Below are positions 1 through 56,925 of a DNA stretch of 56,925 bases, piece after piece; position 1 is the first letter of the stretch; each line of letters begins with the position of its first letter. Origin of the DNA: a bacterium HR35 (lineage in GTDB: Bacteria; Patescibacteriota; Minisyncoccia; UBA6257; HR35). The DNA lies in the NCBI GenBank assembly GCA_002898235.1, contig BEIL01000001.1:191041-247965 (forward strand), given 5' to 3'. The notes under the pieces were generated by a model, which saw nothing but the letters and a program-made list of their open reading frames with translations, was not told where the DNA came from and did not search any database. The position numbers and the translations under genes are program-made.

Positions 1-247
1 GTTCCTGATTTAAAAATCTTTCATAATGGCCCATATCTTGATCGCATTCAGTTCCATCTTTTAAAACAAACACTTCACCATGTTCTAATGGATTCATTGT
101 TCCAGCATCGACATTAACATAAGGATCAATTTTAATGCAGGTTACTTTATAGCCGTACCAAGATAAAATTTTAGCAATTGAAGCGGTAGCAATGCCTTTA
201 CCAACTCCTGACATTACTCCACCGCAGACAAAAATGTATTTTGGCAT
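1..247 (-). CDS. pyrG: CTP synthase, N-terminal fragment (gene continues beyond window start)
   Basis: Own reverse translation from ATG at 245-247: [65 protein letters not shown]. This is the canonical CTP synthase N-terminus. Confidence 0.9.
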
Positions 248-266
248 TTCGGAATCTATTTTAAAA

Positions 267-1460
267 CTAAAACTCTGCTAAACCAAAGTCTTTTTTCCCT
301 TTTTTGATTAATAGATATCCGCCTCTTTCTAAAACCTTAACATTATTCAATAAATTTCTTGCTTCTGATTTAGATTTTGCTAAATTGAGCTCTACTAAAA
401 TTTCTTCCAGGGGTGTATTTTTATTAAATTTCTTTGTTGGGATAGCATCTTTTAAGATTTTAATTTCTTTTAAAGTGATATCTTCAAAGTTTTTATTAAA
501 AAGAATGTTAGTTATTTCTGAAACTTGATGAAAAACTTTTTCGCCATAAAGTGAGATAACAATTTCTTCGGCTAATTTTTTTTGAATAATTCTTAATTCC
601 TTATTTTTTTCGCCCTCTTCTATTATTTTTTCTATTTCCTCTAATTTTTTAAAAGAGTAAAAATATAAAAGATTTTTTGCCAAATCATCATCAAGATTAA
701 TCAAAAACTGATACATTCTAAAGGGATGAAATTTCTGAGGATCAAGCCAAAGAGTTTCACCTGCTTCTGTTTTTCCAAATTTTCTTCCAGTTTTAGGATC
801 AATCAAAAGGGGATAAACTAAACCATAAGCTTCTTGATTTGTTTTTTTTCTTATAAGCTCTATTCCCTGAATTATATTTCCCCATTGATCTGAACCGCCA
901 ATTTGCATTTGACAACCATATTTTTCAAATAGAACATAAAAATCATAAGCTTGAAGGAGTTGGTAGGTAAATTCGGCAAAAGACAGCATTTCTTGAGCAT
1001 TCAACCTTTCTTTCACAAATTCTAAATCAAGCATTGAATTTACACTCATAAATTTTCCTATATCTCTTAAAAATTCCATCAATTTCAAATTGTCCAACCA
1101 CTTAGAATTATCTATAAGTTTAACTTTTTTATTATCAATAGGTAAAAACTTTAAAATCTGTTTTCTTATTTTTTTCTTGTTTTTTTCCAAAACATCTAAT
1201 GGCAAAATAGGTCTTTCTTTGAGTTTTCCACTTGGATCACCAATTTTAGCTGTTCCTCCTCCCAAAATTATAATAATATTAAAACCATTTAAATAAAACC
1301 TTTTTAAGAGCGATAAACCTAAATAATTTCCTAAATGTAAAGAATCAGATGTTGGATCAACACCTAAATAAAGTGTTCCTTTTTTCTTAAAAAATTCTTC
1401 AATATTAGGAGTTGCTTGATAAATTAAATTTCTTTTTTTCAACTCAGTTAAAAAATCCAT
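267..1460 (-). CDS. tyrS: tyrosyl-tRNA synthetase
   Basis: [13 protein letters not shown] (HIGH-type motif), KFGKTE (KMSKS-type motif), C-terminal S4-like domain (SKSEARNLL). Confidence 0.9.
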
Positions 1461-1464
1461 AATT

Positions 1465-1537
1465 TGCCCCCGGCAGGATTCGAACCTGCAACCTTGGGCT
1501 TAAGAGGCCCCTGCTCTACCAATTGAGCTACGGGGGC
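1465..1537 (-). tRNA. tRNA-Lys (anticodon CTT), no encoded CCA
   Basis: Reverse complement GCCCCCGTAGCTCAATTGGTAGAGCAGGGGCCTCTTAAGCCCAAGGTTGCAGGTTCGAATCCTGCCGGGGGCA folds as a 73-nt cloverleaf. Anticodon loop CTCTTAA, T-loop TTCGAAT. Confidence 0.85.
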
Positions 1538-1666
1538 GACGATATTACTAAATATTTCTTTAAATTATTATAACTAAAAATTTAGCCAAAATAAAAAACG
1601 GGCCATTCCGACCTTGTTTTTAGATTTTAATCTACCTTTAATCAAAAAGAGACTAGTTAATTTCTA

Positions 1667-1792
1667 TTAATTTAAAGCCCTTTGCATATCATCCATTACT
1701 TCCCTTACATCTTCTTCTACAGGATATGTTTCTGGTTTTTGTTCACTTCCGCTAGTATTTGTAGTATTTGGATTGTTGTTCTTGTCGTCCAT
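1667..1792 (-). CDS. hypothetical 41-aa acidic/polar small protein (below the ORF-track cutoff)
   Basis: Own translation: MDDKNNNPNTTNTSGSEQKPETYPVEEDVREVMDDMQRALN. It lies between hairpin/T-run elements. No clear Shine-Dalgarno sequence was found. Confidence 0.3.
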   Translation of the reverse strand: MDDKNNNPNTTNTSGSEQKPETYPVEEDVREVMDDMQRALN

Positions 1793-1823
1793 TTTTATTA
1801 TTCTTTTAATTAATTTCGACCTA

Positions 1824-1851
1824 AAATAAAAAAGGCCGGAATGACCCGGCC
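1824..1851 (-). terminator. intrinsic terminator-like hairpin (GGCCGG-6nt-CCGGCC followed by T-run on minus strand)
   Basis: The minus strand reads GGCCGGGTCATTCCGGCCTTTTTTATTTT, downstream of the 2022-2810 gene. Confidence 0.5.
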
Positions 1852-1924
1852 TAGTATTTTATTTGAGAGAATATAGGTTATTTCAGATTAAAATAAAATA
1901 CTAGGTCGGGCCATAATCCCGGCC
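1834..1924. repeat. long imperfect inverted repeat (about 31/34-nt arms, 26-nt loop) with a perfect 15-bp core
   Basis: Left arm ggccggaatgacccggcctagtattttattt (1834-1864). Reverse complement of the right arm (1891-1924) is ggccgggattatggcccgacctagtattttattt. The core CCTAGTATTTTATTT (1850-1864) pairs perfectly with 1891-1905. A partial third arm copy (ggtcggaatggcccg, reverse orientation) lies at 1606-1620. Confidence 0.8.
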
Positions 1925-1985
1925 AAAATAATAATAGAAATCAAATTTATAAGGAATAAATAAATTACCATATTATATGGTTGTA

Positions 1986-2015
1986 ATTTTATCATAAATA
2001 AAAAATATTTGTCAA
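1986..2015 (-). promoter_or_regulatory. sigma70-like promoter candidate (TTGACA - 18 nt - TAAAAT) reading into the hairpin region and small ORF
   Basis: The minus strand has TTGACA at 2015-2010 and TAAAAT at 1991-1986. A TATAAT follows about 10 nt further downstream (1977-1972). Confidence 0.3.
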
Positions 2016-2021
2016 GTAACT

Positions 2022-2810
2022 TCAATTAAACAAAACAGCAATAAGAGACCGCTCTTTGCCGTATTTTCGAGGATCTTGTAAATTCATTTTTTCAGAATAT
2101 TGTTTTATTTTCTCTCTTAAACCATCGTCCCAATCTTTAAAAATTTTTAAAAAATTTTCATCTTTCATATAATTTTCAAAACCATCAGTAAAAACAAAAA
2201 GACGGTCATCTTTTTCTAAATAAAGAACACCCTTTTCTAAATAATTTGCCATTCTATCTTCACCATTAATTACTGCGTAAGGAGAACAATTTCCAGAAGA
2301 TATAAATTTTAATTTCATATCTTTATCAAAATGCGCCACAAATGAATCACAAATAGTCGCCCAATAAACTTTATTTTCTTTAATGATTAAAAAAGCACCA
2401 GTTGCAGCATAAAAACCAGTTATATTTCCACAAATTTCGCTTTTCCCCACTTTTTCATTATACTTTTTTACTTCATTATTAGCTGCTTTAAAAATTTCAA
2501 CAATTTCCTTTTCATTAAGATTGTCATATTTTTTTGCTCCTATTTTAATAACAGCTTCACAAAATATTTTAGCCACTATACCTGCTGGTGAAGGATTTGG
2601 ATATTTTTGATTAGTTTCAATTAATTTTTTAAAATTCAAAGTAACACCATCAGCAACTACAAAAATAGGAGGCGAATCTATAGCAAGCAAATAATCTTCT
2701 GGAGGATGAAAAAAATCTTTTGCTTTATCTTCTGGAAGGTTAACTGTTTCTTTGGCAAATATCTTAATTAATTCTTCTGTTGCGTATTCTGTAATAGCCA
2801 AGTATTTCAT
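2022..2810 (-). CDS. PP2C/SpoIIE-like protein phosphatase domain protein
   Basis: Metal-binding-like motifs VVADGV and FVFTDGF are spaced as in PPM-family phosphatases. The assignment is weak. Confidence 0.45.
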   Translation of the reverse strand: MKYLAITEYATEELIKIFAKETVNLPEDKAKDFFHPPEDYLLAIDSPPIFVVADGVTLNFKKLIETNQKYPNPSPAGIVAKIFCEAVIKIGAKKYDNLNEKEIVEIFKAANNEVKKYNEKVGKSEICGNITGFYAATGAFLIIKENKVYWATICDSFVAHFDKDMKLKFISSGNCSPYAVINGEDRMANYLEKGVLYLEKDDRLFVFTDGFENYMKDENFLKIFKDWDDGLREKIKQYSEKMNLQDPRKYGKERSLIAVLFN

Positions 2811-3931
2811 TGACTTAAAAATTTAATTGGATCTAAATAGCCAAACTTATCTGGATTATCAGGAACATAACCATAACAATTTTTATATTCACCATTAATT
2901 AAACATTTTGCCATAAAAGGATTTTCTAAAACCGGCTTATTTTTAATCTCAAAATGTAAATGGATGTCTAATTTGCCTTTTTTATCACATCCATCTTCCC
3001 AGATTCTCCAATAATTACAACCATAACCAGTAGCACCAACTTTACCAATTATATCTCCCTTTTTAATAAAATCGCCTTCTTTTAAATTTTCTCTTATTTG
3101 AGCTAAATGGGCATAAAGAGAATAAATTTTTTTATCTTCAATTAAATGTTCAACAATTACTACATTTCCTAGTCCATGATCATTATATCCATTTTTAACT
3201 ATTTTAGCAATCCTACCATCATAAATATTATAAACATTTAAATCTTGAGCATCAGGATTAGGCGCTAAATCAACTCCAGCATGCTGAAGATAATCTACTC
3301 TTCTATCTTTACTATTCGACCAAGCAGTTCTTACAGGGCTATTAAATCTTTGTCTAATATAAAATTCATTTTTATTCACAGGAAGAACGAATTTTTTATT
3401 TAAAACAATATCATCTAAATCTTTATAAATAATTACTAAATCTCCGCTTTTTACTTTTCTAAAAAATTCTTGAGCTACCTTATTCCATAATCTAATACAA
3501 CCGCCAGTAAAATCAGTTCTTACTCTTTCTCCATTTAAGTAATAAGGAATTTCATGAATAAAAAAATCTTCATAAATTTGAACAGCATAATTCATATATA
3601 CTGGAAATAATGAAGAAATATGTTTTTCTTTTTTAACTCCAATCCGAAAATAACCTGTCGGTGTTTGATACCAAACTCCTTCTGGTGCTTGATAAGCAAT
3701 TGGAAAGACTTCTTTTAATTCACAATTTTCAAAAAAATAAATTTGGTTTTTAGATAAATTTATTTCCCAAACTCTAAATTCGCAAATTTTAGGTTTTATT
3801 TTATTAGTTGAAACTACACTTATTTTATTTTCTAAATTTATAAAGTAAACTCTCGGTAAAGTAGAAAAAAGTTTTATAACCCACAAAATCAAAATAAAAA
3901 CTATTGAAAGAAAAAGAATTTTAATTTTCAT
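2807..3931 (-). CDS. membrane-anchored L,D-transpeptidase (YkuD) fused to M23/LytM metallopeptidase
   Basis: N-terminal TM helix. YkuD catalytic motif FIHE...FTGGCIRL. M23 motifs HAGVDL, LYAHL and IHLHFEI. Confidence 0.8.
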   Translation of the reverse strand: MKIKILFLSIVFILILWVIKLFSTLPRVYFINLENKISVVSTNKIKPKICEFRVWEINLSKNQIYFFENCELKEVFPIAYQAPEGVWYQTPTGYFRIGVKKEKHISSLFPVYMNYAVQIYEDFFIHEIPYYLNGERVRTDFTGGCIRLWNKVAQEFFRKVKSGDLVIIYKDLDDIVLNKKFVLPVNKNEFYIRQRFNSPVRTAWSNSKDRRVDYLQHAGVDLAPNPDAQDLNVYNIYDGRIAKIVKNGYNDHGLGNVVIVEHLIEDKKIYSLYAHLAQIRENLKEGDFIKKGDIIGKVGATGYGCNYWRIWEDGCDKKGKLDIHLHFEIKNKPVLENPFMAKCLINGEYKNCYGYVPDNPDKFGYLDPIKFLSQ

Positions 3932-3933
3932 TA

Positions 3934-4593
3934 TTAAGCTCGAACAATTATAGTTATTTCTCCTTTTAATTTTTTATTTTCCAATTTTTCAATTATCTCA
4001 TTAATATTTCCTCTTAGATATTCTTCGTAGATTTTAGAAATTTCTCGAGCAATAACAACTTGACAATTACCAAAAATTTTTTTTATGATTTCTAAAGTTT
4101 TTAACAATCTCTTTGGTGATTCATAAAAAACAATTGTTACTTCTAATTCTTTTATTTTGCTAAAATAATTTTCCAATCCCTTTTTAGGTAAAAAGCCCAA
4201 AAACAAAAATTTATCGGTTGGCAATCCAGAGCCAATTAAAGCAGTTAAAAAAGCACTTGGTCCTGGCAAGACTTCAATTTGAATATTATTTTCTAAACAA
4301 GCTTTAACTAATTTATAACCAGGATCAGAAATTAAAGGCATACCAGCATCAACTACTAAAGCCGCATTATAATTTTTTAAAATTTCTAAAAGTTGGGGAA
4401 TTTTCTTTTCTTCTTTGGGAGCAAAATAAGAAATTAATTTCTTATTTTTAATATCATAATGATCGAGTAAAATTTTTGTTCTTCTTGTATCTTCGCAAAA
4501 AATATAATCAACTTGTTTTAAAACCTCAAGTGATCTTAAAGTAATATCATTTAAATTGCCTATAGGGGTGGGGACAACAAAGAGTTTTGTCAT
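3934..4593 (-). CDS. rsmI: 16S rRNA (cytidine1402-2'-O)-methyltransferase
   Basis: LFVVPTPIGNLNDITLRSLEVLKQVDYIFCEDTRRT and DAGMPLISDPGY are typical of the RsmI tetrapyrrole-methylase fold. Confidence 0.85.
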   Translation of the reverse strand: MTKLFVVPTPIGNLNDITLRSLEVLKQVDYIFCEDTRRTKILLDHYDIKNKKLISYFAPKEEKKIPQLLEILKNYNAALVVDAGMPLISDPGYKLVKACLENNIQIEVLPGPSAFLTALIGSGLPTDKFLFLGFLPKKGLENYFSKIKELEVTIVFYESPKRLLKTLEIIKKIFGNCQVVIAREISKIYEEYLRGNINEIIEKLENKKLKGEITIIVRA

Positions 4594-4594
4594 T

Positions 4595-5347
4595 CTATCT
4601 ATAAGGAGTGATACTTACTACTTCAATAAAACTAAGATCTCTATTTAAAGTCGGCATCTTTCTGCCTTTTACTTTAACAAAAGTGTTAATAAAATTATTT
4701 AGATTGATATTTTCTGCTTTCAAAAAGTAAATCTGATTGGAAGTAATTAAAATAAATTCAAAATCATCAAAAGTTTTTGATGGCAGTTTAAGGAGATAAC
4801 CATTATAGCTTTCAAGCTTAATTTGAGAAGTTTCAAAAGGAATTATTTGGAAAGTTTGTGATTCAGCTCGTTTAAGGACTCTATTTGAAAAATTGTTTCT
4901 TAATTCTATAATCCAGAGATACTTATTAGAAGGAGTAAAATTAAAAGGAATTTCAAAACGATAGTTATATCTTCCTCTAAGGTCAAAAGGAAGAATGTCT
5001 TCTTTTAATGGTTGGTTAGAAATTTCGAAATTATAAAGAGCTATTTTCCAAGAATAGGGCAAAATGTAGTCAGGGTCAGTTTGTTCGCTTTTTGTTAGAG
5101 GTTCTCTAAAAATTAAATTCCAACGGAGTTCAAGAAAGCTAGCAGGCCTAAATTTTGATTTAGAAGTAGGATTAGTAATCTCCATTTTAGCTAAGCTAAT
5201 TTTTTGGTCAAAATAATTTAGTTTATAAACAAAAGACATCAATTTTAAAAATATTTGATTTATTTCTGGATCAGGAACAGACAATGACTGAGCAAAAACT
5301 ATTTCAAAAATAAAAAAGAGACTTAAAACTATAATTAATTTTCTCAT
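4595..5347 (-). CDS. hypothetical secreted protein
   Basis: N-terminal signal-peptide-like segment MRKLIIVLSLFFIFEIVFAQS. No recognised motifs. Confidence 0.5.
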   Translation of the reverse strand: MRKLIIVLSLFFIFEIVFAQSLSVPDPEINQIFLKLMSFVYKLNYFDQKISLAKMEITNPTSKSKFRPASFLELRWNLIFREPLTKSEQTDPDYILPYSWKIALYNFEISNQPLKEDILPFDLRGRYNYRFEIPFNFTPSNKYLWIIELRNNFSNRVLKRAESQTFQIIPFETSQIKLESYNGYLLKLPSKTFDDFEFILITSNQIYFLKAENINLNNFINTFVKVKGRKMPTLNRDLSFIEVVSITPYR

Positions 5348-5356
5348 TTCTTTTTA

Positions 5357-6271
5357 TTATAAATTATTTCTTAAAGAAACCAAACAACCTAAAAGAACAG
5401 ATAAATCACCGCCTTGAGCTTTTATTAGTTTTAAATTAATAGGCAAAGGATAAAAATTTTTTGTATATTTAATTAAGTTTTTAAAATTAAGAGCTTTAAT
5501 TAAGCTTCCGCCTAAAATAATTTTATCAACAGACCAAAAAATTGAAACATTAACTAAAAAGATTGCTAATATTTTACTCAAATCATCCCAAATTTTCTTA
5601 TCTTTTATTTCTTCTGGTTTTTTCTTAAAAATTTTTTCTAAACTTTTACCGCCAAAAAGTTCTTCAATTTCAAATGGCAAAATCTTGTTAGTTTTATTTT
5701 GAATCAAAATAAATGAATGTCCAGGTTCAAAACCAAAAACATTATCATCAAAATTTTTATTAACTATTTTCACTCCACCAATTCCTGTCCCTAAAGTTAT
5801 ATAACCGAAACTATTAAAATTCTTCCCTGCTCCAAAATATGCTTCTCCTAAACCAGCTAAAGCAGCGTCATTTTCTAAAACCACGGATGTACGCGGATTA
5901 TTATACGGATTAACGCGGATATTGTTTTTTAACACAAATAAACACTGATATAATATTTTTTCAAGGTCTTTTTTCAGATTTCTTCCAATATAATCTTTTA
6001 AGTTTGGAGCATAAATTAACTTTTCTTTCTTTTTATCAAATAAACCAGCAAAACCAAAACAAATTTTTAACGCAGAACCGCGCAAAACTGACGAGAAATT
6101 ATGCAAAATGTAATTTTTAATTAACTCCAAAAAATCTTCATATTTTTGAGGAGTATTAAAAATTTTAGTATTTTGCTTTAGTTTTTTATAAACTTGATTT
6201 GAACTTAAAGAAACTTTATCAATAAATGCTAATCTTGTTTTTGTTCCACCTATATCTCCTAAAAAGTACAT
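5357..6271 (-). CDS. ROK-family glucokinase/sugar kinase
   Basis: N-terminal GDIGGTKTRLA (ATP-binding), ENDAALAGLGE and GTGIGGV motifs. Confidence 0.75.
   Translation of the reverse strand: MYFLGDIGGTKTRLAFIDKVSLSSNQVYKKLKQNTKIFNTPQKYEDFLELIKNYILHNFSSVLRGSALKICFGFAGLFDKKKEKLIYAPNLKDYIGRNLKKDLEKILYQCLFVLKNNIRVNPYNNPRTSVVLENDAALAGLGEAYFGAGKNFNSFGYITLGTGIGGVKIVNKNFDDNVFGFEPGHSFILIQNKTNKILPFEIEELFGGKSLEKIFKKKPEEIKDKKIWDDLSKILAIFLVNVSIFWSVDKIILGGSLIKALNFKNLIKYTKNFYPLPINLKLIKAQGGDLSVLLGCLVSLRNNL
5883..5923. repeat. CG-containing short-unit repeat module inside the glucokinase CDS (in frame)
   Basis: Plus strand acggatgtacgcggattattatacggattaacgcggatatt. Coding sense is AATATCCGCGTTAATCCGTATAATAATCCGCGTACATCCGT, giving NIRVNPYNNPRTSV. 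It is near-identical to the murD module at 11844-11887. Confidence 0.8.
6070..6094. repeat. second CG-containing repeat unit inside the glucokinase CDS
   Basis: Plus strand acgcagaaccgcgcaaaactgacg (protein SSVLRGSALK). It contains the TCTGCGT-type unit on the coding strand (ggttctgcgttaaaa). Confidence 0.5.
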
Positions 6272-6706
6272 TTATTCAAATTTCCTAAGATGAGCGCCAA
6301 TTACAAAAGCTAAGGAAATTATCACTAAGTTTTTAATAATATATTGCCCTTCTAAAGTTGGAACTAGAAATTTTTGCCAAGTTATTTGAGGAAGTAAAAC
6401 CAAAGGCATAAAGGTTGTTATCATATGAATAATTAAAAGAAAAATTGCTAATCTTTCGAAACGGGGAATAATAAAAGTTAAACCAATAAGCATTTCAAAT
6501 AAACCAAAGAAAATAATAAAATAACTAAAAGGAAAGAAATTTAAAGTTTTTTGAAACAAAGCTTCAACCAAAGGAGTTGCTGGACTAAAACCTAAAACTT
6601 TTAAAAGGCCAAAATAAAAGAAAACAATAAAAAGAGAAATTCGAGCTAAAGGTTGCCAAGTTTTATTTAGTAATTTAATTATTGTTTCATCGATAAATTG
6701 AAACAT
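6272..6706 (-). CDS. small integral membrane protein (about 4 TM helices), family uncertain
   Basis: Hydrophobic helices throughout the sequence. No catalytic motifs. Confidence 0.5.
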   Translation of the reverse strand: MFQFIDETIIKLLNKTWQPLARISLFIVFFYFGLLKVLGFSPATPLVEALFQKTLNFFPFSYFIIFFGLFEMLIGLTFIIPRFERLAIFLLIIHMITTFMPLVLLPQITWQKFLVPTLEGQYIIKNLVIISLAFVIGAHLRKFE

Positions 6707-6707
6707 T

Positions 6708-7127
6708 CTAATTTATTAAAAATAAATTTGTTATTTCATCAAATTCTCTTTTTACCTTATTTTTAAAAGCAAAAAACATTATTTCACAGGTAGGAAAAAC
6801 TATAAGTTCTTTTAAATGGCCTGAAATTGCTTTTAAACTTTTATCACCTAAAGTGGCATGAATATGTAAATAATGATGGTTTTCTTTTAAAGTTAAATTA
6901 CCAATTAAACTTCCAATCTCCATCTGCTTTTTTATTTCAAACCAATCATAATCTTTTTTCTTTTCATTATACCTTCCAATTAAACATTTTTTACTCGCAC
7001 CAATTCCATAAAAAAATCCCGAATTAATTTTGTATTTTTTAGCAAAATTTAATAAAGCAGTAAATAATTCTTCCTCAGGTTCAATTCTTAATAAAAATTG
7101 ATTTTGATTTATTCTTTTAATAATCAT
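6708..7127 (-). CDS. PPC/DUF296 domain protein (PD1-like DNA-binding fold)
   Basis: [14 protein letters not shown]...[10 protein letters not shown]...SGHL is the pattern typical of DUF296. A 4-nt overlap with dcd suggests an operon. Confidence 0.6.
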
Positions 7128-8956
7128 TTATCTACTTTTGGTAAAGTTATTCCTTTTTGACCTTGATATTTTCCTTTACGATCAGCATAAGAAATTTTAC
7201 ATGGTTCATCTGCTTCTAAAAAGATAACTTGGGCAATTCCCTCATTAGCATAAATTTTTGCTGGAAGTGGCGTTGTATTGGAAATTTCTATCGTGAAATG
7301 TCCCTCCCAACAATTGCTTGACCAACAAGGTTTACCATTTCTTCTTACATAAAGAGTATGATTAGGTACAGTGATGTCATAAACATAACCCTCGTAATAA
7401 AATTTTGAAAAGGAATGTTTGTAAATCTTAGGAGTTAAATTTGTTTTATTTATTCTAATCTTATAAGCTGGATAGTTAGATTTAATAAGATGTCCTTTTA
7501 GATATCTTTCTCTTTTTTCTTTCCCAACTTTTCTTATTATGCTTGTATAACCACATTTAAGTATTATTTCTTGCAGATCATCAGCTAATTTCTTAGAGCT
7601 AGTTGTGTAAGTTTGTGTCTGCAAGTTACCATCTCCCAACATCATAGCTTTAATCAAAATTTTTAATTGTTGGGGGCATAATTCTTTTATTTCTGTAGGA
7701 ATATATTTTTGATATGCGTGTCCGAATTGTTTTAAGTATAAACATAAAGATTTATTCAAAATAACAAAACCTTCTTTGGTCTCAAAAAACTTGAATGGTA
7801 ATTTCTTAAGCCATTTTTTAATTAAACTCTTTTTCTTACAATCAAAACAAGCTATCTTTACTACGTAATTTCCTTTTCTTTTATCAATATAAGCACTTCC
7901 TTCTGCTATCCATATACCAAAAAATCGAAGCCAATCATTCATCTTTATTTTAATCGGAGAAAAATAAATATTATTTAGAGCCTGAAGAGCTTCTCTTTTA
8001 ATATCCCAAATATAAATTTTATTAGCTCCAATCCTTCTCCTTAAATAAGAAACTTCTTTGGTTAGTAGTCTTTTTTCATAAAGACCATTTAAAATCTGAT
8101 TAAAAGTTCTATAAGAAAATTTATTGGGTAATGCTTTATAAAGCATCAAAGAGTTTACTTTTGTTTTAGTCGAATTCAAAACATCTAAAATATCTTTTTC
8201 TTTTCTATATCTTGAAAATAACTTTTCATCTAAAGCTTTTGGTAAATAAAAATATTCTACTCTCTTACCTTTCCATTTTGCATCTCTTTTTAATTCATAG
8301 TTATACTTACCGTATACATTTTTAGCTTTAATAAATTCAAAATAATTTCTCCATCTTTTCTTTACTAAAAGGAAATGATCTGGGGTTATAGCCAAATCAA
8401 TAACTTTATTTTTAATTTGAATTAATTCTCCCTTATATTTAAATCGATGAAATTTTAAGATTGGTTGATATTCTAATTCTCCTTTCGAATTTAGGGTGGC
8501 CACTGAATCGGTTTTCTTTAAATTTTTAAATTTTTTCCAACCATCTAAAGTTAAAACTTCCGTTTTATCATCATAACATGGTTCTCCAGGAGTTACATTA
8601 ACAATAATTCCGCAACGAGCATAAGTTGATTTACCCAAAACAATAGCTAAAACATTTCTCGGGATTCTAAAATATTCTACTGAACGAGCTAAAACAAATG
8701 AATTAGGAGGAATAATACAAAATTTACCTTTATGTTTGATAAAATATGTTTCTTTTGCATTTTTAGGATCAATAATTTCAGTTGGATAAGCATTATGAAA
8801 AATATAAAATTCATCAGCAACTCTCATATCATAACCATAACTTGAAAGTCCATAAGAAACTTTTCCTTTTTTAACAAGCTTTTCAACAAAAGGCTCAATC
8901 ATTTTATGCTTTCTTGCCATATGTTTTATCCATTCGTCATTTTTGATTCCAGCCAT
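7124..8956 (-). CDS. dcd: dCTP deaminase precursor carrying an intein
   Basis: Exteins aa 1-126 (...[15 protein letters not shown]...[14 protein letters not shown]) and aa 549-610 ([32 protein letters not shown]...) join to a 188-aa Dcd-like protein. Confidence 0.85.
7313..8578 (-). mobile_element. 422-aa intein with LAGLIDADG homing-endonuclease domain inside dcd
   Basis: It starts with Cys ([13 protein letters not shown]) and has ITPDH (block B). LAGLIDADG motifs are [11 protein letters not shown] and [12 protein letters not shown]. It ends [14 protein letters not shown]...WSSN, followed by a +1 Cys. Confidence 0.85.
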
Positions 8957-9017
8957 TTTAAAATTATTTTACTATTTCTTAATAAATTTTCAAATTTTTT
9001 AAAATAAAATTAAAACA

Positions 9018-9404
9018 ATGATTTTAAAAGTAAAAACTAATAAAAAGAAAGAGATTATTGATATAACTGAAAAAATAAATGAATTTTTAGAAAAACAAAA
9101 TAAAGAAAGTGGTCTAATTTTTCTTTTTGCTTTACATACAACCTGTGCTTTAACTACTGCCGATTTGGATCCTGGTGCTGATAAGGATTATCTAATTGCT
9201 TTTGAAAAAATTACTCCTCAAGCAAAATATATTCATCCTCATAACCCTGAACATTTTCCTGATCATTTTCTATCTTCAGTTGTTGGCACTTCCCTTTTTA
9301 TTCCTTTTGAAAATAAAAATTTAATTTTAGGTACTTGGCAAAGGGTGATTTTAATTGAATTTGATGGACCAAGAGAAAGAGAAATTATAATAAAAGTTAT
9401 TTAA
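9018..9404 (+). CDS. YjbQ/UPF0047 family protein (secondary thiamine-phosphate synthase-like)
   Basis: HTTCALTTADLDPG...HPHNPEHFPDH...GTWQRVILIEFDGPRER match family hallmarks. Confidence 0.8.
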   Translation: MILKVKTNKKKEIIDITEKINEFLEKQNKESGLIFLFALHTTCALTTADLDPGADKDYLIAFEKITPQAKYIHPHNPEHFPDHFLSSVVGTSLFIPFENKNLILGTWQRVILIEFDGPREREIIIKVI

Positions 9405-9418
9405 TTTTTTAATTTAAC

Positions 9419-9453
9419 AAAAAAAGGGAGGTGGGTGGCCAGCCCCCTCCCTT
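9419..9453 (-). terminator. strong GC-rich hairpin followed by U7 on the minus strand (terminator of the SIMPL gene; possibly bidirectional)
   Basis: AAGGGAGGTGGGTGG (9424-9438) pairs with CCAGCCCCCTCCCTT (9439-9453) at 13 of 15 positions. The A-run at 9419-9425 gives the minus-strand T-run. Confidence 0.5.
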
Positions 9454-9581
9454 GTGGTTCTCCCCCTGCACACCTATATTCTTTTTTATTTTTTTTGGCC
9501 ATCCCCTCCTTTCGAGAGTTCTATTTTAAATTATACCATATTATAACATTTTAAATCAAGCCCTAAGAAATACCTTAATTT

Positions 9582-10298
9582 TTACCTTATTTCAAAAGTT
9601 ATATTTACTTGCACTTTAATTTCTTGGGAACCTGGTTCAACTTGAGGGGTTGTTTTTAATTCAAGCTTTTCTAAACCAAGAGTGTATAAAGGAATTACTT
9701 CGGGGGTTGATAATTCGTTAATGCTTATAATTTTTCCTAATTTAAATCCGGCGGTTTTGGCAATCTTATCGGCTTTTTCTTTAGCATCTAAAATTGCTCT
9801 TTCTCTTGCTTTTTCTAAATAAACTTTAGGTTCATCAATGGTAAAATTAGGCCCAGAAACATTATTAGCACCATTTTTAACTGCTCCTTCAAGTATTTCA
9901 CCAATTTTAGATAAATCTCTAATCTTAACCACTAAATTTTGACTAATTGTATAGCCAACAATTTTATAAGGAGAAAGCGTGTAATCATATTTAGGAGTAA
10001 TTGAATAATTTTCTGTTTTAATGTCTTTCTCATTAATGCCTTGAGCTTTAAGAAAGTTTATAATTTTATTCATCTTGTCAGAGTTCTCTTGTTGTAAAGT
10101 TTTTAAATCACTACCTTCAGTAATAACACCAATTCTTATTTCAGCGATATTCGGAACAGCAATTTCTTTTCCTTCACCAGTAACTGAAAATGTTCTTTGG
10201 GGTTGATGAATATTTTTATATTCATAAACAAACCAGAAACAAGCTACAATAAACAAAAACAAGCTAATAATTATTGAATTTCTTAAAGTTTTATCCAT
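9582..10298 (-). CDS. SIMPL/DUF541 domain periplasmic protein
   Basis: N-terminal TM helix, then FSVTGEGKEIAVPNIAEIRIGV and a C-terminal EPGSQEIKVQVNITFEI pattern typical of DUF541. Confidence 0.7.
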   Translation of the reverse strand: MDKTLRNSIIISLFLFIVACFWFVYEYKNIHQPQRTFSVTGEGKEIAVPNIAEIRIGVITEGSDLKTLQQENSDKMNKIINFLKAQGINEKDIKTENYSITPKYDYTLSPYKIVGYTISQNLVVKIRDLSKIGEILEGAVKNGANNVSGPNFTIDEPKVYLEKARERAILDAKEKADKIAKTAGFKLGKIISINELSTPEVIPLYTLGLEKLELKTTPQVEPGSQEIKVQVNITFEIR

Positions 10299-10445
10299 TG
10301 TTTTATTATAACAAAAAAATTTTAATAAATATACTGGTGCTGAAACAATTAATAATGAAAGCGATCTTTATATTCTTCAACCAACGCCTTTAATTAATTT
10401 AGAAATTGTTGATAAATTTAAAAATAAAAACTTTGAGGAAAAAAT

Positions 10446-12110
10446 TTATACTTGGCAAAATTGACGAATATACTTATTAAATTTTTTACCTCGATCAAAT
10501 TCATTTTTAAATTTTTCAAAGGAAGCTGAAGCCGGAGAAAAAAGAATAACTACGGATTCATACGGATTATTAAACGGATAAACGCTGATTCTTTTTTTGT
10601 AAACGGATAAACGCTGATTATTATAAAGATGAAAATAAGATTTGTATTGATTTAAAATCCTAAAAACTATTTTTTTTAAATCTTCAAAAATATTTTCTTC
10701 TTTTATGGGGTATTTTAATTTTTTTAGTTCATCAATTAATTTTTTTGTTGCACTTCCGTTAAGTAAAAATAAATTTTCTGGCTTAATTTTATTTTTTATT
10801 TCTTTAGCCAATTCTTTAAAATCTAAATTTTTATCCGTTCCACCAGTGATTAAAATTAAGTTCTGCCCGAATCTTCTTATTGCCGCTATTGTAGCATCAG
10901 GAGTTGTTGCTGCTGAATCATTAACTATGATTAAATTTTTATTTTGATAAACTATTTCTTGACGAAATGGTGGAGTTTTAAGTTTAAAAATTTGTTTTTG
11001 AAGATATTTTTTAAATTTTTCAATATTTAAGCTTTTATCCTTTAAATAAAGATAAACAGCTAAAACAGCAAACAAAAGATTATAAACATTATGTTCACCA
11101 TAAATTTCTCGAAAATATGTTATGTCTGCGTTAGTCTGCGTATCGAAAATTTCAATGTCTTTTTCATCTCGAATTATCAAATTATTATTTTTAATAAATG
11201 CTCCTTTTAAATTTTTAGGTAACGGTTTTAAAGAAACAAAATAAACTTGGCTTTTTGGTTTTAATTTAAGAAAAAATTTTGTCCATTGGTTATCATAATT
11301 TAAGATAAGATAATCATCTTTTTTTTGATTAATAAATATATTAGCTTTAGCTTTAGCATATTCTTCCATATTTTCATAGCGATTTAAATGATCTCTCAAA
11401 AGACAAGTAATAATAGCAATTTTCGGTGCCTTTAAATTTTGAGTATAAAACTCTAACTGAAAAGAGGAAAGCTCTAAAACACTAACAGAATTTTCTTTTG
11501 TTTTATCAAGAATTTTTAATAAACCCTTATCAGGTTGATTTCCTCCTAAAAGAATATTTTTTTTATTTAATCTGCGTAAGTCTGCATCAAATCTGCGGAA
11601 GTCTGCGTTTTTCAACAATTCATAAATCCAAGTTGTTGTCGTTGTTTTTCCTCTTGTGCCAGTAATAGCAATAATATCACCTTTAGCATATTTAAAAAAC
11701 AAATAACAATCATTAACAACTTCTTTATTTTTACTTAAAGCATATTTAACTAATTCATTTTTATAACTTACACCAGGATTAACAGCAATAATATCAGCCC
11801 AATCAATATCTTCTTTGCGGTGTTTGCCTAAAATGTATCTAACTACGGATTTACGCGGATAATTATTACGTGGATTAACGCGGATATTTTCTTTAGATAA
11901 GGATTTATATTGGCTTAATATGGAACTTGAATTAATAAATTTATTGAGTTTATCAATCGATTTTTTAAGCTCTTTTTTTGTTTTCAAATCAGTAACTCTT
12001 AATTTTGCTCCTTTTTTAAAAAACCACTTTGCAGTTGCTAGTCCACCACCTAAAACCCCTAATCCTAAAATCAAAACTTTTTTATTTTTTAAACTATAAC
12101 TATTTTTCAT
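10446..12110 (-). CDS. murD: UDP-N-acetylmuramoylalanine--D-glutamate ligase with four in-frame repeat-derived insertions
   Basis: VLILGLGVLGGG (Rossmann-like N-domain), ITGTRGKTTTT (P-loop), NDSAATTPDA, and C-terminal SPASASFEKFKNEFDRGKKF. Confidence 0.85.
   Translation of the reverse strand: MKNSYSLKNKKVLILGLGVLGGGLATAKWFFKKGAKLRVTDLKTKKELKKSIDKLNKFINSSSILSQYKSLSKENIRVNPRNNYPRKSVVRYILGKHRKEDIDWADIIAVNPGVSYKNELVKYALSKNKEVVNDCYLFFKYAKGDIIAITGTRGKTTTTTWIYELLKNADFRRFDADLRRLNKKNILLGGNQPDKGLLKILDKTKENSVSVLELSSFQLEFYTQNLKAPKIAIITCLLRDHLNRYENMEEYAKAKANIFINQKKDDYLILNYDNQWTKFFLKLKPKSQVYFVSLKPLPKNLKGAFIKNNNLIIRDEKDIEIFDTQTNADITYFREIYGEHNVYNLLFAVLAVYLYLKDKSLNIEKFKKYLQKQIFKLKTPPFRQEIVYQNKNLIIVNDSAATTPDATIAAIRRFGQNLILITGGTDKNLDFKELAKEIKNKIKPENLFLLNGSATKKLIDELKKLKYPIKEENIFEDLKKIVFRILNQYKSYFHLYNNQRLSVYKKRISVYPFNNPYESVVILFSPASASFEKFKNEFDRGKKFNKYIRQFCQV
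10551..10619. repeat. repeat module in the murD 3' region, including an exact 20-nt direct repeat
   Basis: TAAACGGATAAACGCTGATT occurs at 10571-10590 and 10600-10619, preceded by tacggattcatacggatta. The protein reads NNQRLSVYKKRISVYPFNNPYESVV. Confidence 0.85.
11123..11142. repeat. TCTGCGT-type repeat pair inside murD
   Basis: Plus strand tgtctgcgttagtctgcgta. The protein reads TQTNAD. Confidence 0.6.
11569..11608. repeat. four tandem A(A/G)TCTGC(G/A)-type units inside murD
   Basis: Plus strand aatctgcgtaagtctgcatcaaatctgcggaagtctgcgt. The protein reads NADFRRFDADLRR, inserted just after the P-loop helix. Confidence 0.8.
11844..11887. repeat. ATCCGCGT-type repeat module inside murD
   Basis: Plus strand tacggatttacgcggataattattacgtggattaacgcggatat. 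The protein reads NIRVNPRNNYPRKSVV. It is homologous to the glucokinase module at 5883-5923. Confidence 0.85.
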
Positions 12111-12122
12111 TTTTTATCTTTC

Positions 12123-13226
12123 TTAAAAATCACTTTTTATAATTTTATCCCTCAAAATTTTATATTTTAAGAAGAAATTCAAATCAATTTTTGAACTCTT
12201 TAAAAATTTTATAAAATTTTTTAACTCTTTATCTATATTCTTTTTATTATTAAAATAAATTTGCCAATGCATAAAAGGATTTCCACTTGTAAGTCGAGTA
12301 GTTGTTTTAAATCCTGTTCCACTATAATTTAAGCTTTTTTTATTTGTTTCATAAGCATAAGCAAAGAGCAAAGCTGAAATTAGAAAAACTAAATGAGAAA
12401 CTTTAGCAACTATTTTATCGTGTTCAGCTGGAGATAATAATTTTGGTTTTGCTCCTAAAAATTTAACTAAATTTTTTATTTTATTGATTGTTAGTTTTTT
12501 ATTTTTAGAATGAGGTGTTATTATCCAGGGATAATTAATGAAGAGGGTTGCTTTAGAAAATAAAAAGCCACTTTTATCAGAACCAGCCATAGGATGAGTT
12601 GCTAAAAACTCTAACTTATCATCAGTCAATCTTTCAAATTCTAAAGCAATTTTTTCTTTAACACTTCCAACATCAATTACTATTAATTTTTTGTCAAAGA
12701 TTAGATTCTTCTTTATTTCATAAGCCCAAGGAATTATATGTTCTATTGGAGTTGCCAAAACAATTAAGTCGCTTTTAAAAATTAATTCTTTTAAATCATA
12801 AACTTTATCAATTATTTTTTCTTTTAATGCTTCTTTTATATCTTTATCGTCTCTTTTTATTGAAAAAACATTTAGATTCTTATCTTTCAATTTTAAAGCT
12901 TTAGCCATCGAGCCACCAATAATCCCTAAACCAATTATGCCTATATTTTTAAAATCTAATTGAGGAAATCTAAAAAATGATCTTTGTTTTTTGCTTAAAG
13001 TAAAAATATTACTATAGATTTCCCAAATGTTTTCTTTTAAAAAATCATTTTGAGCTATTCTTTTTAAGTTATTGATAATTTCTTCTTCTCTTCTGGAGGA
13101 AGTCAAACTTAGCTTTCTCTTTTCTTTAACTTTATTTATTTTCTCGACTAACAAAATTCTTTTCTCTAAAAACTTTATTATTTTTTTATCTATTTTATCT
13201 ATTTTTTTTCTTAGCGATTTGATCAT
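12123..13226 (-). CDS. tyrA: bifunctional chorismate mutase / prephenate dehydrogenase
   Basis: N-terminal AroQ-type helices (LRKKIDKIDKKIIKFLEKRILLVEKINKVK), then IGIIGLGIIGGS (NAD fold) and ATHPMAGS. Confidence 0.75.
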   Translation of the reverse strand: MIKSLRKKIDKIDKKIIKFLEKRILLVEKINKVKEKRKLSLTSSRREEEIINNLKRIAQNDFLKENIWEIYSNIFTLSKKQRSFFRFPQLDFKNIGIIGLGIIGGSMAKALKLKDKNLNVFSIKRDDKDIKEALKEKIIDKVYDLKELIFKSDLIVLATPIEHIIPWAYEIKKNLIFDKKLIVIDVGSVKEKIALEFERLTDDKLEFLATHPMAGSDKSGFLFSKATLFINYPWIITPHSKNKKLTINKIKNLVKFLGAKPKLLSPAEHDKIVAKVSHLVFLISALLFAYAYETNKKSLNYSGTGFKTTTRLTSGNPFMHWQIYFNNKKNIDKELKNFIKFLKSSKIDLNFFLKYKILRDKIIKSDF

Positions 13227-14083
13227 TTTATAAATTTTCCTTTTGAATAGAATCCTAATATCTTAACTTCTTCGGCTACTTTTTTAAATTCTTTTATTAC
13301 CTTTAAAATCTCATTTAATTTTTTCCCAACAAAATCAAAATCTAAATAAAAAATATATTCAAAGGGTTTTCCGATTATTGGTCTTGATTCAATTTTAGTC
13401 AAATTAATTTTATTTTCAGCAAAAGGCTGAAGAGCGCGATAAAGACTTCCCGGTCGATGAGGAAGTTTAAAAATCAGAGAGCATTTATCAGGATTATTTA
13501 ATCTCATATTTCTGTTATTTCTGGTAATTACTAAGAATCTAGTGTAGTTGTTTTTATCATCTTCTATGTGTCTTAAAATTATATCAAGATTATAAATCTT
13601 AGCAGCTAATTCACTAGCAATTGCTCCCAAAGAAGGGTTTTTTTGTTCGCTCACAAATTTAGCTGCTCCGGCAGTGTCACTGAAACTTACTTTTTCTATC
13701 CAAGGATGTTTTTCGAAAAATTTATTACATTGTTCTAAAGCTTTTGGGTGAGAGTAAACTTTTTTAATAAGTTTTAATCTCTTTCTCTTAGAAATATTTT
13801 TTAATTTAATCGCCAAAAGATTATGGATAATTCTTAAATAAATTTCACCAACAACTTTAATTGGATATTTATTTAACAAATCGTAATTTTCATAAATAGA
13901 TCCAGCAATTGAATTTTCAATAGGAATTATTCCAAAATCAGCCTTGTTTTTATCAATCAATTCAAATATTTCTTTAAAAGTTTCAGTTCCAATAAATTTA
14001 TTTTTGTTTCCAAAAAATTTTATCCCTGCAAGATAACTAAAAGAACCAGGTATTCCTTGATAGACTATTTTTTTAATTAACAT
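13223..14083 (-). CDS. pheA: prephenate dehydratase (PDT plus ACT domains)
   Basis: YQGIPGSFSY, NYTRFLVI and ESRP motifs. Confidence 0.85.
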   Translation of the reverse strand: MLIKKIVYQGIPGSFSYLAGIKFFGNKNKFIGTETFKEIFELIDKNKADFGIIPIENSIAGSIYENYDLLNKYPIKVVGEIYLRIIHNLLAIKLKNISKRKRLKLIKKVYSHPKALEQCNKFFEKHPWIEKVSFSDTAGAAKFVSEQKNPSLGAIASELAAKIYNLDIILRHIEDDKNNYTRFLVITRNNRNMRLNNPDKCSLIFKLPHRPGSLYRALQPFAENKINLTKIESRPIIGKPFEYIFYLDFDFVGKKLNEILKVIKEFKKVAEEVKILGFYSKGKFIK

Positions 14084-14139
14084 TGATTACTGAGCTCTAT
14101 TTACAAAAATAAGTTTTGTTTTAATTATATAATAAAGAT

Positions 14140-14937
14140 ATGAAAATTTACATCGGAACTTCGGGTTGGCAGTATTATCATTGGAGAGGAAAATTTTACC
14201 CTGAAAATTTAGATTCTAAGAATTTTTTAAAATTCTATTCAAAACATTTCAATACCGTTGAAATCAATACTAGTTTTTACCATTTAACTAAAAAAACGAC
14301 TTTTGAAAAATGGAAAAATGAAATCTCCGACCTACGCAGAAAAAATAAAAACGATTTTCTTTTTGCGGTTAAACTTTATCGACTTTTTACTCATTTAAGA
14401 AGATTAAAACTTAAAAAAGAAGATGAAAAAACTTTGAAAACTTTTTTAGAAAATGTCTCGGCTTTAAAAGAAAATTTAGGACCAATCTTAATTCAATTAC
14501 CTCCAAGCTTCAAAGATAAAGAGGTTTTAAAAAAATTTATTAAAAAATTTAAAACTATTATTAAAAATGTTTTTAAAAATAGATTACCCCTTATTGCTCT
14601 TGAAATTAGAAATAAAAATTTACTCACTAAAGATGTTTATAATTTTTTAAGAAAAGAAAAAATCATTTTTGTTATTTCTGATTCTCCTCGTTGGCCAACT
14701 GATTTTGTTAAAACAACTGATATAGTTTATGTTAGATTTCATGGCAAACCAATTCTTTTTGCTTCAAAATACTCAAAAAAAGAATTAAAAAAATATGCTG
14801 AAAAAATTAAAAAATTAAAACCAAAAGTTTTATTTGCCTATTTTAATAATGACGCCGAGGGTTATGCGATAGAAAATGCTTTAGAATTTAATAAAATTAT
14901 TATTAGCAATGATAAAAAAAGAAACAAGAGGACATAG
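14140..14937 (+). CDS. DUF72 (YecE-like) family protein
   Basis: IYIGTSGWQYYHWRGKFYP...FNTVEINTSFY...ILIQLPPSF...YVRFHG are DUF72 hallmarks. Confidence 0.8.
   Translation: MKIYIGTSGWQYYHWRGKFYPENLDSKNFLKFYSKHFNTVEINTSFYHLTKKTTFEKWKNEISDLRRKNKNDFLFAVKLYRLFTHLRRLKLKKEDEKTLKTFLENVSALKENLGPILIQLPPSFKDKEVLKKFIKKFKTIIKNVFKNRLPLIALEIRNKNLLTKDVYNFLRKEKIIFVISDSPRWPTDFVKTTDIVYVRFHGKPILFASKYSKKELKKYAEKIKKLKPKVLFAYFNNDAEGYAIENALEFNKIIISNDKKRNKRT
14322..14340. repeat. single CG-containing repeat unit inside the DUF72 CDS
   Basis: aatctccgacctacgcaga (protein ISDLRRKNKN). Compare gacttacgcagattaaat, giving DLRRLNKKN, in murD. Confidence 0.45.
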
Positions 14938-15235
14938 TGATTACCAAATAAATATTTTAGAAATTGCTAGAAGAAAAAACTTTGATGAAAATTATGTGAG
15001 AAATATATTAGATTTAAGAAGGAATATTTTTAATAATATAGGAAATAACCAAGAGCTTTTTAACGAATTCTTTAAACGTCTTAACCAATTAACTGAGATG
15101 CTAGGTCCTGAAGAGTGTCAAAAATATTTAGCTTGGCATATTGCTGTTGGTAGTACTCCAGATGAAAATTTAATTCAATTTTTAGATTTTGAAGGTGAAG
15201 ATAATATCCAAAATTTATTAAAAAGTTTTCCTTAA
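14909..15235 (+). CDS. hypothetical protein
   Basis: ORF only. It overlaps the DUF72 3' end by 29 nt. No motifs recognised. Confidence 0.4.
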   Translation: MIKKETRGHSDYQINILEIARRKNFDENYVRNILDLRRNIFNNIGNNQELFNEFFKRLNQLTEMLGPEECQKYLAWHIAVGSTPDENLIQFLDFEGEDNIQNLLKSFP

Positions 15236-16072
15236 GAGTAATTTTATTTTCCTATAATCAGCTCCTTTTCTTATTATTTTTATTTCTTTTTGAGTTAAAT
15301 CAATTAAAGTCGAAGCTTCGCTAGCAATTTTTCCTCTATCAAGATAAAAAACTTTATCATTGAAATATTTTTTAGCTTCTTTTATTGTTTTTGCTGGTTC
15401 ATATCCTTCCCAATTGGCTGAAGGAGCAATAAGTGGTCCTGATACTTTTAAAATTTTTAAAATAAATTTATCTTTAGGAAGTCTAAAAGCTAAAGTATTT
15501 GTTCCGCGATGAAGATAAGAAAATTTTTTCGATTGACAAGGTAAAATAACACTGATTTTAGCAGGCCAAATTTTTTCTAAAATATTTTTTTGCCAATTTT
15601 TAAGTTTAACACCAAAAAGTTTCAATTCTTTAATATCTGAAATCAAAATTATACAAGGTTTTTTAAGATTTCTTTTCCTTAACTTATAAACTTTTTCTAC
15701 TGATTTTTTATTAAAAGCTGAAGTACAGATTCCATAAATTGTATCAGTTGGAATAACTCCAATTGCTCCTTCTTTTAAAAGTAAAGCTGCTTTCAACCAA
15801 TCTAAATCTTCTCTTCCCAAATAACCACCAACAGTATAATCACTTTTAATTACTCGATGGCAAAGAACATTTTTATCTTTATTTCTCATCATCAGATTTC
15901 CAACAACTCTAAAAGCTTTTTCTTTACCCGCTAATTTGGCAACTTGTTTATAAGTTAAAAATTTTCCTGAAGGAATTTTTTTAACTACTTTTATTACTCT
16001 ATCTTTAAATTTATCTATAATCACCAGAGCCATGAATCTTATTTCTTTTTTTACGATCAAAAATTTTTTCAA
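15218..16072 (-). CDS. fusion of an MGMT/Ogt-like DNA-binding methyltransferase domain and L-threonylcarbamoyladenylate synthase (TsaC/YrdC)
   Basis: N-terminal half: IPSGKFLTYKQVAKLAGKEKAFRVVGNLMMRN...VLCHRVI...GGY...LLLKEG, the MGMT fold with Cys retained. C-terminal half: GVIPTDTIYGICTSAFN...KLRKRNLKKPCIILI, the YrdC domain. The start may be Met at 16033. Confidence 0.7.
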   Translation of the reverse strand: MKKFLIVKKEIRFMALVIIDKFKDRVIKVVKKIPSGKFLTYKQVAKLAGKEKAFRVVGNLMMRNKDKNVLCHRVIKSDYTVGGYLGREDLDWLKAALLLKEGAIGVIPTDTIYGICTSAFNKKSVEKVYKLRKRNLKKPCIILISDIKELKLFGVKLKNWQKNILEKIWPAKISVILPCQSKKFSYLHRGTNTLAFRLPKDKFILKILKVSGPLIAPSANWEGYEPAKTIKEAKKYFNDKVFYLDRGKIASEASTLIDLTQKEIKIIRKGADYRKIKLLLRKTF

Positions 16073-16340
16073 TATTTTTCTTAGCTATCTTTTCCAAAGA
16101 TAAACCTAAATCAGAAGCTAAATTAGATAGGTACCACAAGATATCTCCAAATTCATATTCTATATCATCTAGAAAATCCTTATTAATCTTTCCCTTTCTG
16201 TCTCTGAAGAGCTTTTTGAATTTCTCAAAAACTTCTCCAGTTTCTCCAGCCAAACCTAAAAGAGGATAGATGAATCTTTTTCCTATCTGGGGATATTTTG
16301 CTGTTTTTCTCGATAATTTTTGATAAGTTTTAAAATCCAT
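16011..16340 (-). CDS. MazG-like nucleotide pyrophosphohydrolase
   Basis: LGLAGETGEVFEKFKK...EFGDILWYL are the EExxE/D-type MazG motifs. Confidence 0.75.
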   Translation of the reverse strand: MDFKTYQKLSRKTAKYPQIGKRFIYPLLGLAGETGEVFEKFKKLFRDRKGKINKDFLDDIEYEFGDILWYLSNLASDLGLSLEKIAKKNIEKIFDRKKRNKIHGSGDYR

Positions 16341-16399
16341 TATAAATTAATTTTAAATTATCAAAAGAAAATATAAAAATGATAAAATTGAATTAATAG

Positions 16400-16471
16400 C
16401 GGGGTGTGGCCTAATGGCAAGGCGCCAGCTTCGGGTGCTGGAGATTGCGGGTTCGAATCCCGCCGCCCCGA
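16400..16471 (+). tRNA. tRNA-Pro (anticodon CGG), no encoded CCA
   Basis: CGGGGTGTGGCCTAATGGCAAGGCGCCAGCTTCGGGTGCTGGAGATTGCGGGTTCGAATCCCGCCGCCCCGA. Anticodon loop TTCGGGT. 72-nt cloverleaf. Confidence 0.85.
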
Positions 16472-16479
16472 ATAATCTA

Positions 16480-17754
16480 ATGCCAATCGATTCAAGATTT
16501 GAAGAAAAAAAGAATAAGGATTTAACTCCGGAAAAAATTCAAGTCGGAGAAATTGAAGAAGGAGGCGAAGAAATTTATTTTGAAATAGAAGGGGTTCTAA
16601 ATAGATTATCTCTAGAAGAAATAGAAGGTCTATACCAAAAAATTATAAACCTTTTTCCATTTTTAAAAAATTATTTTTTTATTGAGATAAATGGAGATAG
16701 AAAAAGTTTAAGGATAGGATTTATAATAAAGCAAGAATTTAAAGAGCTTGCATCACATCTTCTTCTTATTATTAGAAATCTTATTATTAGAAATAGAATT
16801 AAGAATATTTTATCTATTTTTAATAGAGTTAACATTCAACCATTCACCCCAGAAGGAATTCTTCAAAATCTTCAAAACATAGAGATAAAAGATTTTAGGT
16901 TTATTTTAACTAATAACACTAATAACAATGAATTATCTCCTGATGTTGTAATTGTAGTGGATCCTCAAGAAAATTTAGAAGAACAGATAAGAAGCAGATT
17001 AGAAATAGAAGCTGATAGAATTAGAGAAGAAAGAGAAAATATTTTGAAACGAGGAGTGCCAAGACAACAAATAAAAATAAAATATGGACAATATGAAATA
17101 ACAATTTCCAATTATTTAGATAAAAGACTTAATGCTGAAGAATTAAAAATAATTAAAAAATGGTTTAAACTTTTACTCTCTTTAAGAGATAAAAATAGAG
17201 GTATAAACCATTTAATAATTCTACCCCAATTAGATAAAACTTTACCCACAGGAGAAAAGATAAATGGTAGATATAAAAGTAATTTAAATGCTATTTTTCT
17301 TTATCCAGCAGCTTTTGAAGAAAGACCTCATAGAGTTTCTTCTAAGATTTCTAACCTAGAAGGAACATTAATTCATGAATCTTTTCATAGGTATAATACA
17401 AGGCCTTGTGAAAATAGAATTTCAACTGAATGGATTAGTTTAGGGTGGATTTTAGTTAAAGAGAAAGGTACTCTAAAAGAAGTACCTCTTTGTCCAGTAG
17501 AATCACCTTACGGATTTTTAGCTAGTAGTGCTGAAGAAGAATTTTGTGATGCATTAGTAAAAATATTAGCAGGTGAAGCTTTCTCAGATCCTCACAAAAA
17601 ACAATTTTTAATTGATTTTTTGAGTAAATTAAGCAAAGAGGGGGAGATTGTAACAGATGAAAAAATAGAAGTAATAGAAATAGAAAAACCCGAAATTCCT
17701 TCCTTTAAAAATGAATTTACTTATGCTCTAGTTACTATTTCTACTTTACAATAA
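16480..17754 (+). CDS. hypothetical protein with HExxH zinc-metalloprotease-like motif
   Basis: TLIHESFHRY, with a downstream acidic SAEEEFCD. The ORF-track start at 16414 reads through the tRNA-Pro gene, so Met at 16480 (MPIDSRF) is preferred. Confidence 0.5.
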   Translation: MPIDSRFEEKKNKDLTPEKIQVGEIEEGGEEIYFEIEGVLNRLSLEEIEGLYQKIINLFPFLKNYFFIEINGDRKSLRIGFIIKQEFKELASHLLLIIRNLIIRNRIKNILSIFNRVNIQPFTPEGILQNLQNIEIKDFRFILTNNTNNNELSPDVVIVVDPQENLEEQIRSRLEIEADRIREERENILKRGVPRQQIKIKYGQYEITISNYLDKRLNAEELKIIKKWFKLLLSLRDKNRGINHLIILPQLDKTLPTGEKINGRYKSNLNAIFLYPAAFEERPHRVSSKISNLEGTLIHESFHRYNTRPCENRISTEWISLGWILVKEKGTLKEVPLCPVESPYGFLASSAEEEFCDALVKILAGEAFSDPHKKQFLIDFLSKLSKEGEIVTDEKIEVIEIEKPEIPSFKNEFTYALVTISTLQ

Positions 17755-17839
17755 TTTTTAATTCTGATTTTTTAACATTGCTTAAGGGCCAGTAAGATTC
17801 AATAATAAAACTTTTATCAGCAGTAAATTCTACTTTTGT

Positions 17840-18961
17840 TTATGGACATTTGCTTGTTTTTATCCAGCCCTCAGGAACATCGCAGGGTGTTGGAAATTCT
17901 TTACATTCTGAGGGATTTTTTGGATTATAAGCAGGAGTGATAACTTGAATACAGATTGGTTTTTGAGGAGTTAAAGAACTGGTATAAACAATTTGAAATG
18001 GTTTATCGCTTTCATCAGCCTCTTTTGATTGATCACCAATAATTTCGATAAGATAATTACCTGGCTCTAATATTTTATTTTGAAAACCAACTTGCCATTG
18101 ATACTCACCAGCATTAGTAATATTTTCAGCAATAATTATTGGCATTGGTTCAGGCATTAGACAGGCTGGTCTTGTATAAAGGCAAGGAATATAATGTTTC
18201 AAATAAATACTTACTGTTTTATCTTTTGGTGCTACCCATCTTATTTTTTGATAAGAATCTATAGGCCAAATTTCTCCACCATTAGGCGAAATAACTCGTA
18301 ATTTTGCTTCTTTTATTGGTGCTGAACTTATTTTTCTTACAATTAAAGCTTCAATTCCATAATTATCTCTATCCATAAAACCATAAACATTTATCTTATC
18401 ACCAACATTAAAATCATCTAATTTTGCTCTTTGCCTATTCCTTTGAAGCAAAATTGTATCATCAGTAATTTTAATTGCTAATTCTTTAAAAGCAATTAGC
18501 TTTCTTAAATTTAAAACACAAGGTAAAGATTTTTCACTTTCTTCTGTTTCAAACATTAAACATCTCCAACCAATATCTCTAACTACAAAAAAGATTGCTT
18601 TTGTATTTTCAATTCCTGGTTCTTTTACAATTCTTGTTATTTTTAGATTATTAAGTTGAATAATAACATCATCTTCTTTATTTTCATCAGGCAAAATTGG
18701 TTTAATGACTTCAGGAGTTAAATTAGCTGAGCTTTCTGGAATAGCTGGTTGAATTCCTTTGGGTAAATTTGCTGGTGTTGGAACAAGTGTTTCTATTTCT
18801 TTTTGAATCGGTGGTTGTGGTTGGTAGCTTGGAGATTGTTGAATTAATTTTTGTAAAATTTCCACAATTTGCCTTAAAAGATTTTGATCAACCTGAACTG
18901 TTTGAGCAAAAGTTAAGCTAAATCCTATAAAAATTATTGAGATTAATAGGAGTTTTTTCAT
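17840..18961 (-). CDS. hypothetical secreted protein
   Basis: Signal peptide MKKLLLISIIFIGFSLTFAQ. Pro-rich linker. C-terminal segment containing Cys residues. Confidence 0.5.
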   Translation of the reverse strand: MKKLLLISIIFIGFSLTFAQTVQVDQNLLRQIVEILQKLIQQSPSYQPQPPIQKEIETLVPTPANLPKGIQPAIPESSANLTPEVIKPILPDENKEDDVIIQLNNLKITRIVKEPGIENTKAIFFVVRDIGWRCLMFETEESEKSLPCVLNLRKLIAFKELAIKITDDTILLQRNRQRAKLDDFNVGDKINVYGFMDRDNYGIEALIVRKISSAPIKEAKLRVISPNGGEIWPIDSYQKIRWVAPKDKTVSIYLKHYIPCLYTRPACLMPEPMPIIIAENITNAGEYQWQVGFQNKILEPGNYLIEIIGDQSKEADESDKPFQIVYTSSLTPQKPICIQVITPAYNPKNPSECKEFPTPCDVPEGWIKTSKCP

Positions 18962-18995
18962 TTTAAAATCAGCTTTTATTTAGTCCTTTATCTAA

Positions 18996-19898
18996 TTATA
19001 AAAAAGATTTTTTACAAATCTCGATGCCTTCTTCTAAACTTACTTTTGGTTTCCAGCCTAAAAGTTTTCTTGCTAAAGAATTATCACCTAAGGTGTGTTT
19101 CATTTCTCCCTTTCTTGCAGGCAAATAAACCCTTTTACCTCCTATTAGTTTAGCTATATAATTGATTGAATAATTTTTACCATAACAAATATTTATCACC
19201 TCTCCTTTGCCAACTTTTTTACTTTTCATTGCTAAAATATTTGCTTCAACAACATCATCAACATATACAAAATCTCTTGTTTGTTTTCCATCTCCATATA
19301 TCGTCAATGGTTTACCTTCTTTTTTAAGTTTTAAAAATCTTCCTATAACCAAGGCATAAGGACCTTCTGGATCCATTCGAGGACCATAAACGTTGAAATA
19401 TCTTAAAGAAACAGTTTCTAAATCATAAAGAGATGAGAAAATCTTGCAATAATATTCGCCTATTAATTTATGTAATCCATAAGGAGAAATGGGATTAGGA
19501 ATCATAGATTCTTTTAAAGGCAAATTTTTTTGTTTTCCGTAAACCGCAGAAGTTGAAGCGAAAATTAATCTCTTAACTTTGTTTTTATAACTCGCATAAA
19601 GAATATTTAATGTACCATCAACATTAACTTTATGTGTTTCAATGGGATGTTCTATAGAAAAAATAATATGAGGATTAGCGGCTAAATGAAAAACATAATC
19701 AACTCCTTTAAATAAAGGTAAAATTCTTTCTAAATTACAAATATCAACTTTATAAAAAATAGCTTTGGGATTTAAATTCTCCTTTTTACCACTAGAAAGA
19801 TTATCAATAACAATAACTTTATACCCTTCTTTAATCAATCTATTAACTAAATGACTTCCAATAAACCCTGCTCCTCCTGTAACTAAAACTTTTGTCAT
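18996..19898 (-). CDS. NAD-dependent sugar-nucleotide epimerase/dehydratase (GalE-like SDR)
   Basis: VLVTGGAGFIGSHL and YGLHK (YxxxK). Confidence 0.8.
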   Translation of the reverse strand: MTKVLVTGGAGFIGSHLVNRLIKEGYKVIVIDNLSSGKKENLNPKAIFYKVDICNLERILPLFKGVDYVFHLAANPHIIFSIEHPIETHKVNVDGTLNILYASYKNKVKRLIFASTSAVYGKQKNLPLKESMIPNPISPYGLHKLIGEYYCKIFSSLYDLETVSLRYFNVYGPRMDPEGPYALVIGRFLKLKKEGKPLTIYGDGKQTRDFVYVDDVVEANILAMKSKKVGKGEVINICYGKNYSINYIAKLIGGKRVYLPARKGEMKHTLGDNSLARKLLGWKPKVSLEEGIEICKKSFL

Positions 19899-19956
19899 AA
19901 GAAAATTATAATCAAAAATTTATGTTAAAATTGATTTAATTAAGTTTGTAGATTTT

Positions 19957-22089
19957 ATGAAAATTTCAGTTATTATACCTGCTTATAACGAAGAAAAAGG
20001 AATTGAAAGTACTATTAAAAGAATACCTAAAGAGGTTTTTGAGATTATAGTTGTCGATAATAATTCAGCTGATAAAACTGCTGAAATTGCTAAAAAATTA
20101 GGTGCTAAGGTTATTAAAGAAACAAAACAAGGATATGGCTATGCTCTGCAAAAAGGTTTTAAAACTGCTCAAGGTGATATTATTGTAACTTTAGATGCTG
20201 ACGGTCAATATCCAGGAGAAAAAATTTTAGAATTGGTTGATTATTTAATTAAAAATGATTTAGATTTTTTAAATTGTTCTCGCTTTCCTTTACAAAATAA
20301 AAACTCACTTCCTTTTACCAGAATTTTAGGTAATTATTTTTTAACTTTTCTTACTAAAATTCTCTTTGGACTTAAAACAAATGACTCTCAATCAGGAATG
20401 ATGATTTTCAAAAAAGAAATTTTAAACAAAATTAAACTTGAATCTGGTGATATGCCATTATCACAAGAATTAAAAATTAAAACTTATCTTGCTGGTTTTA
20501 AATATGGCGAAGTAAATATTCCTTATTATCCTCGTCAAGGAGAATCAAAACTTTTCCCTTTAAAACATGGAATTAAAAATTCAAAATCATTAATAGAATT
20601 AAAATTAAAGCATCTTCACCCTTTATTTTTACCAATTGTTAGTTTAATTTTTATCATTTTTATTTATTCATTTTTAGCTTCATTTAATCTTAATAAGCAA
20701 TTTATTAATGTCACATCAGATGTTAATGGTGAAAATGGCTTAGCTGTTATAAACTGGTTAAATGCAGGTATCTTTAATTTAAAGCTTGGCAAATATGTAA
20801 ATGGCTATTTAGAAAATAAAGATTCTCTAAAACAAATAAACCCTAAAGATTTTTACACTCACCATCCGGTTTTCTATCTTTTACCTACTTATTTTCTTTA
20901 CAAAATTTTTGGCATTTCAGAAATAACAACTCGTGGTGGTATATTTTTAATGTTTTTAATAAGCATCATCTTTTTATTCTTTGCTCTCCAAAAAATTTTT
21001 AACAATCTTTTTTATAGTTTTCTTACAACTTTAATTTTTATTTTGCTTCCTGGAACTGTCTATTATGGCACAACTTTCGAATTAGCAGTTTTTTCTTTGC
21101 CTACTGCTTTAATAACTTTTTCTCTTTTTATCTTTTATTATTTCTCTAAAAAACAAATTTATTTCTATTTTCTTTTAGCTTCAATATTTTTAGGTGGATC
21201 AATGGGATGGTTTTATTTCTTTATGCCAGCTTCTATTTGGGTTTATTTACTCTTTGATAAAAACAAAAACTTTATCAAAGAAAGAAAAATTTTGTTAATA
21301 ACTTTACCTTTAGTTTCGACTTTAATTTTTTCTTTTAATTTGTTACATATCTATCTTCTTAAAAGAACTTATGGATTTCAAGATTTAAAAGAAGCTTTTC
21401 TTTATAGATCCCAAAGAGCACCATTTTATAACTGGCTTCAAGTAATTTATATGAGGATGCAACTTAATTTTAATGATTTGTTTTTATGGTTAGGTGTCCT
21501 TGGTTTCTTTTTATATTTTCTTGTTTATTTCAAAAAATGTAAAATCATTTCACCTTTATTTTTAATGCCAATTTTTAATACAATGGTTTTTTATCAATGG
21601 AGCACTCACCCTTTTGGAGTTGTTTTCTTTTTACCAATAGTAGCTATTTTTGTAAGTTTATTTTTAATTTTTATTTATGAAAGATTCAAAACTTACGGAT
21701 TGATTTTTGCTTTATTAATTATTTTAATCGGAGGAATTTTTTCTTACAAAAGATTAGATTATTTTATTAATAAGTTTTTAATTTTAGGACCTAACGATGT
21801 TGCAACTTTAAAAAATTTAAAGAATCAAGTGAATAATAATGAAATATGTTTAGGCCAAAATCAAATGGGTTTATATTATGGAGGAATAGTTATGTGGTAT
21901 TTAAGAAAAAATATTTACTTTTCTCCTGACTGCTTGGACGATGTAAATAAATTTAAAAATCTAAAATTAGCAATTATTTTCAATCCTCAACTCGGTCAAT
22001 TTTATTTAGATGAAGCTAATAAGTTTATAAGTAAAGGATTTAAACCAATAGGTTGCTCTGATTTATGGTGTTATTTATCTAAACAATGA
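19957..22089 (+). CDS. GT2 glycosyltransferase (dolichyl/polyprenyl-phosphate sugar synthase-like) fused to a large polytopic membrane domain
   Basis: ISVIIPAYNEE...VVDNNSADKT...TLDADGQYP is GT-A/GT2. About 480 aa with at least 10 hydrophobic helices follow, reminiscent of GT-C/ArnT-like transferases; that resemblance is not verifiable here. Confidence 0.7.
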   Translation: MKISVIIPAYNEEKGIESTIKRIPKEVFEIIVVDNNSADKTAEIAKKLGAKVIKETKQGYGYALQKGFKTAQGDIIVTLDADGQYPGEKILELVDYLIKNDLDFLNCSRFPLQNKNSLPFTRILGNYFLTFLTKILFGLKTNDSQSGMMIFKKEILNKIKLESGDMPLSQELKIKTYLAGFKYGEVNIPYYPRQGESKLFPLKHGIKNSKSLIELKLKHLHPLFLPIVSLIFIIFIYSFLASFNLNKQFINVTSDVNGENGLAVINWLNAGIFNLKLGKYVNGYLENKDSLKQINPKDFYTHHPVFYLLPTYFLYKIFGISEITTRGGIFLMFLISIIFLFFALQKIFNNLFYSFLTTLIFILLPGTVYYGTTFELAVFSLPTALITFSLFIFYYFSKKQIYFYFLLASIFLGGSMGWFYFFMPASIWVYLLFDKNKNFIKERKILLITLPLVSTLIFSFNLLHIYLLKRTYGFQDLKEAFLYRSQRAPFYNWLQVIYMRMQLNFNDLFLWLGVLGFFLYFLVYFKKCKIISPLFLMPIFNTMVFYQWSTHPFGVVFFLPIVAIFVSLFLIFIYERFKTYGLIFALLIILIGGIFSYKRLDYFINKFLILGPNDVATLKNLKNQVNNNEICLGQNQMGLYYGGIVMWYLRKNIYFSPDCLDDVNKFKNLKLAIIFNPQLGQFYLDEANKFISKGFKPIGCSDLWCYLSKQ

Positions 22090-22466
22090 TCGATGATTTT
22101 AAAAAATTTTTAATTTACGGCATTGGCGGTGGTTTTGGATTTTTAACTACTTTTTCATTAACTATTTTCCTAACTGAAAAATTAAAATTTTATTATTTAA
22201 TTTCAGCAATTATAGGTTATTTAGGTGGAATTTTTATTAATTTTATTTTTCAAGCTTTTATCACTTTTAAAACAAAAGAAAAATTGTTTTTATTAAGATT
22301 TATTAAATTTTTATTTTTCCAACTTTTAGGCTTAACACTTTATTCAATTTTGATGTTTTTCTTTACTGATATTTTAAAAATTTATTATGTTATTTCTCTG
22401 TTTCTTTCAACAGGCATTGTTTATATTATTAACTTTACTCTTGCTAAAAATTTTGTTTTTAAATAA
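22086..22466 (+). CDS. GtrA-like membrane protein
   Basis: 126 aa with 4 TM helices, ending NFTLAKNFVF (typical of GtrA family). A 4-nt overlap with the GT2 fusion. Confidence 0.65.
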   Translation: MIDDFKKFLIYGIGGGFGFLTTFSLTIFLTEKLKFYYLISAIIGYLGGIFINFIFQAFITFKTKEKLFLLRFIKFLFFQLLGLTLYSILMFFFTDILKIYYVISLFLSTGIVYIINFTLAKNFVFK

Positions 22467-22565
22467 AGATTTTTTAATATATTATCCAACATTTAACCAT
22501 TCTTATAATAAAATATAAGTGTGGTTGAGTTGTTTTTAATTAAAAACGAAGTATTTTTTCGAACT

Positions 22566-22750
22566 ATGAATAAAGCCAAAGAACTACAAGAAAAAATTTT
22601 TAAGAAGATGACGCCACAACAAAAATTAAAATTATGAGCAGGTCTTTTTTATTAGCCAGAGAATTAGTCGGTGAAAAATTAATTTATTATGATGAAGAAA
22701 TTAGAAGACCCAAGAAAATTACTCGTAGAAATAGTAAAAATCTTGGATAA
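22566..22750 (+). pseudogene. possible frameshifted remnant of a small gene
   Basis: MNKAKELQEKIFKKMTPQQKLKL stops. The reading continues in another frame as SRSFLLARELVGEKLIYYDEEIRRPKKITRRNSKNLG. Confidence 0.25.
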
Positions 22751-22785
22751 ATTGGTAAAAAACGTCTTTAATTAGTTTATTTCTA

Positions 22786-22813
22786 TTTCTAAATTTCTTA
22801 AGAAATTAAGAAA
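22786..22813. repeat. 28-bp palindrome copy 1 (overlaps the stop codon and 3' end of the ArsR-type gene)
   Basis: tttctaaatttcttaagaaattaagaaa. Confidence 0.85.
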
Positions 22814-23108
22814 TCAAATTTGGTAAAATTTTAAGAACGTTTTGGCTTAATGGCGAAAGACGAAAATAAACTATAAGCCCATCCCTTCTTTTATGAACTA
22901 AACCACCTAAAACAAGTCTTCTCATATGCTCAGCAATGGTTTTATAGTCTTTATTAAAAGCATCAGCAATTTCTCCTAATGACATTTCTTCTTTATCTTG
23001 AAGCAAAAGCAAAATTTTTATTCTCTGATGATTAGCCAAAGCTTTAGCTATTTTTTCAATCTGAAATATTTCTTTACCTGTCAATTTCATATAATAATTA
23101 TAATTCAA
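22806..23108 (-). CDS. ArsR/SmtB-family winged-helix transcriptional regulator
   Basis: LANHQRIKILLLLQDKEEMSLGEIADAFNKDYKTIAEHMRRLVLGGLVHKRRDG. The start may be the second Met at 23090. Confidence 0.75.
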   Translation of the reverse strand: MNYNYYMKLTGKEIFQIEKIAKALANHQRIKILLLLQDKEEMSLGEIADAFNKDYKTIAEHMRRLVLGGLVHKRRDGLIVYFRLSPLSQNVLKILPNLIS

Positions 23109-23124
23109 AACTCAAAAATTTAAA

Positions 23125-23152
23125 TTTCTGAATTTCTTAAGAAATTTAGAAA
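23125..23152. repeat. 28-bp palindrome copy 2, likely operator 17 nt upstream of the ArsR-type gene
   Basis: tttctgaatttcttaagaaatttagaaa. Confidence 0.85.
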
Positions 23153-23241
23153 ATGAAAATTAAAAAATAAATCTTAAAAAATATAAAATTTTAGCGGTTA
23201 TTTTTATATAAGATATGGCAGAAATTTTAATAGCCTTGTAT

Positions 23242-23269
23242 TTTCTAATTTTCTTAAGAAATTGAGAAA
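23242..23269. repeat. 28-bp palindrome copy 3
   Basis: tttctaattttcttaagaaattgagaaa. Confidence 0.85.
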
Positions 23270-23332
23270 TTAAAATGACAAAAATTTGGAAAATATAAAT
23301 TAGTAATAATAAAAGAATTAAGAAGGAGGATG

Positions 23333-23360
23333 TTTCTGAATTTCTTAAGAAATTGAGAAA
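23333..23360. repeat. 28-bp palindrome copy 4 (followed by an extra ttgagaaattgaatt half-site echo)
   Basis: tttctgaatttcttaagaaattgagaaa. Confidence 0.85.
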
Positions 23361-23434
23361 TTGAGAAATTGAATTAGCAGAAGTTTTAAGAGAATAGTTT
23401 TGAAAAGTAGTACGCTATATTGAGATTGAATTAT

Positions 23435-23462
23435 TTTCTGAATTTCTTAAGAAATTAAGAAA
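23435..23462. repeat. 28-bp palindrome copy 5
   Basis: tttctgaatttcttaagaaattaagaaa. Confidence 0.85.
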
Positions 23463-23636
23463 TTATTTATTGCTTAGAATCAAAGGAAAACGAGGTGCTG
23501 GTCAGGTTAAAAGAAAAAATGCCTTGGAGGATTTTTAAGAATTTAATAAGAAATAAAAGTTTATTATTCTGGTAAAATTAAATTATGAAGGTTTTAATTG
23601 TTATTATGCAGAGATGGTAGAAAAAAATTTTTAATT

Positions 23637-24743
23637 TTAAAATAAATTGATTAGTTCTATTTTCAATTTATTTAAAAAATTTTCTAAGGTAAAGTTTTTA
23701 ACTTTTTCCATTGCATTTCGAGAAAAAAAATTATGCAAATCCCTGTTAGTTAATAATTTATTAATTGCTTCAGCTAAAGTTTTTGAATTTTTAGGTTCAA
23801 CTACAAATCCAGTTTTTTCATTTTCATTAATCCAGCTTGTTCCTGTACCTAATTCAGTAGAAATCAAAGGCTTTCCGCAAGCCATTGCTTCTAAAAGGAC
23901 AATACCAAAAGTTTCAGATTTATGAATTGAAGGCAAAACAAAAACATCGCAAGCATAATAATAAGGAATTAAATTTTCAACCGGGGGTATAATAAAAACT
24001 TTGTTTTCTAAATCTAAATCTTTAATCATCTTTAAAAGTTTATTTTTTAATTTTCCTTCGCCAATAATTAAAAATTTAGCTTCAACACTTTTAGCAGCCT
24101 CAATTAAATATTCAAAACCTTTATAATAACTCAATCGGCCAACAGATAAAACTAATGGGGTGCCAAATTTATTTTTAATTTCTTCTGATTCTTTTTTTAT
24201 TTCTTCATTAAATTTGAACTTTTCTAAATCAATTCCAAATGGAATTACAATACATTTTTCTTTAAATTTTTTTAAGTAATTTGAACTTTCAATTAAATTT
24301 GGATTAGAAACAAATATTTTTTTAGCTTTTTTAAGCGCAAAAAGATGAAAAGGTCTAAAAAAGATTTCTAAAATTTTTTGTCTAATAATATCAGAGTGAT
24401 ACCAGATTACCAAATCTTTGTTTTTAGAAAACAAAAAATAAGCAAAAAAACCAAGCGGAAAGGGATAATGAAGAAAAATTGTATCGTAATTTTTAAAAAT
24501 TTTTTTATAAAGAAAGAAAAAATCAATTGACAATGGCATACCCAAATAAACTCCAAAACTTGAAGCTCTAAAAACTTTAACCCCATTTATCTCTTCAATT
24601 TTTTTTCCTGATTTATTATTGCACACCAAAACATCAATAATAAAATCATCGTTTCCATTTAAACCTTCAGCAATCTGTTTAACAATCGTTTCCACCCCAC
24701 CTATCCAAGGATAATAAAGTTTATTTACCTGAAGAATTTTCAT
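23637..24743 (-). CDS. GT4-family (GT-B) glycosyltransferase
   Basis: GRLSYYKGFEYLIEA...ETFGIVLLEAMACGKPLISTELGTG (E-x7-E region). Confidence 0.8.
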   Translation of the reverse strand: MKILQVNKLYYPWIGGVETIVKQIAEGLNGNDDFIIDVLVCNNKSGKKIEEINGVKVFRASSFGVYLGMPLSIDFFFLYKKIFKNYDTIFLHYPFPLGFFAYFLFSKNKDLVIWYHSDIIRQKILEIFFRPFHLFALKKAKKIFVSNPNLIESSNYLKKFKEKCIVIPFGIDLEKFKFNEEIKKESEEIKNKFGTPLVLSVGRLSYYKGFEYLIEAAKSVEAKFLIIGEGKLKNKLLKMIKDLDLENKVFIIPPVENLIPYYYACDVFVLPSIHKSETFGIVLLEAMACGKPLISTELGTGTSWINENEKTGFVVEPKNSKTLAEAINKLLTNRDLHNFFSRNAMEKVKNFTLENFLNKLKIELINLF

Positions 24744-25566
24744 AATATCCCAAATAATAATCCCCCTTAATTCTTTTTAAGACAAAACCGTAGTTCTTCA
24801 AAAATTTTTCTATAAACTTTTTACTATCAATATTATTTTCCCATATCTCTATGATTAATTTTCCTCTAAATTTGCTAAAACTATCCCTCATTCCTCTTAA
24901 GACTAAACTTTCAGCACCTTCTACGTCTATTTTAATTAAACCAACCTCTTCTACATTAATATTGTAGTCTTTAAAGAAATTATCCAATGAAATAGCTTTA
25001 ACTTTAATAGAGTTAGAAAGTTGTTTATTAATTATTGAATGAGTTACAGAATATTCTGAAAGAAACAAATCAATCTCAATGTTTTCGTCAGAAATAGCAA
25101 AATTTAGAGGCATTATTTTGTCTTGAAGATTATTTAAATTAACATTTATCGTTAGAATTTCAAAATTTGAAGGTTCTGGTTCAAAAGCATATATTTTATC
25201 CCAATAATCAGAATATAAAATAGAATACTTGCCAATATGAGCACCTATATCCAAAAAAATTTTTCCTTTTACCTTAAAAAATTCATCAATTCCTTCGTTA
25301 GCTAAAATAGTCATTAAATCGATATCATCTCTTATCTTAAATTTTTTACTATTTACTCCTACAATAAGATTTTCATATAAATATCTAATAATGCTCTTTC
25401 TAACTTTAAAATATAACTTTTTATTTAAAGCTTGAAGAGGTTTTAGAATAATATTAATTAAAGAACCTAAAATAACCCTTATTCTATTAGAAAATGATAA
25501 TCTAACATTAAATAAAAGCAGTTGACTTTTAACAAAATGCAGATAATTAAAAATTAATTTAAACAT
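24721..25566 (-). CDS. FkbM-family SAM-dependent methyltransferase
   Basis: FLDIGAHIGKYS, AFEPEPSNF and LIKIDVEGAE. Confidence 0.8.
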   Translation of the reverse strand: MFKLIFNYLHFVKSQLLLFNVRLSFSNRIRVILGSLINIILKPLQALNKKLYFKVRKSIIRYLYENLIVGVNSKKFKIRDDIDLMTILANEGIDEFFKVKGKIFLDIGAHIGKYSILYSDYWDKIYAFEPEPSNFEILTINVNLNNLQDKIMPLNFAISDENIEIDLFLSEYSVTHSIINKQLSNSIKVKAISLDNFFKDYNINVEEVGLIKIDVEGAESLVLRGMRDSFSKFRGKLIIEIWENNIDSKKFIEKFLKNYGFVLKRIKGDYYLGYYENSSGK

Positions 25567-26660
25567 TTTAAAAATAGATCTTTATAATTTTTTATCATTT
25601 TTCCCTTATTGTAGAAGTCTTTGATTTTCTCATATCCATTTTTTGATAATTGGGTTCTTAAATTTTCATCCTCAATTAAAGTTTTTATTTTTTCACAAAG
25701 GTTTTTTTCATTACCTAATTGAAATAATAATCCATCATTTTTATCTTCAACCAAGCCACTTATACCATGAACATTTGAAGCTATAACTGGTTTTTTTGAA
25801 GCCCAAGCCTCTAAAATAACTATTGGCAACCCCTCCCATTTACTGGAAAGAATAAAAATATCAGTATCAGCTAAAATTTCTTTTACATCTGTTCTATAAC
25901 CTAAAAACTTTATTTTATTTTCTAAACGCAAATTTTTTGTTAAATTTTCTAATTCTTCTCTCTCTGGACCATCTCCAATTATAAATAAGACAACATTTTC
26001 ATCTCTTAATAAATTCATAGCTTTAATAATTGTTGCTACATCTTTCTGATGATGAAGCCTGCAAATAGTTGTCAGGATAATAGTATTTTTATCCAGATTA
26101 AATTCTTCTCTTAAATTTTTGGAAGTAATATTCTCATAATCTTTGTAATTTATCCCATTTTCAATTAATAAAATATTTTTGTTCAATTTTAATTTTTTAG
26201 CTAAATTAAAATCATCCTTACCAACACACACAAGAAAATCAACTAAAAACCAGTTAGTAATTATTTCCCAAAAATAAAAAATTAAATTTTTAGGAAATTT
26301 ATATCTAACAAAGTGTATTCCATGAAGAACATAAACAAATTTAAAATTTTTTTTAAAAATTAAGAATTTTAAAATTGAAATTTTAAAATAAAAAGCAGCT
26401 CTTGTTCCATGAGCTACAATTATTTGAGGGTTTTCTTTTTTCACAAACTTTTTGATTCCTTCACAAATATTTTTTATTTTATTATTTTCTGGATAAAAAA
26501 TTTCAAAATCTTTTAACAACCCTTTGAATTCCTTTGTTGGTTCTTTAGGTAAATAAAAAATAAAATCGAATTCATTTTTTAAACTTAAAGCAATATCTAA
26601 AGCAACCTTTTCTCCTCCTGATAAATAATTACTACTTAAAATAAAAAGAATTTTATTCAT
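25554..26660 (-). CDS. GT4-family glycosyltransferase
   Basis: CRLHHQKD...WEGLPIVILEAWASKKPVIASNVHG. Confidence 0.8.
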   Translation of the reverse strand: MNKILFILSSNYLSGGEKVALDIALSLKNEFDFIFYLPKEPTKEFKGLLKDFEIFYPENNKIKNICEGIKKFVKKENPQIIVAHGTRAAFYFKISILKFLIFKKNFKFVYVLHGIHFVRYKFPKNLIFYFWEIITNWFLVDFLVCVGKDDFNLAKKLKLNKNILLIENGINYKDYENITSKNLREEFNLDKNTIILTTICRLHHQKDVATIIKAMNLLRDENVVLFIIGDGPEREELENLTKNLRLENKIKFLGYRTDVKEILADTDIFILSSKWEGLPIVILEAWASKKPVIASNVHGISGLVEDKNDGLLFQLGNEKNLCEKIKTLIEDENLRTQLSKNGYEKIKDFYNKGKMIKNYKDLFLKCLN

Positions 26661-27655
26661 AATAATTTACTTAAAATTTGTTTTGCCTTTTTATAACTTT
26701 CAGGATACTTTAATTTATAAACAAAAACTTTTGTTCTCCAAAATAATTTTCTCTGAATTATTCTTAAAAAATATTCAATTTTTCTATAAGGTTCAAATCC
26801 CAAGTAACTTAGCAAAAGAAAAAATAAAGAAAACCAATAAAAACCAATTTTTAAAGAGTTTTTAAAAGCTTTTCTTCTTTCAAGTAATTTATTAGCCAAA
26901 CAATAAAAATTACCTAGTCGAGAATACCAAATTTTTCTAACATATTTAATATAATTTAAAAATTTTTTATCTCCAATTTTTTTAATTGTTCCTTCATCAA
27001 ATTCATTAATTAAAGCTTCTATTCTTTTAACAAACTTCATAGCATCTTTATTTTCAACATAGGAGTTTTGGCTAGGATGGCGTGAATATAACGTTATTGG
27101 TTCTGGAGATAATAAGCTATGTCTTTTAAAATTATTCTTCACTATTAGATAACGAAAAATACAGCCTATTTCATCTACTTCTTCTGGTTTAAAATAATCT
27201 CCTTCTATTATAACTATTTTTCTAACTATCGTATTCACTGGTCCACCATGTTCTACATAGATAATTTTCTTTGTTTCTTCATCAAAAGTCCAGGCTAAAC
27301 TCGAAAGAATATCAATTTCTGGATGCTTCTCTAAATAATTTATTTTTAATTCTAAATATTCAGGATAATAAATATCATCTTGATCTAAAAAAGCTATATA
27401 TTCTCCCATTGCTTCTTTACAAGCTATAGTTCTTGGAATTGCTGGCCCTCCGGTGTTTTCTTTTAATTCAATTAATTTTATTCTAGAATCTTTTTGAGCA
27501 TATTCTTTTACTATTTTTACTGTTTTATCATTTGAAGCATCATCAACAATTATCATCTCCCAATCTTTAAAGGTTTGCCAAAGAACACTTTTTATTGCTC
27601 TTTCAATAAATTTTTCTCCGTTATAAGTTGGTGTAATTATGGATACTTTAGGCAT
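26657..27655 (-). CDS. GT2-family glycosyltransferase
   Basis: VSIITPTYNGEKFIERAIKSVLWQTFKDWEMIIVDDASND and LDQDD. Confidence 0.85.
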   Translation of the reverse strand: MPKVSIITPTYNGEKFIERAIKSVLWQTFKDWEMIIVDDASNDKTVKIVKEYAQKDSRIKLIELKENTGGPAIPRTIACKEAMGEYIAFLDQDDIYYPEYLELKINYLEKHPEIDILSSLAWTFDEETKKIIYVEHGGPVNTIVRKIVIIEGDYFKPEEVDEIGCIFRYLIVKNNFKRHSLLSPEPITLYSRHPSQNSYVENKDAMKFVKRIEALINEFDEGTIKKIGDKKFLNYIKYVRKIWYSRLGNFYCLANKLLERRKAFKNSLKIGFYWFSLFFLLLSYLGFEPYRKIEYFLRIIQRKLFWRTKVFVYKLKYPESYKKAKQILSKLL

Positions 27656-27657
27656 GA

Positions 27658-28659
27658 TTATTTAAAAAATAACGAAGCTTTTATATTTTCATATAATTTC
27701 CAAACTCTTAAATAAATTATTTTCCAAAAAAGAAAATTTAAGAAAAGATTAAATTTTAGAACTTTAAATTGAAACGTTGAGAAGTTTTTTAAATTAGCTT
27801 CAAATTTATTTATTTCTAAAATTTTACTTAAAATAAAATCAACCCTATGTTTATAAGTATGTTTTTCTAAAATTAACTTATAGCCTTCCTGGGCAATTTT
27901 TTCTCTTTCTTCATCATTTTTTAAATAATAATCTATTTTCTCTTTTAAATCTTTATATGTTCCATCGTAAACTACTAAATGTTTGTTATTTTCAAATAAT
28001 TCTTCAAAACCGTTATTTTTAATTTGATTGGTAATTAATAAAGTTCCTGAAGCCATTGCTTCAAATACTCTCATATTTATATCATTATTTACATTGTAAT
28101 TAATAACTATTTTGCTTTGAGAATATATTTCTCCTATTTTTTTACAATCAGCCGAGCTAATGAAAGAATTAGGATAATCTTTCTTTAGTTTTAATAAGAT
28201 TTTTCTTCTCCAGCCCACTCCTAGTTGACCTACAAAAGCTATATCATATATTTTTTCTAAATCTTTTTTACCATGCCAATCCAGATCAGCTGCTAATGGG
28301 AGCCAATAAACATAAGTATTAAACTTTTTAAATTTATCTACATACTCTTTTTGAGCAACAAAAATAATATCAAAACTTTTAGCCATTACTTTATCACAAA
28401 CAAAACTTGTATGAGAATCTATAATCCAAATAGCTTTCGGATGATAATTGATATCTAAAATATAATGAGAACTATCATCGATAGCTAAAATAAAATCTGG
28501 GTGAAGTTTTAAAATTTTATCTTTTTCCTTAAAAGACAAAACTTCAACTTGATAGTTTAATTTTACTAATTCCTTATAAATATACTGCCCAGTTGTACAG
28601 GAAAAATTCTTATTAAAAATTAAGGTGATTTTCATTATTATTAAAAATAAATCTGTCAA
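27658..28659 (-). CDS. CgeB-like/DUF3880-type glycosyltransferase
   Basis: MRVFEAMASGTLLITNQ and a C-terminal helical tail. The start may be internal (Met at 28635), given the overlap with the upstream gene. Confidence 0.5.
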   Translation of the reverse strand: MTDLFLIIMKITLIFNKNFSCTTGQYIYKELVKLNYQVEVLSFKEKDKILKLHPDFILAIDDSSHYILDINYHPKAIWIIDSHTSFVCDKVMAKSFDIIFVAQKEYVDKFKKFNTYVYWLPLAADLDWHGKKDLEKIYDIAFVGQLGVGWRRKILLKLKKDYPNSFISSADCKKIGEIYSQSKIVINYNVNNDINMRVFEAMASGTLLITNQIKNNGFEELFENNKHLVVYDGTYKDLKEKIDYYLKNDEEREKIAQEGYKLILEKHTYKHRVDFILSKILEINKFEANLKNFSTFQFKVLKFNLFLNFLFWKIIYLRVWKLYENIKASLFFK

Positions 28660-29776
28660 TTATTTGTTCATATTTTTTCAGCGATTCATTTTTTGTAAAA
28701 CTCAAGATTCTTTGCTTACCTTTAATAATAAATTGGTTTGATAATGTCTTATCGATTAATAATTTTTTTATAGCCTCTGCCATTTTTTCGTAATTTCTTA
28801 CAGGGACTAAAATCCCGTACTCCCCATTATTTAACAATTCCCTAGGGCCAAAATTACAATCAGTAGCAACAACAGGAACTTCACAAGCTAGAGCTTCGAT
28901 TAAAACAATTGGCATTCCTTCGTGAAAACTACTTAAAACAAAAACAGAACTATTTTTCATATATTTATAAGGATTTATTCTATGTCCTAACAGAAATATT
29001 TTATCATCCAGTTTTATTTCTTCTATATATTTTTCTATTTTATCTCTATCTGGACCTTCGCCAACTATTACTAAATAAGCATCAATTTCTTTTATTACGA
29101 TTGAGAAGGCTTTAATCAAAGTTAAAAAATCTTTTTGATTTAAATCGAGGCGGGATACAGATAAAACGATGGGCTTTTTTTGATTAAATATAGATTCATC
29201 AACTTTTTCTTGTTTTAAGGTGTTTATTTTTTCTAAATCAATAAAATTATATACAAAATTTACCTTTTTATTCCCAAATAAAGAACTTACATCTTCGGCA
29301 GCTTCTTTGCTTGCTGAAATTATTAAATCAACTTTTTTAAAAGCGCAAGCTGTTAATTTTTTAACAAATTTATTTTGCTTACTATATAAAGCTCTTGTAT
29401 TACCCTGTTCTATAAAGATTACCCTAGAGAAAGGATAAAAAATTTTTGCAATAAAAAAGAAAAAGGCATTCGAATGAGGGCCTCCACCAAAACAAATTAT
29501 TAAATCTGGTTTTATTTTAAAAATCTCTCTTCCAAATAAAAAGAAGAGCTTGAAGTAAAAAACCAAATTTCTTTTAAAAAAATAGGGTATTATTTTAATA
29601 TTTTCTTTTAAATCTTGATTAATATTTTTAATTTCAGATTTTTTAATTTTAGTATCTATTGTTAACAAAAATACATTATACTTATCTGCTAAATAATTAA
29701 TCAAAGAAAGAACTATTTTTTTACGTCCTCCTAAATCACCAAACCAATTATCTCCTATAAATAAAATTTTCTTCAT
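28613..29776 (-). CDS. GT4-family glycosyltransferase
   Basis: SRLDLNQKD...HEGMPIVLIEALACEVPVVATDCNFGPRE. Confidence 0.8.
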   Translation of the reverse strand: MKKILFIGDNWFGDLGGRKKIVLSLINYLADKYNVFLLTIDTKIKKSEIKNINQDLKENIKIIPYFFKRNLVFYFKLFFLFGREIFKIKPDLIICFGGGPHSNAFFFFIAKIFYPFSRVIFIEQGNTRALYSKQNKFVKKLTACAFKKVDLIISASKEAAEDVSSLFGNKKVNFVYNFIDLEKINTLKQEKVDESIFNQKKPIVLSVSRLDLNQKDFLTLIKAFSIVIKEIDAYLVIVGEGPDRDKIEKYIEEIKLDDKIFLLGHRINPYKYMKNSSVFVLSSFHEGMPIVLIEALACEVPVVATDCNFGPRELLNNGEYGILVPVRNYEKMAEAIKKLLIDKTLSNQFIIKGKQRILSFTKNESLKKYEQIIDRFIFNNNENHLNF

Positions 29777-30711
29777 TTTTTAAAGATTAAATTATCATAA
29801 ATAGCACCACAATTTATTTTTTGATAATAATTATCAAGTTTTTGAAAATAATCTTTTATTTTATCATAAGGTATATATTCTAAATCACCTTCTTCGTTTA
29901 TTGCATACATTTTATAGCCAAAATTTTTCAAAATTTCAATTGAATTTTTATAAACATCACTAAATGGTTTAAACCAAATTTCTATAGCAATAATAGGGTT
30001 ATAGTTTTTCAAAATTTCTTGAGAACCTCTTAAAACCATTTCTTCTGCTCCTTCAACATCAATTTTTACAAAATCTGGATAAATATTATTTTCAAAACAA
30101 AAATTATCTAAAGTTATTGATTCTACTTCTATTTCTTGATAAGGAATTTCTTTGAAAGCTAAATTTTCAGATTCAATATTTAATGTAGAAATGCCAGAAG
30201 AAAGAAGTGGCCTTGAATAAAATTTGATTTTACCTTCTTTATCTGAGACTGCTTTATTAATTATTCCAATATTTGGTCTTTTATTTCTTTCTAAAATTTT
30301 TAAAACATTGGGATCTGGCTCAAAAGCATAGATTTTAGAATTTGGCAATAAATTACTAACTAATAATGAAAACCACCCATAATGAGCACCTAAATCGAAA
30401 AATATCAAGTTTTCTTTTATTATATTTTTAATAATAAACAAATTTAATCTATATTCAGGATCCATGTATATATAAGCTCCATAATACAAAATGTCTTTTG
30501 ATTCTGGAAAAACAACATACATATGATCCCCAAAAATTGTTTTAGCTTTTTTTATTAGATAATATTTTTGCTTTAGAATTTTATTGAAAATAACAGTAAT
30601 TAAAACATCTCTAAAAGAAATAAATGGGTATTTTAAAAATCTTTTCCACAAAGGAAATCTATACTTTCTTGCTGAATGTTTAAGTTTTTTTATAAGCTCT
30701 TGTCTATCCAT
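29773..30711 (-). CDS. FkbM-family SAM-dependent methyltransferase
   Basis: FFDLGAHYGWFS, AFEPDPN and FVKIDVEGAEE. It is a paralogue of 24721-25566. Confidence 0.8.
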   Translation of the reverse strand: MDRQELIKKLKHSARKYRFPLWKRFLKYPFISFRDVLITVIFNKILKQKYYLIKKAKTIFGDHMYVVFPESKDILYYGAYIYMDPEYRLNLFIIKNIIKENLIFFDLGAHYGWFSLLVSNLLPNSKIYAFEPDPNVLKILERNKRPNIGIINKAVSDKEGKIKFYSRPLLSSGISTLNIESENLAFKEIPYQEIEVESITLDNFCFENNIYPDFVKIDVEGAEEMVLRGSQEILKNYNPIIAIEIWFKPFSDVYKNSIEILKNFGYKMYAINEEGDLEYIPYDKIKDYFQKLDNYYQKINCGAIYDNLIFKK

Positions 30712-31514
30712 TATTTAAAAAATAAAACCCCTATACCTGCCCAATTTTGTTTTGGATTTTTTATTATTTCTCTGTTCTTAAAATTATTTTTTATTTCTTT
30801 CCAAAAGACATCAACAAAACACTCGGAATCAATAGGATGTTTAGCTATATCATGAAAAGCAATAATTCCTCTTTTTTTAACTAAAGGTGAGTACATTTCA
30901 AAATCTTTTTTAACTCCTTCATAAGAATGGTCGCCATCAATAAAAAGAAAATCAAGCTGATTATTGCCTAAAATTTGTTTTACTTTTTCTAGAGTTTCTT
31001 GTTTATGTGAATCTTCTCTTAATAGATAAAGTTTTTGATTTTCTTTTTTAAAAGCTTGATAAATTAGTATTTTCCATTCAGGATAGCCTCCACCAAATGG
31101 TCCTTCAGGTAGATCAATTGAGATTATAGTCGCATCATTTCTAGCTAATTTACAAAAACAAAACAAAGTATCTCCGCCTGCAGTTCCAATTTCCATAACG
31201 TATTTAGGATTTTGTTCTTGAAAAATTTTTAGAAGTTCTACAAATTCTTCTTTAATTTGTATTGGTCTAATTAAACCTCCATAAAAATTCCAAGCAAAAT
31301 TAAAAATTTCTTCAGTATTATTTGAATTAAACGATTTTAAAAGTTGGATTACTTTTTCTTTATTTTTATAAGCTTTTTTATTAACTAAATTTTGTTTTAG
31401 AAGATTAAATCTATTTATAAATCTATTTATAGGAAATTTAATTGATTTTAAAATAAAAACTTTTGGTCCATAATTTTTCAAAACAAAAATTGATTTTCTT
31501 ATAAGCCTTAGCAT
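30711..31514 (-). CDS. class I SAM-dependent methyltransferase (CmcI/Methyltransf_24-like)
   Basis: MEIGTAGGDTL and FIDGDHSYEGVKKDFEMY...IAFHD. Confidence 0.6.
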   Translation of the reverse strand: MLRLIRKSIFVLKNYGPKVFILKSIKFPINRFINRFNLLKQNLVNKKAYKNKEKVIQLLKSFNSNNTEEIFNFAWNFYGGLIRPIQIKEEFVELLKIFQEQNPKYVMEIGTAGGDTLFCFCKLARNDATIISIDLPEGPFGGGYPEWKILIYQAFKKENQKLYLLREDSHKQETLEKVKQILGNNQLDFLFIDGDHSYEGVKKDFEMYSPLVKKRGIIAFHDIAKHPIDSECFVDVFWKEIKNNFKNREIIKNPKQNWAGIGVLFFK

Positions 31515-31589
31515 TTTAATTTATTTTATCAGATTTTTTAGAAATTTATTAAACAATCCCTAACCCAATTATTCCAATTTTTTGTTGTT

Positions 31590-31859
31590 TCATTTTAGAA
31601 GTTTATAAATCCAATTATGATGACCTATTAAATGAAAAATGACTTTTTTGTCTCCTGCAAAAGAAAAAATAACTCTGTATTTTCTATCTACTCGAAACGA
31701 CCATAAATTTTTTAGAGAATGCAATTTTTCTACTCTTAAAATGGGATTAAATGGTTGTCTTTCAAATAAGCTAATCTTTTTAAGAGCTTTCTTTTTTATT
31801 GAATCTGGCAATATATCAAAAGTTTTCTCGAATTTTTTAGTATAAATAATTTCTATCAT
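31590..31859 (-). CDS. RelE/ParE-superfamily type II toxin
   Basis: 89 aa. Reads YTKKFEKTFDILPDSIKKKALKKI...LWSFRVDRKYRVIFSFAGDKKVIFHLIGHH, the typical RelE/StbE-like pattern. Confidence 0.7.
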   Translation of the reverse strand: MIEIIYTKKFEKTFDILPDSIKKKALKKISLFERQPFNPILRVEKLHSLKNLWSFRVDRKYRVIFSFAGDKKVIFHLIGHHNWIYKLLK

Positions 31860-32095
31860 TAAATCAAATTCTTATATTTTTTATAAAGTTCTTTAATGTT
31901 TTTCACTCTACCCTTTTTATAATCGTTAATTGATTCTTTTAGGGAAGTTAAAAAATCTGGATTGTAAAAACCAAACAAATCTGCTAATTGTTCAAATTTA
32001 TCAGCATCGATTTTTATTATGTATTTACCTTTAATCTTTTTAATCTCTGCTTGTAATTGAGGCATTATTTTTGATAAATTTTTAATTTTGACCAA
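31859..32095 (-). CDS. putative antitoxin partner of the RelE-like toxin
   Basis: The stop overlaps the toxin start by 1 nt. Small helical protein. The start may be Met at 32065. Confidence 0.5.
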   Translation of the reverse strand: MVKIKNLSKIMPQLQAEIKKIKGKYIIKIDADKFEQLADLFGFYNPDFLTSLKESINDYKKGRVKNIKELYKKYKNLI

Positions 32096-32234
32096 GATGT
32101 AGTTCTAAAGATTCTTTAATGTTATTTAAAACTTCATCTAATGTTTTTCCTTGAGTAACTATAGGCAAATCTAAACATTCAGCAACATAATATTTTTCTC
32201 CTTTATAAATTTTGAAATAAATTGTTCTTTTCAT
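32082..32234 (-). CDS. HicB-like/UPF0150 antitoxin-fold protein (50 aa, below the ORF-track cutoff)
   Basis: Own translation: MKRTIYFKIYKGEKYYVAECLDLPIVTQGKTLDEVLNNIKESLELHLGQN. It is preceded by a tandem ATGTTATAAT ATGTTATAAT (extended -10-like). Confidence 0.65.
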   Translation of the reverse strand: MKRTIYFKIYKGEKYYVAECLDLPIVTQGKTLDEVLNNIKESLELHLGQN

Positions 32235-32347
32235 TTTTAAATTATAACATATTATAACATGTAATGAAATTTTAATTTTTTCTGGATTTACATCTATTTT
32301 AGGGCATTCTTTATTATTAATGTTTAATTATATAAAAATTTTGTAAT

Positions 32348-32515
32348 CTATCCTGACGGAACGAAAACATTTCTATAATCTTTTTCTGCTCTTTTTAGAC
32401 TTTTAATAAATTCTTCATTATATAAACCTAAAGCATTCATTAATCTTTCCCACTTGTTTCTATCAATAACTATCTTTATTTTCTTTTTGTTAATTTTTAT
32501 ATCCAAAGTTGCCAT
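32348..32515 (-). CDS. orphan antitoxin-like small protein, paralogue of 31859-32095 (55 aa, below the ORF-track cutoff)
   Basis: Own translation: MATLDIKINKKKIKIVIDRNKWERLMNALGLYNEEFIKSLKRAEKDYRNVFVPSG. It aligns with IIKIDADKFEQLADLFGFYNPDFLTSLKESINDYKKG. Confidence 0.5.
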   Translation of the reverse strand: MATLDIKINKKKIKIVIDRNKWERLMNALGLYNEEFIKSLKRAEKDYRNVFVPSG

Positions 32516-32538
32516 TATTAAATTATATCATTTTTTTA

Positions 32539-32781
32539 CTAAAAGAAACATTTGTGAGGTTCGCCTGATAAATTTATAATTTCAATTTTATAATTTTTTG
32601 ATTCAAGGAAATTAATTACTTTTTTAAGTTCATCAGCAGCGGCCCGAGTTAAAAAACTAACTCCTTCAAAATCCAAAATAATCTCTTTATCATTTAATTT
32701 CAAAATCTCATCTCTTAATTTAATTATCTCTGCTCTTAAAAATATTTGCTGACCTAAAATTTTTGAAACTTTAATAATCAT
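32539..32781 (-). CDS. STAS-like (DUF4325-type) small protein
   Basis: ILDFEGVSFLTRAAADELKK resembles the DUF4325/STAS core. Confidence 0.5.
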   Translation of the reverse strand: MIIKVSKILGQQIFLRAEIIKLRDEILKLNDKEIILDFEGVSFLTRAAADELKKVINFLESKNYKIEIINLSGEPHKCFF

Positions 32782-32888
32782 TTTATAAATTCAAGAAAAT
32801 TAAAGTATTTAAACTAAATTTATCTTCATATTTTAATTTTAGCAAGATTTTGAGGGTTTTTGGTTCGAGTAAATTGTGATAATTTAAT

Positions 32889-33257
32889 TTATTTTAATTT
32901 TTCAAAGAGTTTTTTTAAATAAGCTAAAATTTTCGGTAATTCTTGATAAATTTTATCTGCTAGTTCTTCGCTATAGATATGAGCTGTTTGATTTCTGAAA
33001 TCTATTATTCTTAACCAATAATCATCATAATCAATAATACCTTCTTGATAAGCAGAACGAAAACAACTTTTAGGTGAATGGCACTCAACTTTTTGATATT
33101 CCAATAAATATGCTTTTAAAGTTTTCCAAGCTAAATCAAAACAAATTTCAAATCTTTTTATTGCCGAATCGCGAGTTATTTCATTTTTCTCTTTATTAAG
33201 AATTTCTTCAAGACGTTTTAATGATTTTTCAAATTTTTTTAATAAATCTTCGAACAT
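32889..33257 (-). CDS. HEPN-domain protein (HI0074 nucleotidyltransferase substrate-binding family), toxin of a HEPN/MNT pair
   Basis: RDSAIKRFEICFDLAWKTLKAYL and the RNQTAH (Rx4-6H) motif. Confidence 0.8.
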   Translation of the reverse strand: MFEDLLKKFEKSLKRLEEILNKEKNEITRDSAIKRFEICFDLAWKTLKAYLLEYQKVECHSPKSCFRSAYQEGIIDYDDYWLRIIDFRNQTAHIYSEELADKIYQELPKILAYLKKLFEKLK

Positions 33258-33566
33258 TTAATTTATGTATTCAACTTTCTTTTTAGCAATTTTTTTAAAA
33301 TCTTCATCAACATTATTAAAGTCAACAAAATCTATTTTATAAAGAATTGGCAGATTTTCTAACTCTTCTTCAATTTTAAATTTTATCTCTACTGGAATTT
33401 CCGGACCTTCTATCCCAACATCTACATCTCCTCGGTCATCAAAATTTCCATAAACTCTTGAACCAAAGAAAAAAACTTTATATTTACTTAGATCTAAGTA
33501 TTTGTTTAATATTTTTAAAATTTCTTCTTTTAATTTGTCAGCTGGATAATATTTTAGTTCCATCAA
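33258..33566 (-). CDS. minimal nucleotidyltransferase (MNT), antitoxin of a HEPN/MNT pair
   Basis: FFFGSRVYGNFDDRGDVDVGI (GSx10-DxD). It directly abuts the HEPN gene. Confidence 0.8.
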   Translation of the reverse strand: MMELKYYPADKLKEEILKILNKYLDLSKYKVFFFGSRVYGNFDDRGDVDVGIEGPEIPVEIKFKIEEELENLPILYKIDFVDFNNVDEDFKKIAKKKVEYIN

Positions 33567-33598
33567 TTAAATTATAACTCTTTTTATCGAAAATAATA

Positions 33599-34117
33599 TT
33601 ATTTAACAACAATTTCTCCTTTAAATGATGGGTTTAAATGGTCATGATAATACCATTCACCAACTTCATTAAAAACAAAGCTCCATTTTTCACCTGGATT
33701 TAAGCCTCGGCAAGCATCAAAAATATTAGCTTGTTCTGGAGTACCGCATTTTTCAATACCTGAACCTGGATAAACACGATGCGTTGGATGAACTGCTGAT
33801 GCTGGCCAAGAAGGATTTGAAGATTCATTGACCCAAGTTACTTTTGTTCCTTTAGTTATTTCAATTTCTTTTGGCTCAAAACCATTGTTGGTAATTCTTA
33901 TGATAACTTCGGAAAGATTTTTAGGAGCTGCCTGTGTTTCGGTAGAAGTTGATGTTGTTGGTGCAGCTGGTGATTCTAGAGTTGGCGGAACTGGAGCTGA
34001 AGGTTGAGGTGATTCTGGGGCTACGGAAGGTGTTCTATATTTAGTAAAAAAATAATAACCGACTCCTAATAAAATGACTAAAGTAACTGCTACAAATATA
34101 ATTAAGTTTTTTTGCAT
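33599..34117 (-). CDS. membrane-anchored cupredoxin-like domain protein
   Basis: TM helix, Pro/Thr/Ser linker, then FEPKEIEITKGTKVTWVNES...GEWYYHDHLNPSFKGEIVV. Copper ligands were not confidently identified. Confidence 0.45.
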   Translation of the reverse strand: MQKNLIIFVAVTLVILLGVGYYFFTKYRTPSVAPESPQPSAPVPPTLESPAAPTTSTSTETQAAPKNLSEVIIRITNNGFEPKEIEITKGTKVTWVNESSNPSWPASAVHPTHRVYPGSGIEKCGTPEQANIFDACRGLNPGEKWSFVFNEVGEWYYHDHLNPSFKGEIVVK

Positions 34118-34131
34118 CGAAGGTTAATTTA

Positions 34132-34752
34132 TTAACTTACGGCCTTTTTATAATTTTCTTCTATTTTTTCCCAATTAACAACATTCCACCAATTTTGAAT
34201 ATATTCATTTCTTCGATTTTGATATTTTAAATAATAAGCATGTTCCCAAACATCAAGTCCCATAATTGGCAAATCTCCATTCATTAACGGATTATCTTGA
34301 TTTGGCAAAGAATAAACTTTTAATTTTTTATCTGGAGTAACAACTAGCCAAGCCCAACCAGAACCAAAATGTTTTAAGGCAGTCTCTGAAAATAAATTTT
34401 TAAAATTTTCAAAAGAACCAAAATTTTCTTCAATAGCTTTTTTAAGATCACCAGTTGGTTCACCTCCACCGTTGGGTTTCATTATCTCCCAAAAGAGTGA
34501 ATGATTATAATGTCCTCCACCATTATTTCTTACGGCTGTTCTTATATCTTCTGGAAGTTGGTTTAAGTTTCTTAAAATTTCTTCTAATTCAACATTTTGC
34601 CACTCAGAATATTTTTCTAAAGCTGAATTTAAATTATTAATATAACCTTGATGATGCTTAGTATGATGAATTTCCATCGTCATTTTATCAATATAAGGCT
34701 CGAGGGCATCATAGGAATATGTAAGCGATGGTAAAGAATAAGGATATTTCAT
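34132..34752 (-). CDS. sodA: Fe/Mn superoxide dismutase
   Basis: [31 protein letters not shown] and [15 protein letters not shown]. Confidence 0.9.
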
Positions 34753-35047
34753 TTGTAAATAAAAAATTAAAAATTATTTCGACCTTAATTCTATTAATTG
34801 TTTTTAATTATAAATCAAAAAATTATTTTAAGTATTCTAATATTACTCTTTCTACATTTTTATAGCAAATTTTTTCTATAAAACCACTTCTTTTAATTCC
34901 TCGGTAACATTTACAAATTCGGATTAAAGTAAAATATAGAAACCTCCACAATATTGATTTATTTTAATTTATATTTATTTTTATTTTTTAATTTTACTAA
35001 ATAACTTTCCAAAGATTTTTAGCTTTTTGTAATTTCCAATAACTTTG

Positions 35048-36574
35048 TCAATTGTTAGTTTTCCCCAATTTTTGGAGGTATTCGCTATAGGTTATTTCTT
35101 GGTTTGGAAATAAAGAGTTTTCTTCTAATTTTATTTCCTTTTCCCAGATATTTAAAACAGCCTTTCTAATTTCTTCATCTAGAACTAATTCCTGAAATCT
35201 AAAATAAGGAAAATTGTAAAAAGAATGGGGATTAAATGTTTCATTTCCTCTTCCTTCGTTTGCTATTTCATAAATCAAACCTAAAATCGATTTGGTTCTA
35301 TCTTTATTGAATAAATTGCCACCTATTTGATCAACAACTCTTACAAAAATAGCAAATGGTTTTGATGTATCTTCTGGTTGAAATTTTGTTTGATCAATAA
35401 GATGAAAAATTAGTGGCAGCCAGATTTGTTTTGTTGTTTCATCAAGATTTGTTTGATTAAGTAAATATTCTGCAATTCTTTTACTTCTTTCTTCAGCATC
35501 TTTGCTTGTATATTGAGATAGAAAAATTAACTTTTCATTTTCTAAGGTAGCAATATTGCCTAAATCGTGACAAGCAAAAGCAATTAAAGCAATAAACCAA
35601 AATTCCTCTAAGGTTATTGGAGGTTCAACATTGTTTTCTTTATTCCATCTTTCTAAATCGCTCCTAATATTTAAAGGGTCATTTCCGTTTTTAGCTGCTA
35701 TAATCAATTTTTCTAAAGCTTCAAGAACTGCTTCTATATGATTTTCATTATGAAAAGAAGATTCTACTTTGCTTTCTTTATTGAATCTTTGATGAAGAGA
35801 GATACTTTCTTTAATTACTTTCCCAATAGCATTTAAATCTTTTACTAAGTTTTCTATTTCTTTTTTTAGAAGATTGATTAATTTAAAAAAATTTTGAGGT
35901 ATTTCGAGGCCGTTAACACGTAAAAATCCAAACAAATCTCTTTCATCTTCTAATCTGGTACTCCAAAAATATTCTGGTTTTTGAGAAAATAAATCAAAGA
36001 ATTTTTCTAAAAAACTGTAAGTTTCGAAAACAGTGAAAATTAAGTTTCTTTCATTTTCATTTAAATCTAGAGAAGATAAAATAATATAAAATTTTTCAAT
36101 TTCTGATTGGGCGTCTTTTGAAATAATCTCTATTAGCTTTTTGGAGGAAATAAAATCTAACTTAAGAAAAATTGTATTTAAATTTTTTCTTACAAAATCA
36201 AGGAGGAGAACTAAGGTTTCTAAAAAAACAAAAGAATAAAAAGCGAAGAGTACCTTGGATTTTAGATTTTCTATTTTTCTTTCGGATCTAATAATTTCTG
36301 AAATAGTAATCAAAACTTTTTCAAAGCTAAACATAAGAATATTTAAAATTTCAAAAACATAAAATTTTAAAAAATTATTTCTTAAAGATTCTTCCCAATC
36401 AGATGGCTTTTCTTTTGAAAATATTTCAAGAAAAGAAGATGGCCTTAACTTATCTGCGATCCAAGAAAAATTTGTTTTACCATAAAAATCATCAATAACA
36501 TTTTTAATAAATCTTTTAAAAATTTCCTCCCAGCCTGTTACTGGTGATCCATAAAAAAACTCTCGCTTAATCAT
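35048..36574 (-). CDS. hypothetical large helical protein with C-terminal HD-type phosphohydrolase-like motifs
   Basis: NENHIEAV...FACHDLGN...VRVVDQIG gives an H...HD...D spacing. The preferred start is Met at 36574 (MIKREFF), which forms an ATGA overlap with the upstream gene. Confidence 0.5.
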   Translation of the reverse strand: MIKREFFYGSPVTGWEEIFKRFIKNVIDDFYGKTNFSWIADKLRPSSFLEIFSKEKPSDWEESLRNNFLKFYVFEILNILMFSFEKVLITISEIIRSERKIENLKSKVLFAFYSFVFLETLVLLLDFVRKNLNTIFLKLDFISSKKLIEIISKDAQSEIEKFYIILSSLDLNENERNLIFTVFETYSFLEKFFDLFSQKPEYFWSTRLEDERDLFGFLRVNGLEIPQNFFKLINLLKKEIENLVKDLNAIGKVIKESISLHQRFNKESKVESSFHNENHIEAVLEALEKLIIAAKNGNDPLNIRSDLERWNKENNVEPPITLEEFWFIALIAFACHDLGNIATLENEKLIFLSQYTSKDAEERSKRIAEYLLNQTNLDETTKQIWLPLIFHLIDQTKFQPEDTSKPFAIFVRVVDQIGGNLFNKDRTKSILGLIYEIANEGRGNETFNPHSFYNFPYFRFQELVLDEEIRKAVLNIWEKEIKLEENSLFPNQEITYSEYLQKLGKTNN

Positions 36575-36891
36575 ATTAATCCTTCTTTTTTTAATTCTAA
36601 TAATATTTCTTCTGGGATAGGATTTGATTGGGGACTTATTCCAGGATATCTCCAAGCTGAAATTATTTTTATTAAATCATTTTCTTTTTGAATCATCAGC
36701 CAAATTTCTTGATTCCAAGTTTTCTTTTTACCAATTTTTTTTATTTTTGCTGGTTGCATCAAGGCAACAGTTTGAGGAGCAACTCCCTCTTCGATTCTAT
36801 AAGGTTTAGTTAAAATTCTTTTTAGTCTTTGCTTAGATAGCTGATAAAATTTAATTTTTTTCTCAGCGTGTTTTGTCCAATAAATCTTCAT
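36571..36891 (-). CDS. DUF4258-like small protein (toxin-like fold)
   Basis: MKIYWTKHAEKKIKFYQLSKQRLKRILTKP resembles the DUF4258 N-terminal signature (I-x-W/F-T/S-x-HA...R...I). This is a weak, memory-based call. Confidence 0.4.
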   Translation of the reverse strand: MKIYWTKHAEKKIKFYQLSKQRLKRILTKPYRIEEGVAPQTVALMQPAKIKKIGKKKTWNQEIWLMIQKENDLIKIISAWRYPGISPQSNPIPEEILLELKKEGLI

Positions 36892-36901
36892 TAACTAATT
36901 G

Positions 36902-36973
36902 TGCCGCGGGAGGGAATCGAACCCCCGACGCGTGGCTCTTCAGGCCACCGCTCTACCACTGAGCTACCGCGGC
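36902..36973 (-). tRNA. tRNA-Phe (anticodon GAA), no encoded CCA
   Basis: Reverse complement GCCGCGGTAGCTCAGTGGTAGAGCGGTGGCCTGAAGAGCCACGCGTCGGGGGTTCGATTCCCTCCCGCGGCA. Anticodon loop CTGAAGA. Confidence 0.85.
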
Positions 36974-36997
36974 TTTTAATTAAATTATAACAAAAAT

Positions 36998-39505
36998 TTA
37001 TGCTTGTTTAACTTCAGCTCTTAATTTTTTCATTCTTTCTTGATGCTCAGGAGTGTTTAATAAACCACATTTTTTATATTTCTTACCTGAACCACAAGGA
37101 CAAGGATCATTTCTGCCAATTTTAGGTGTTTGAACTTTAATTTCTAAATTCATAAAAAGCTGAAAAAGATAATTTCTTAAAGCTGAATGGAAATTAATAA
37201 AGGCTTGATAAGCTTCTTCTTTGAAAACAACTAGGGGGTCTTTATGAGCATAGGCCTGAAAACTAACAGAATCCTTAAGATGATCAAGATAATGAAGATG
37301 CTCGATCCAAAGAAAATCGTAAATTCTCAAAATAAGATTTTTAACAATTTTAGGAAAATCTTCAGGAAAGTTATCTCTTAAAAAATTAAATTTTTCTAAA
37401 AATTTTTTTCTAATTTCTTCAATCTCTTCTAGACCAAAAATATATTTTAAAGTTTGAGGAGAAGCTTCAGACAGAAGAACTTCAAACTCTTTCAAAAGAT
37501 AATCTTCAAAATTAATTAATCCTAAAAGGACCTGCCTTCTTTCGCTATAAATTTTTTCTCGTTGAGCATTAATTACATTATCATATTCTAAAAGATGTTT
37601 TCTAATATCAAGATTAAAACCTTCTATCTTTTTTTGAATTTCTTCTATAGTTTTAGAAATTAGAGAATATTCAAGAGAGATATTTTCATTTTCTTTATTT
37701 TTAGTAATTCCTAATTTTTCTAAAACTGATTTAATTTCATCACCGCCAAAAGCTCGTAAAAGGTCATCTTCTAAAGAAATGAAAAACTGAGTTTCGCCTG
37801 GGTCTCCTTGTCGTCCTGCTCGTCCGCGAAGCTGATTATCTATTCTTCGAGCTTCATGTCTTTCAGTTCCAATTACAAAAAGGCCTCCTAAAGATTTTAC
37901 TTTTTCATATTCTTCAGGATCTTGTGGATTTCCTCCAAGCAAAATATCAACACCTCGTCCAGCCATATTAGTAGCTACAGTAACTGCTTTTAACTTACCT
38001 GCTTGAGCAATAATTGCACCTTCTTCTTCATGATTTTTAGCATTTAATACTCGATGAGGAATACCGGCTTCTTGAAGCATTTTAGAAAGTTTTTCGTTAT
38101 TTTCAATTGAAGTTGTTCCAACAAGAACTGGTCTACCGATTTCATGAAGTTCTTTCACTTTTTCAACTACTGCTTTCCATTTTGCTTCTTTAGTCAAAAA
38201 AACTTTGTCAGGATGGTCAATTCGAATGCAGGGTTTATTTGGTGGAATTTTAACAACTTCTAAGTTATAAACATATTTAAATTCCTCCTTTGAGGTCCAA
38301 GCAGTTCCAGTCATTCCAGCAAGTTTTTTATATTTTTTGAAGAAATTCTGGATAGTGATAGTTGCTGTGGTTCTCATTTCAGGTTTAATAGGAACACCCT
38401 CCTTAGCTTCAATTGCTTGATGAAGTCCTCCTGACCAACGACGACCAAACATCAATCTTCCTGTAAATTCATCAACAATAATCACTTCATTATCTTTAAC
38501 AATGTAATCTTTGTCTCGATGATAAAGATAATTAGCAGTTAAAGCTTGCTCTAAATGATGAACTGCTCGAACATCTAGAGTTTCATAAGGATTGTAACCC
38601 AAAATATTTTGCAACTTATTTAAACCTTCTTCGGTTAAAATAACTTTTCTTGATTTTTCATCAATAATAAAATCTTTTTCTTTTTCTAAAGTTTTAGCAA
38701 CTTTATCATAGTAATAATAAAGTCTATAATCTTCAATTTCATAGCCACCAATAATAAGTGGTGTTCGAGCTTCATCAATTAAAATACTATCAACTTCATC
38801 AATAATGGCATAATTTAATTCTCTTGCTTGAACAATTTCATCTGGCTCATAAACTAAATTATCTCTCAAATAATCAAAACCAAATTCGTGATTAGTCCCA
38901 TAAACAATATCAGCTAAATAGGCTTCTTTTCGGCTAATTGGTCTTAAATATTCATGAAAAACTTTAAAGGCTCCCAAGGTATCTCTTTTTTTATCTTCTT
39001 CACTGGGAACAAAGGCAGGATCATAAATAAAACTTTGTTCATGAACTAAACAAGCAGTAGTTAAACCTAAAAAATGATAAATTTGGCCCATCCAAACAGT
39101 ATCTCTCTGAGCTAAATAATCATTAACTGTTACAATATGAACCCCTTCACCGGTTAAAGCATTTAAATAAGCAGCTAAGGTTGCTGTCAAAGTTTTTCCT
39201 TCTCCAGTCATCATTTCAATTACCATCCCTTTATGGAGTCCAATACCACCAAGGAGCTGAACGTCAAAATGTCTTTGCCCCAAGGTTCTTTTAGCTGCCT
39301 CCCTCACAATAGCAAAGGCTTCAGGCAAAAGAGCATCTAATTTTTCACCTTTATTCAGTCTTTCTTTAAATTCTAAGGTTTTACCTTTTAAAGCTTCATC
39401 AGAAAGTTTTTCGAAATCTTTTTCTAAAGAATTAATTTTCTCAACTAAAGGTTTCCATTCATCAAGATAATCTTTAAAAAGAAAAGAAAAAATCTTTTTA
39501 ATCAT
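36998..39505 (-). CDS. secA: preprotein translocase ATPase SecA
   Basis: MMTGEGKTL (Walker A), DEVDSILIDEARTPLII, LRGRAGRQGDPG and the C-terminal zinc motif CPCGSGKKYKKC. Confidence 0.95.
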   Translation of the reverse strand: MIKKIFSFLFKDYLDEWKPLVEKINSLEKDFEKLSDEALKGKTLEFKERLNKGEKLDALLPEAFAIVREAAKRTLGQRHFDVQLLGGIGLHKGMVIEMMTGEGKTLTATLAAYLNALTGEGVHIVTVNDYLAQRDTVWMGQIYHFLGLTTACLVHEQSFIYDPAFVPSEEDKKRDTLGAFKVFHEYLRPISRKEAYLADIVYGTNHEFGFDYLRDNLVYEPDEIVQARELNYAIIDEVDSILIDEARTPLIIGGYEIEDYRLYYYYDKVAKTLEKEKDFIIDEKSRKVILTEEGLNKLQNILGYNPYETLDVRAVHHLEQALTANYLYHRDKDYIVKDNEVIIVDEFTGRLMFGRRWSGGLHQAIEAKEGVPIKPEMRTTATITIQNFFKKYKKLAGMTGTAWTSKEEFKYVYNLEVVKIPPNKPCIRIDHPDKVFLTKEAKWKAVVEKVKELHEIGRPVLVGTTSIENNEKLSKMLQEAGIPHRVLNAKNHEEEGAIIAQAGKLKAVTVATNMAGRGVDILLGGNPQDPEEYEKVKSLGGLFVIGTERHEARRIDNQLRGRAGRQGDPGETQFFISLEDDLLRAFGGDEIKSVLEKLGITKNKENENISLEYSLISKTIEEIQKKIEGFNLDIRKHLLEYDNVINAQREKIYSERRQVLLGLINFEDYLLKEFEVLLSEASPQTLKYIFGLEEIEEIRKKFLEKFNFLRDNFPEDFPKIVKNLILRIYDFLWIEHLHYLDHLKDSVSFQAYAHKDPLVVFKEEAYQAFINFHSALRNYLFQLFMNLEIKVQTPKIGRNDPCPCGSGKKYKKCGLLNTPEHQERMKKLRAEVKQA

Positions 39506-39512
39506 TGAAGAT

Positions 39513-39833
39513 TTAGGCAGAAATTTTTTCTATTTTAACTAACCAAATTTCTTTCTTATAACCCTTTTTCTTGCGATAACGAGTTTTTGGTTTATATTTC
39601 CAAACCAAAGTTTTAACTTTTTTTTTCTTAATCAAAACACCTTCGACTTTAATTTTTTTTAATTCTTCTTTATCGAAAACTATCTTATCATCAGAAGCAA
39701 AGAAGAGAACTTCGTTAAACTCAATTTTAGAATTGCTTTCTTGGTTATATCCTTTAATTTTTTCAATTTCAATTTCGCTTCCTTCAACTACCAAATATTG
39801 TTTACCGCCAGTTTGAATAACTGCTAATTTCAT
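39513..39833 (-). CDS. rplU: 50S ribosomal protein L21
   Basis: MKLAVIQTGGKQYLVVEGSEIEIEKI and the basic region KPKTRYRKKKGYKK. Confidence 0.85.
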   Translation of the reverse strand: MKLAVIQTGGKQYLVVEGSEIEIEKIKGYNQESNSKIEFNEVLFFASDDKIVFDKEELKKIKVEGVLIKKKKVKTLVWKYKPKTRYRKKKGYKKEIWLVKIEKISA

Positions 39834-39835
39834 TT

Positions 39836-40141
39836 TTAATAATAATTAAAAAAATAGACCTTTAAAGCTAAAAAAAGGTGGAGTAAAACAAAAACAAAAA
39901 TAATTTTACCAAAAAATCGCCGATTAAAAAAGAGGTAAAAAATAAGATTGGCTAATTGAAGAAAAAAGATAAGGAGAATTAGATAAATGAGCTGATGAGT
40001 AGCTAGAAAAAATGTTATTTCTTCTCTCTTAAAAATTACTAAATAATTTTCTCCTTGAAGAAAAATTAAAAGCCAAACAAAAAGCGGTGAAAGAAAATAA
40101 ATTAAAAATAAAATTGATTTAAGAATTTTAAAATTTTTCAT
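39836..40141 (-). CDS. small hypothetical membrane protein
   Basis: Three hydrophobic helices. ATGA-type overlap with murG. Confidence 0.45.
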   Translation of the reverse strand: MKNFKILKSILFLIYFLSPLFVWLLIFLQGENYLVIFKREEITFFLATHQLIYLILLIFFLQLANLIFYLFFNRRFFGKIIFVFVLLHLFLALKVYFFNYY

Positions 40142-41286
40142 CCTCTTTTAGCTAAATAAAGAATTTCTTCAGCTAATCTTTGAGCTGAACCTGGTTTATA
40201 AAAATTTAAAGCTGCTTTTTTCATTTTTTCGCTAATTTCGGAATTAGTTAAAATTTGTTCAGCATAAAAAGAAAGAAGATGGGGTTTAGCATTGTTTTCT
40301 TCTAAAAAATAAGCAGCTCCGGTTTTTGAATAAACTATAGCATTTTCTTTTTGATGACCGCCAACCACTTCCTCGCTTAAAGGAATTAAAATACTTGGTT
40401 TGCCTAAAGCAGCTATTTCAAAAATTGTTCCGGCTCCAGCTCGAGCAATAACTAAATCAGCCATTTTCATTAAAATTAAAACATCTTCATTTCTTAAAAA
40501 AGGAAAAATTTTATAATACTTTTCTCTTAGAGGAATTGATTGCCGAATTATTTTTAAAGCTAAAAAATAGGTTTCTTGAAAAAATTTTTTACCAGTAAGA
40601 TGAACTACCTGAGCTATTTTAAGAAGTTGGGGTAGAGCTTGAACAATTAGTTCATTTAAAAATTGAGAACCCTGAGCTCCACCTAAAATTAAAATTAATT
40701 TTTCCTGGGGATCGAGTTGAAATCTTTCATAGTCTTCTTTCAAAATAGGTGAATAGATTATTCTTTCATCAATTGGTTGGCCAATAACTAGAGTTTCTTT
40801 GTTTTGAAAAAATTTTTTTGCTTCTTCAAAGGCTAAAGCTATTTTCCGAGCAAATTTTGAAGAAACTTTATTTGTCCAACCTGGAATAGTATCTGATTCA
40901 TGAACTAAAACCGGAATTTTAAAAAGCCAAGCAACAAAAACCGGCGGAAAAGCACTGGTTCCACCTTTGGAAAATAAAACATCCGGCATAATTAAAAAAA
41001 GATAAAAGAAGCTTAAAAGAAAAGCTATTGGAGCTTTTAAGAAAATATCGATAAAATTTTCCAATGAAAAATATCTTCTAATTTTAAAACTAGGTAAAAT
41101 ATAAATTTTAACACCCTCTTCTTCGAACGTTTTTTTATCTAATGGTTCAACTCCAATATAATAAAACTTTAATTTTAAATTTTTTTCTTGAGCTATTTTT
41201 TTAAGCTCTCTCAAAGTAAAAAGTAAAGGAAAAAAATGGCCGCCAGTAGCCCCACCAGTAAAACAAATTCTTATTTCCTCACTCAT
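40138..41286 (-). CDS. murG: undecaprenyl-PP-MurNAc-pentapeptide GlcNAc transferase
   Basis: FTGGATGGHFFPLL, ARAGAGTIFEIAALGKPSILIP and HQKENA. Confidence 0.9.
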   Translation of the reverse strand: MSEEIRICFTGGATGGHFFPLLFTLRELKKIAQEKNLKLKFYYIGVEPLDKKTFEEEGVKIYILPSFKIRRYFSLENFIDIFLKAPIAFLLSFFYLFLIMPDVLFSKGGTSAFPPVFVAWLFKIPVLVHESDTIPGWTNKVSSKFARKIALAFEEAKKFFQNKETLVIGQPIDERIIYSPILKEDYERFQLDPQEKLILILGGAQGSQFLNELIVQALPQLLKIAQVVHLTGKKFFQETYFLALKIIRQSIPLREKYYKIFPFLRNEDVLILMKMADLVIARAGAGTIFEIAALGKPSILIPLSEEVVGGHQKENAIVYSKTGAAYFLEENNAKPHLLSFYAEQILTNSEISEKMKKAALNFYKPGSAQRLAEEILYLAKRG

Positions 41287-41328
41287 TTTAAAAAATTATA
41301 ACTCTTTTTTATAATAATAAGTAATTTA

Positions 41329-42648
41329 ATGGGAACTAAACTTAAGGATTTAATTTTTTTCTTTGTTGATTTTTTTACTTTTTATTTAGCTTTGATTTTA
41401 GCTTTAATCTTAAGGCACCTTGTTAATTTTAATTTAGAAATTTTAAAACTTCACTTTTTTCCTTTTTTCATTGTTTTTGTTTTTTGGTTTTTCTTTTTTT
41501 ATATTTTTGATCTTTATAATTTCAAAAAAATAAGTTTTTTGTCAGAATATTCAAAAAATTATTTAACGGCTCTTTTTATTTCCCTTTTATTTACCATTTT
41601 GCTTTTTTATTTTTTGCCTTTGTTTCAAATAGCTCCTAAAACTCTTCTCCTTCTTTTTATCTTGATTTTTGTACCGCTTAATTTAGAAGCTAGAAGTTAT
41701 TTGTTAAAAAAAATTGGTGAAAAAGTTGAAAAAAATATTGCTTTAATTGGAGAAGCTAGAGACATTGATGAAATTGAAAATTATTTATTAACTCATCAAT
41801 CTTTAGGTTTTAAAAAGGTTTTAAGATTCAGAAGATTAAGTGAAGTTTATGAAGATGAAGAAAATGTTGATTATTTGGTAGTAGCCAATGATATATTAAG
41901 AGATGAAGAATTTTCTAAAAGTCTTTTAGATAAAGTTTTAAAAGGAAAAGTGGTTTTAAGTTCTTTAGTTTTTATTGAAAATTTCCTTAATAAAATCAAT
42001 CTTGAAGGTCTAAATGAGGAATGGTTTTTAAATAATGTTTTTAATAAAGATGAAGCTTATGAGTTTTTTAAAAGAATTATTGATGTTTTAATTGCTGGTT
42101 TAGCTTTAATTATTTCTTTACCTTTATGGCCAATTATTATTTTAGGTATTAAAATTTCTTCTCCTGGACCAATATTTTTTAAAGATTCAAGAGTTGGTAA
42201 AAACGAAAAAACATTTATTCTGTATAAATTTAGAACAATGCACGTTGCTGAATATAAAAACCCAAAGAAAGAAAAAGTTTTTGGTGTTAAAGAAGATGAC
42301 CCTCGAATTTTTTTCTGGGGTAAAATTTTAAGAAGACTCCATTTAGATGAACTTCCTCAGGCTTTGAATGTTTTAAAAGGAGATTTAAGTTTGGTTGGAC
42401 CTAGACCAGATTCAAAGCCTTATTATGACTTTTTAAAAAATAAAATCCCTCTTTATTCCTTAAGAACTTTAATTAAACCAGGAATTACTGGATGGGCTCA
42501 GATTAATGAAAAAACAGGCGATTCAATTGAAGAAGCTAAAGAAAGATTAGAATACGATTTTTATTACCTAAAAAACAGAAATTTAATTTTAGACATAATA
42601 ATTATTTTAAGAACTTTAAAAATAGTTTTAACTGTTTGGGGAAAATAA
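41329..42648 (+). CDS. polyprenyl-phosphate hexose-1-phosphate transferase (WbaP/ExoY bacterial sugar transferase)
   Basis: N-terminal TM bundle plus KRIIDVLIAGLALII...GPIFFKDSRVG...FRTM...DELPQALNVLKGDLSLVGPRP. Confidence 0.85.
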   Translation: MGTKLKDLIFFFVDFFTFYLALILALILRHLVNFNLEILKLHFFPFFIVFVFWFFFFYIFDLYNFKKISFLSEYSKNYLTALFISLLFTILLFYFLPLFQIAPKTLLLLFILIFVPLNLEARSYLLKKIGEKVEKNIALIGEARDIDEIENYLLTHQSLGFKKVLRFRRLSEVYEDEENVDYLVVANDILRDEEFSKSLLDKVLKGKVVLSSLVFIENFLNKINLEGLNEEWFLNNVFNKDEAYEFFKRIIDVLIAGLALIISLPLWPIIILGIKISSPGPIFFKDSRVGKNEKTFILYKFRTMHVAEYKNPKKEKVFGVKEDDPRIFFWGKILRRLHLDELPQALNVLKGDLSLVGPRPDSKPYYDFLKNKIPLYSLRTLIKPGITGWAQINEKTGDSIEEAKERLEYDFYYLKNRNLILDIIIILRTLKIVLTVWGK

Positions 42649-43623
42649 ATTCTGAAAATAACCTTTTTCAGCTAAAAAAGCGTCAAGAGCTGAATATTTA
42701 TAACTAAAACCATAACTTGTTATTTTTGAGCCATCAACAACAATAGGAAAAGAATAAGAATTAACCGAACCAGGAGCAGTCGGAATTTTACCCAAAGAAA
42801 GCCACCAGCAAAGCGAAAAAATAACTTTTAAAAATGAGTAAGGAACCTTAATTATTTTTTTACCTAAAATTTTAGCTATGTCTTTAAAATAAACAAATGA
42901 AGAGGGGGCAATATTAAAAACTTCAAAACTATTTTTAGGGTCATTTTCTAACCAAAATAAAATTGCTTGACAAACATCATCTTCATGAACATATTGTCTT
43001 AAAGAATTATCTGAAGCTAAAACAATCAAGGGAGCAAAATTTTTCATAAATCTTAAAAGTCCTCCCTTTTTAAAATATTTCTGGGCAAAAGGACCAGTGA
43101 CTGTAGCCAACCTTAAGACAATTATCTTGATCTCTTTATTTTTTTCACTAAAATCTTTTAATTTTTTTTCCATTTCTATCTTTTCTTTTCCATAAAGATA
43201 TTCTTTTTCTTTTAAGGCCGAGTCTTCTTTAAAAGGAACTTGAGGATTGTTTTCTTTATTAGCGCCATAAACAGCAATTGAACTTAAAGCAATTATTTTT
43301 TTAACTTTTTTTATCTGAGCAAAATTTAATACTTTCTCTAAACCAAAAGAATTTTCCTTAAGATGCTTTTTAAGTTTAAACCACCAAAATGGCCTTCGAA
43401 TCCAAAAAGCAAAATGAAAAATAATATCAATTTCATCAATATTTTTTTCCCAATCGTCAACTAAATTTTTTTGGATAAAAATTATTTTTTCATTGGGTTG
43501 CCACAGAATCTTTGGTTTTTGAATATCAAGAGCATAAATTTTTTCAACTTTTGGATGTTGATTAAGAAAATAAGTTATCATTGAACCAAGATAACCACTA
43601 GCGCCGGTAATTAAAACTTTCAT
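42628..43623 (-). CDS. NAD-dependent epimerase/dehydratase family protein
   Basis: VLITGASGYLGS and YGKEK (YxxxK). Confidence 0.7.
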   Translation of the reverse strand: MKVLITGASGYLGSMITYFLNQHPKVEKIYALDIQKPKILWQPNEKIIFIQKNLVDDWEKNIDEIDIIFHFAFWIRRPFWWFKLKKHLKENSFGLEKVLNFAQIKKVKKIIALSSIAVYGANKENNPQVPFKEDSALKEKEYLYGKEKIEMEKKLKDFSEKNKEIKIIVLRLATVTGPFAQKYFKKGGLLRFMKNFAPLIVLASDNSLRQYVHEDDVCQAILFWLENDPKNSFEVFNIAPSSFVYFKDIAKILGKKIIKVPYSFLKVIFSLCWWLSLGKIPTAPGSVNSYSFPIVVDGSKITSYGFSYKYSALDAFLAEKGYFQNLFSPNS

Positions 43624-43626
43624 TTG

Positions 43627-44736
43627 TTAATTCCTTAAAGAACTAATAAGACCTAAACTAAAATAAATTGCTATTTGGCTTGAAGCTCCTAAACTAAAAA
43701 AAGGTAAAACAACTCCAGTAGGAACAAAAACGCCAATATTTGACATTAAGTGAAGAAAAGTTTGGGTTACTAACCAGCCAAAAACTCCTAAACAAAAGGC
43801 TCTTTTTTCTAAATCAGGATTATTAAAAGCTAAAAATAAAATTCTTAAAAAAAGAATAATAAAAAGTATAATTAAAGCTAAACTTCCTAGAAAACCTAAT
43901 TCTTCAGCATAAATAGCAAAAATAGAATCAGTCAACATTTGGGGCAGGGTTAAAATTTTCATTTGGGATTTACCTAATCCTTTTCCCCAAAAACCTCCAG
44001 AAGCAATAGCGATAGTTGTTTGTTTAAGTTGAAAAAATCTTTCTTGGTGTAAAGCTCCTTTAGTTAAAAAAGAAAGAATTCTTTCTTGGCGGTAGCCCCA
44101 AAAAAGAATGCCAATTAAAACTAAAATAATCAAAAAGGTAAAAGTAAAAAGAGAAAAGGAAAAAATTTCTTTAGGAGAATTTAAAAAGACTAAAGAAGAA
44201 AAAAATAATGCAATAGCTAAAATAAGACTATTACTTAACGATGGTTCTAAAAAAATTGGTAAAATAACTAAAAAGGAAAAAGATAAAAATAAAATGATTT
44301 TAACTTTTAAAGAAGAGCGAAGATTAGCGCCTAAAAGAAAGCTTAAAACTAAAATAGAAAGAGGTTTAATAGTTTCTGCAGGTTGAAAGGCAAAACCTCC
44401 TAAATTAAACCACCTTCTAGCTTCACCTACCTGAAGAGAAAAAGGAAGAATTAAAACTAAAATTAAAAAAAGATAAGCTAGAAAAAAGAAAAAAAGAAAA
44501 AGAGGCTTAAATTTGTTCCATTTTTGACCTAAAAGATTGCCTATAAAGAAAAAGAAAAAACCTAAAATAAAATCTTTAACAAAAAAATCTTTAAAATAAG
44601 TTAAGCTATTTCCGGTTTTAATTAACGAATAATAAGTGGAAGCACTATAGAAGTTAATCAAGCCTAAAAGAGCTAAAATAAAGACATTAATTAAAAGAAA
44701 ACGATCGAAAGAAAAAATATTTTTTTTCATTGACAA
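43627..44736 (-). CDS. ftsW: FtsW/RodA/SpoVE (SEDS) peptidoglycan glycosyltransferase
   Basis: Ten hydrophobic helices. FQPAETIKP and LPQMLTDSIFAIYAEELGF. Confidence 0.85.
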   Translation of the reverse strand: MSMKKNIFSFDRFLLINVFILALLGLINFYSASTYYSLIKTGNSLTYFKDFFVKDFILGFFFFFIGNLLGQKWNKFKPLFLFFFFLAYLFLILVLILPFSLQVGEARRWFNLGGFAFQPAETIKPLSILVLSFLLGANLRSSLKVKIILFLSFSFLVILPIFLEPSLSNSLILAIALFFSSLVFLNSPKEIFSFSLFTFTFLIILVLIGILFWGYRQERILSFLTKGALHQERFFQLKQTTIAIASGGFWGKGLGKSQMKILTLPQMLTDSIFAIYAEELGFLGSLALIILFIILFLRILFLAFNNPDLEKRAFCLGVFGWLVTQTFLHLMSNIGVFVPTGVVLPFFSLGASSQIAIYFSLGLISSLRN

Positions 44737-44738
44737 AC

Positions 44739-45236
44739 TTATCTTTTATGCCATTGAGGAGCTTTTCTTGCTTTTTTAAGTCCATATTTCTTTCTTTCAA
44801 CTTCACGAGGATCTCGAGTAAGAAACCCTGCTTTTTTAAATTTTGGTCGCCATTCAGGATTTAACTTAACTAATGCTCGAGCTAAACCTAATCTAATAGC
44901 CTCAGCTTGACCTCTTAAACCTCCGCCTTTAACTTTAACCGAAACTCGATAAACTCCAAAAGCTTTTAACTTCCTTAAAGGAGCATTAGCTGCTTTAATA
45001 AATTCAACTAAATTGGAAAAATATTCTTTGTAATCTCGTCCATTAACTATAATCTCAAAATCTTTTTCTTTTGTCTTTCGAGAAGCGTCAAAAATTCTTA
45101 CTCGAGCAGTTGCTTCTTTTCTTCTGCCAATACCTTCAATATATCTTCCAGCACCAATTTTAGGAAAAACATTCTCAATTATTTTTTCTTCTTGTTCACT
45201 TGTTTCTTCAATTAAAGCTGCTTGTGGTTTGTCCAT
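44739..45236 (-). CDS. rpsI: 30S ribosomal protein S9 with an acidic N-terminal extension
   Basis: GIGRRKEATARVRI...GGGLRGQAEAIRLGLARAL...TRDPREVERKKYGLKKARKAPQWHKR. Confidence 0.9.
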   Translation of the reverse strand: MDKPQAALIEETSEQEEKIIENVFPKIGAGRYIEGIGRRKEATARVRIFDASRKTKEKDFEIIVNGRDYKEYFSNLVEFIKAANAPLRKLKAFGVYRVSVKVKGGGLRGQAEAIRLGLARALVKLNPEWRPKFKKAGFLTRDPREVERKKYGLKKARKAPQWHKR

Positions 45237-45582
45237 TTTCTTCTAAAAGCTTAATTCGCTTAAGCCTTTTTTCTCTTAATTTATTTTTGGGCAACATTCG
45301 ACTTAAAACTAATTTTAAAACTTTTAGTTTGTTTTTTCCCCATAAATCTTTAAGTTTTATTTCTTTTAAATGACCAATATAACCTGTATGTTTATAAAAA
45401 ACTTTTTGGTCAAATTTCTTACCAGTAAATTTAACCTTATCCAAATTTTTGACATAAACAAAAACGGGAAAATCCTTAGAGGGGTCATAATCCGTTCGGT
45501 GCTTTCCCTGAAGATAATAAGCTATCTCGGTTGACAATCTACCTAAAGATTTATTTTGAGCATCAACAATAATTTTTTCCAT
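45208..45582 (-). CDS. rplM: 50S ribosomal protein L13
   Basis: IIVDAQNKSLGRLSTEIAYYLQGKH...YKHTGYIGHLK. The Met at 45582 (MEKII) is preferred over the ORF-track start at 45621. Confidence 0.85.
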   Translation of the reverse strand: MEKIIVDAQNKSLGRLSTEIAYYLQGKHRTDYDPSKDFPVFVYVKNLDKVKFTGKKFDQKVFYKHTGYIGHLKEIKLKDLWGKNKLKVLKLVLSRMLPKNKLREKRLKRIKLLEENGQTTSSFN

Positions 45583-45604
45583 TGTTTTTAAATTATAACA
45601 AAAC

Positions 45605-46888
45605 TTAAATTTTCTTTTCAATAGTTAGAAGAGAAAAGATTAAAGTTAAAATGAAGTTTAAAAACTGAGCTAAGATACTTGCTAAGATAGCTCCATAAAC
45701 CCCATAAGAAGGAACAAAAAATAAATTTAAAATAAAATTTAAAATAGCTGGGATGACTGTTATTATAAAATCCAGCCATTGTTTGTTAAAAGCAAAAAGA
45801 ACATAATCTAAAAAGCTTGTTGGTCCCAAATAAACTAAAAGCCACATTAAAAGATAAATAAGAGGCAAAGCATCGAGATATTCTTTACCAAAACCAAAAA
45901 CAATAATCCAGGGAGAAAAAAGAAAAACTAAATAAATTGTTAGGAGAGAGATTAAGAAATTAACAAAAAGAAAGAAGTAAAAATATTTTTTAAATTTTTT
46001 AAGATCAGCTGAGGTTTTGGCTAAAAAAGGAAAAATAGCTGTAGAAAAAATATAACTAACAAAACCGCTAGCTAAAATAATCTTAGAAGCTACCGAGTAA
46101 TCTCCTAATTCTTCAAAGGTTCGGTAATGAGCAATAATTATTTGATCGGTATAAAAGAAAACATAAGTTAAAAGACCAAAAAAAACTAAAGGTAAGCCAT
46201 TAAGAAAATAGTAATTAAGGTTTTTTAAGTAAAGCCTAAGATTTTTAAAAAATTCATTGAAATTGATCTTAGTTTCTCTTTGAAAAAAGTAGAAACTAAA
46301 ACTTGTGGCTAAAAATGAGCTAAAAAGATAAGCTAAACCAATAGCTAATGAGCTTCGATGAAAAAGAGAAAAAGAAAAGGAAAAAAATAAAATTGTTATT
46401 CCTTCAATGAGACTTGAAAAAAAGTTTAAATAAGCTTTGTTTATACCAATAAAAAAAGAAGTAAAATAACCACGAAGGGAAAAAAGAAAAAAATAAAGAA
46501 TTAAGATAAAATAAAGGAGGGTGCTATATTCTTTAGCTTTTAAAATAACATAACCAGAAAAAGAAATTATTGAGACTAAAAGACAAATTACAATTTTCCA
46601 AGCTAAAATCTCTTTTACAACTTCCTCTTTGTTTTCTTTTTGCTGATAATCTCTCAAAATCAATTGACTCAAGCCAAAATCAGAAAAAATAAAATAAAAA
46701 GAAACTAGAGCTAAAACATAAGAAAAAACACCAAAGATTTCTTTGCCTAAAGTCCGAGCAATAAAGAAAAACAAAATTATATGTAAAAGTCTACTAGTTA
46801 TCTCAGCTGAATAAAGCCAAAAGGTATTTTTAATTAAAAAGTGGTGAGAAAAAAGAAGATTTTTAAAATAATTCAAAGCTTTACTCAT
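45605..46888 (-). CDS. MOP-superfamily flippase (Wzx/MurJ-like)
   Basis: 427 aa with about 12-14 TM helices. The N-terminal pattern is typical of polysaccharide-biosynthesis flippases. Confidence 0.6.
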   Translation of the reverse strand: MSKALNYFKNLLFSHHFLIKNTFWLYSAEITSRLLHIILFFFIARTLGKEIFGVFSYVLALVSFYFIFSDFGLSQLILRDYQQKENKEEVVKEILAWKIVICLLVSIISFSGYVILKAKEYSTLLYFILILYFFLFSLRGYFTSFFIGINKAYLNFFSSLIEGITILFFSFSFSLFHRSSLAIGLAYLFSSFLATSFSFYFFQRETKINFNEFFKNLRLYLKNLNYYFLNGLPLVFFGLLTYVFFYTDQIIIAHYRTFEELGDYSVASKIILASGFVSYIFSTAIFPFLAKTSADLKKFKKYFYFFLFVNFLISLLTIYLVFLFSPWIIVFGFGKEYLDALPLIYLLMWLLVYLGPTSFLDYVLFAFNKQWLDFIITVIPAILNFILNLFFVPSYGVYGAILASILAQFLNFILTLIFSLLTIEKKI

Positions 46889-46897
46889 TTTTTATTT

Positions 46898-47830
46898 TTA
46901 GAGAAGTATAATTTTAAGTTTTTTAAATTTTTGGTAATCAACTTTGTTTAAAATGCCGTTTTGGGCTCCTAGTTTTTGAATAACTGAAGCTGAATTAGCT
47001 GCTCCCCAAGTTAAAGCTTCTTTAATTAAATTTTCAGTCAATTCTTTTCCTAAAACTATTCTACCAAAGAAAGCTGAAGCAAAAGCATCTCCAGCTCCAG
47101 TTTTATCAACTATTTTCCGAGGTTTAAAGATTCCAGCTTTAAAAATTTTATTTTCAAAAATAGCCAAAGAACCACGATCTCCTAAGGTGACTATTAATGA
47201 TTTTATTTTAAGTTCCTCGAGAGTTTTTTTAGCTAAAGCTATTAAATTTTGTTTAAAATCATTTTTCAAAATTCTTAATTCTTCATCATTTAAGAAAAGA
47301 AAATCAACATATTTTAAAGAATCAAAGGCTAATTTTTGTTGGAGATAAATTTTTGAAGGATTAATAGCTAAGTATTTGATTTTATTTCTAATTTCTTTAA
47401 AAAATCTCAATAGAACAACTGGCGAAGTTGAACCAGGAGTTAAATAGATATAGGGGTTAATTTTAATTTTTCTTAATTCAGCTAATTTAAAATCAGATTC
47501 TCTTCCACGATGAACAAAAATAATTCTTTCTCTATCTTTTGGAAGAACGATTAAAGAAAAAGTAGTTGCTTGTTGATGATAAAAAATATAATGTTTTAAA
47601 TTTAATTTTTTAACTTTTTGCTTAATTATTTCTCCTAAAAAATCTTTACCTAAATGAAAATAAACTTGAGGATTAAGCCCCAATTTTTTAAAAGTTACCG
47701 AAGCATTTAAAGCTCCACCTCCAAGAGAAAAATCAAAATCTTCAATTTCAATTTTAGAACCTTCTTTTATCTCTTTTTCCTTTGTTTTTAAAATAATATC
47801 TAAGGTGGCTGTTCCTACAGCAGTAATCAT
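46898..47830 (-). CDS. PfkB-family carbohydrate kinase
   Basis: GGGALNASV and DKTGAGDAFASAFFG. Confidence 0.8.
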   Translation of the reverse strand: MITAVGTATLDIILKTKEKEIKEGSKIEIEDFDFSLGGGALNASVTFKKLGLNPQVYFHLGKDFLGEIIKQKVKKLNLKHYIFYHQQATTFSLIVLPKDRERIIFVHRGRESDFKLAELRKIKINPYIYLTPGSTSPVVLLRFFKEIRNKIKYLAINPSKIYLQQKLAFDSLKYVDFLFLNDEELRILKNDFKQNLIALAKKTLEELKIKSLIVTLGDRGSLAIFENKIFKAGIFKPRKIVDKTGAGDAFASAFFGRIVLGKELTENLIKEALTWGAANSASVIQKLGAQNGILNKVDYQKFKKLKIILL

Positions 47831-47832
47831 TT

Positions 47833-48237
47833 TTAAATATCAATTATAAATTCAAAGGTATATAATCCATTAGCGAAAAAAAGATTGGTTTGATGATAGG
47901 TAATAGCTTTAATATCTTTTTTTAGCCATTTAAATTCATATCCCAAAACAATTCCTTTTATTTTCCTTTCTTCTAAAATTTTGCCTTTAAATTTTAAAAA
48001 AATCGTTTTTTTAATATAAGTTTGAGATAAAATTTCTGATAAGAAATTAATAATCAAAGAGGGTAAATCTTTATCTTCTAAATTAATTTCAATTTTTCTT
48101 TTTTTCTTGGTTAGTTTAGGTTGCCAAAAAGCCTTTAAGGCCGAAAGAGCATTATTAATTAAAGAATTTAAATTCTTTCCATAAACTCTTATTTTAAAAT
48201 CAGCTGTATGAGGTAAAAATTCAAATTTTTTTCTCAT
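47833..48237 (-). CDS. archease
   Basis: FEFLPHTADFKIRVYG and IKAITYH. Confidence 0.75.
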   Translation of the reverse strand: MRKKFEFLPHTADFKIRVYGKNLNSLINNALSALKAFWQPKLTKKKRKIEINLEDKDLPSLIINFLSEILSQTYIKKTIFLKFKGKILEERKIKGIVLGYEFKWLKKDIKAITYHQTNLFFANGLYTFEFIIDI

Positions 48238-49490
48238 TTAATTTTTTTGACTATTTTATCGAAGCCCAAATAAGGCACTAAAACTTCTGGAATTTCAATA
48301 TAATCTTTTCTTTGATAATTCTCTAAAATAGCAATAACTGCTCGACCAATAGCTAAAGCAGTAGCATTTAACATATGAAGATAACCAACTTTGCCATTTT
48401 TTCTTCGAAAGCGAGCATTAATACCCCTAGCTTGATAATCAGTAGTATTAGAACAAGAATGAGTTTCTCGATATCTTTGTTGACTAGGAAGCCAAGCTTC
48501 AATATCGTATTGCTTATAATCAGTTCTTCCCATATCACCAGTACAAATAAACATTACTCGATAGGGAATTTTCAAGAGTTGCATTATTTTTTCTTCTAAA
48601 GAAAGCAAAAATTGATGTTCTTCTTCAGATTTTTCCGGTAAAGTAAAACTAAACATTTCGACTTTTTCAAATTGATGAGTTCTTAAAATACCCCTAACAT
48701 CTTTACCATAACTTCCGGCTTCTCTTCGAAAACAAGGAGAAAAACCTAAATACCTTTTAGGCAATTCGTCTTCGGCTAAAATTTCGTTGGCATGATAAGG
48801 TCCAATAGTATGTTCAGCACTACCAATTAAAAATAAATCATCCTTTTCTAAATAATATCTTTCTTCACGATCAGCTCCAGTAATTCTTCCCATTCCCCGA
48901 TAATATTTTTCTTTAATAAAATATGGAGGGATTATTGGAATAAAACCATAAGGCAATAAAATGTCATAAACAAATTTAATCAAAGCAATTTCAAGAAGGA
49001 CAGCCTCATTTTTAAGATAATAAAATCTTGATCCGGCTATTTCACCGGCTTTATCAACATCAATTAAATCAAACTCTTTTCCTAAATCTATATGATCTTT
49101 AATTTCAAAGTCAAATTGTGGAATTTCCCCCCAAGTTCTTAAAATAACATTATCGTTTTCATCTTTTCCTCGAGGAACTTCGGGAGCCGGGACATTAGGA
49201 ATTAAATCTATTTTTTCTTCAAGGGCTTCTTCTAATTTTTTAATTTCTTCTTTAATTTTTTTTAATTCTTCTTTTTTTTCTCTCAAAAGCTTAATTGTTT
49301 TTTCATCTGGTTTAGTTTTCGAAAACTTATTAATTAAAGCATTTATTTCATCTCTTTGCTTAATTAAGTAATTAATTTTATTTTTTAGCTCTAAAACTTC
49401 ATCAATTAAAGAAGTATCTTGATAACCTCGATCAACTAAAGCTTGTTTATATTTTTGAGGATTTTTAAGCAAATCTCTAATATCAATCAT
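48234..49490 (-). CDS. serS: seryl-tRNA synthetase
   Basis: N-terminal coiled coil. Class II motifs FRREAGS...GILRTHQFEKVE and NATALAIGRAVIAILE. Confidence 0.9.
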   Translation of the reverse strand: MIDIRDLLKNPQKYKQALVDRGYQDTSLIDEVLELKNKINYLIKQRDEINALINKFSKTKPDEKTIKLLREKKEELKKIKEEIKKLEEALEEKIDLIPNVPAPEVPRGKDENDNVILRTWGEIPQFDFEIKDHIDLGKEFDLIDVDKAGEIAGSRFYYLKNEAVLLEIALIKFVYDILLPYGFIPIIPPYFIKEKYYRGMGRITGADREERYYLEKDDLFLIGSAEHTIGPYHANEILAEDELPKRYLGFSPCFRREAGSYGKDVRGILRTHQFEKVEMFSFTLPEKSEEEHQFLLSLEEKIMQLLKIPYRVMFICTGDMGRTDYKQYDIEAWLPSQQRYRETHSCSNTTDYQARGINARFRRKNGKVGYLHMLNATALAIGRAVIAILENYQRKDYIEIPEVLVPYLGFDKIVKKIK

Positions 49491-49514
49491 TGAATTTTAT
49501 TTTAAAATAAGTTT

Positions 49515-50207
49515 ATGCGAAAAAGAAAAAAGAAATTTAGATTTTCTTTTTCTTTATTTTTACTTATTTTTTTAATTTCAGTTTTTAGCTATCTTTTAGT
49601 TTTTAAAAAAATCAAAAATTTTATTATTGATCCCCCTGAAAAATTAAGTTTAATTTCCAGCTATTTAGAAAATAAATCATTTATCGAAATTTATTTCCAA
49701 ATTAAAAAGATTCTAAAAGAAAATCCAAATATTGTTTATTTAGAATTAAAACCTGTTCTTTATCCTTTTGGAGTAAAAATAAAGATAAAAGAAGCTAAAG
49801 TAATAGCTCAAATTTATGATTTTAAAAATCAAGAAATTTATTATTTAGATAATTACGGAAGAATTGCTAAAAATTTAAAACAAGACAAGCGGCATTTTTT
49901 AGAAATTATCTCTTTTAAAAAAATTCAAAACAACTCTCTTCTTCATCCTAAACTGCAAAAACTTTTTTCAATTTTATTCGAAATTGCTAACCTTAAGAAT
50001 TTTTATTTAAAGCAAATAAAAATTTATTCCAATTTTGATGTTGGAGTAATTAATAATCAAAATCAAGAATTTCTTTTTGACCCAAATAAAGATGTCGAAG
50101 AACAAATTAAAAAATTTATCTTCTTTTTAGATTTTCAAAATAAAGAACAACTCAAAAATATAACTAGAATTGACCTTAGAATTCCTAAAAAAATCTATTT
50201 CAGATAA
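49515..50207 (+). CDS. FtsQ/DivIB-like cell-division protein (TM helix plus POTRA-like region)
   Basis: Basic N-terminus, one TM helix, then IKIKEAKVIAQIYDFKNQEIYYLDNYGRI resembling the POTRA/FtsQ core. Confidence 0.45.
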   Translation: MRKRKKKFRFSFSLFLLIFLISVFSYLLVFKKIKNFIIDPPEKLSLISSYLENKSFIEIYFQIKKILKENPNIVYLELKPVLYPFGVKIKIKEAKVIAQIYDFKNQEIYYLDNYGRIAKNLKQDKRHFLEIISFKKIQNNSLLHPKLQKLFSILFEIANLKNFYLKQIKIYSNFDVGVINNQNQEFLFDPNKDVEEQIKKFIFFLDFQNKEQLKNITRIDLRIPKKIYFR

Positions 50208-50210
50208 AAA

Positions 50211-50366
50211 CTAATTTTTGGGAGGAAGGCATTCTCGATGATAAACAGGCCTATCTTTTGAAGGAATAAAAGGAAGCTCTTCAATTGGTTTTCCACATTT
50301 AGCACAAATCCAAACTTCCCCTTCTCGAGGCCTGAAAAGATGCCTTCGGCGATTTCCTTTTTGCAT
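50211..50366 (-). CDS. 51-aa zinc-ribbon-like small protein (CxxC...HxxC), alternative frame to the ORF-track entry 50195-50401
   Basis: Own translation: MQKGNRRRHLFRPREGEVWICAKCGKPIEELPFIPSKDRPVYHRECLPPKN. It is preceded by AAGGAG 6 nt upstream of the ATG. The PF-x-P-x2-DRPVY core resembles the CxxC-x17-CxxC family common in CPR. Confidence 0.6.
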   Translation of the reverse strand: MQKGNRRRHLFRPREGEVWICAKCGKPIEELPFIPSKDRPVYHRECLPPKN

Positions 50367-50471
50367 TTTTTCTCCTTCTTTATACTCGACCTTCCTCCCA
50401 AAACTCTCTAAAAGAAATTTTTAGAGAATAATTTTGGGATTAATTTAATTATAAACTAAAAATTTTAAAAA

Positions 50472-51218
50472 TCAAAGAGCTAGTTTTTCTATTAAAAAGT
50501 TATAAATTTTTTCCTGAAGTTCTGGATAAACATCTAAGTAATCTGTTCCATGACCACCCTTTTCAAGCATAATTAAAGTAGAAGAAGGATGTTTTTCTTG
50601 AAACCACTTAAAGCCTAAAAGAGCCATTTGTTGGTCATCTTTAGAGGAAATGACCATTATTTTTGAATCGAGATTACTTTTATAAAAATTATCTAAAATT
50701 ATTCCTCGGTAGTTATAGCCTGGCGACAAAAGAATTGCCGCTTTCACTTTTTCATTTTCAGTTAAAAATTGATAGGCTAAATTAGCTCCAATGCTTGCTC
50801 CAATCAAAAATTGTTTTTCCTTATCAAAACCTTCTTTCTCTAAAAAAGCACTGGCTGCTTCCAAATCTTTTATTGATTGTTTTTCTTCCTCTTCGGTAAA
50901 AGAATTATAATCAAGATAGCCACTAACTCCTTCCCTGCTTTCTCCATGTCCTCTTAAATCAATAGCTAACAGAGCAAATCCTTTTCCTTGTAAAAATTTA
51001 GCTAAATTATTAAAGCTTTCCTTTGTTTTTGGCCGCATATGAATCAAAATACCAGCAAATTTAGCCTCTTTATTGGGATAATAATTAGCAACAATTTTTA
51101 CTCCATCAGATGTTGTAAAACTTACCTTTTCCATTTGTTTTTCTTTTGAAGTAAATTTTAAAAAAAAGAATAGTAATATTAAAACCACAACACTTAAAAT
51201 TAAAAAAAATTTTTTCAT
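50472..51218 (-). CDS. membrane-anchored alpha/beta hydrolase
   Basis: TM helix, HMRP, DLRGHGES and nucleophile elbow GASIGAN. The start was moved to Met at 51218 because the ORF-track start reads into tRNA-Leu. Confidence 0.7.
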   Translation of the reverse strand: MKKFFLILSVVVLILLFFFLKFTSKEKQMEKVSFTTSDGVKIVANYYPNKEAKFAGILIHMRPKTKESFNNLAKFLQGKGFALLAIDLRGHGESREGVSGYLDYNSFTEEEEKQSIKDLEAASAFLEKEGFDKEKQFLIGASIGANLAYQFLTENEKVKAAILLSPGYNYRGIILDNFYKSNLDSKIMVISSKDDQQMALLGFKWFQEKHPSSTLIMLEKGGHGTDYLDVYPELQEKIYNFLIEKLAL

Positions 51219-51224
51219 TAAATT

Positions 51225-51309
51225 TGCCCGGGGAGGGATTCGAACCCTCACGGCCTTTAAGGCCACCAGGTTTTAAGCCTGGCGCGTCTACCAATTTCGC
51301 CACCCGGGC
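51225..51309 (-). tRNA. tRNA-Leu (anticodon TAA), long variable arm
   Basis: Reverse complement GCCCGGGTGGCGAAATTGGTAGACGCGCCAGGCTTAAAACCTGGTGGCCTTAAAGGCCGTGAGGGTTCGAATCCCTCCCCGGGCA. Confidence 0.85.
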
Positions 51310-51314
51310 TGAAG

Positions 51315-51386
51315 TGCGCGCGGGAGGGATCGAACCTCCGACCTCGGTCTTATCAGGACCGCGCTCTACCACTGAGCTACGCGCGC
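51315..51386 (-). tRNA. tRNA-Ile (anticodon GAT)
   Basis: Reverse complement GCGCGCGTAGCTCAGTGGTAGAGCGCGGTCCTGATAAGACCGAGGTCGGAGGTTCGATCCCTCCCGCGCGCA. Confidence 0.85.
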
Positions 51387-51392
51387 TTAGTG

Positions 51393-51467
51393 CGCGGGCG
51401 ACCGGATTTGAACCGGCGACCTCCGGCGTGACAGGCCGGCGTTCTGACCAGGCTGAACTACGCCCGC
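51393..51467 (-). tRNA. tRNA-Asp (anticodon GTC)
   Basis: Reverse complement GCGGGCGTAGTTCAGCCTGGTCAGAACGCCGGCCTGTCACGCCGGAGGTCGCCGGTTCAAATCCGGTCGCCCGCG. Confidence 0.85.
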
Positions 51468-52093
51468 TTATTTTTGGTTTCTTCTCTTTTACTTATTATT
51501 TTATCAATAATTCCGTAATTTTTTGCTTCTTCAGCTGTCATCCAAAAATCTCTATCAGTGTCTTTTTCAATTTTTTCAAGCGGTTGACCTGTATGTTTAG
51601 CCAAAATTTGATTAACTCTATTTTTTAAATCAACTAAGTGTTTAGTTGTAATTTCGACATCCTTAACTTGACCAGCAACACCTGGTGAAGAAACCCAAAT
51701 TTGGTGAATCAAAATTTGAGCATTGGGTAAAGCTATTCTTTTTCCAGGAGAGCCTGCGGCTAAAAGAAGAGCAGCAGCTGAAGCAGCAGTCCCAATAGCA
51801 ATTGTTTGAACATCAGGTTTAATAAATTGCATTGTATCATAGATAGCTAAAGCTGAATCAACGTTTCCTCCAGGACTATTAATATAAAGATAAATATCTT
51901 TTTCTGGATCTTCGTGTTCTAAAAAAAGAAGCTGGGCAATAACTAAATTAGCGATTTGGTCATCAATAGGCATTCCGAGAAAAACAATTCTTTCTTTGAG
52001 AAGCCGAGAAAAAATATCATAAGCTCTTTCGCCATAACTTGTTTTTTCAATAACTATCGGAACCAGTTGGTTTAAAAATTTATTTTTTTTCAT
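51458..52093 (-). CDS. clpP: ATP-dependent Clp protease proteolytic subunit
   Basis: [20 protein letters not shown] and [14 protein letters not shown] (Ser nucleophile). The last three codons and the stop lie inside tRNA-Asp. Confidence 0.9.
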
Positions 52094-52095
52094 AT

Positions 52096-52680
52096 CTAAA
52101 TTATAACAAATTTTTTAAAACTTAATAAGAGGAGAAAAAATAAAGGCAAACTTAAAAATAATGACGAATTAAGAAGATAGTTAAGGAAGAAAAATTCCAA
52201 GAAAACAAAATTGATTAAAAGAGATTCTAAAAAACTTTTTTTAAAAATAAAATAATTCCAGAAAAAAATCCAAAAAAGAAGAAAAATAAAAAGAAATAAA
52301 AATTCAATTTTAGTTAACCAAAAGAGTGAAGCTAAAGGTAAGAAATAAAAAATTAAACTCTCTGCTTGTTTGTTCCTTTTGAAATAAAAATAACTGATCA
52401 TTACAAAAAGAAGAAAAAAATAATTATTAAATGGTAAATCGAAATTTAAAAAAAGAAAAAGTAAAGTATAAGGCAAGGAATAAAGAGGTGAGCCTTTAAG
52501 ATGCCAAACCAGGAGAAAAATTAAAAGAAAAGAAAAGAAAAACTTATAAAGAATATTCAAGGGCAAGTAAAAAAGAAAAAATAACAAAAAAATAGAAAAG
52601 AAATAAAAATATTCTTTAAATATCAAGGTTTTGAACTTCAGGAGCATACGTTTCAATGAATTTTCTTCTTGGTTCAACAT
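52096..52680 (-). CDS. hypothetical polytopic membrane protein
   Basis: Phe/Leu-rich helices. The N-terminus overlaps the gyrB 3' end, so the true start is probably internal. Confidence 0.4.
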
Positions 52681-54532
52681 CTTGACCCATTAAAATATTA
52701 AATAATCTATCGGCCTCTTCGGCGTCTTTAAGAGTAACTTGTTTTAAAACTCTTTTTTCCGGATTTAAAGTAGTTTCCCAAAGTTCTTCCGGATTCATTT
52801 CTCCCAATCCTTTGTATCTTTGAACATCAATATTTTTTCTTGATTTTGAAAGTTCTTTAATTAAAGCATCCTTTTCAGCATCATTATAAGCATAATAAAT
52901 TTCTTTGCCTACTTGAATTTTATAAAGTGGCGGTTGAGCAATATAAATATAACCTTTTTCAACCAATGGTCGAAAATAACGATAAAAAAGAGTTAAAAGT
53001 AAAGTTCTAATATGATTGCCGTCAGAATCAGCATCGCAAGCAATAATTATTTTTGAATATCTTAAGTTTTCTAAATTAAAATCCTTACCAAAACCAGTTC
53101 CTAAAGCTAAAATGATATTTTTTATTTCTTCAGATTTTAAAATTTTTCCTAAGCCTGCTTTTTCAACATTTAAAATTTTTCCTTTAAGAGGCAAAACAGC
53201 TTGAAAACGTCTATCTCTTCCTTGTTTAGCTGAACCACCAGCTGATTCTCCTTCAACAATAAAAAGTTCTCTTTCTTCTGGGTTTTTGGAAGAACAATCT
53301 GCTAATTTACCAGATAAAGTTAAAGAGGCTTGAATTCTTTTTTTCAAAACAGCCTCTTTTGCTTCTTTAGCTGCTCTTCTAGCTTCAACATTAGTTAAAA
53401 TTCTATTTAAAATTATCTTTGCTTTTTCTGGATTTTTATGCAACCATTCAATTAATTTTTCACTAAAAACACCTTCAACTAAACTTCTTACTTCGGGATT
53501 GCCAAGTTTAGCTTTTGTCTGTCCTTCAAATTGGGGTTCAGGAATTTTAAGTGATAAAATAGCTACAATTCCTCCTTTAACATCTTCAGTGGTTAAAGAG
53601 AGATTTTTGTTTTTAAAGATATTTAATTCTTCACCAACTTTAGTAAAAGCTTTAATCAATCCATTGTGAAAACCAGTCGCATGAGTTCCTCCTTCTGGAT
53701 TTAAAATATTGTTAGTAAAAAAATATTCAATTGTCTCTTGATGTTCTAAATAAGTAAAAATTAAATTAATTTCAATCTTTTCATCTCTATAGTTAAGTTC
53801 AAAAAAATCTGAAAAAAGAGGATGCCTACCTAAAAGAAGATGTTTTAGAAAAGCTTGGAGTCCTTTTTCAAAATAAAAGCTATAAGCAAAATAATCTTCT
53901 CTTTCATCAATAAAATTGATTCTTAAACCAGGAGTAAGATAAGCTTGATGTTTTAAATAATCTAAAATTCTTTCTCTTTCAAAACGAATTTCAGGAAATA
54001 TTTCAGGGTCAGGTTCAAAAATAATTGTTGTGCCTGTCTCGGTTGTTTTCCTTCCTTTTTTAAGTGGAGTAACTGGTTTTCCTTTTTTATATTCCTGCGA
54101 CCATTCAAAGCCATCTCTTTTAACAATAGCTTTTAAATATTTTGACAAAGCATTAACTACACTAACACCAACTCCATGAAGACCACCAGAAACTTTATAA
54201 ACTTTGTGAGAAAATTTACCACCAGCATGAAGATAAGTTAAAATTGTTTCCAAAGCTGATTTTTTTGTTTTAGGATGAAGGTCAACAGGAATTCCTCGAC
54301 CATCATCGCTCACGACCACTCTGTTTTCTTTTTCTAATCTAACTTCAATATTTTTAGCATAACCAGCCAAAGCTTCATCAACAGAATTATTAACAACCTC
54401 CCAAATTAAATGATGAAGACCATCAAGACCAGTTCCTCCAATATACATTCCTGGTCTTTTCCTTACTGCTTCAATTCCTTCTAAAACCTGAATACTTTCT
54501 GCTTTATATTCCGGATCAATTTTTTTTGCCAT
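52616..54532 (-). CDS. gyrB: DNA gyrase subunit B
   Basis: YIGGTGLDGLHHLIWEVVNNSVDE, GGLHGVG, EGESAGGSAKQGRDR, DADSDGNHI and QRYKGLGEMNPE. Confidence 0.95.
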   Translation of the reverse strand: MAKKIDPEYKAESIQVLEGIEAVRKRPGMYIGGTGLDGLHHLIWEVVNNSVDEALAGYAKNIEVRLEKENRVVVSDDGRGIPVDLHPKTKKSALETILTYLHAGGKFSHKVYKVSGGLHGVGVSVVNALSKYLKAIVKRDGFEWSQEYKKGKPVTPLKKGRKTTETGTTIIFEPDPEIFPEIRFERERILDYLKHQAYLTPGLRINFIDEREDYFAYSFYFEKGLQAFLKHLLLGRHPLFSDFFELNYRDEKIEINLIFTYLEHQETIEYFFTNNILNPEGGTHATGFHNGLIKAFTKVGEELNIFKNKNLSLTTEDVKGGIVAILSLKIPEPQFEGQTKAKLGNPEVRSLVEGVFSEKLIEWLHKNPEKAKIILNRILTNVEARRAAKEAKEAVLKKRIQASLTLSGKLADCSSKNPEERELFIVEGESAGGSAKQGRDRRFQAVLPLKGKILNVEKAGLGKILKSEEIKNIILALGTGFGKDFNLENLRYSKIIIACDADSDGNHIRTLLLTLFYRYFRPLVEKGYIYIAQPPLYKIQVGKEIYYAYNDAEKDALIKELSKSRKNIDVQRYKGLGEMNPEELWETTLNPEKRVLKQVTLKDAEEADRLFNILMGQDVEPRRKFIETYAPEVQNLDI

Positions 54533-54648
54533 AAATAAAAAAGTGAAAATTTTCTAATTTTATTAAATTTTACCATAAGTTTTTGGGTTTTTGTTTCTTC
54601 TGGTTTTCTAAAATTTTTTGTTTTTTATTATATAATTTCTAAAAAGCA

Positions 54649-56220
54649 ATGAAAAATAGTTTAATAGGCTTAGCGATTGGTTTGATTTTAGGTTTAGGTA
54701 TTTCTCTTTTAGCTTGGGTTAATCCTCCTGGAAATCCACCAAGTGGCGGTGGAGTTATTCAAACTCAAAACACAGGTTTATTTATTAATACTAGCACTTA
54801 TTTTACTTCTGGCAACGTCGGCATCGGGACAACGGCACCGGGGGCGAAGTTGGATGTAAATGGAGATATTAATTTCGCAGCTTATTCTTGGCTTAAAAGC
54901 GGTGGAGTGGCTCTTTTATCATATGGAGGTGGAGACAATGCTACATATTTGAGATGCGCTAGTGATAAATGTCATTTCCAAAATGCAGCAGGTAATATGG
55001 ATTTTATAACTATAAACAGCGGCAACGTCGGCATCGGGACGACGAATCCGGATATGAAATTAACAATCTATGGTAGTGGGCAAAATCTGATGAAAATTCA
55101 AAGTAGTGATCAATATCCAAGACTCTACTTTCAGTCTGCTGATAGTGTGGTTGGTGGTGTTTTTAATTGGGATTCCTCTAAAAATATATACTTTGGTGAG
55201 ACAGGATATACAGGAGAATATTACTTCAGAGGAACGGGAAATATTAGAATAGGCAATGATAGAGTATTTATCTCTTCCTCTGGCAACGTCGGCATCGGGA
55301 CGACAGATCCAGCTCACAAACTTCATTTAGTTAGAAATGATACCGTTGATGTTTTTTATCTTTCTGGATGCAGTATTCCAGCTAATTCAACAACTTTTAC
55401 TTGTACTGGAGATATAAGTCAAGTTAAGCCAGGAATGTCTCTTCATGTATTTGCTTCTAGTTATCCAAGTGGTTATACTCCTTTTTGGAGAACAATTGTA
55501 TCTGTTGATTACGGCAGTAAAACTATAACTTTAAATCATCCTTCACCTCCAAGAAATTACGATAGTACTTTTACCTATATGGTAGCAAGAGGTGGAGAGC
55601 TTATTAGTTATCAAGGAAGCAATTACAATTATTTTACTAGACTTTATGGAAGCAATATTTACTTATCATACAATGGATCGTTAAATCCAATAAATGGTGG
55701 TTTAGGAGTCGATAACGGCACATTTAGATTTTATTCTAATAGATCGTTTCATTTCTTTTTAGATACTGATAATGCTTTTGATGATAGCACGGGTGGCATG
55801 GTTTTTAGCATTGGAAAAAACAATAGTTATTTCGGAGCGCCATATGCAGAAATTTTCAGAGTTAATGAACTTGGTCAAGTATGGGCTCCGAGTTATACTT
55901 GTTCCTCTGATATAAGGCTAAAAGAAAATTTGAGGCTTATTTCTGAAGTTCTTCCCAAATTAAACAAAATAAATGTTTATAAATTTACTTGGAATAAAAC
56001 AGCAAAAGAAAAATATAGTTTAACAGGTGAAGATATAGGGGTTATCGCTCAAGAAGTAGAAAAATATTTCCCCGAATTAATTACTGTTGATAACAACGGT
56101 TATAAAAATATAAAATATGATCGATTAAGTTTTATTCTTTTAGAAGCAATCAAAGAACAACAAAAAGAAATTGAGGAATTAAGAAATAAAATTGAATTTT
56201 TAGAAAAAACTCATAAATAA
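54649..56220 (+). CDS. membrane-anchored tail-fibre-like protein with C-terminal S74 intramolecular-chaperone (endosialidase chaperone) domain
   Basis: N-terminal TM helix. SGNVGIGTTxPxxKL motif three times. The C-terminal 105 aa read SSDIRLKENL...VYKFTWN...GVIAQEVEKYFPEL...IKYDRLSFILLEAIKEQQKEIEELRNKIE. Confidence 0.75.
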   Translation: MKNSLIGLAIGLILGLGISLLAWVNPPGNPPSGGGVIQTQNTGLFINTSTYFTSGNVGIGTTAPGAKLDVNGDINFAAYSWLKSGGVALLSYGGGDNATYLRCASDKCHFQNAAGNMDFITINSGNVGIGTTNPDMKLTIYGSGQNLMKIQSSDQYPRLYFQSADSVVGGVFNWDSSKNIYFGETGYTGEYYFRGTGNIRIGNDRVFISSSGNVGIGTTDPAHKLHLVRNDTVDVFYLSGCSIPANSTTFTCTGDISQVKPGMSLHVFASSYPSGYTPFWRTIVSVDYGSKTITLNHPSPPRNYDSTFTYMVARGGELISYQGSNYNYFTRLYGSNIYLSYNGSLNPINGGLGVDNGTFRFYSNRSFHFFLDTDNAFDDSTGGMVFSIGKNNSYFGAPYAEIFRVNELGQVWAPSYTCSSDIRLKENLRLISEVLPKLNKINVYKFTWNKTAKEKYSLTGEDIGVIAQEVEKYFPELITVDNNGYKNIKYDRLSFILLEAIKEQQKEIEELRNKIEFLEKTHK

Positions 56221-56221
56221 A

Positions 56222-56725
56222 ATGAAAAAATTTTTGCTATTAATAGTGGCTCAAATTGTTATTTTTGAAATAGTTAGAGCGCAAAGTTGTCCTGTAAGTT
56301 GTCCTTCTGGTTATACTTATAGCACGAGATGTTGTAATGCTGGAAGTTGTAGTATAAATTTAGGAGATGGAAATCCATCTACGGGATGCACAAGCGGTGG
56401 TTGTTCGGCTAACCCTGAATGCACTTATGGAAATTGCGATTTATGTTGTGAATGCAATCCTCCACCGCCACCATCTTGTTCAAATTCTTGTGGAAGTTCT
56501 TGTAGCTCAATCTGTAGTTGTCCTGGTGGAACTGTTCAGTTAAAATTAAACGAGTACGCTTACAAAAATAAAGGTTATGAAAATTATACTAATGAAATCG
56601 TTATTGGTGATATTGTCGTAAAAAAGAAAAGTGATCATTATTTAGATTTTAACGCTATTAGTTTTTTCGAAAAAATTAAAAAGGATTTAACTTTAATAAT
56701 TTTAAATAAATATAAAATTTTCTAA
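56222..56725 (+). CDS. secreted cysteine-rich protein
   Basis: Signal peptide MKKFLLLIVAQIVIFEIVRAQS. About 20 Cys fall within about 80 aa (CPVSCPSG...CCNAGSC...CDLCCECNPPPPPSCSNSCGSSCSSICSCPGG). The start is 1 nt after the tail-fibre stop. Confidence 0.6.
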   Translation: MKKFLLLIVAQIVIFEIVRAQSCPVSCPSGYTYSTRCCNAGSCSINLGDGNPSTGCTSGGCSANPECTYGNCDLCCECNPPPPPSCSNSCGSSCSSICSCPGGTVQLKLNEYAYKNKGYENYTNEIVIGDIVVKKKSDHYLDFNAISFFEKIKKDLTLIILNKYKIF

Positions 56726-56766
56726 TATTTTGGTATCATTAAGAAATTTCAATTCTTTAAGCTAGG

Positions 56767-56925
56767 ATGAAAAATCCTGAAATAGCTAAACTTTTAAGGA
56801 TGATGGCGATTTATTTGGAGATGAAGGGAGTTCAGTTTAAGCCACAAGCTTATGAAAAGGCTGCTTATTCGATTGAGGCTTTGGATGAAGATATTGAGGA
56901 ATTTGTAAAAAAGCAAGGAAAAGAA
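56767..56925 (+). CDS. polX: family X DNA polymerase (PolX), N-terminal fragment running off the window end
   Basis: Own translation: MKNPEIAKLLRMMAIYLEMKGVQFKPQAYEKAAYSIEALDEDIEEFVKKQGKE. This is the typical PolX 8-kDa/HhH N-terminus. Confidence 0.7.
   Translation, partial: MKNPEIAKLLRMMAIYLEMKGVQFKPQAYEKAAYSIEALDEDIEEFVKKQGKE

Follow-up and report, generated by a model that had tools for sequence, protein, structure and literature searches.

The question raised by this locus is why a murD gene in a strongly AT-biased genome of a Parcubacteria-type (CPR) lineage encodes a protein of 554 amino acids when solved MurD chains have 437-459, and what the CG-rich segments within it are. We analyzed a stretch of 56,925 nt (the window), for which a first-pass annotation had described four CG-rich islands in murD and had assigned to them the surplus of the protein over the 438 aa of Escherichia coli MurD. 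The sequences of the islands read exactly as given there, and comparison with solved MurD structures and insert-free orthologues, all of which lack these segments, shows all four to be insertions. Compared with one insert-free orthologue, which has 487 aa, the islands contribute 82 extra aa, so part of the surplus over E. coli MurD lies outside them and is ordinary lineage-specific length. The product matched Pfam Mur_ligase_M (3e-31) and MurD-like_N (1e-9), its best PDB sequence matches were all MurD, and residues G151, K155, T156, D240, H241, R383, and D398 fall in invariant alignment columns. An AF2 model (mean pLDDT 87.6) gave a Foldseek TM of 0.8 to E. coli MurD 2uag. Judged by its sequence, this product, with a three-domain Mur ligase fold, a MurD-type N domain, the P-loop, and the catalytic invariants, is a MurD. 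The gene sits outside any dcw cluster.

The islands and the other arrays of the window are listed in Table 1. An exact 20-mer, TAAACGGATAAACGCTGATT, occurs at 10571 and again at 10600, a 29-nt period, and the two copies are read in different codon phases (ISVYPF for the first, QRLSVY for the second); likewise, within island 1 the unit ATCCGCGT is translated both as I-R-V and as Y-P-R-K. Both observations had been made in the first-pass annotation, which took the changes of frame to argue for a nucleotide-level element. We agree that the repeat is a DNA-level one; the rotation of frame, on the other hand, is an automatic consequence of the 10-nt period, and the full modules are all read in one frame. 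TRF found period-10 arrays in murD at 11119-11141 and 11571-11607, the 10- and 11-nt spacings of the latter array (11570..11608) alternating to give a 21-nt superperiod. The three top repeat-finder families of the window are the module copies described below, with MurD-1 recovered in families D1/D3 and MurD-C aligned to the ROK copy in family D2 (76% identity, 71 nt).

Table 1. Host genes, module copies, and arrays in the window
Feature	Position	Strand	Units and support	Translation and AF2 confidence
ROK-family sugar kinase ORF	5357..6271	minus	Pfam ROK 2e-19	304 aa
Module copy ROK	5875..5934	+	~55 nt; nhmmer E 6e-18	NNIRVNPYNNPRTSVV
Degenerate array	6069..6095	+	ACGCAGAA-type units; common to window, L171, L172	SSVLRGSALK
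murD ORF (UDP-N-acetylmuramoylalanine--D-glutamate ligase)	10446..12110	minus	intact; P-loop and invariant residues kept	554 aa
Module copy MurD-C	10545..10603	+	ACGGAT/ACGCTGAT units; nhmmer E 4e-16	RISVYPFNNPYESVV, aa ~507-521; pLDDT 42-61 at aa 491-520
Partial duplicate of MurD-C right end	10600..10621	+	holds second 20-mer copy, offset 29 nt	QRLSVY
Two-unit array	11124..11141	minus (gene sense)	ACGCAGACTAACGCAGAC; TRF period 10	TQTNAD, aa 324-329; pLDDT falls to 79 at aa 321-330
Four-unit array	11570..11608	minus (gene sense)	ACGCAGAC/CCGCAGAT/ATGCAGAC/ACGCAGAT; TRF period 10	NADFRRFDADLRR, aa 168-180; pLDDT 67 at aa 171-180
Module copy MurD-1	11838..11899	+ (antisense to gene)	ACGGAT/ACGCGGAT/ACGTGGAT units; nhmmer E 3e-16	NIRVNPRNNYPRKSVV, aa 75-90; pLDDT 61-63 across aa 71-90

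The repeat unit is 10-11 nt long and consists of a CG-containing core, ACGCRGAY (reverse complement RTCYGCGT), plus 2-3 A/T bases. It occurs in both orientations, the ORF is always preserved, and the insertions fall between conserved Mur-ligase blocks, all as first proposed. Six arrays of at least two units were counted in the window, where Markov-simulated sequence would give 0.02, for a pattern picked after viewing the data; the islands were also detected by a motif-free detector. The inserts are 18-60 nt in length, and all 7 arrays are confined to two genes. The second of these, a neighboring gene, encodes an ROK kinase longer than typical members of its family (~265-270 aa, from homologue lengths). 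A module of ~55 nt is common to these two unrelated genes: the three full copies (MurD-1, MurD-C, and ROK) are homologous, with nhmmer E values of 1e-16 to 1e-18, and the exact 17-mer GGATTAACGCGGATATT is shared by the ROK copy and MurD-1. All three are translated in one common frame, which for both MurD copies is the sole stop-free frame in gene orientation. The degenerate array at 6069..6095 falls where most ROK homologues are gapped, and we regard it as older than the module copy in the same gene. Whichever frame is read, tandem ATCCGCGTAA encodes the cyclic decapeptide IRVNPRKSA*, and its reverse complement gives LRGFTRIYAD or LRRFTQIYAD; the peptides of inserts in either orientation are accounted for by these translations.

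Some candidate identities were set aside. Pairing between islands 1 and 2, judged by eye, was dropped on account of C·A mismatches on the mRNA strand. DnaA boxes (TTATCCACA resembles TTATCCGCG) do not fit, and neither do MraZ repeat boxes, which are direct repeats of 10-nt period near dcw genes; the occurrence of ATCTGCGT variants, the placement within genes, and the range of unrelated genes and phyla speak against both.

Comparison with relatives showed that the arrays come and go. In a murD codon alignment of the window with two relatives, L001 (85% identity over aligned MurD columns) and L004, arrays were gained, lost, and resized: two were present only in L001, one (11124..11141) only in the window, the site at 11570..11608 held 2 of the 21-nt repeats in the window and 3 in L001, and L004 had none at all. 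At the MurD-1 site L001 carried an GTCTGCGT-type array instead. The site orthologous to the ROK copy contained 2 units in L171, 4 in the window, and ~10 in L172, the last a long composite with both orientations. The unit variant tracks the genome, not the site: at sites that correspond, it was ATCCGCGT in the window and in the L171 ROK gene and GTCTGCGT in L001/L172, where 22/32 units contained CGCAGAC. Further copies were found in several unrelated genes of relatives, namely those for a PGA_cap/DUF192 protein, a YkuD-M23 peptidase, a DUF72 protein, ArgRS, and MnmA, and in one intergenic spacer; an insert-free related genome had 0 arrays in 21 kb. Across 120 relatives MurD length rose with repeat-vocabulary content (Spearman 0.77, p 4e-25). 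Some inserts were kept in orthologues whose identity to the window MurD is only ~50-58% each, and such persistence indicates that the inserts are not necessarily harmless junk.

For the codon test the inserts were defined by alignment gaps and the motif was not consulted, a motif-based definition being circular. GC3 was 0.28-0.37 in the inserts versus 0.13-0.17 in the core (p 1e-22), Arg was encoded by CGN in 47/63 insert codons versus 28/86 core codons (p 5e-7), and Arg and His were 3-fold enriched in the inserts. We concluded that the inserts carry a foreign, GC-rich codon composition. In the AF2 model all four islands were coil, with block pLDDT of 42-79 against the much higher model mean, and outside them low confidence was limited to residues 1-10 and a dip at aa 531-540. 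The predicted placement in surface loops, which the first-pass annotation had wanted checked, is supported by low-pLDDT coil at exactly the four islands of the model. The islands are predicted to add floppy loops between the secondary-structure elements of an otherwise intact MurD.

We consider it likely that the islands represent a short DNA repeat, present in dispersed copies, that landed inside protein-coding genes of this CPR lineage. New copies would arise via copy-and-paste or recombination acting on DNA, and existing arrays would lengthen or shorten by replication slippage, to which the differences of one 21-nt repeat, or of 2, 4, and ~10 units, point. Purifying selection on essential genes would then spare only stop-free insertions of a multiple of three in permissive loops; such selection would produce recurrent hot spots, the single frame common to the three modules, and the alternating 10-/11-nt spacings (21 nt = 7 codons) that several coding arrays show. 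The conservation of frame and the lack of stop codons suggest that the inserts would be translated into basic, disordered surface loops tolerated by the enzyme. A Rickettsia guanylate kinase that carries a Rickettsia palindromic element (RPE) is translated and active (PMC2229807). The element here is most likely selfish or neutral, not useful to the host. Its dispersal throughout this organism's genome is extrapolated from ~100 kb of relatives. Among the 58 ORFs of the window, which covers 57 kb of the genome, none matched a transposase, integrase, or RAYT (the IS200/IS605-type tyrosine transposase that mobilizes REPs). As to the two marks of a MITE, the window copies had no terminal inverted repeats, and alignment of filled and empty sites with relatives gave no clear target-site duplication, the AT-rich flanks being ambiguous. 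We also observed that murD is far more array-laden than its neighbors, something not accounted for by a selfish element that acts purely at random; the excess is due in part to shared ancestry of old insertions and to the gene having been picked by the first-pass annotation.

The first-pass annotation had spoken of CPR genomes; one correction to it is that the unit is not CPR-specific. In scans conditioned on the motif the ACGCRGAY core was seen in Cyanobacteria, Chloroflexi, Spirochaetes, Omnitrophota, Patescibacteria, and phages. Outside CPR the decamer arrays were mostly non-coding, with some inverted hairpin pairs, and Nostocales were rich in them; some phage contigs had several co-oriented arrays, many outside long ORFs and with conserved flanks. 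In a viral collection ACGCRGAY was ~4-fold commoner than scrambled-core controls, and the real core alone was dispersed within contigs. A metagenome scan with a pattern fitting all three module copies gave 5 matches, 0 from this lineage; no Rfam family covered seven loci with hairpin-type arrays, Pfam and NCBIfam returned only noise on idealized array translations, and full-text literature searches (sequence words, CPR with repeats, RPE) found these arrays nowhere described. Decamer arrays in genes thus seem undescribed for the CPR group. We raise tentatively, as a doubtful extension, that an uncatalogued family of decamer arrays, with an ACGCRGAY core at helical period, may span many bacterial phyla and phages, the murD islands being its form within coding regions. 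Arrays of that putative family are often inverted, forming long hairpins. If the extension were true, the shared core would imply a conserved trans-acting partner (a binding protein or mobilizing enzyme), gene-dense Parcubacteria would leave the element no room except genes, and protein length would change rapidly, with MurD up to ~40% longer.

The same observations bear on a different possibility, that the arrays serve as DNA or RNA sites with a function of their own inside genes: phased binding sites for a nucleoid protein, regulator, or phage protein, uptake-type signals, or groups of rare CGN/GCG/CCG codons at domain boundaries, where they would slow translation. The array period equals the DNA helical repeat, and a period of 10-11 nt puts every core on the same helix face. 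The occurrence of the core in many phyla, the operator-like or regulatory look of the phage arrays, and the excess and dispersal of the real core over its scrambled controls would all fit such sites, with the reservation that the motif itself was the condition of the scans across phyla and that a motif common to phyla speaks against a species-specific uptake signal. Homogenization of the unit variant per genome looks as if the unit co-evolved with a reader protein, but no binding protein was found, and although rare codons are abundant in the inserts, the in-gene positions are scattered and both orientations are present. Close relatives, moreover, drop arrays without apparent consequence, and a related genome has none in 21 kb. 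We therefore judge functional sites to be an unlikely explanation.

Selection on the peptide, with Arg/His/Ser/Pro-rich loops binding nucleic acid, membrane, or a partner and the DNA likeness a by-product, would explain why the three full modules give the same peptide in the same frame, why Arg and His are enriched, and why some inserts, for example NADLRRLDADLRRL at aa ~226, are retained at one site in many orthologues. The common frame, however, is for both MurD copies the only one open in gene orientation. Opposite orientations of the same DNA are both used and code for unrelated peptides (IRVNPRKSA vs ADLRRFTQI), the duplicated 20-mer is translated in two phases, and the codons are GC-rich despite the bias of the genome. 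Orthologous sites hold differing peptides, differing lengths, or nothing, and the inserts are predicted to be disordered. For these reasons peptide-level selection seems to us quite improbable.

The whole-unit differences in copy number would also be expected of purely local micro- or minisatellite expansion, by independent slippage from a native seed at each site and with no movement between loci. Unit-like native sequence does exist at some sites: K-S-V/I precedes ILFSP at the C-terminal site, L004 has AATATC at site 1, and RRF stands ahead of the aa ~417 site. Local expansion does not, however, give two genes a specific ~55-nt module in which an exact 17-mer and the order of the unit variants agree, nor a parallel shift of the unit variant at two loci in L001/L172, and a CG-rich 8-mer core at many sites in genomes of 25-27% GC is not expected by chance; we hold it to be highly improbable. 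Last, we give almost no credence to an artefact (mis-assembly or chimeric reads) or to removal before the mature protein (intron, intein, or translational bypass), which the compositional conspicuousness of the islands and the rRNA-gene insertions for which CPR genomes are known (PMC9698310) might suggest, since an independent Logan assembly matches the locus perfectly across 3142 nt, homologous inserts occur in dozens of separately assembled relatives (JGI, ENA, NCBI, Logan), the inserts are far below the size of known self-splicing elements, and every one is a multiple of three and stop-free in the host frame with stops in other frames, a constraint that makes sense only if the inserts are translated.

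A dispersed DNA repeat landing in genes, the reading that we prefer, would extend selfish DNA within coding genes, best known from Rickettsia, to CPR, with a much smaller modular unit, and would explain how housekeeping orthologues come to differ by up to 200 residues in streamlined genomes. It would matter for annotation, orthology calling, structure prediction, and the trimming of phylogenetic alignments in CPR, and it would provide natural maps of where loops accept insertions, both in the antibiotic target MurD and in other enzymes. The 10.5-nt period, the homogenization of units within a genome, and the core common to phyla and phages could indicate an unknown DNA-handling activity.

Several known systems invite comparison. 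VNTRs or minisatellites share the head-to-tail units (TRF period 10) and a copy number that varies between relatives, but a unit and a 55-nt module common to several loci and genes go beyond a single-locus category. The low-complexity inserts of Plasmodium falciparum are similar in that DNA repeat dynamics in an AT-rich genome yield disordered, non-conserved segments between conserved housekeeping blocks; those inserts are AT-rich, homopolymer-like, and in line with the genome bias, whereas ours are GC-rich against the bias, with a defined unit across loci. The DNA uptake sequences (DUS/USS) of Neisseria and Pasteurellaceae are single, family-specific 9-12-mers linked to competence, over-represented throughout the genome and often in inverted pairs that act as terminators. 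Here too a short motif is over-represented and, in genes, limited to permissive positions and frames; the likeness rests on over-representation, and tandem arrays and a core in many phyla set our element apart. Heterocyst-forming cyanobacteria reportedly harbor mobile-looking repeats of ~20-30 nt without coding capacity, found within other sequences (Elhai et al. 2008, Genome Res; mentioned in PMC3116915). These are likewise very small and non-coding, and Nostocales share the ACGCRGAY arrays, which, in a comparison by description, makes them a lead; their descriptions mention neither decamer arrays nor insertion in frame into proteins.

The REPs of the GTAG/CGTC super-families (Di Nocera et al. 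2013, PMC3733652) are short repeats that several phyla carry within the ORFs of known proteins. Intragenic REPs are sometimes clustered, encode 43-82 aa, and often occupy the same site in orthologues, and CGTC REPs have no dedicated transposase (PMC3733652). Our arrays are also short repeats in ORFs; the MurD-1 and MurD-C modules, two of the three in the window, end ...AATCCGTAG (CCGTAG) in gene sense, and some cross-phylum hairpins terminate in GCGTC. This resemblance in the tags is partial, the ROK copy having GTGG, and possibly due to chance. No RAYT was seen in the window, and each REP is an individual 20-40-bp stem-loop with a 5-13-bp stem (PMC3733652), in contrast to non-palindromic direct arrays. 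In Nematomorpha mitochondria, inverted repeats lie in frame within coding sequence (PMC6649704).

The analogy drawn at the outset was to the RPEs, palindromic elements of 105-146 bp inserted in frame in conserved genes (Ogata et al. 2000, Science 290:347; reviewed in PMC2229807), and with respect to the effect on genes it stood, though not with respect to structure. The RPE is a single palindrome with terminal inverted repeats, whereas the unit here is a 10-11-nt direct repeat and the window inserts, of 18-60 nt, are one-armed, non-palindromic, and non-folding (z of -1.6, -0.9, +0.2, and -0.1 vs shuffles). In addition, our arrays vary by whole units, with the variant homogenized per genome, and belong to another host phylum, the comparison being one by description only. 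What the two share is considerable: dispersed repeats of non-coding type, in frame within conserved essential genes of a reduced genome, with no associated transposase (for our arrays, none in the window), tolerated at permissive positions, which for our arrays are predicted to be at the surface, and varying among related genomes. In-gene copies of the relatives L131 and L005 even form inverted pairs that fold as strong hairpins (z of -3.6 and -2.6 vs shuffles), as does one intergenic inverted pair (z of -4.8 vs shuffles). We conclude that the murD islands are RPE-like in effect, yet stand outside the RPE family.

The first-pass annotation had described four CG-rich islands within murD, and their coordinates and translations were confirmed in the sequence (see table). 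Among solved structures, the best matches to the window MurD were without exception MurD chains, 437-459 aa long. CpG is depleted in the window, whose GC content is 27%, and arrays of at least two units were observed six times where 0.02 were expected from simulated sequence, for a pattern picked post hoc from the data. The island places were also recovered by a motif-free detector, by Tandem Repeats Finder and by a generic repeat finder, whose three top families were these island copies. The islands are not an assembly artefact, a source refuted by a contig in the Logan assembly of run DRR101367 that is identical over 3142 nt to window positions 9446-12587 and by the homologous inserts present in many independently assembled relatives.

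Features carrying or forming the repeat arrays in the window and in L171, a contig from a relative
Feature	Position	Strand	Remarks
ROK-family kinase gene	5357-6271	minus	carries island near-identical to MurD modules
ROK module copy	5875-5934		in ROK gene; encodes NNIRVNPYNNPRTSVV
Older degenerate array	6069-6095		in ROK gene; common to two relatives
murD ORF	10446-12110	minus	554 aa; matches Mur_ligase_M and MurD-like_N
MurD island	aa 75-90		NIRVNPRNNYPRKSVV
MurD island	aa 168-180		NADFRRFDADLRR
MurD island	aa 324-329		TQTNAD
20-mer TAAACGGATAAACGCTGATT, two copies	10571 and 10600		29-nt offset
L171 (KatS3mg096 Parcubacteria genome), array-bearing gene	13990-15795	minus	arrays in arginyl-tRNA synthetase gene
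L171, array-bearing gene	20368-20879	minus	arrays in MnmA-like gene
L171, array	3428-3470		directly 3' of stop codon of Laminin_G_3-domain gene

The repeat unit, 10-11 nt long, has the core ACGCRGAY (or ACGGAT, when shortened) and then two or three A/T bases. ACGCRGAY reads on the plus strand, antisense to murD, at 11838-11899 and 10545-10621, and on the minus strand, in the murD sense, at 11570-11608 and 11124-11141. A tandem of ATCCGCGTAA gives IRVNPRKSA* from any starting frame, while the complementary strand reads LRGFTRIYAD (LRRFTQIYAD in the ATCTGCGT variant); as a tandem 10-nt unit crosses all three frames per 30 nt, the island peptides in both orientations are accounted for. The earlier remark that one repeat is read in different frames therefore holds in that the phases do differ, as in the two TAAACGGATAAACGCTGATT copies because of their offset, but the frame change is inherent in a 10-nt unit. 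Alternation of 10 and 11 nt, frequent in coding arrays, amounts to 21 nt or 7 codons, and thus spacer TAA or TAG triplets stay out of frame.

A single module of ~55-60 nt is present three times, as alignable copies in ROK, MurD-1 (11838-11899) and MurD-C (10545-10603), and the exact 17-mer GGATTAACGCGGATATT occurs in both the ROK copy and MurD-1. A profile of these three modules recovered each at E values of 1e-16 to 1e-18 and gave no further strong match in the whole window. The reading frame is identical in all three modules, as would be expected of a selected peptide; however, the other two sense frames of both MurD copies contain stops, so the shared frame is explained by a stop-codon filter and peptide selection is not needed. 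A long-selected peptide in an AT-biased genome would be expected to drift to AGA and AT-ending codons. When inserts were defined solely by alignment gaps against an insert-free orthologue, their GC content was 0.31-0.42 versus 0.25-0.27 for the core, their GC3 0.28-0.37 versus 0.13-0.17 (p 1e-22), and CGN accounted for 47 of 63 Arg codons versus 28 of 86 (p 5e-7). This codon composition, the two orientations, the phase-shifted 20-mer and the turnover at orthologous sites agree, and together they support the first-pass proposal that the islands are a DNA-level element.

That turnover was apparent among full-length MurD relatives, which ranged from 474 to 684 aa at 46-73% identity in local BLASTP alignments and, when aligned, carried inserts at about six recurrent sites with a vocabulary of NADLRRLDADLRRL, TADERGFKHGLTRID, NPRKSALYPRLSV and NPYRSVLNPYISV. 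The more repeat-derived 4-mers a MurD contained, the longer it tended to be (Spearman 0.77, p 4e-25). We compared the murD DNA of the window with that of L001, the closest relative, and of L004, which is without inserts; arrays had been gained, lost or resized, bearing out the presence/absence polymorphism sought in orthologous murD genes. Three sites (1, 2 and C-terminal) were filled in the window and L001 and differed in unit variant or copy number (three 21-nt repeats at site 2 in L001 versus two in the window); in this comparison arrays at aa ~226 and ~417 occurred only in L001, the TQTNAD array only in the window, and none at the compared sites in L004. At the ROK site the window carried 4 units and L171 carried 2, and in L172, another relative's contig, the site was filled by a long composite with units in both orientations. 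The unit variant tracked the genome: ATCCGCGT-type units filled both the ROK site and MurD site 1 in the window, and the ROK site in L171; in L001/L172 both sites were of the GTCTGCGT type, and CGCAGAC was present in 22 of the 32 units. In ~100 kb of relatives' DNA, other array hosts were a PGA_cap/DUF192 protein, a YkuD-M23 peptidase, DUF72, ArgRS, MnmA and one spacer; the genome with the insert-free MurD had no arrays in 21 kb. In the window, murD is heavily loaded and MurG and FtsW are without arrays.

Further insert families occupied the same MurD hot spots (MurD orthologues P0019, P0025, P0029, P0041, P0048, P0065, P0083 and others; L005 10534-10574), with different cores and the same ~10.5-nt period, for example IYPNNRPNRLPESSDRIFGHNSGKVFGQNSGR (ATTCGG-type units) and PGYQPDxTPGLKPDISGDHPGK (CCGGAT-type units). 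A dCTP deaminase-like gene at 7124-8956 (minus) encodes 610 aa versus 188 aa in orthologues of four relatives; the additional segment has a match to LAGLIDADG_3 and a weak one to Intein_splicing and is probably an intein that includes a homing endonuclease, which would give the window an in-frame insertion of a second and classical type. An ORF at 54649-56220 (plus, 523 aa) carries at its C terminus a Peptidase_S74 domain (chaperone of endosialidase) like those of phage tail fibres, and contains three copies of GGCAACGTCGGCATCGGGAC(A/G)AC near 54787-55329, a coding repeat unrelated to the decamer arrays. Toxin-antitoxin-type genes lie at 31590-31859 and 32889-33566 (minus; a ParE-like toxin and a HepT-like/nucleotidyltransferase pair), and a large glycosyltransferase/methyltransferase cluster at 19957-31514 (GT2, GT4, FkbM-type methyltransferases, GtrA), syntenic with parts of the relatives' contigs L005 and L131, is without arrays.

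An AlphaFold2 model of MurD (58-sequence alignment; mean pLDDT 87.6, pTM 0.88) superposed on E. coli MurD with TM 0.8. Its main low-confidence blocks, aa 71-90, 171-180, 321-330 and 491-520, are all coil and all at islands, so that each of the four islands is predicted to lie in a poorly ordered segment; elsewhere, confidence was low only over the N-terminal ten residues and in a dip at aa 531-540. The invariant residues, among them the P-loop, are intact. Every insert has a length that is a multiple of three and is stop-free in the host frame, a constraint that only makes sense if the inserts are translated, as we infer they are.

The three-unit pattern occurred at at least 120 loci in species-representative genomes, versus about one expected in random sequence by our estimate. 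Among the matches listed, the taxa included Nostocales, Anaerolineae, Treponema, Acidobacteriota, Omnitrophota, Betaproteobacteria, Bacteroides and several Patescibacteria; the period was mostly a strict 10 nt, 29 of 130 arrays had an opposite-orientation partner at most 150 nt away, giving a long hairpin, and 8 of 54 loci below 50% GC lay in a long open frame, several of these 8 in Patescibacteria. Among relatives of the window, inverted pairs both within and between genes gave strong folds (z -2.6 to -4.8), unlike the copies in the window itself (z -1.6 to +0.2). A viral collection had 37 loci, and on some of its contigs five or six copies were dispersed in one orientation with conserved flanks; three scrambled-core controls gave 11, 5 and 10 loci, with no multi-copy matches dispersed along one contig. 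By these controls the core is moderately but genuinely over-represented. The arrays had no name in Rfam, Pfam, NCBIfam or a literature search, and we think it rather doubtful that the cross-phylum arrays are one family with a common trans-acting partner. On the IMG/VR phage contigs L143, L156, L138 and L162 (62-64% GC), three to six ACGCRGAY arrays are dispersed in a common orientation and have conserved flanks (...GGATCGGAAG/GGAACGC...); many of these arrays are outside long ORFs, and they look like putative repeated regulatory or binding sites. In a Candidatus Omnitrophota MAG, one hairpin-type element with the conserved flank GCCAATTTAAGAA... on different contigs, L023 and L049, is like a dispersed miniature element.

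The repeats in the window and its relatives are dispersed at the DNA level, with fast whole-unit turnover and genome-specific unit variants that are homogenised within a genome, and only ORF-preserving insertions in loops are retained. We propose that new sites would be seeded by some copy-and-paste or recombination process, that slippage may alter array length, and that selection would let pass only in-frame, stop-free insertions at permissive loops. None of the 58 window ORFs encodes a transposase, integrase or RAYT (the transposase of REPs, short stem-loop repeats), and filled and empty murD sites in the window, L001 and L004 showed no clear target duplication. Two modules terminate in ...CCGTAG, and GTAG is the tag of GTAG REPs, which are cleaved by RAYTs (PMC3733652); as the ROK copy deviates, with GTGG instead, this link is only a lead. 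The analogy with Rickettsia palindromic elements (RPEs) drawn in the first pass stands for the effect, the in-frame fusion of selfish repeats with conserved genes, and translation and activity are established for at least one enzyme that bears an RPE (PMC2229807); however, RPEs are 105-146 bp long and palindromic whereas the window copies are neither, which places the element outside the RPE family. Intragenic REPs are documented in several phyla (PMC3733652) but are individual small stem-loops, whereas the element described here is a decamer array inserted in frame in housekeeping genes of the candidate phyla radiation (CPR).
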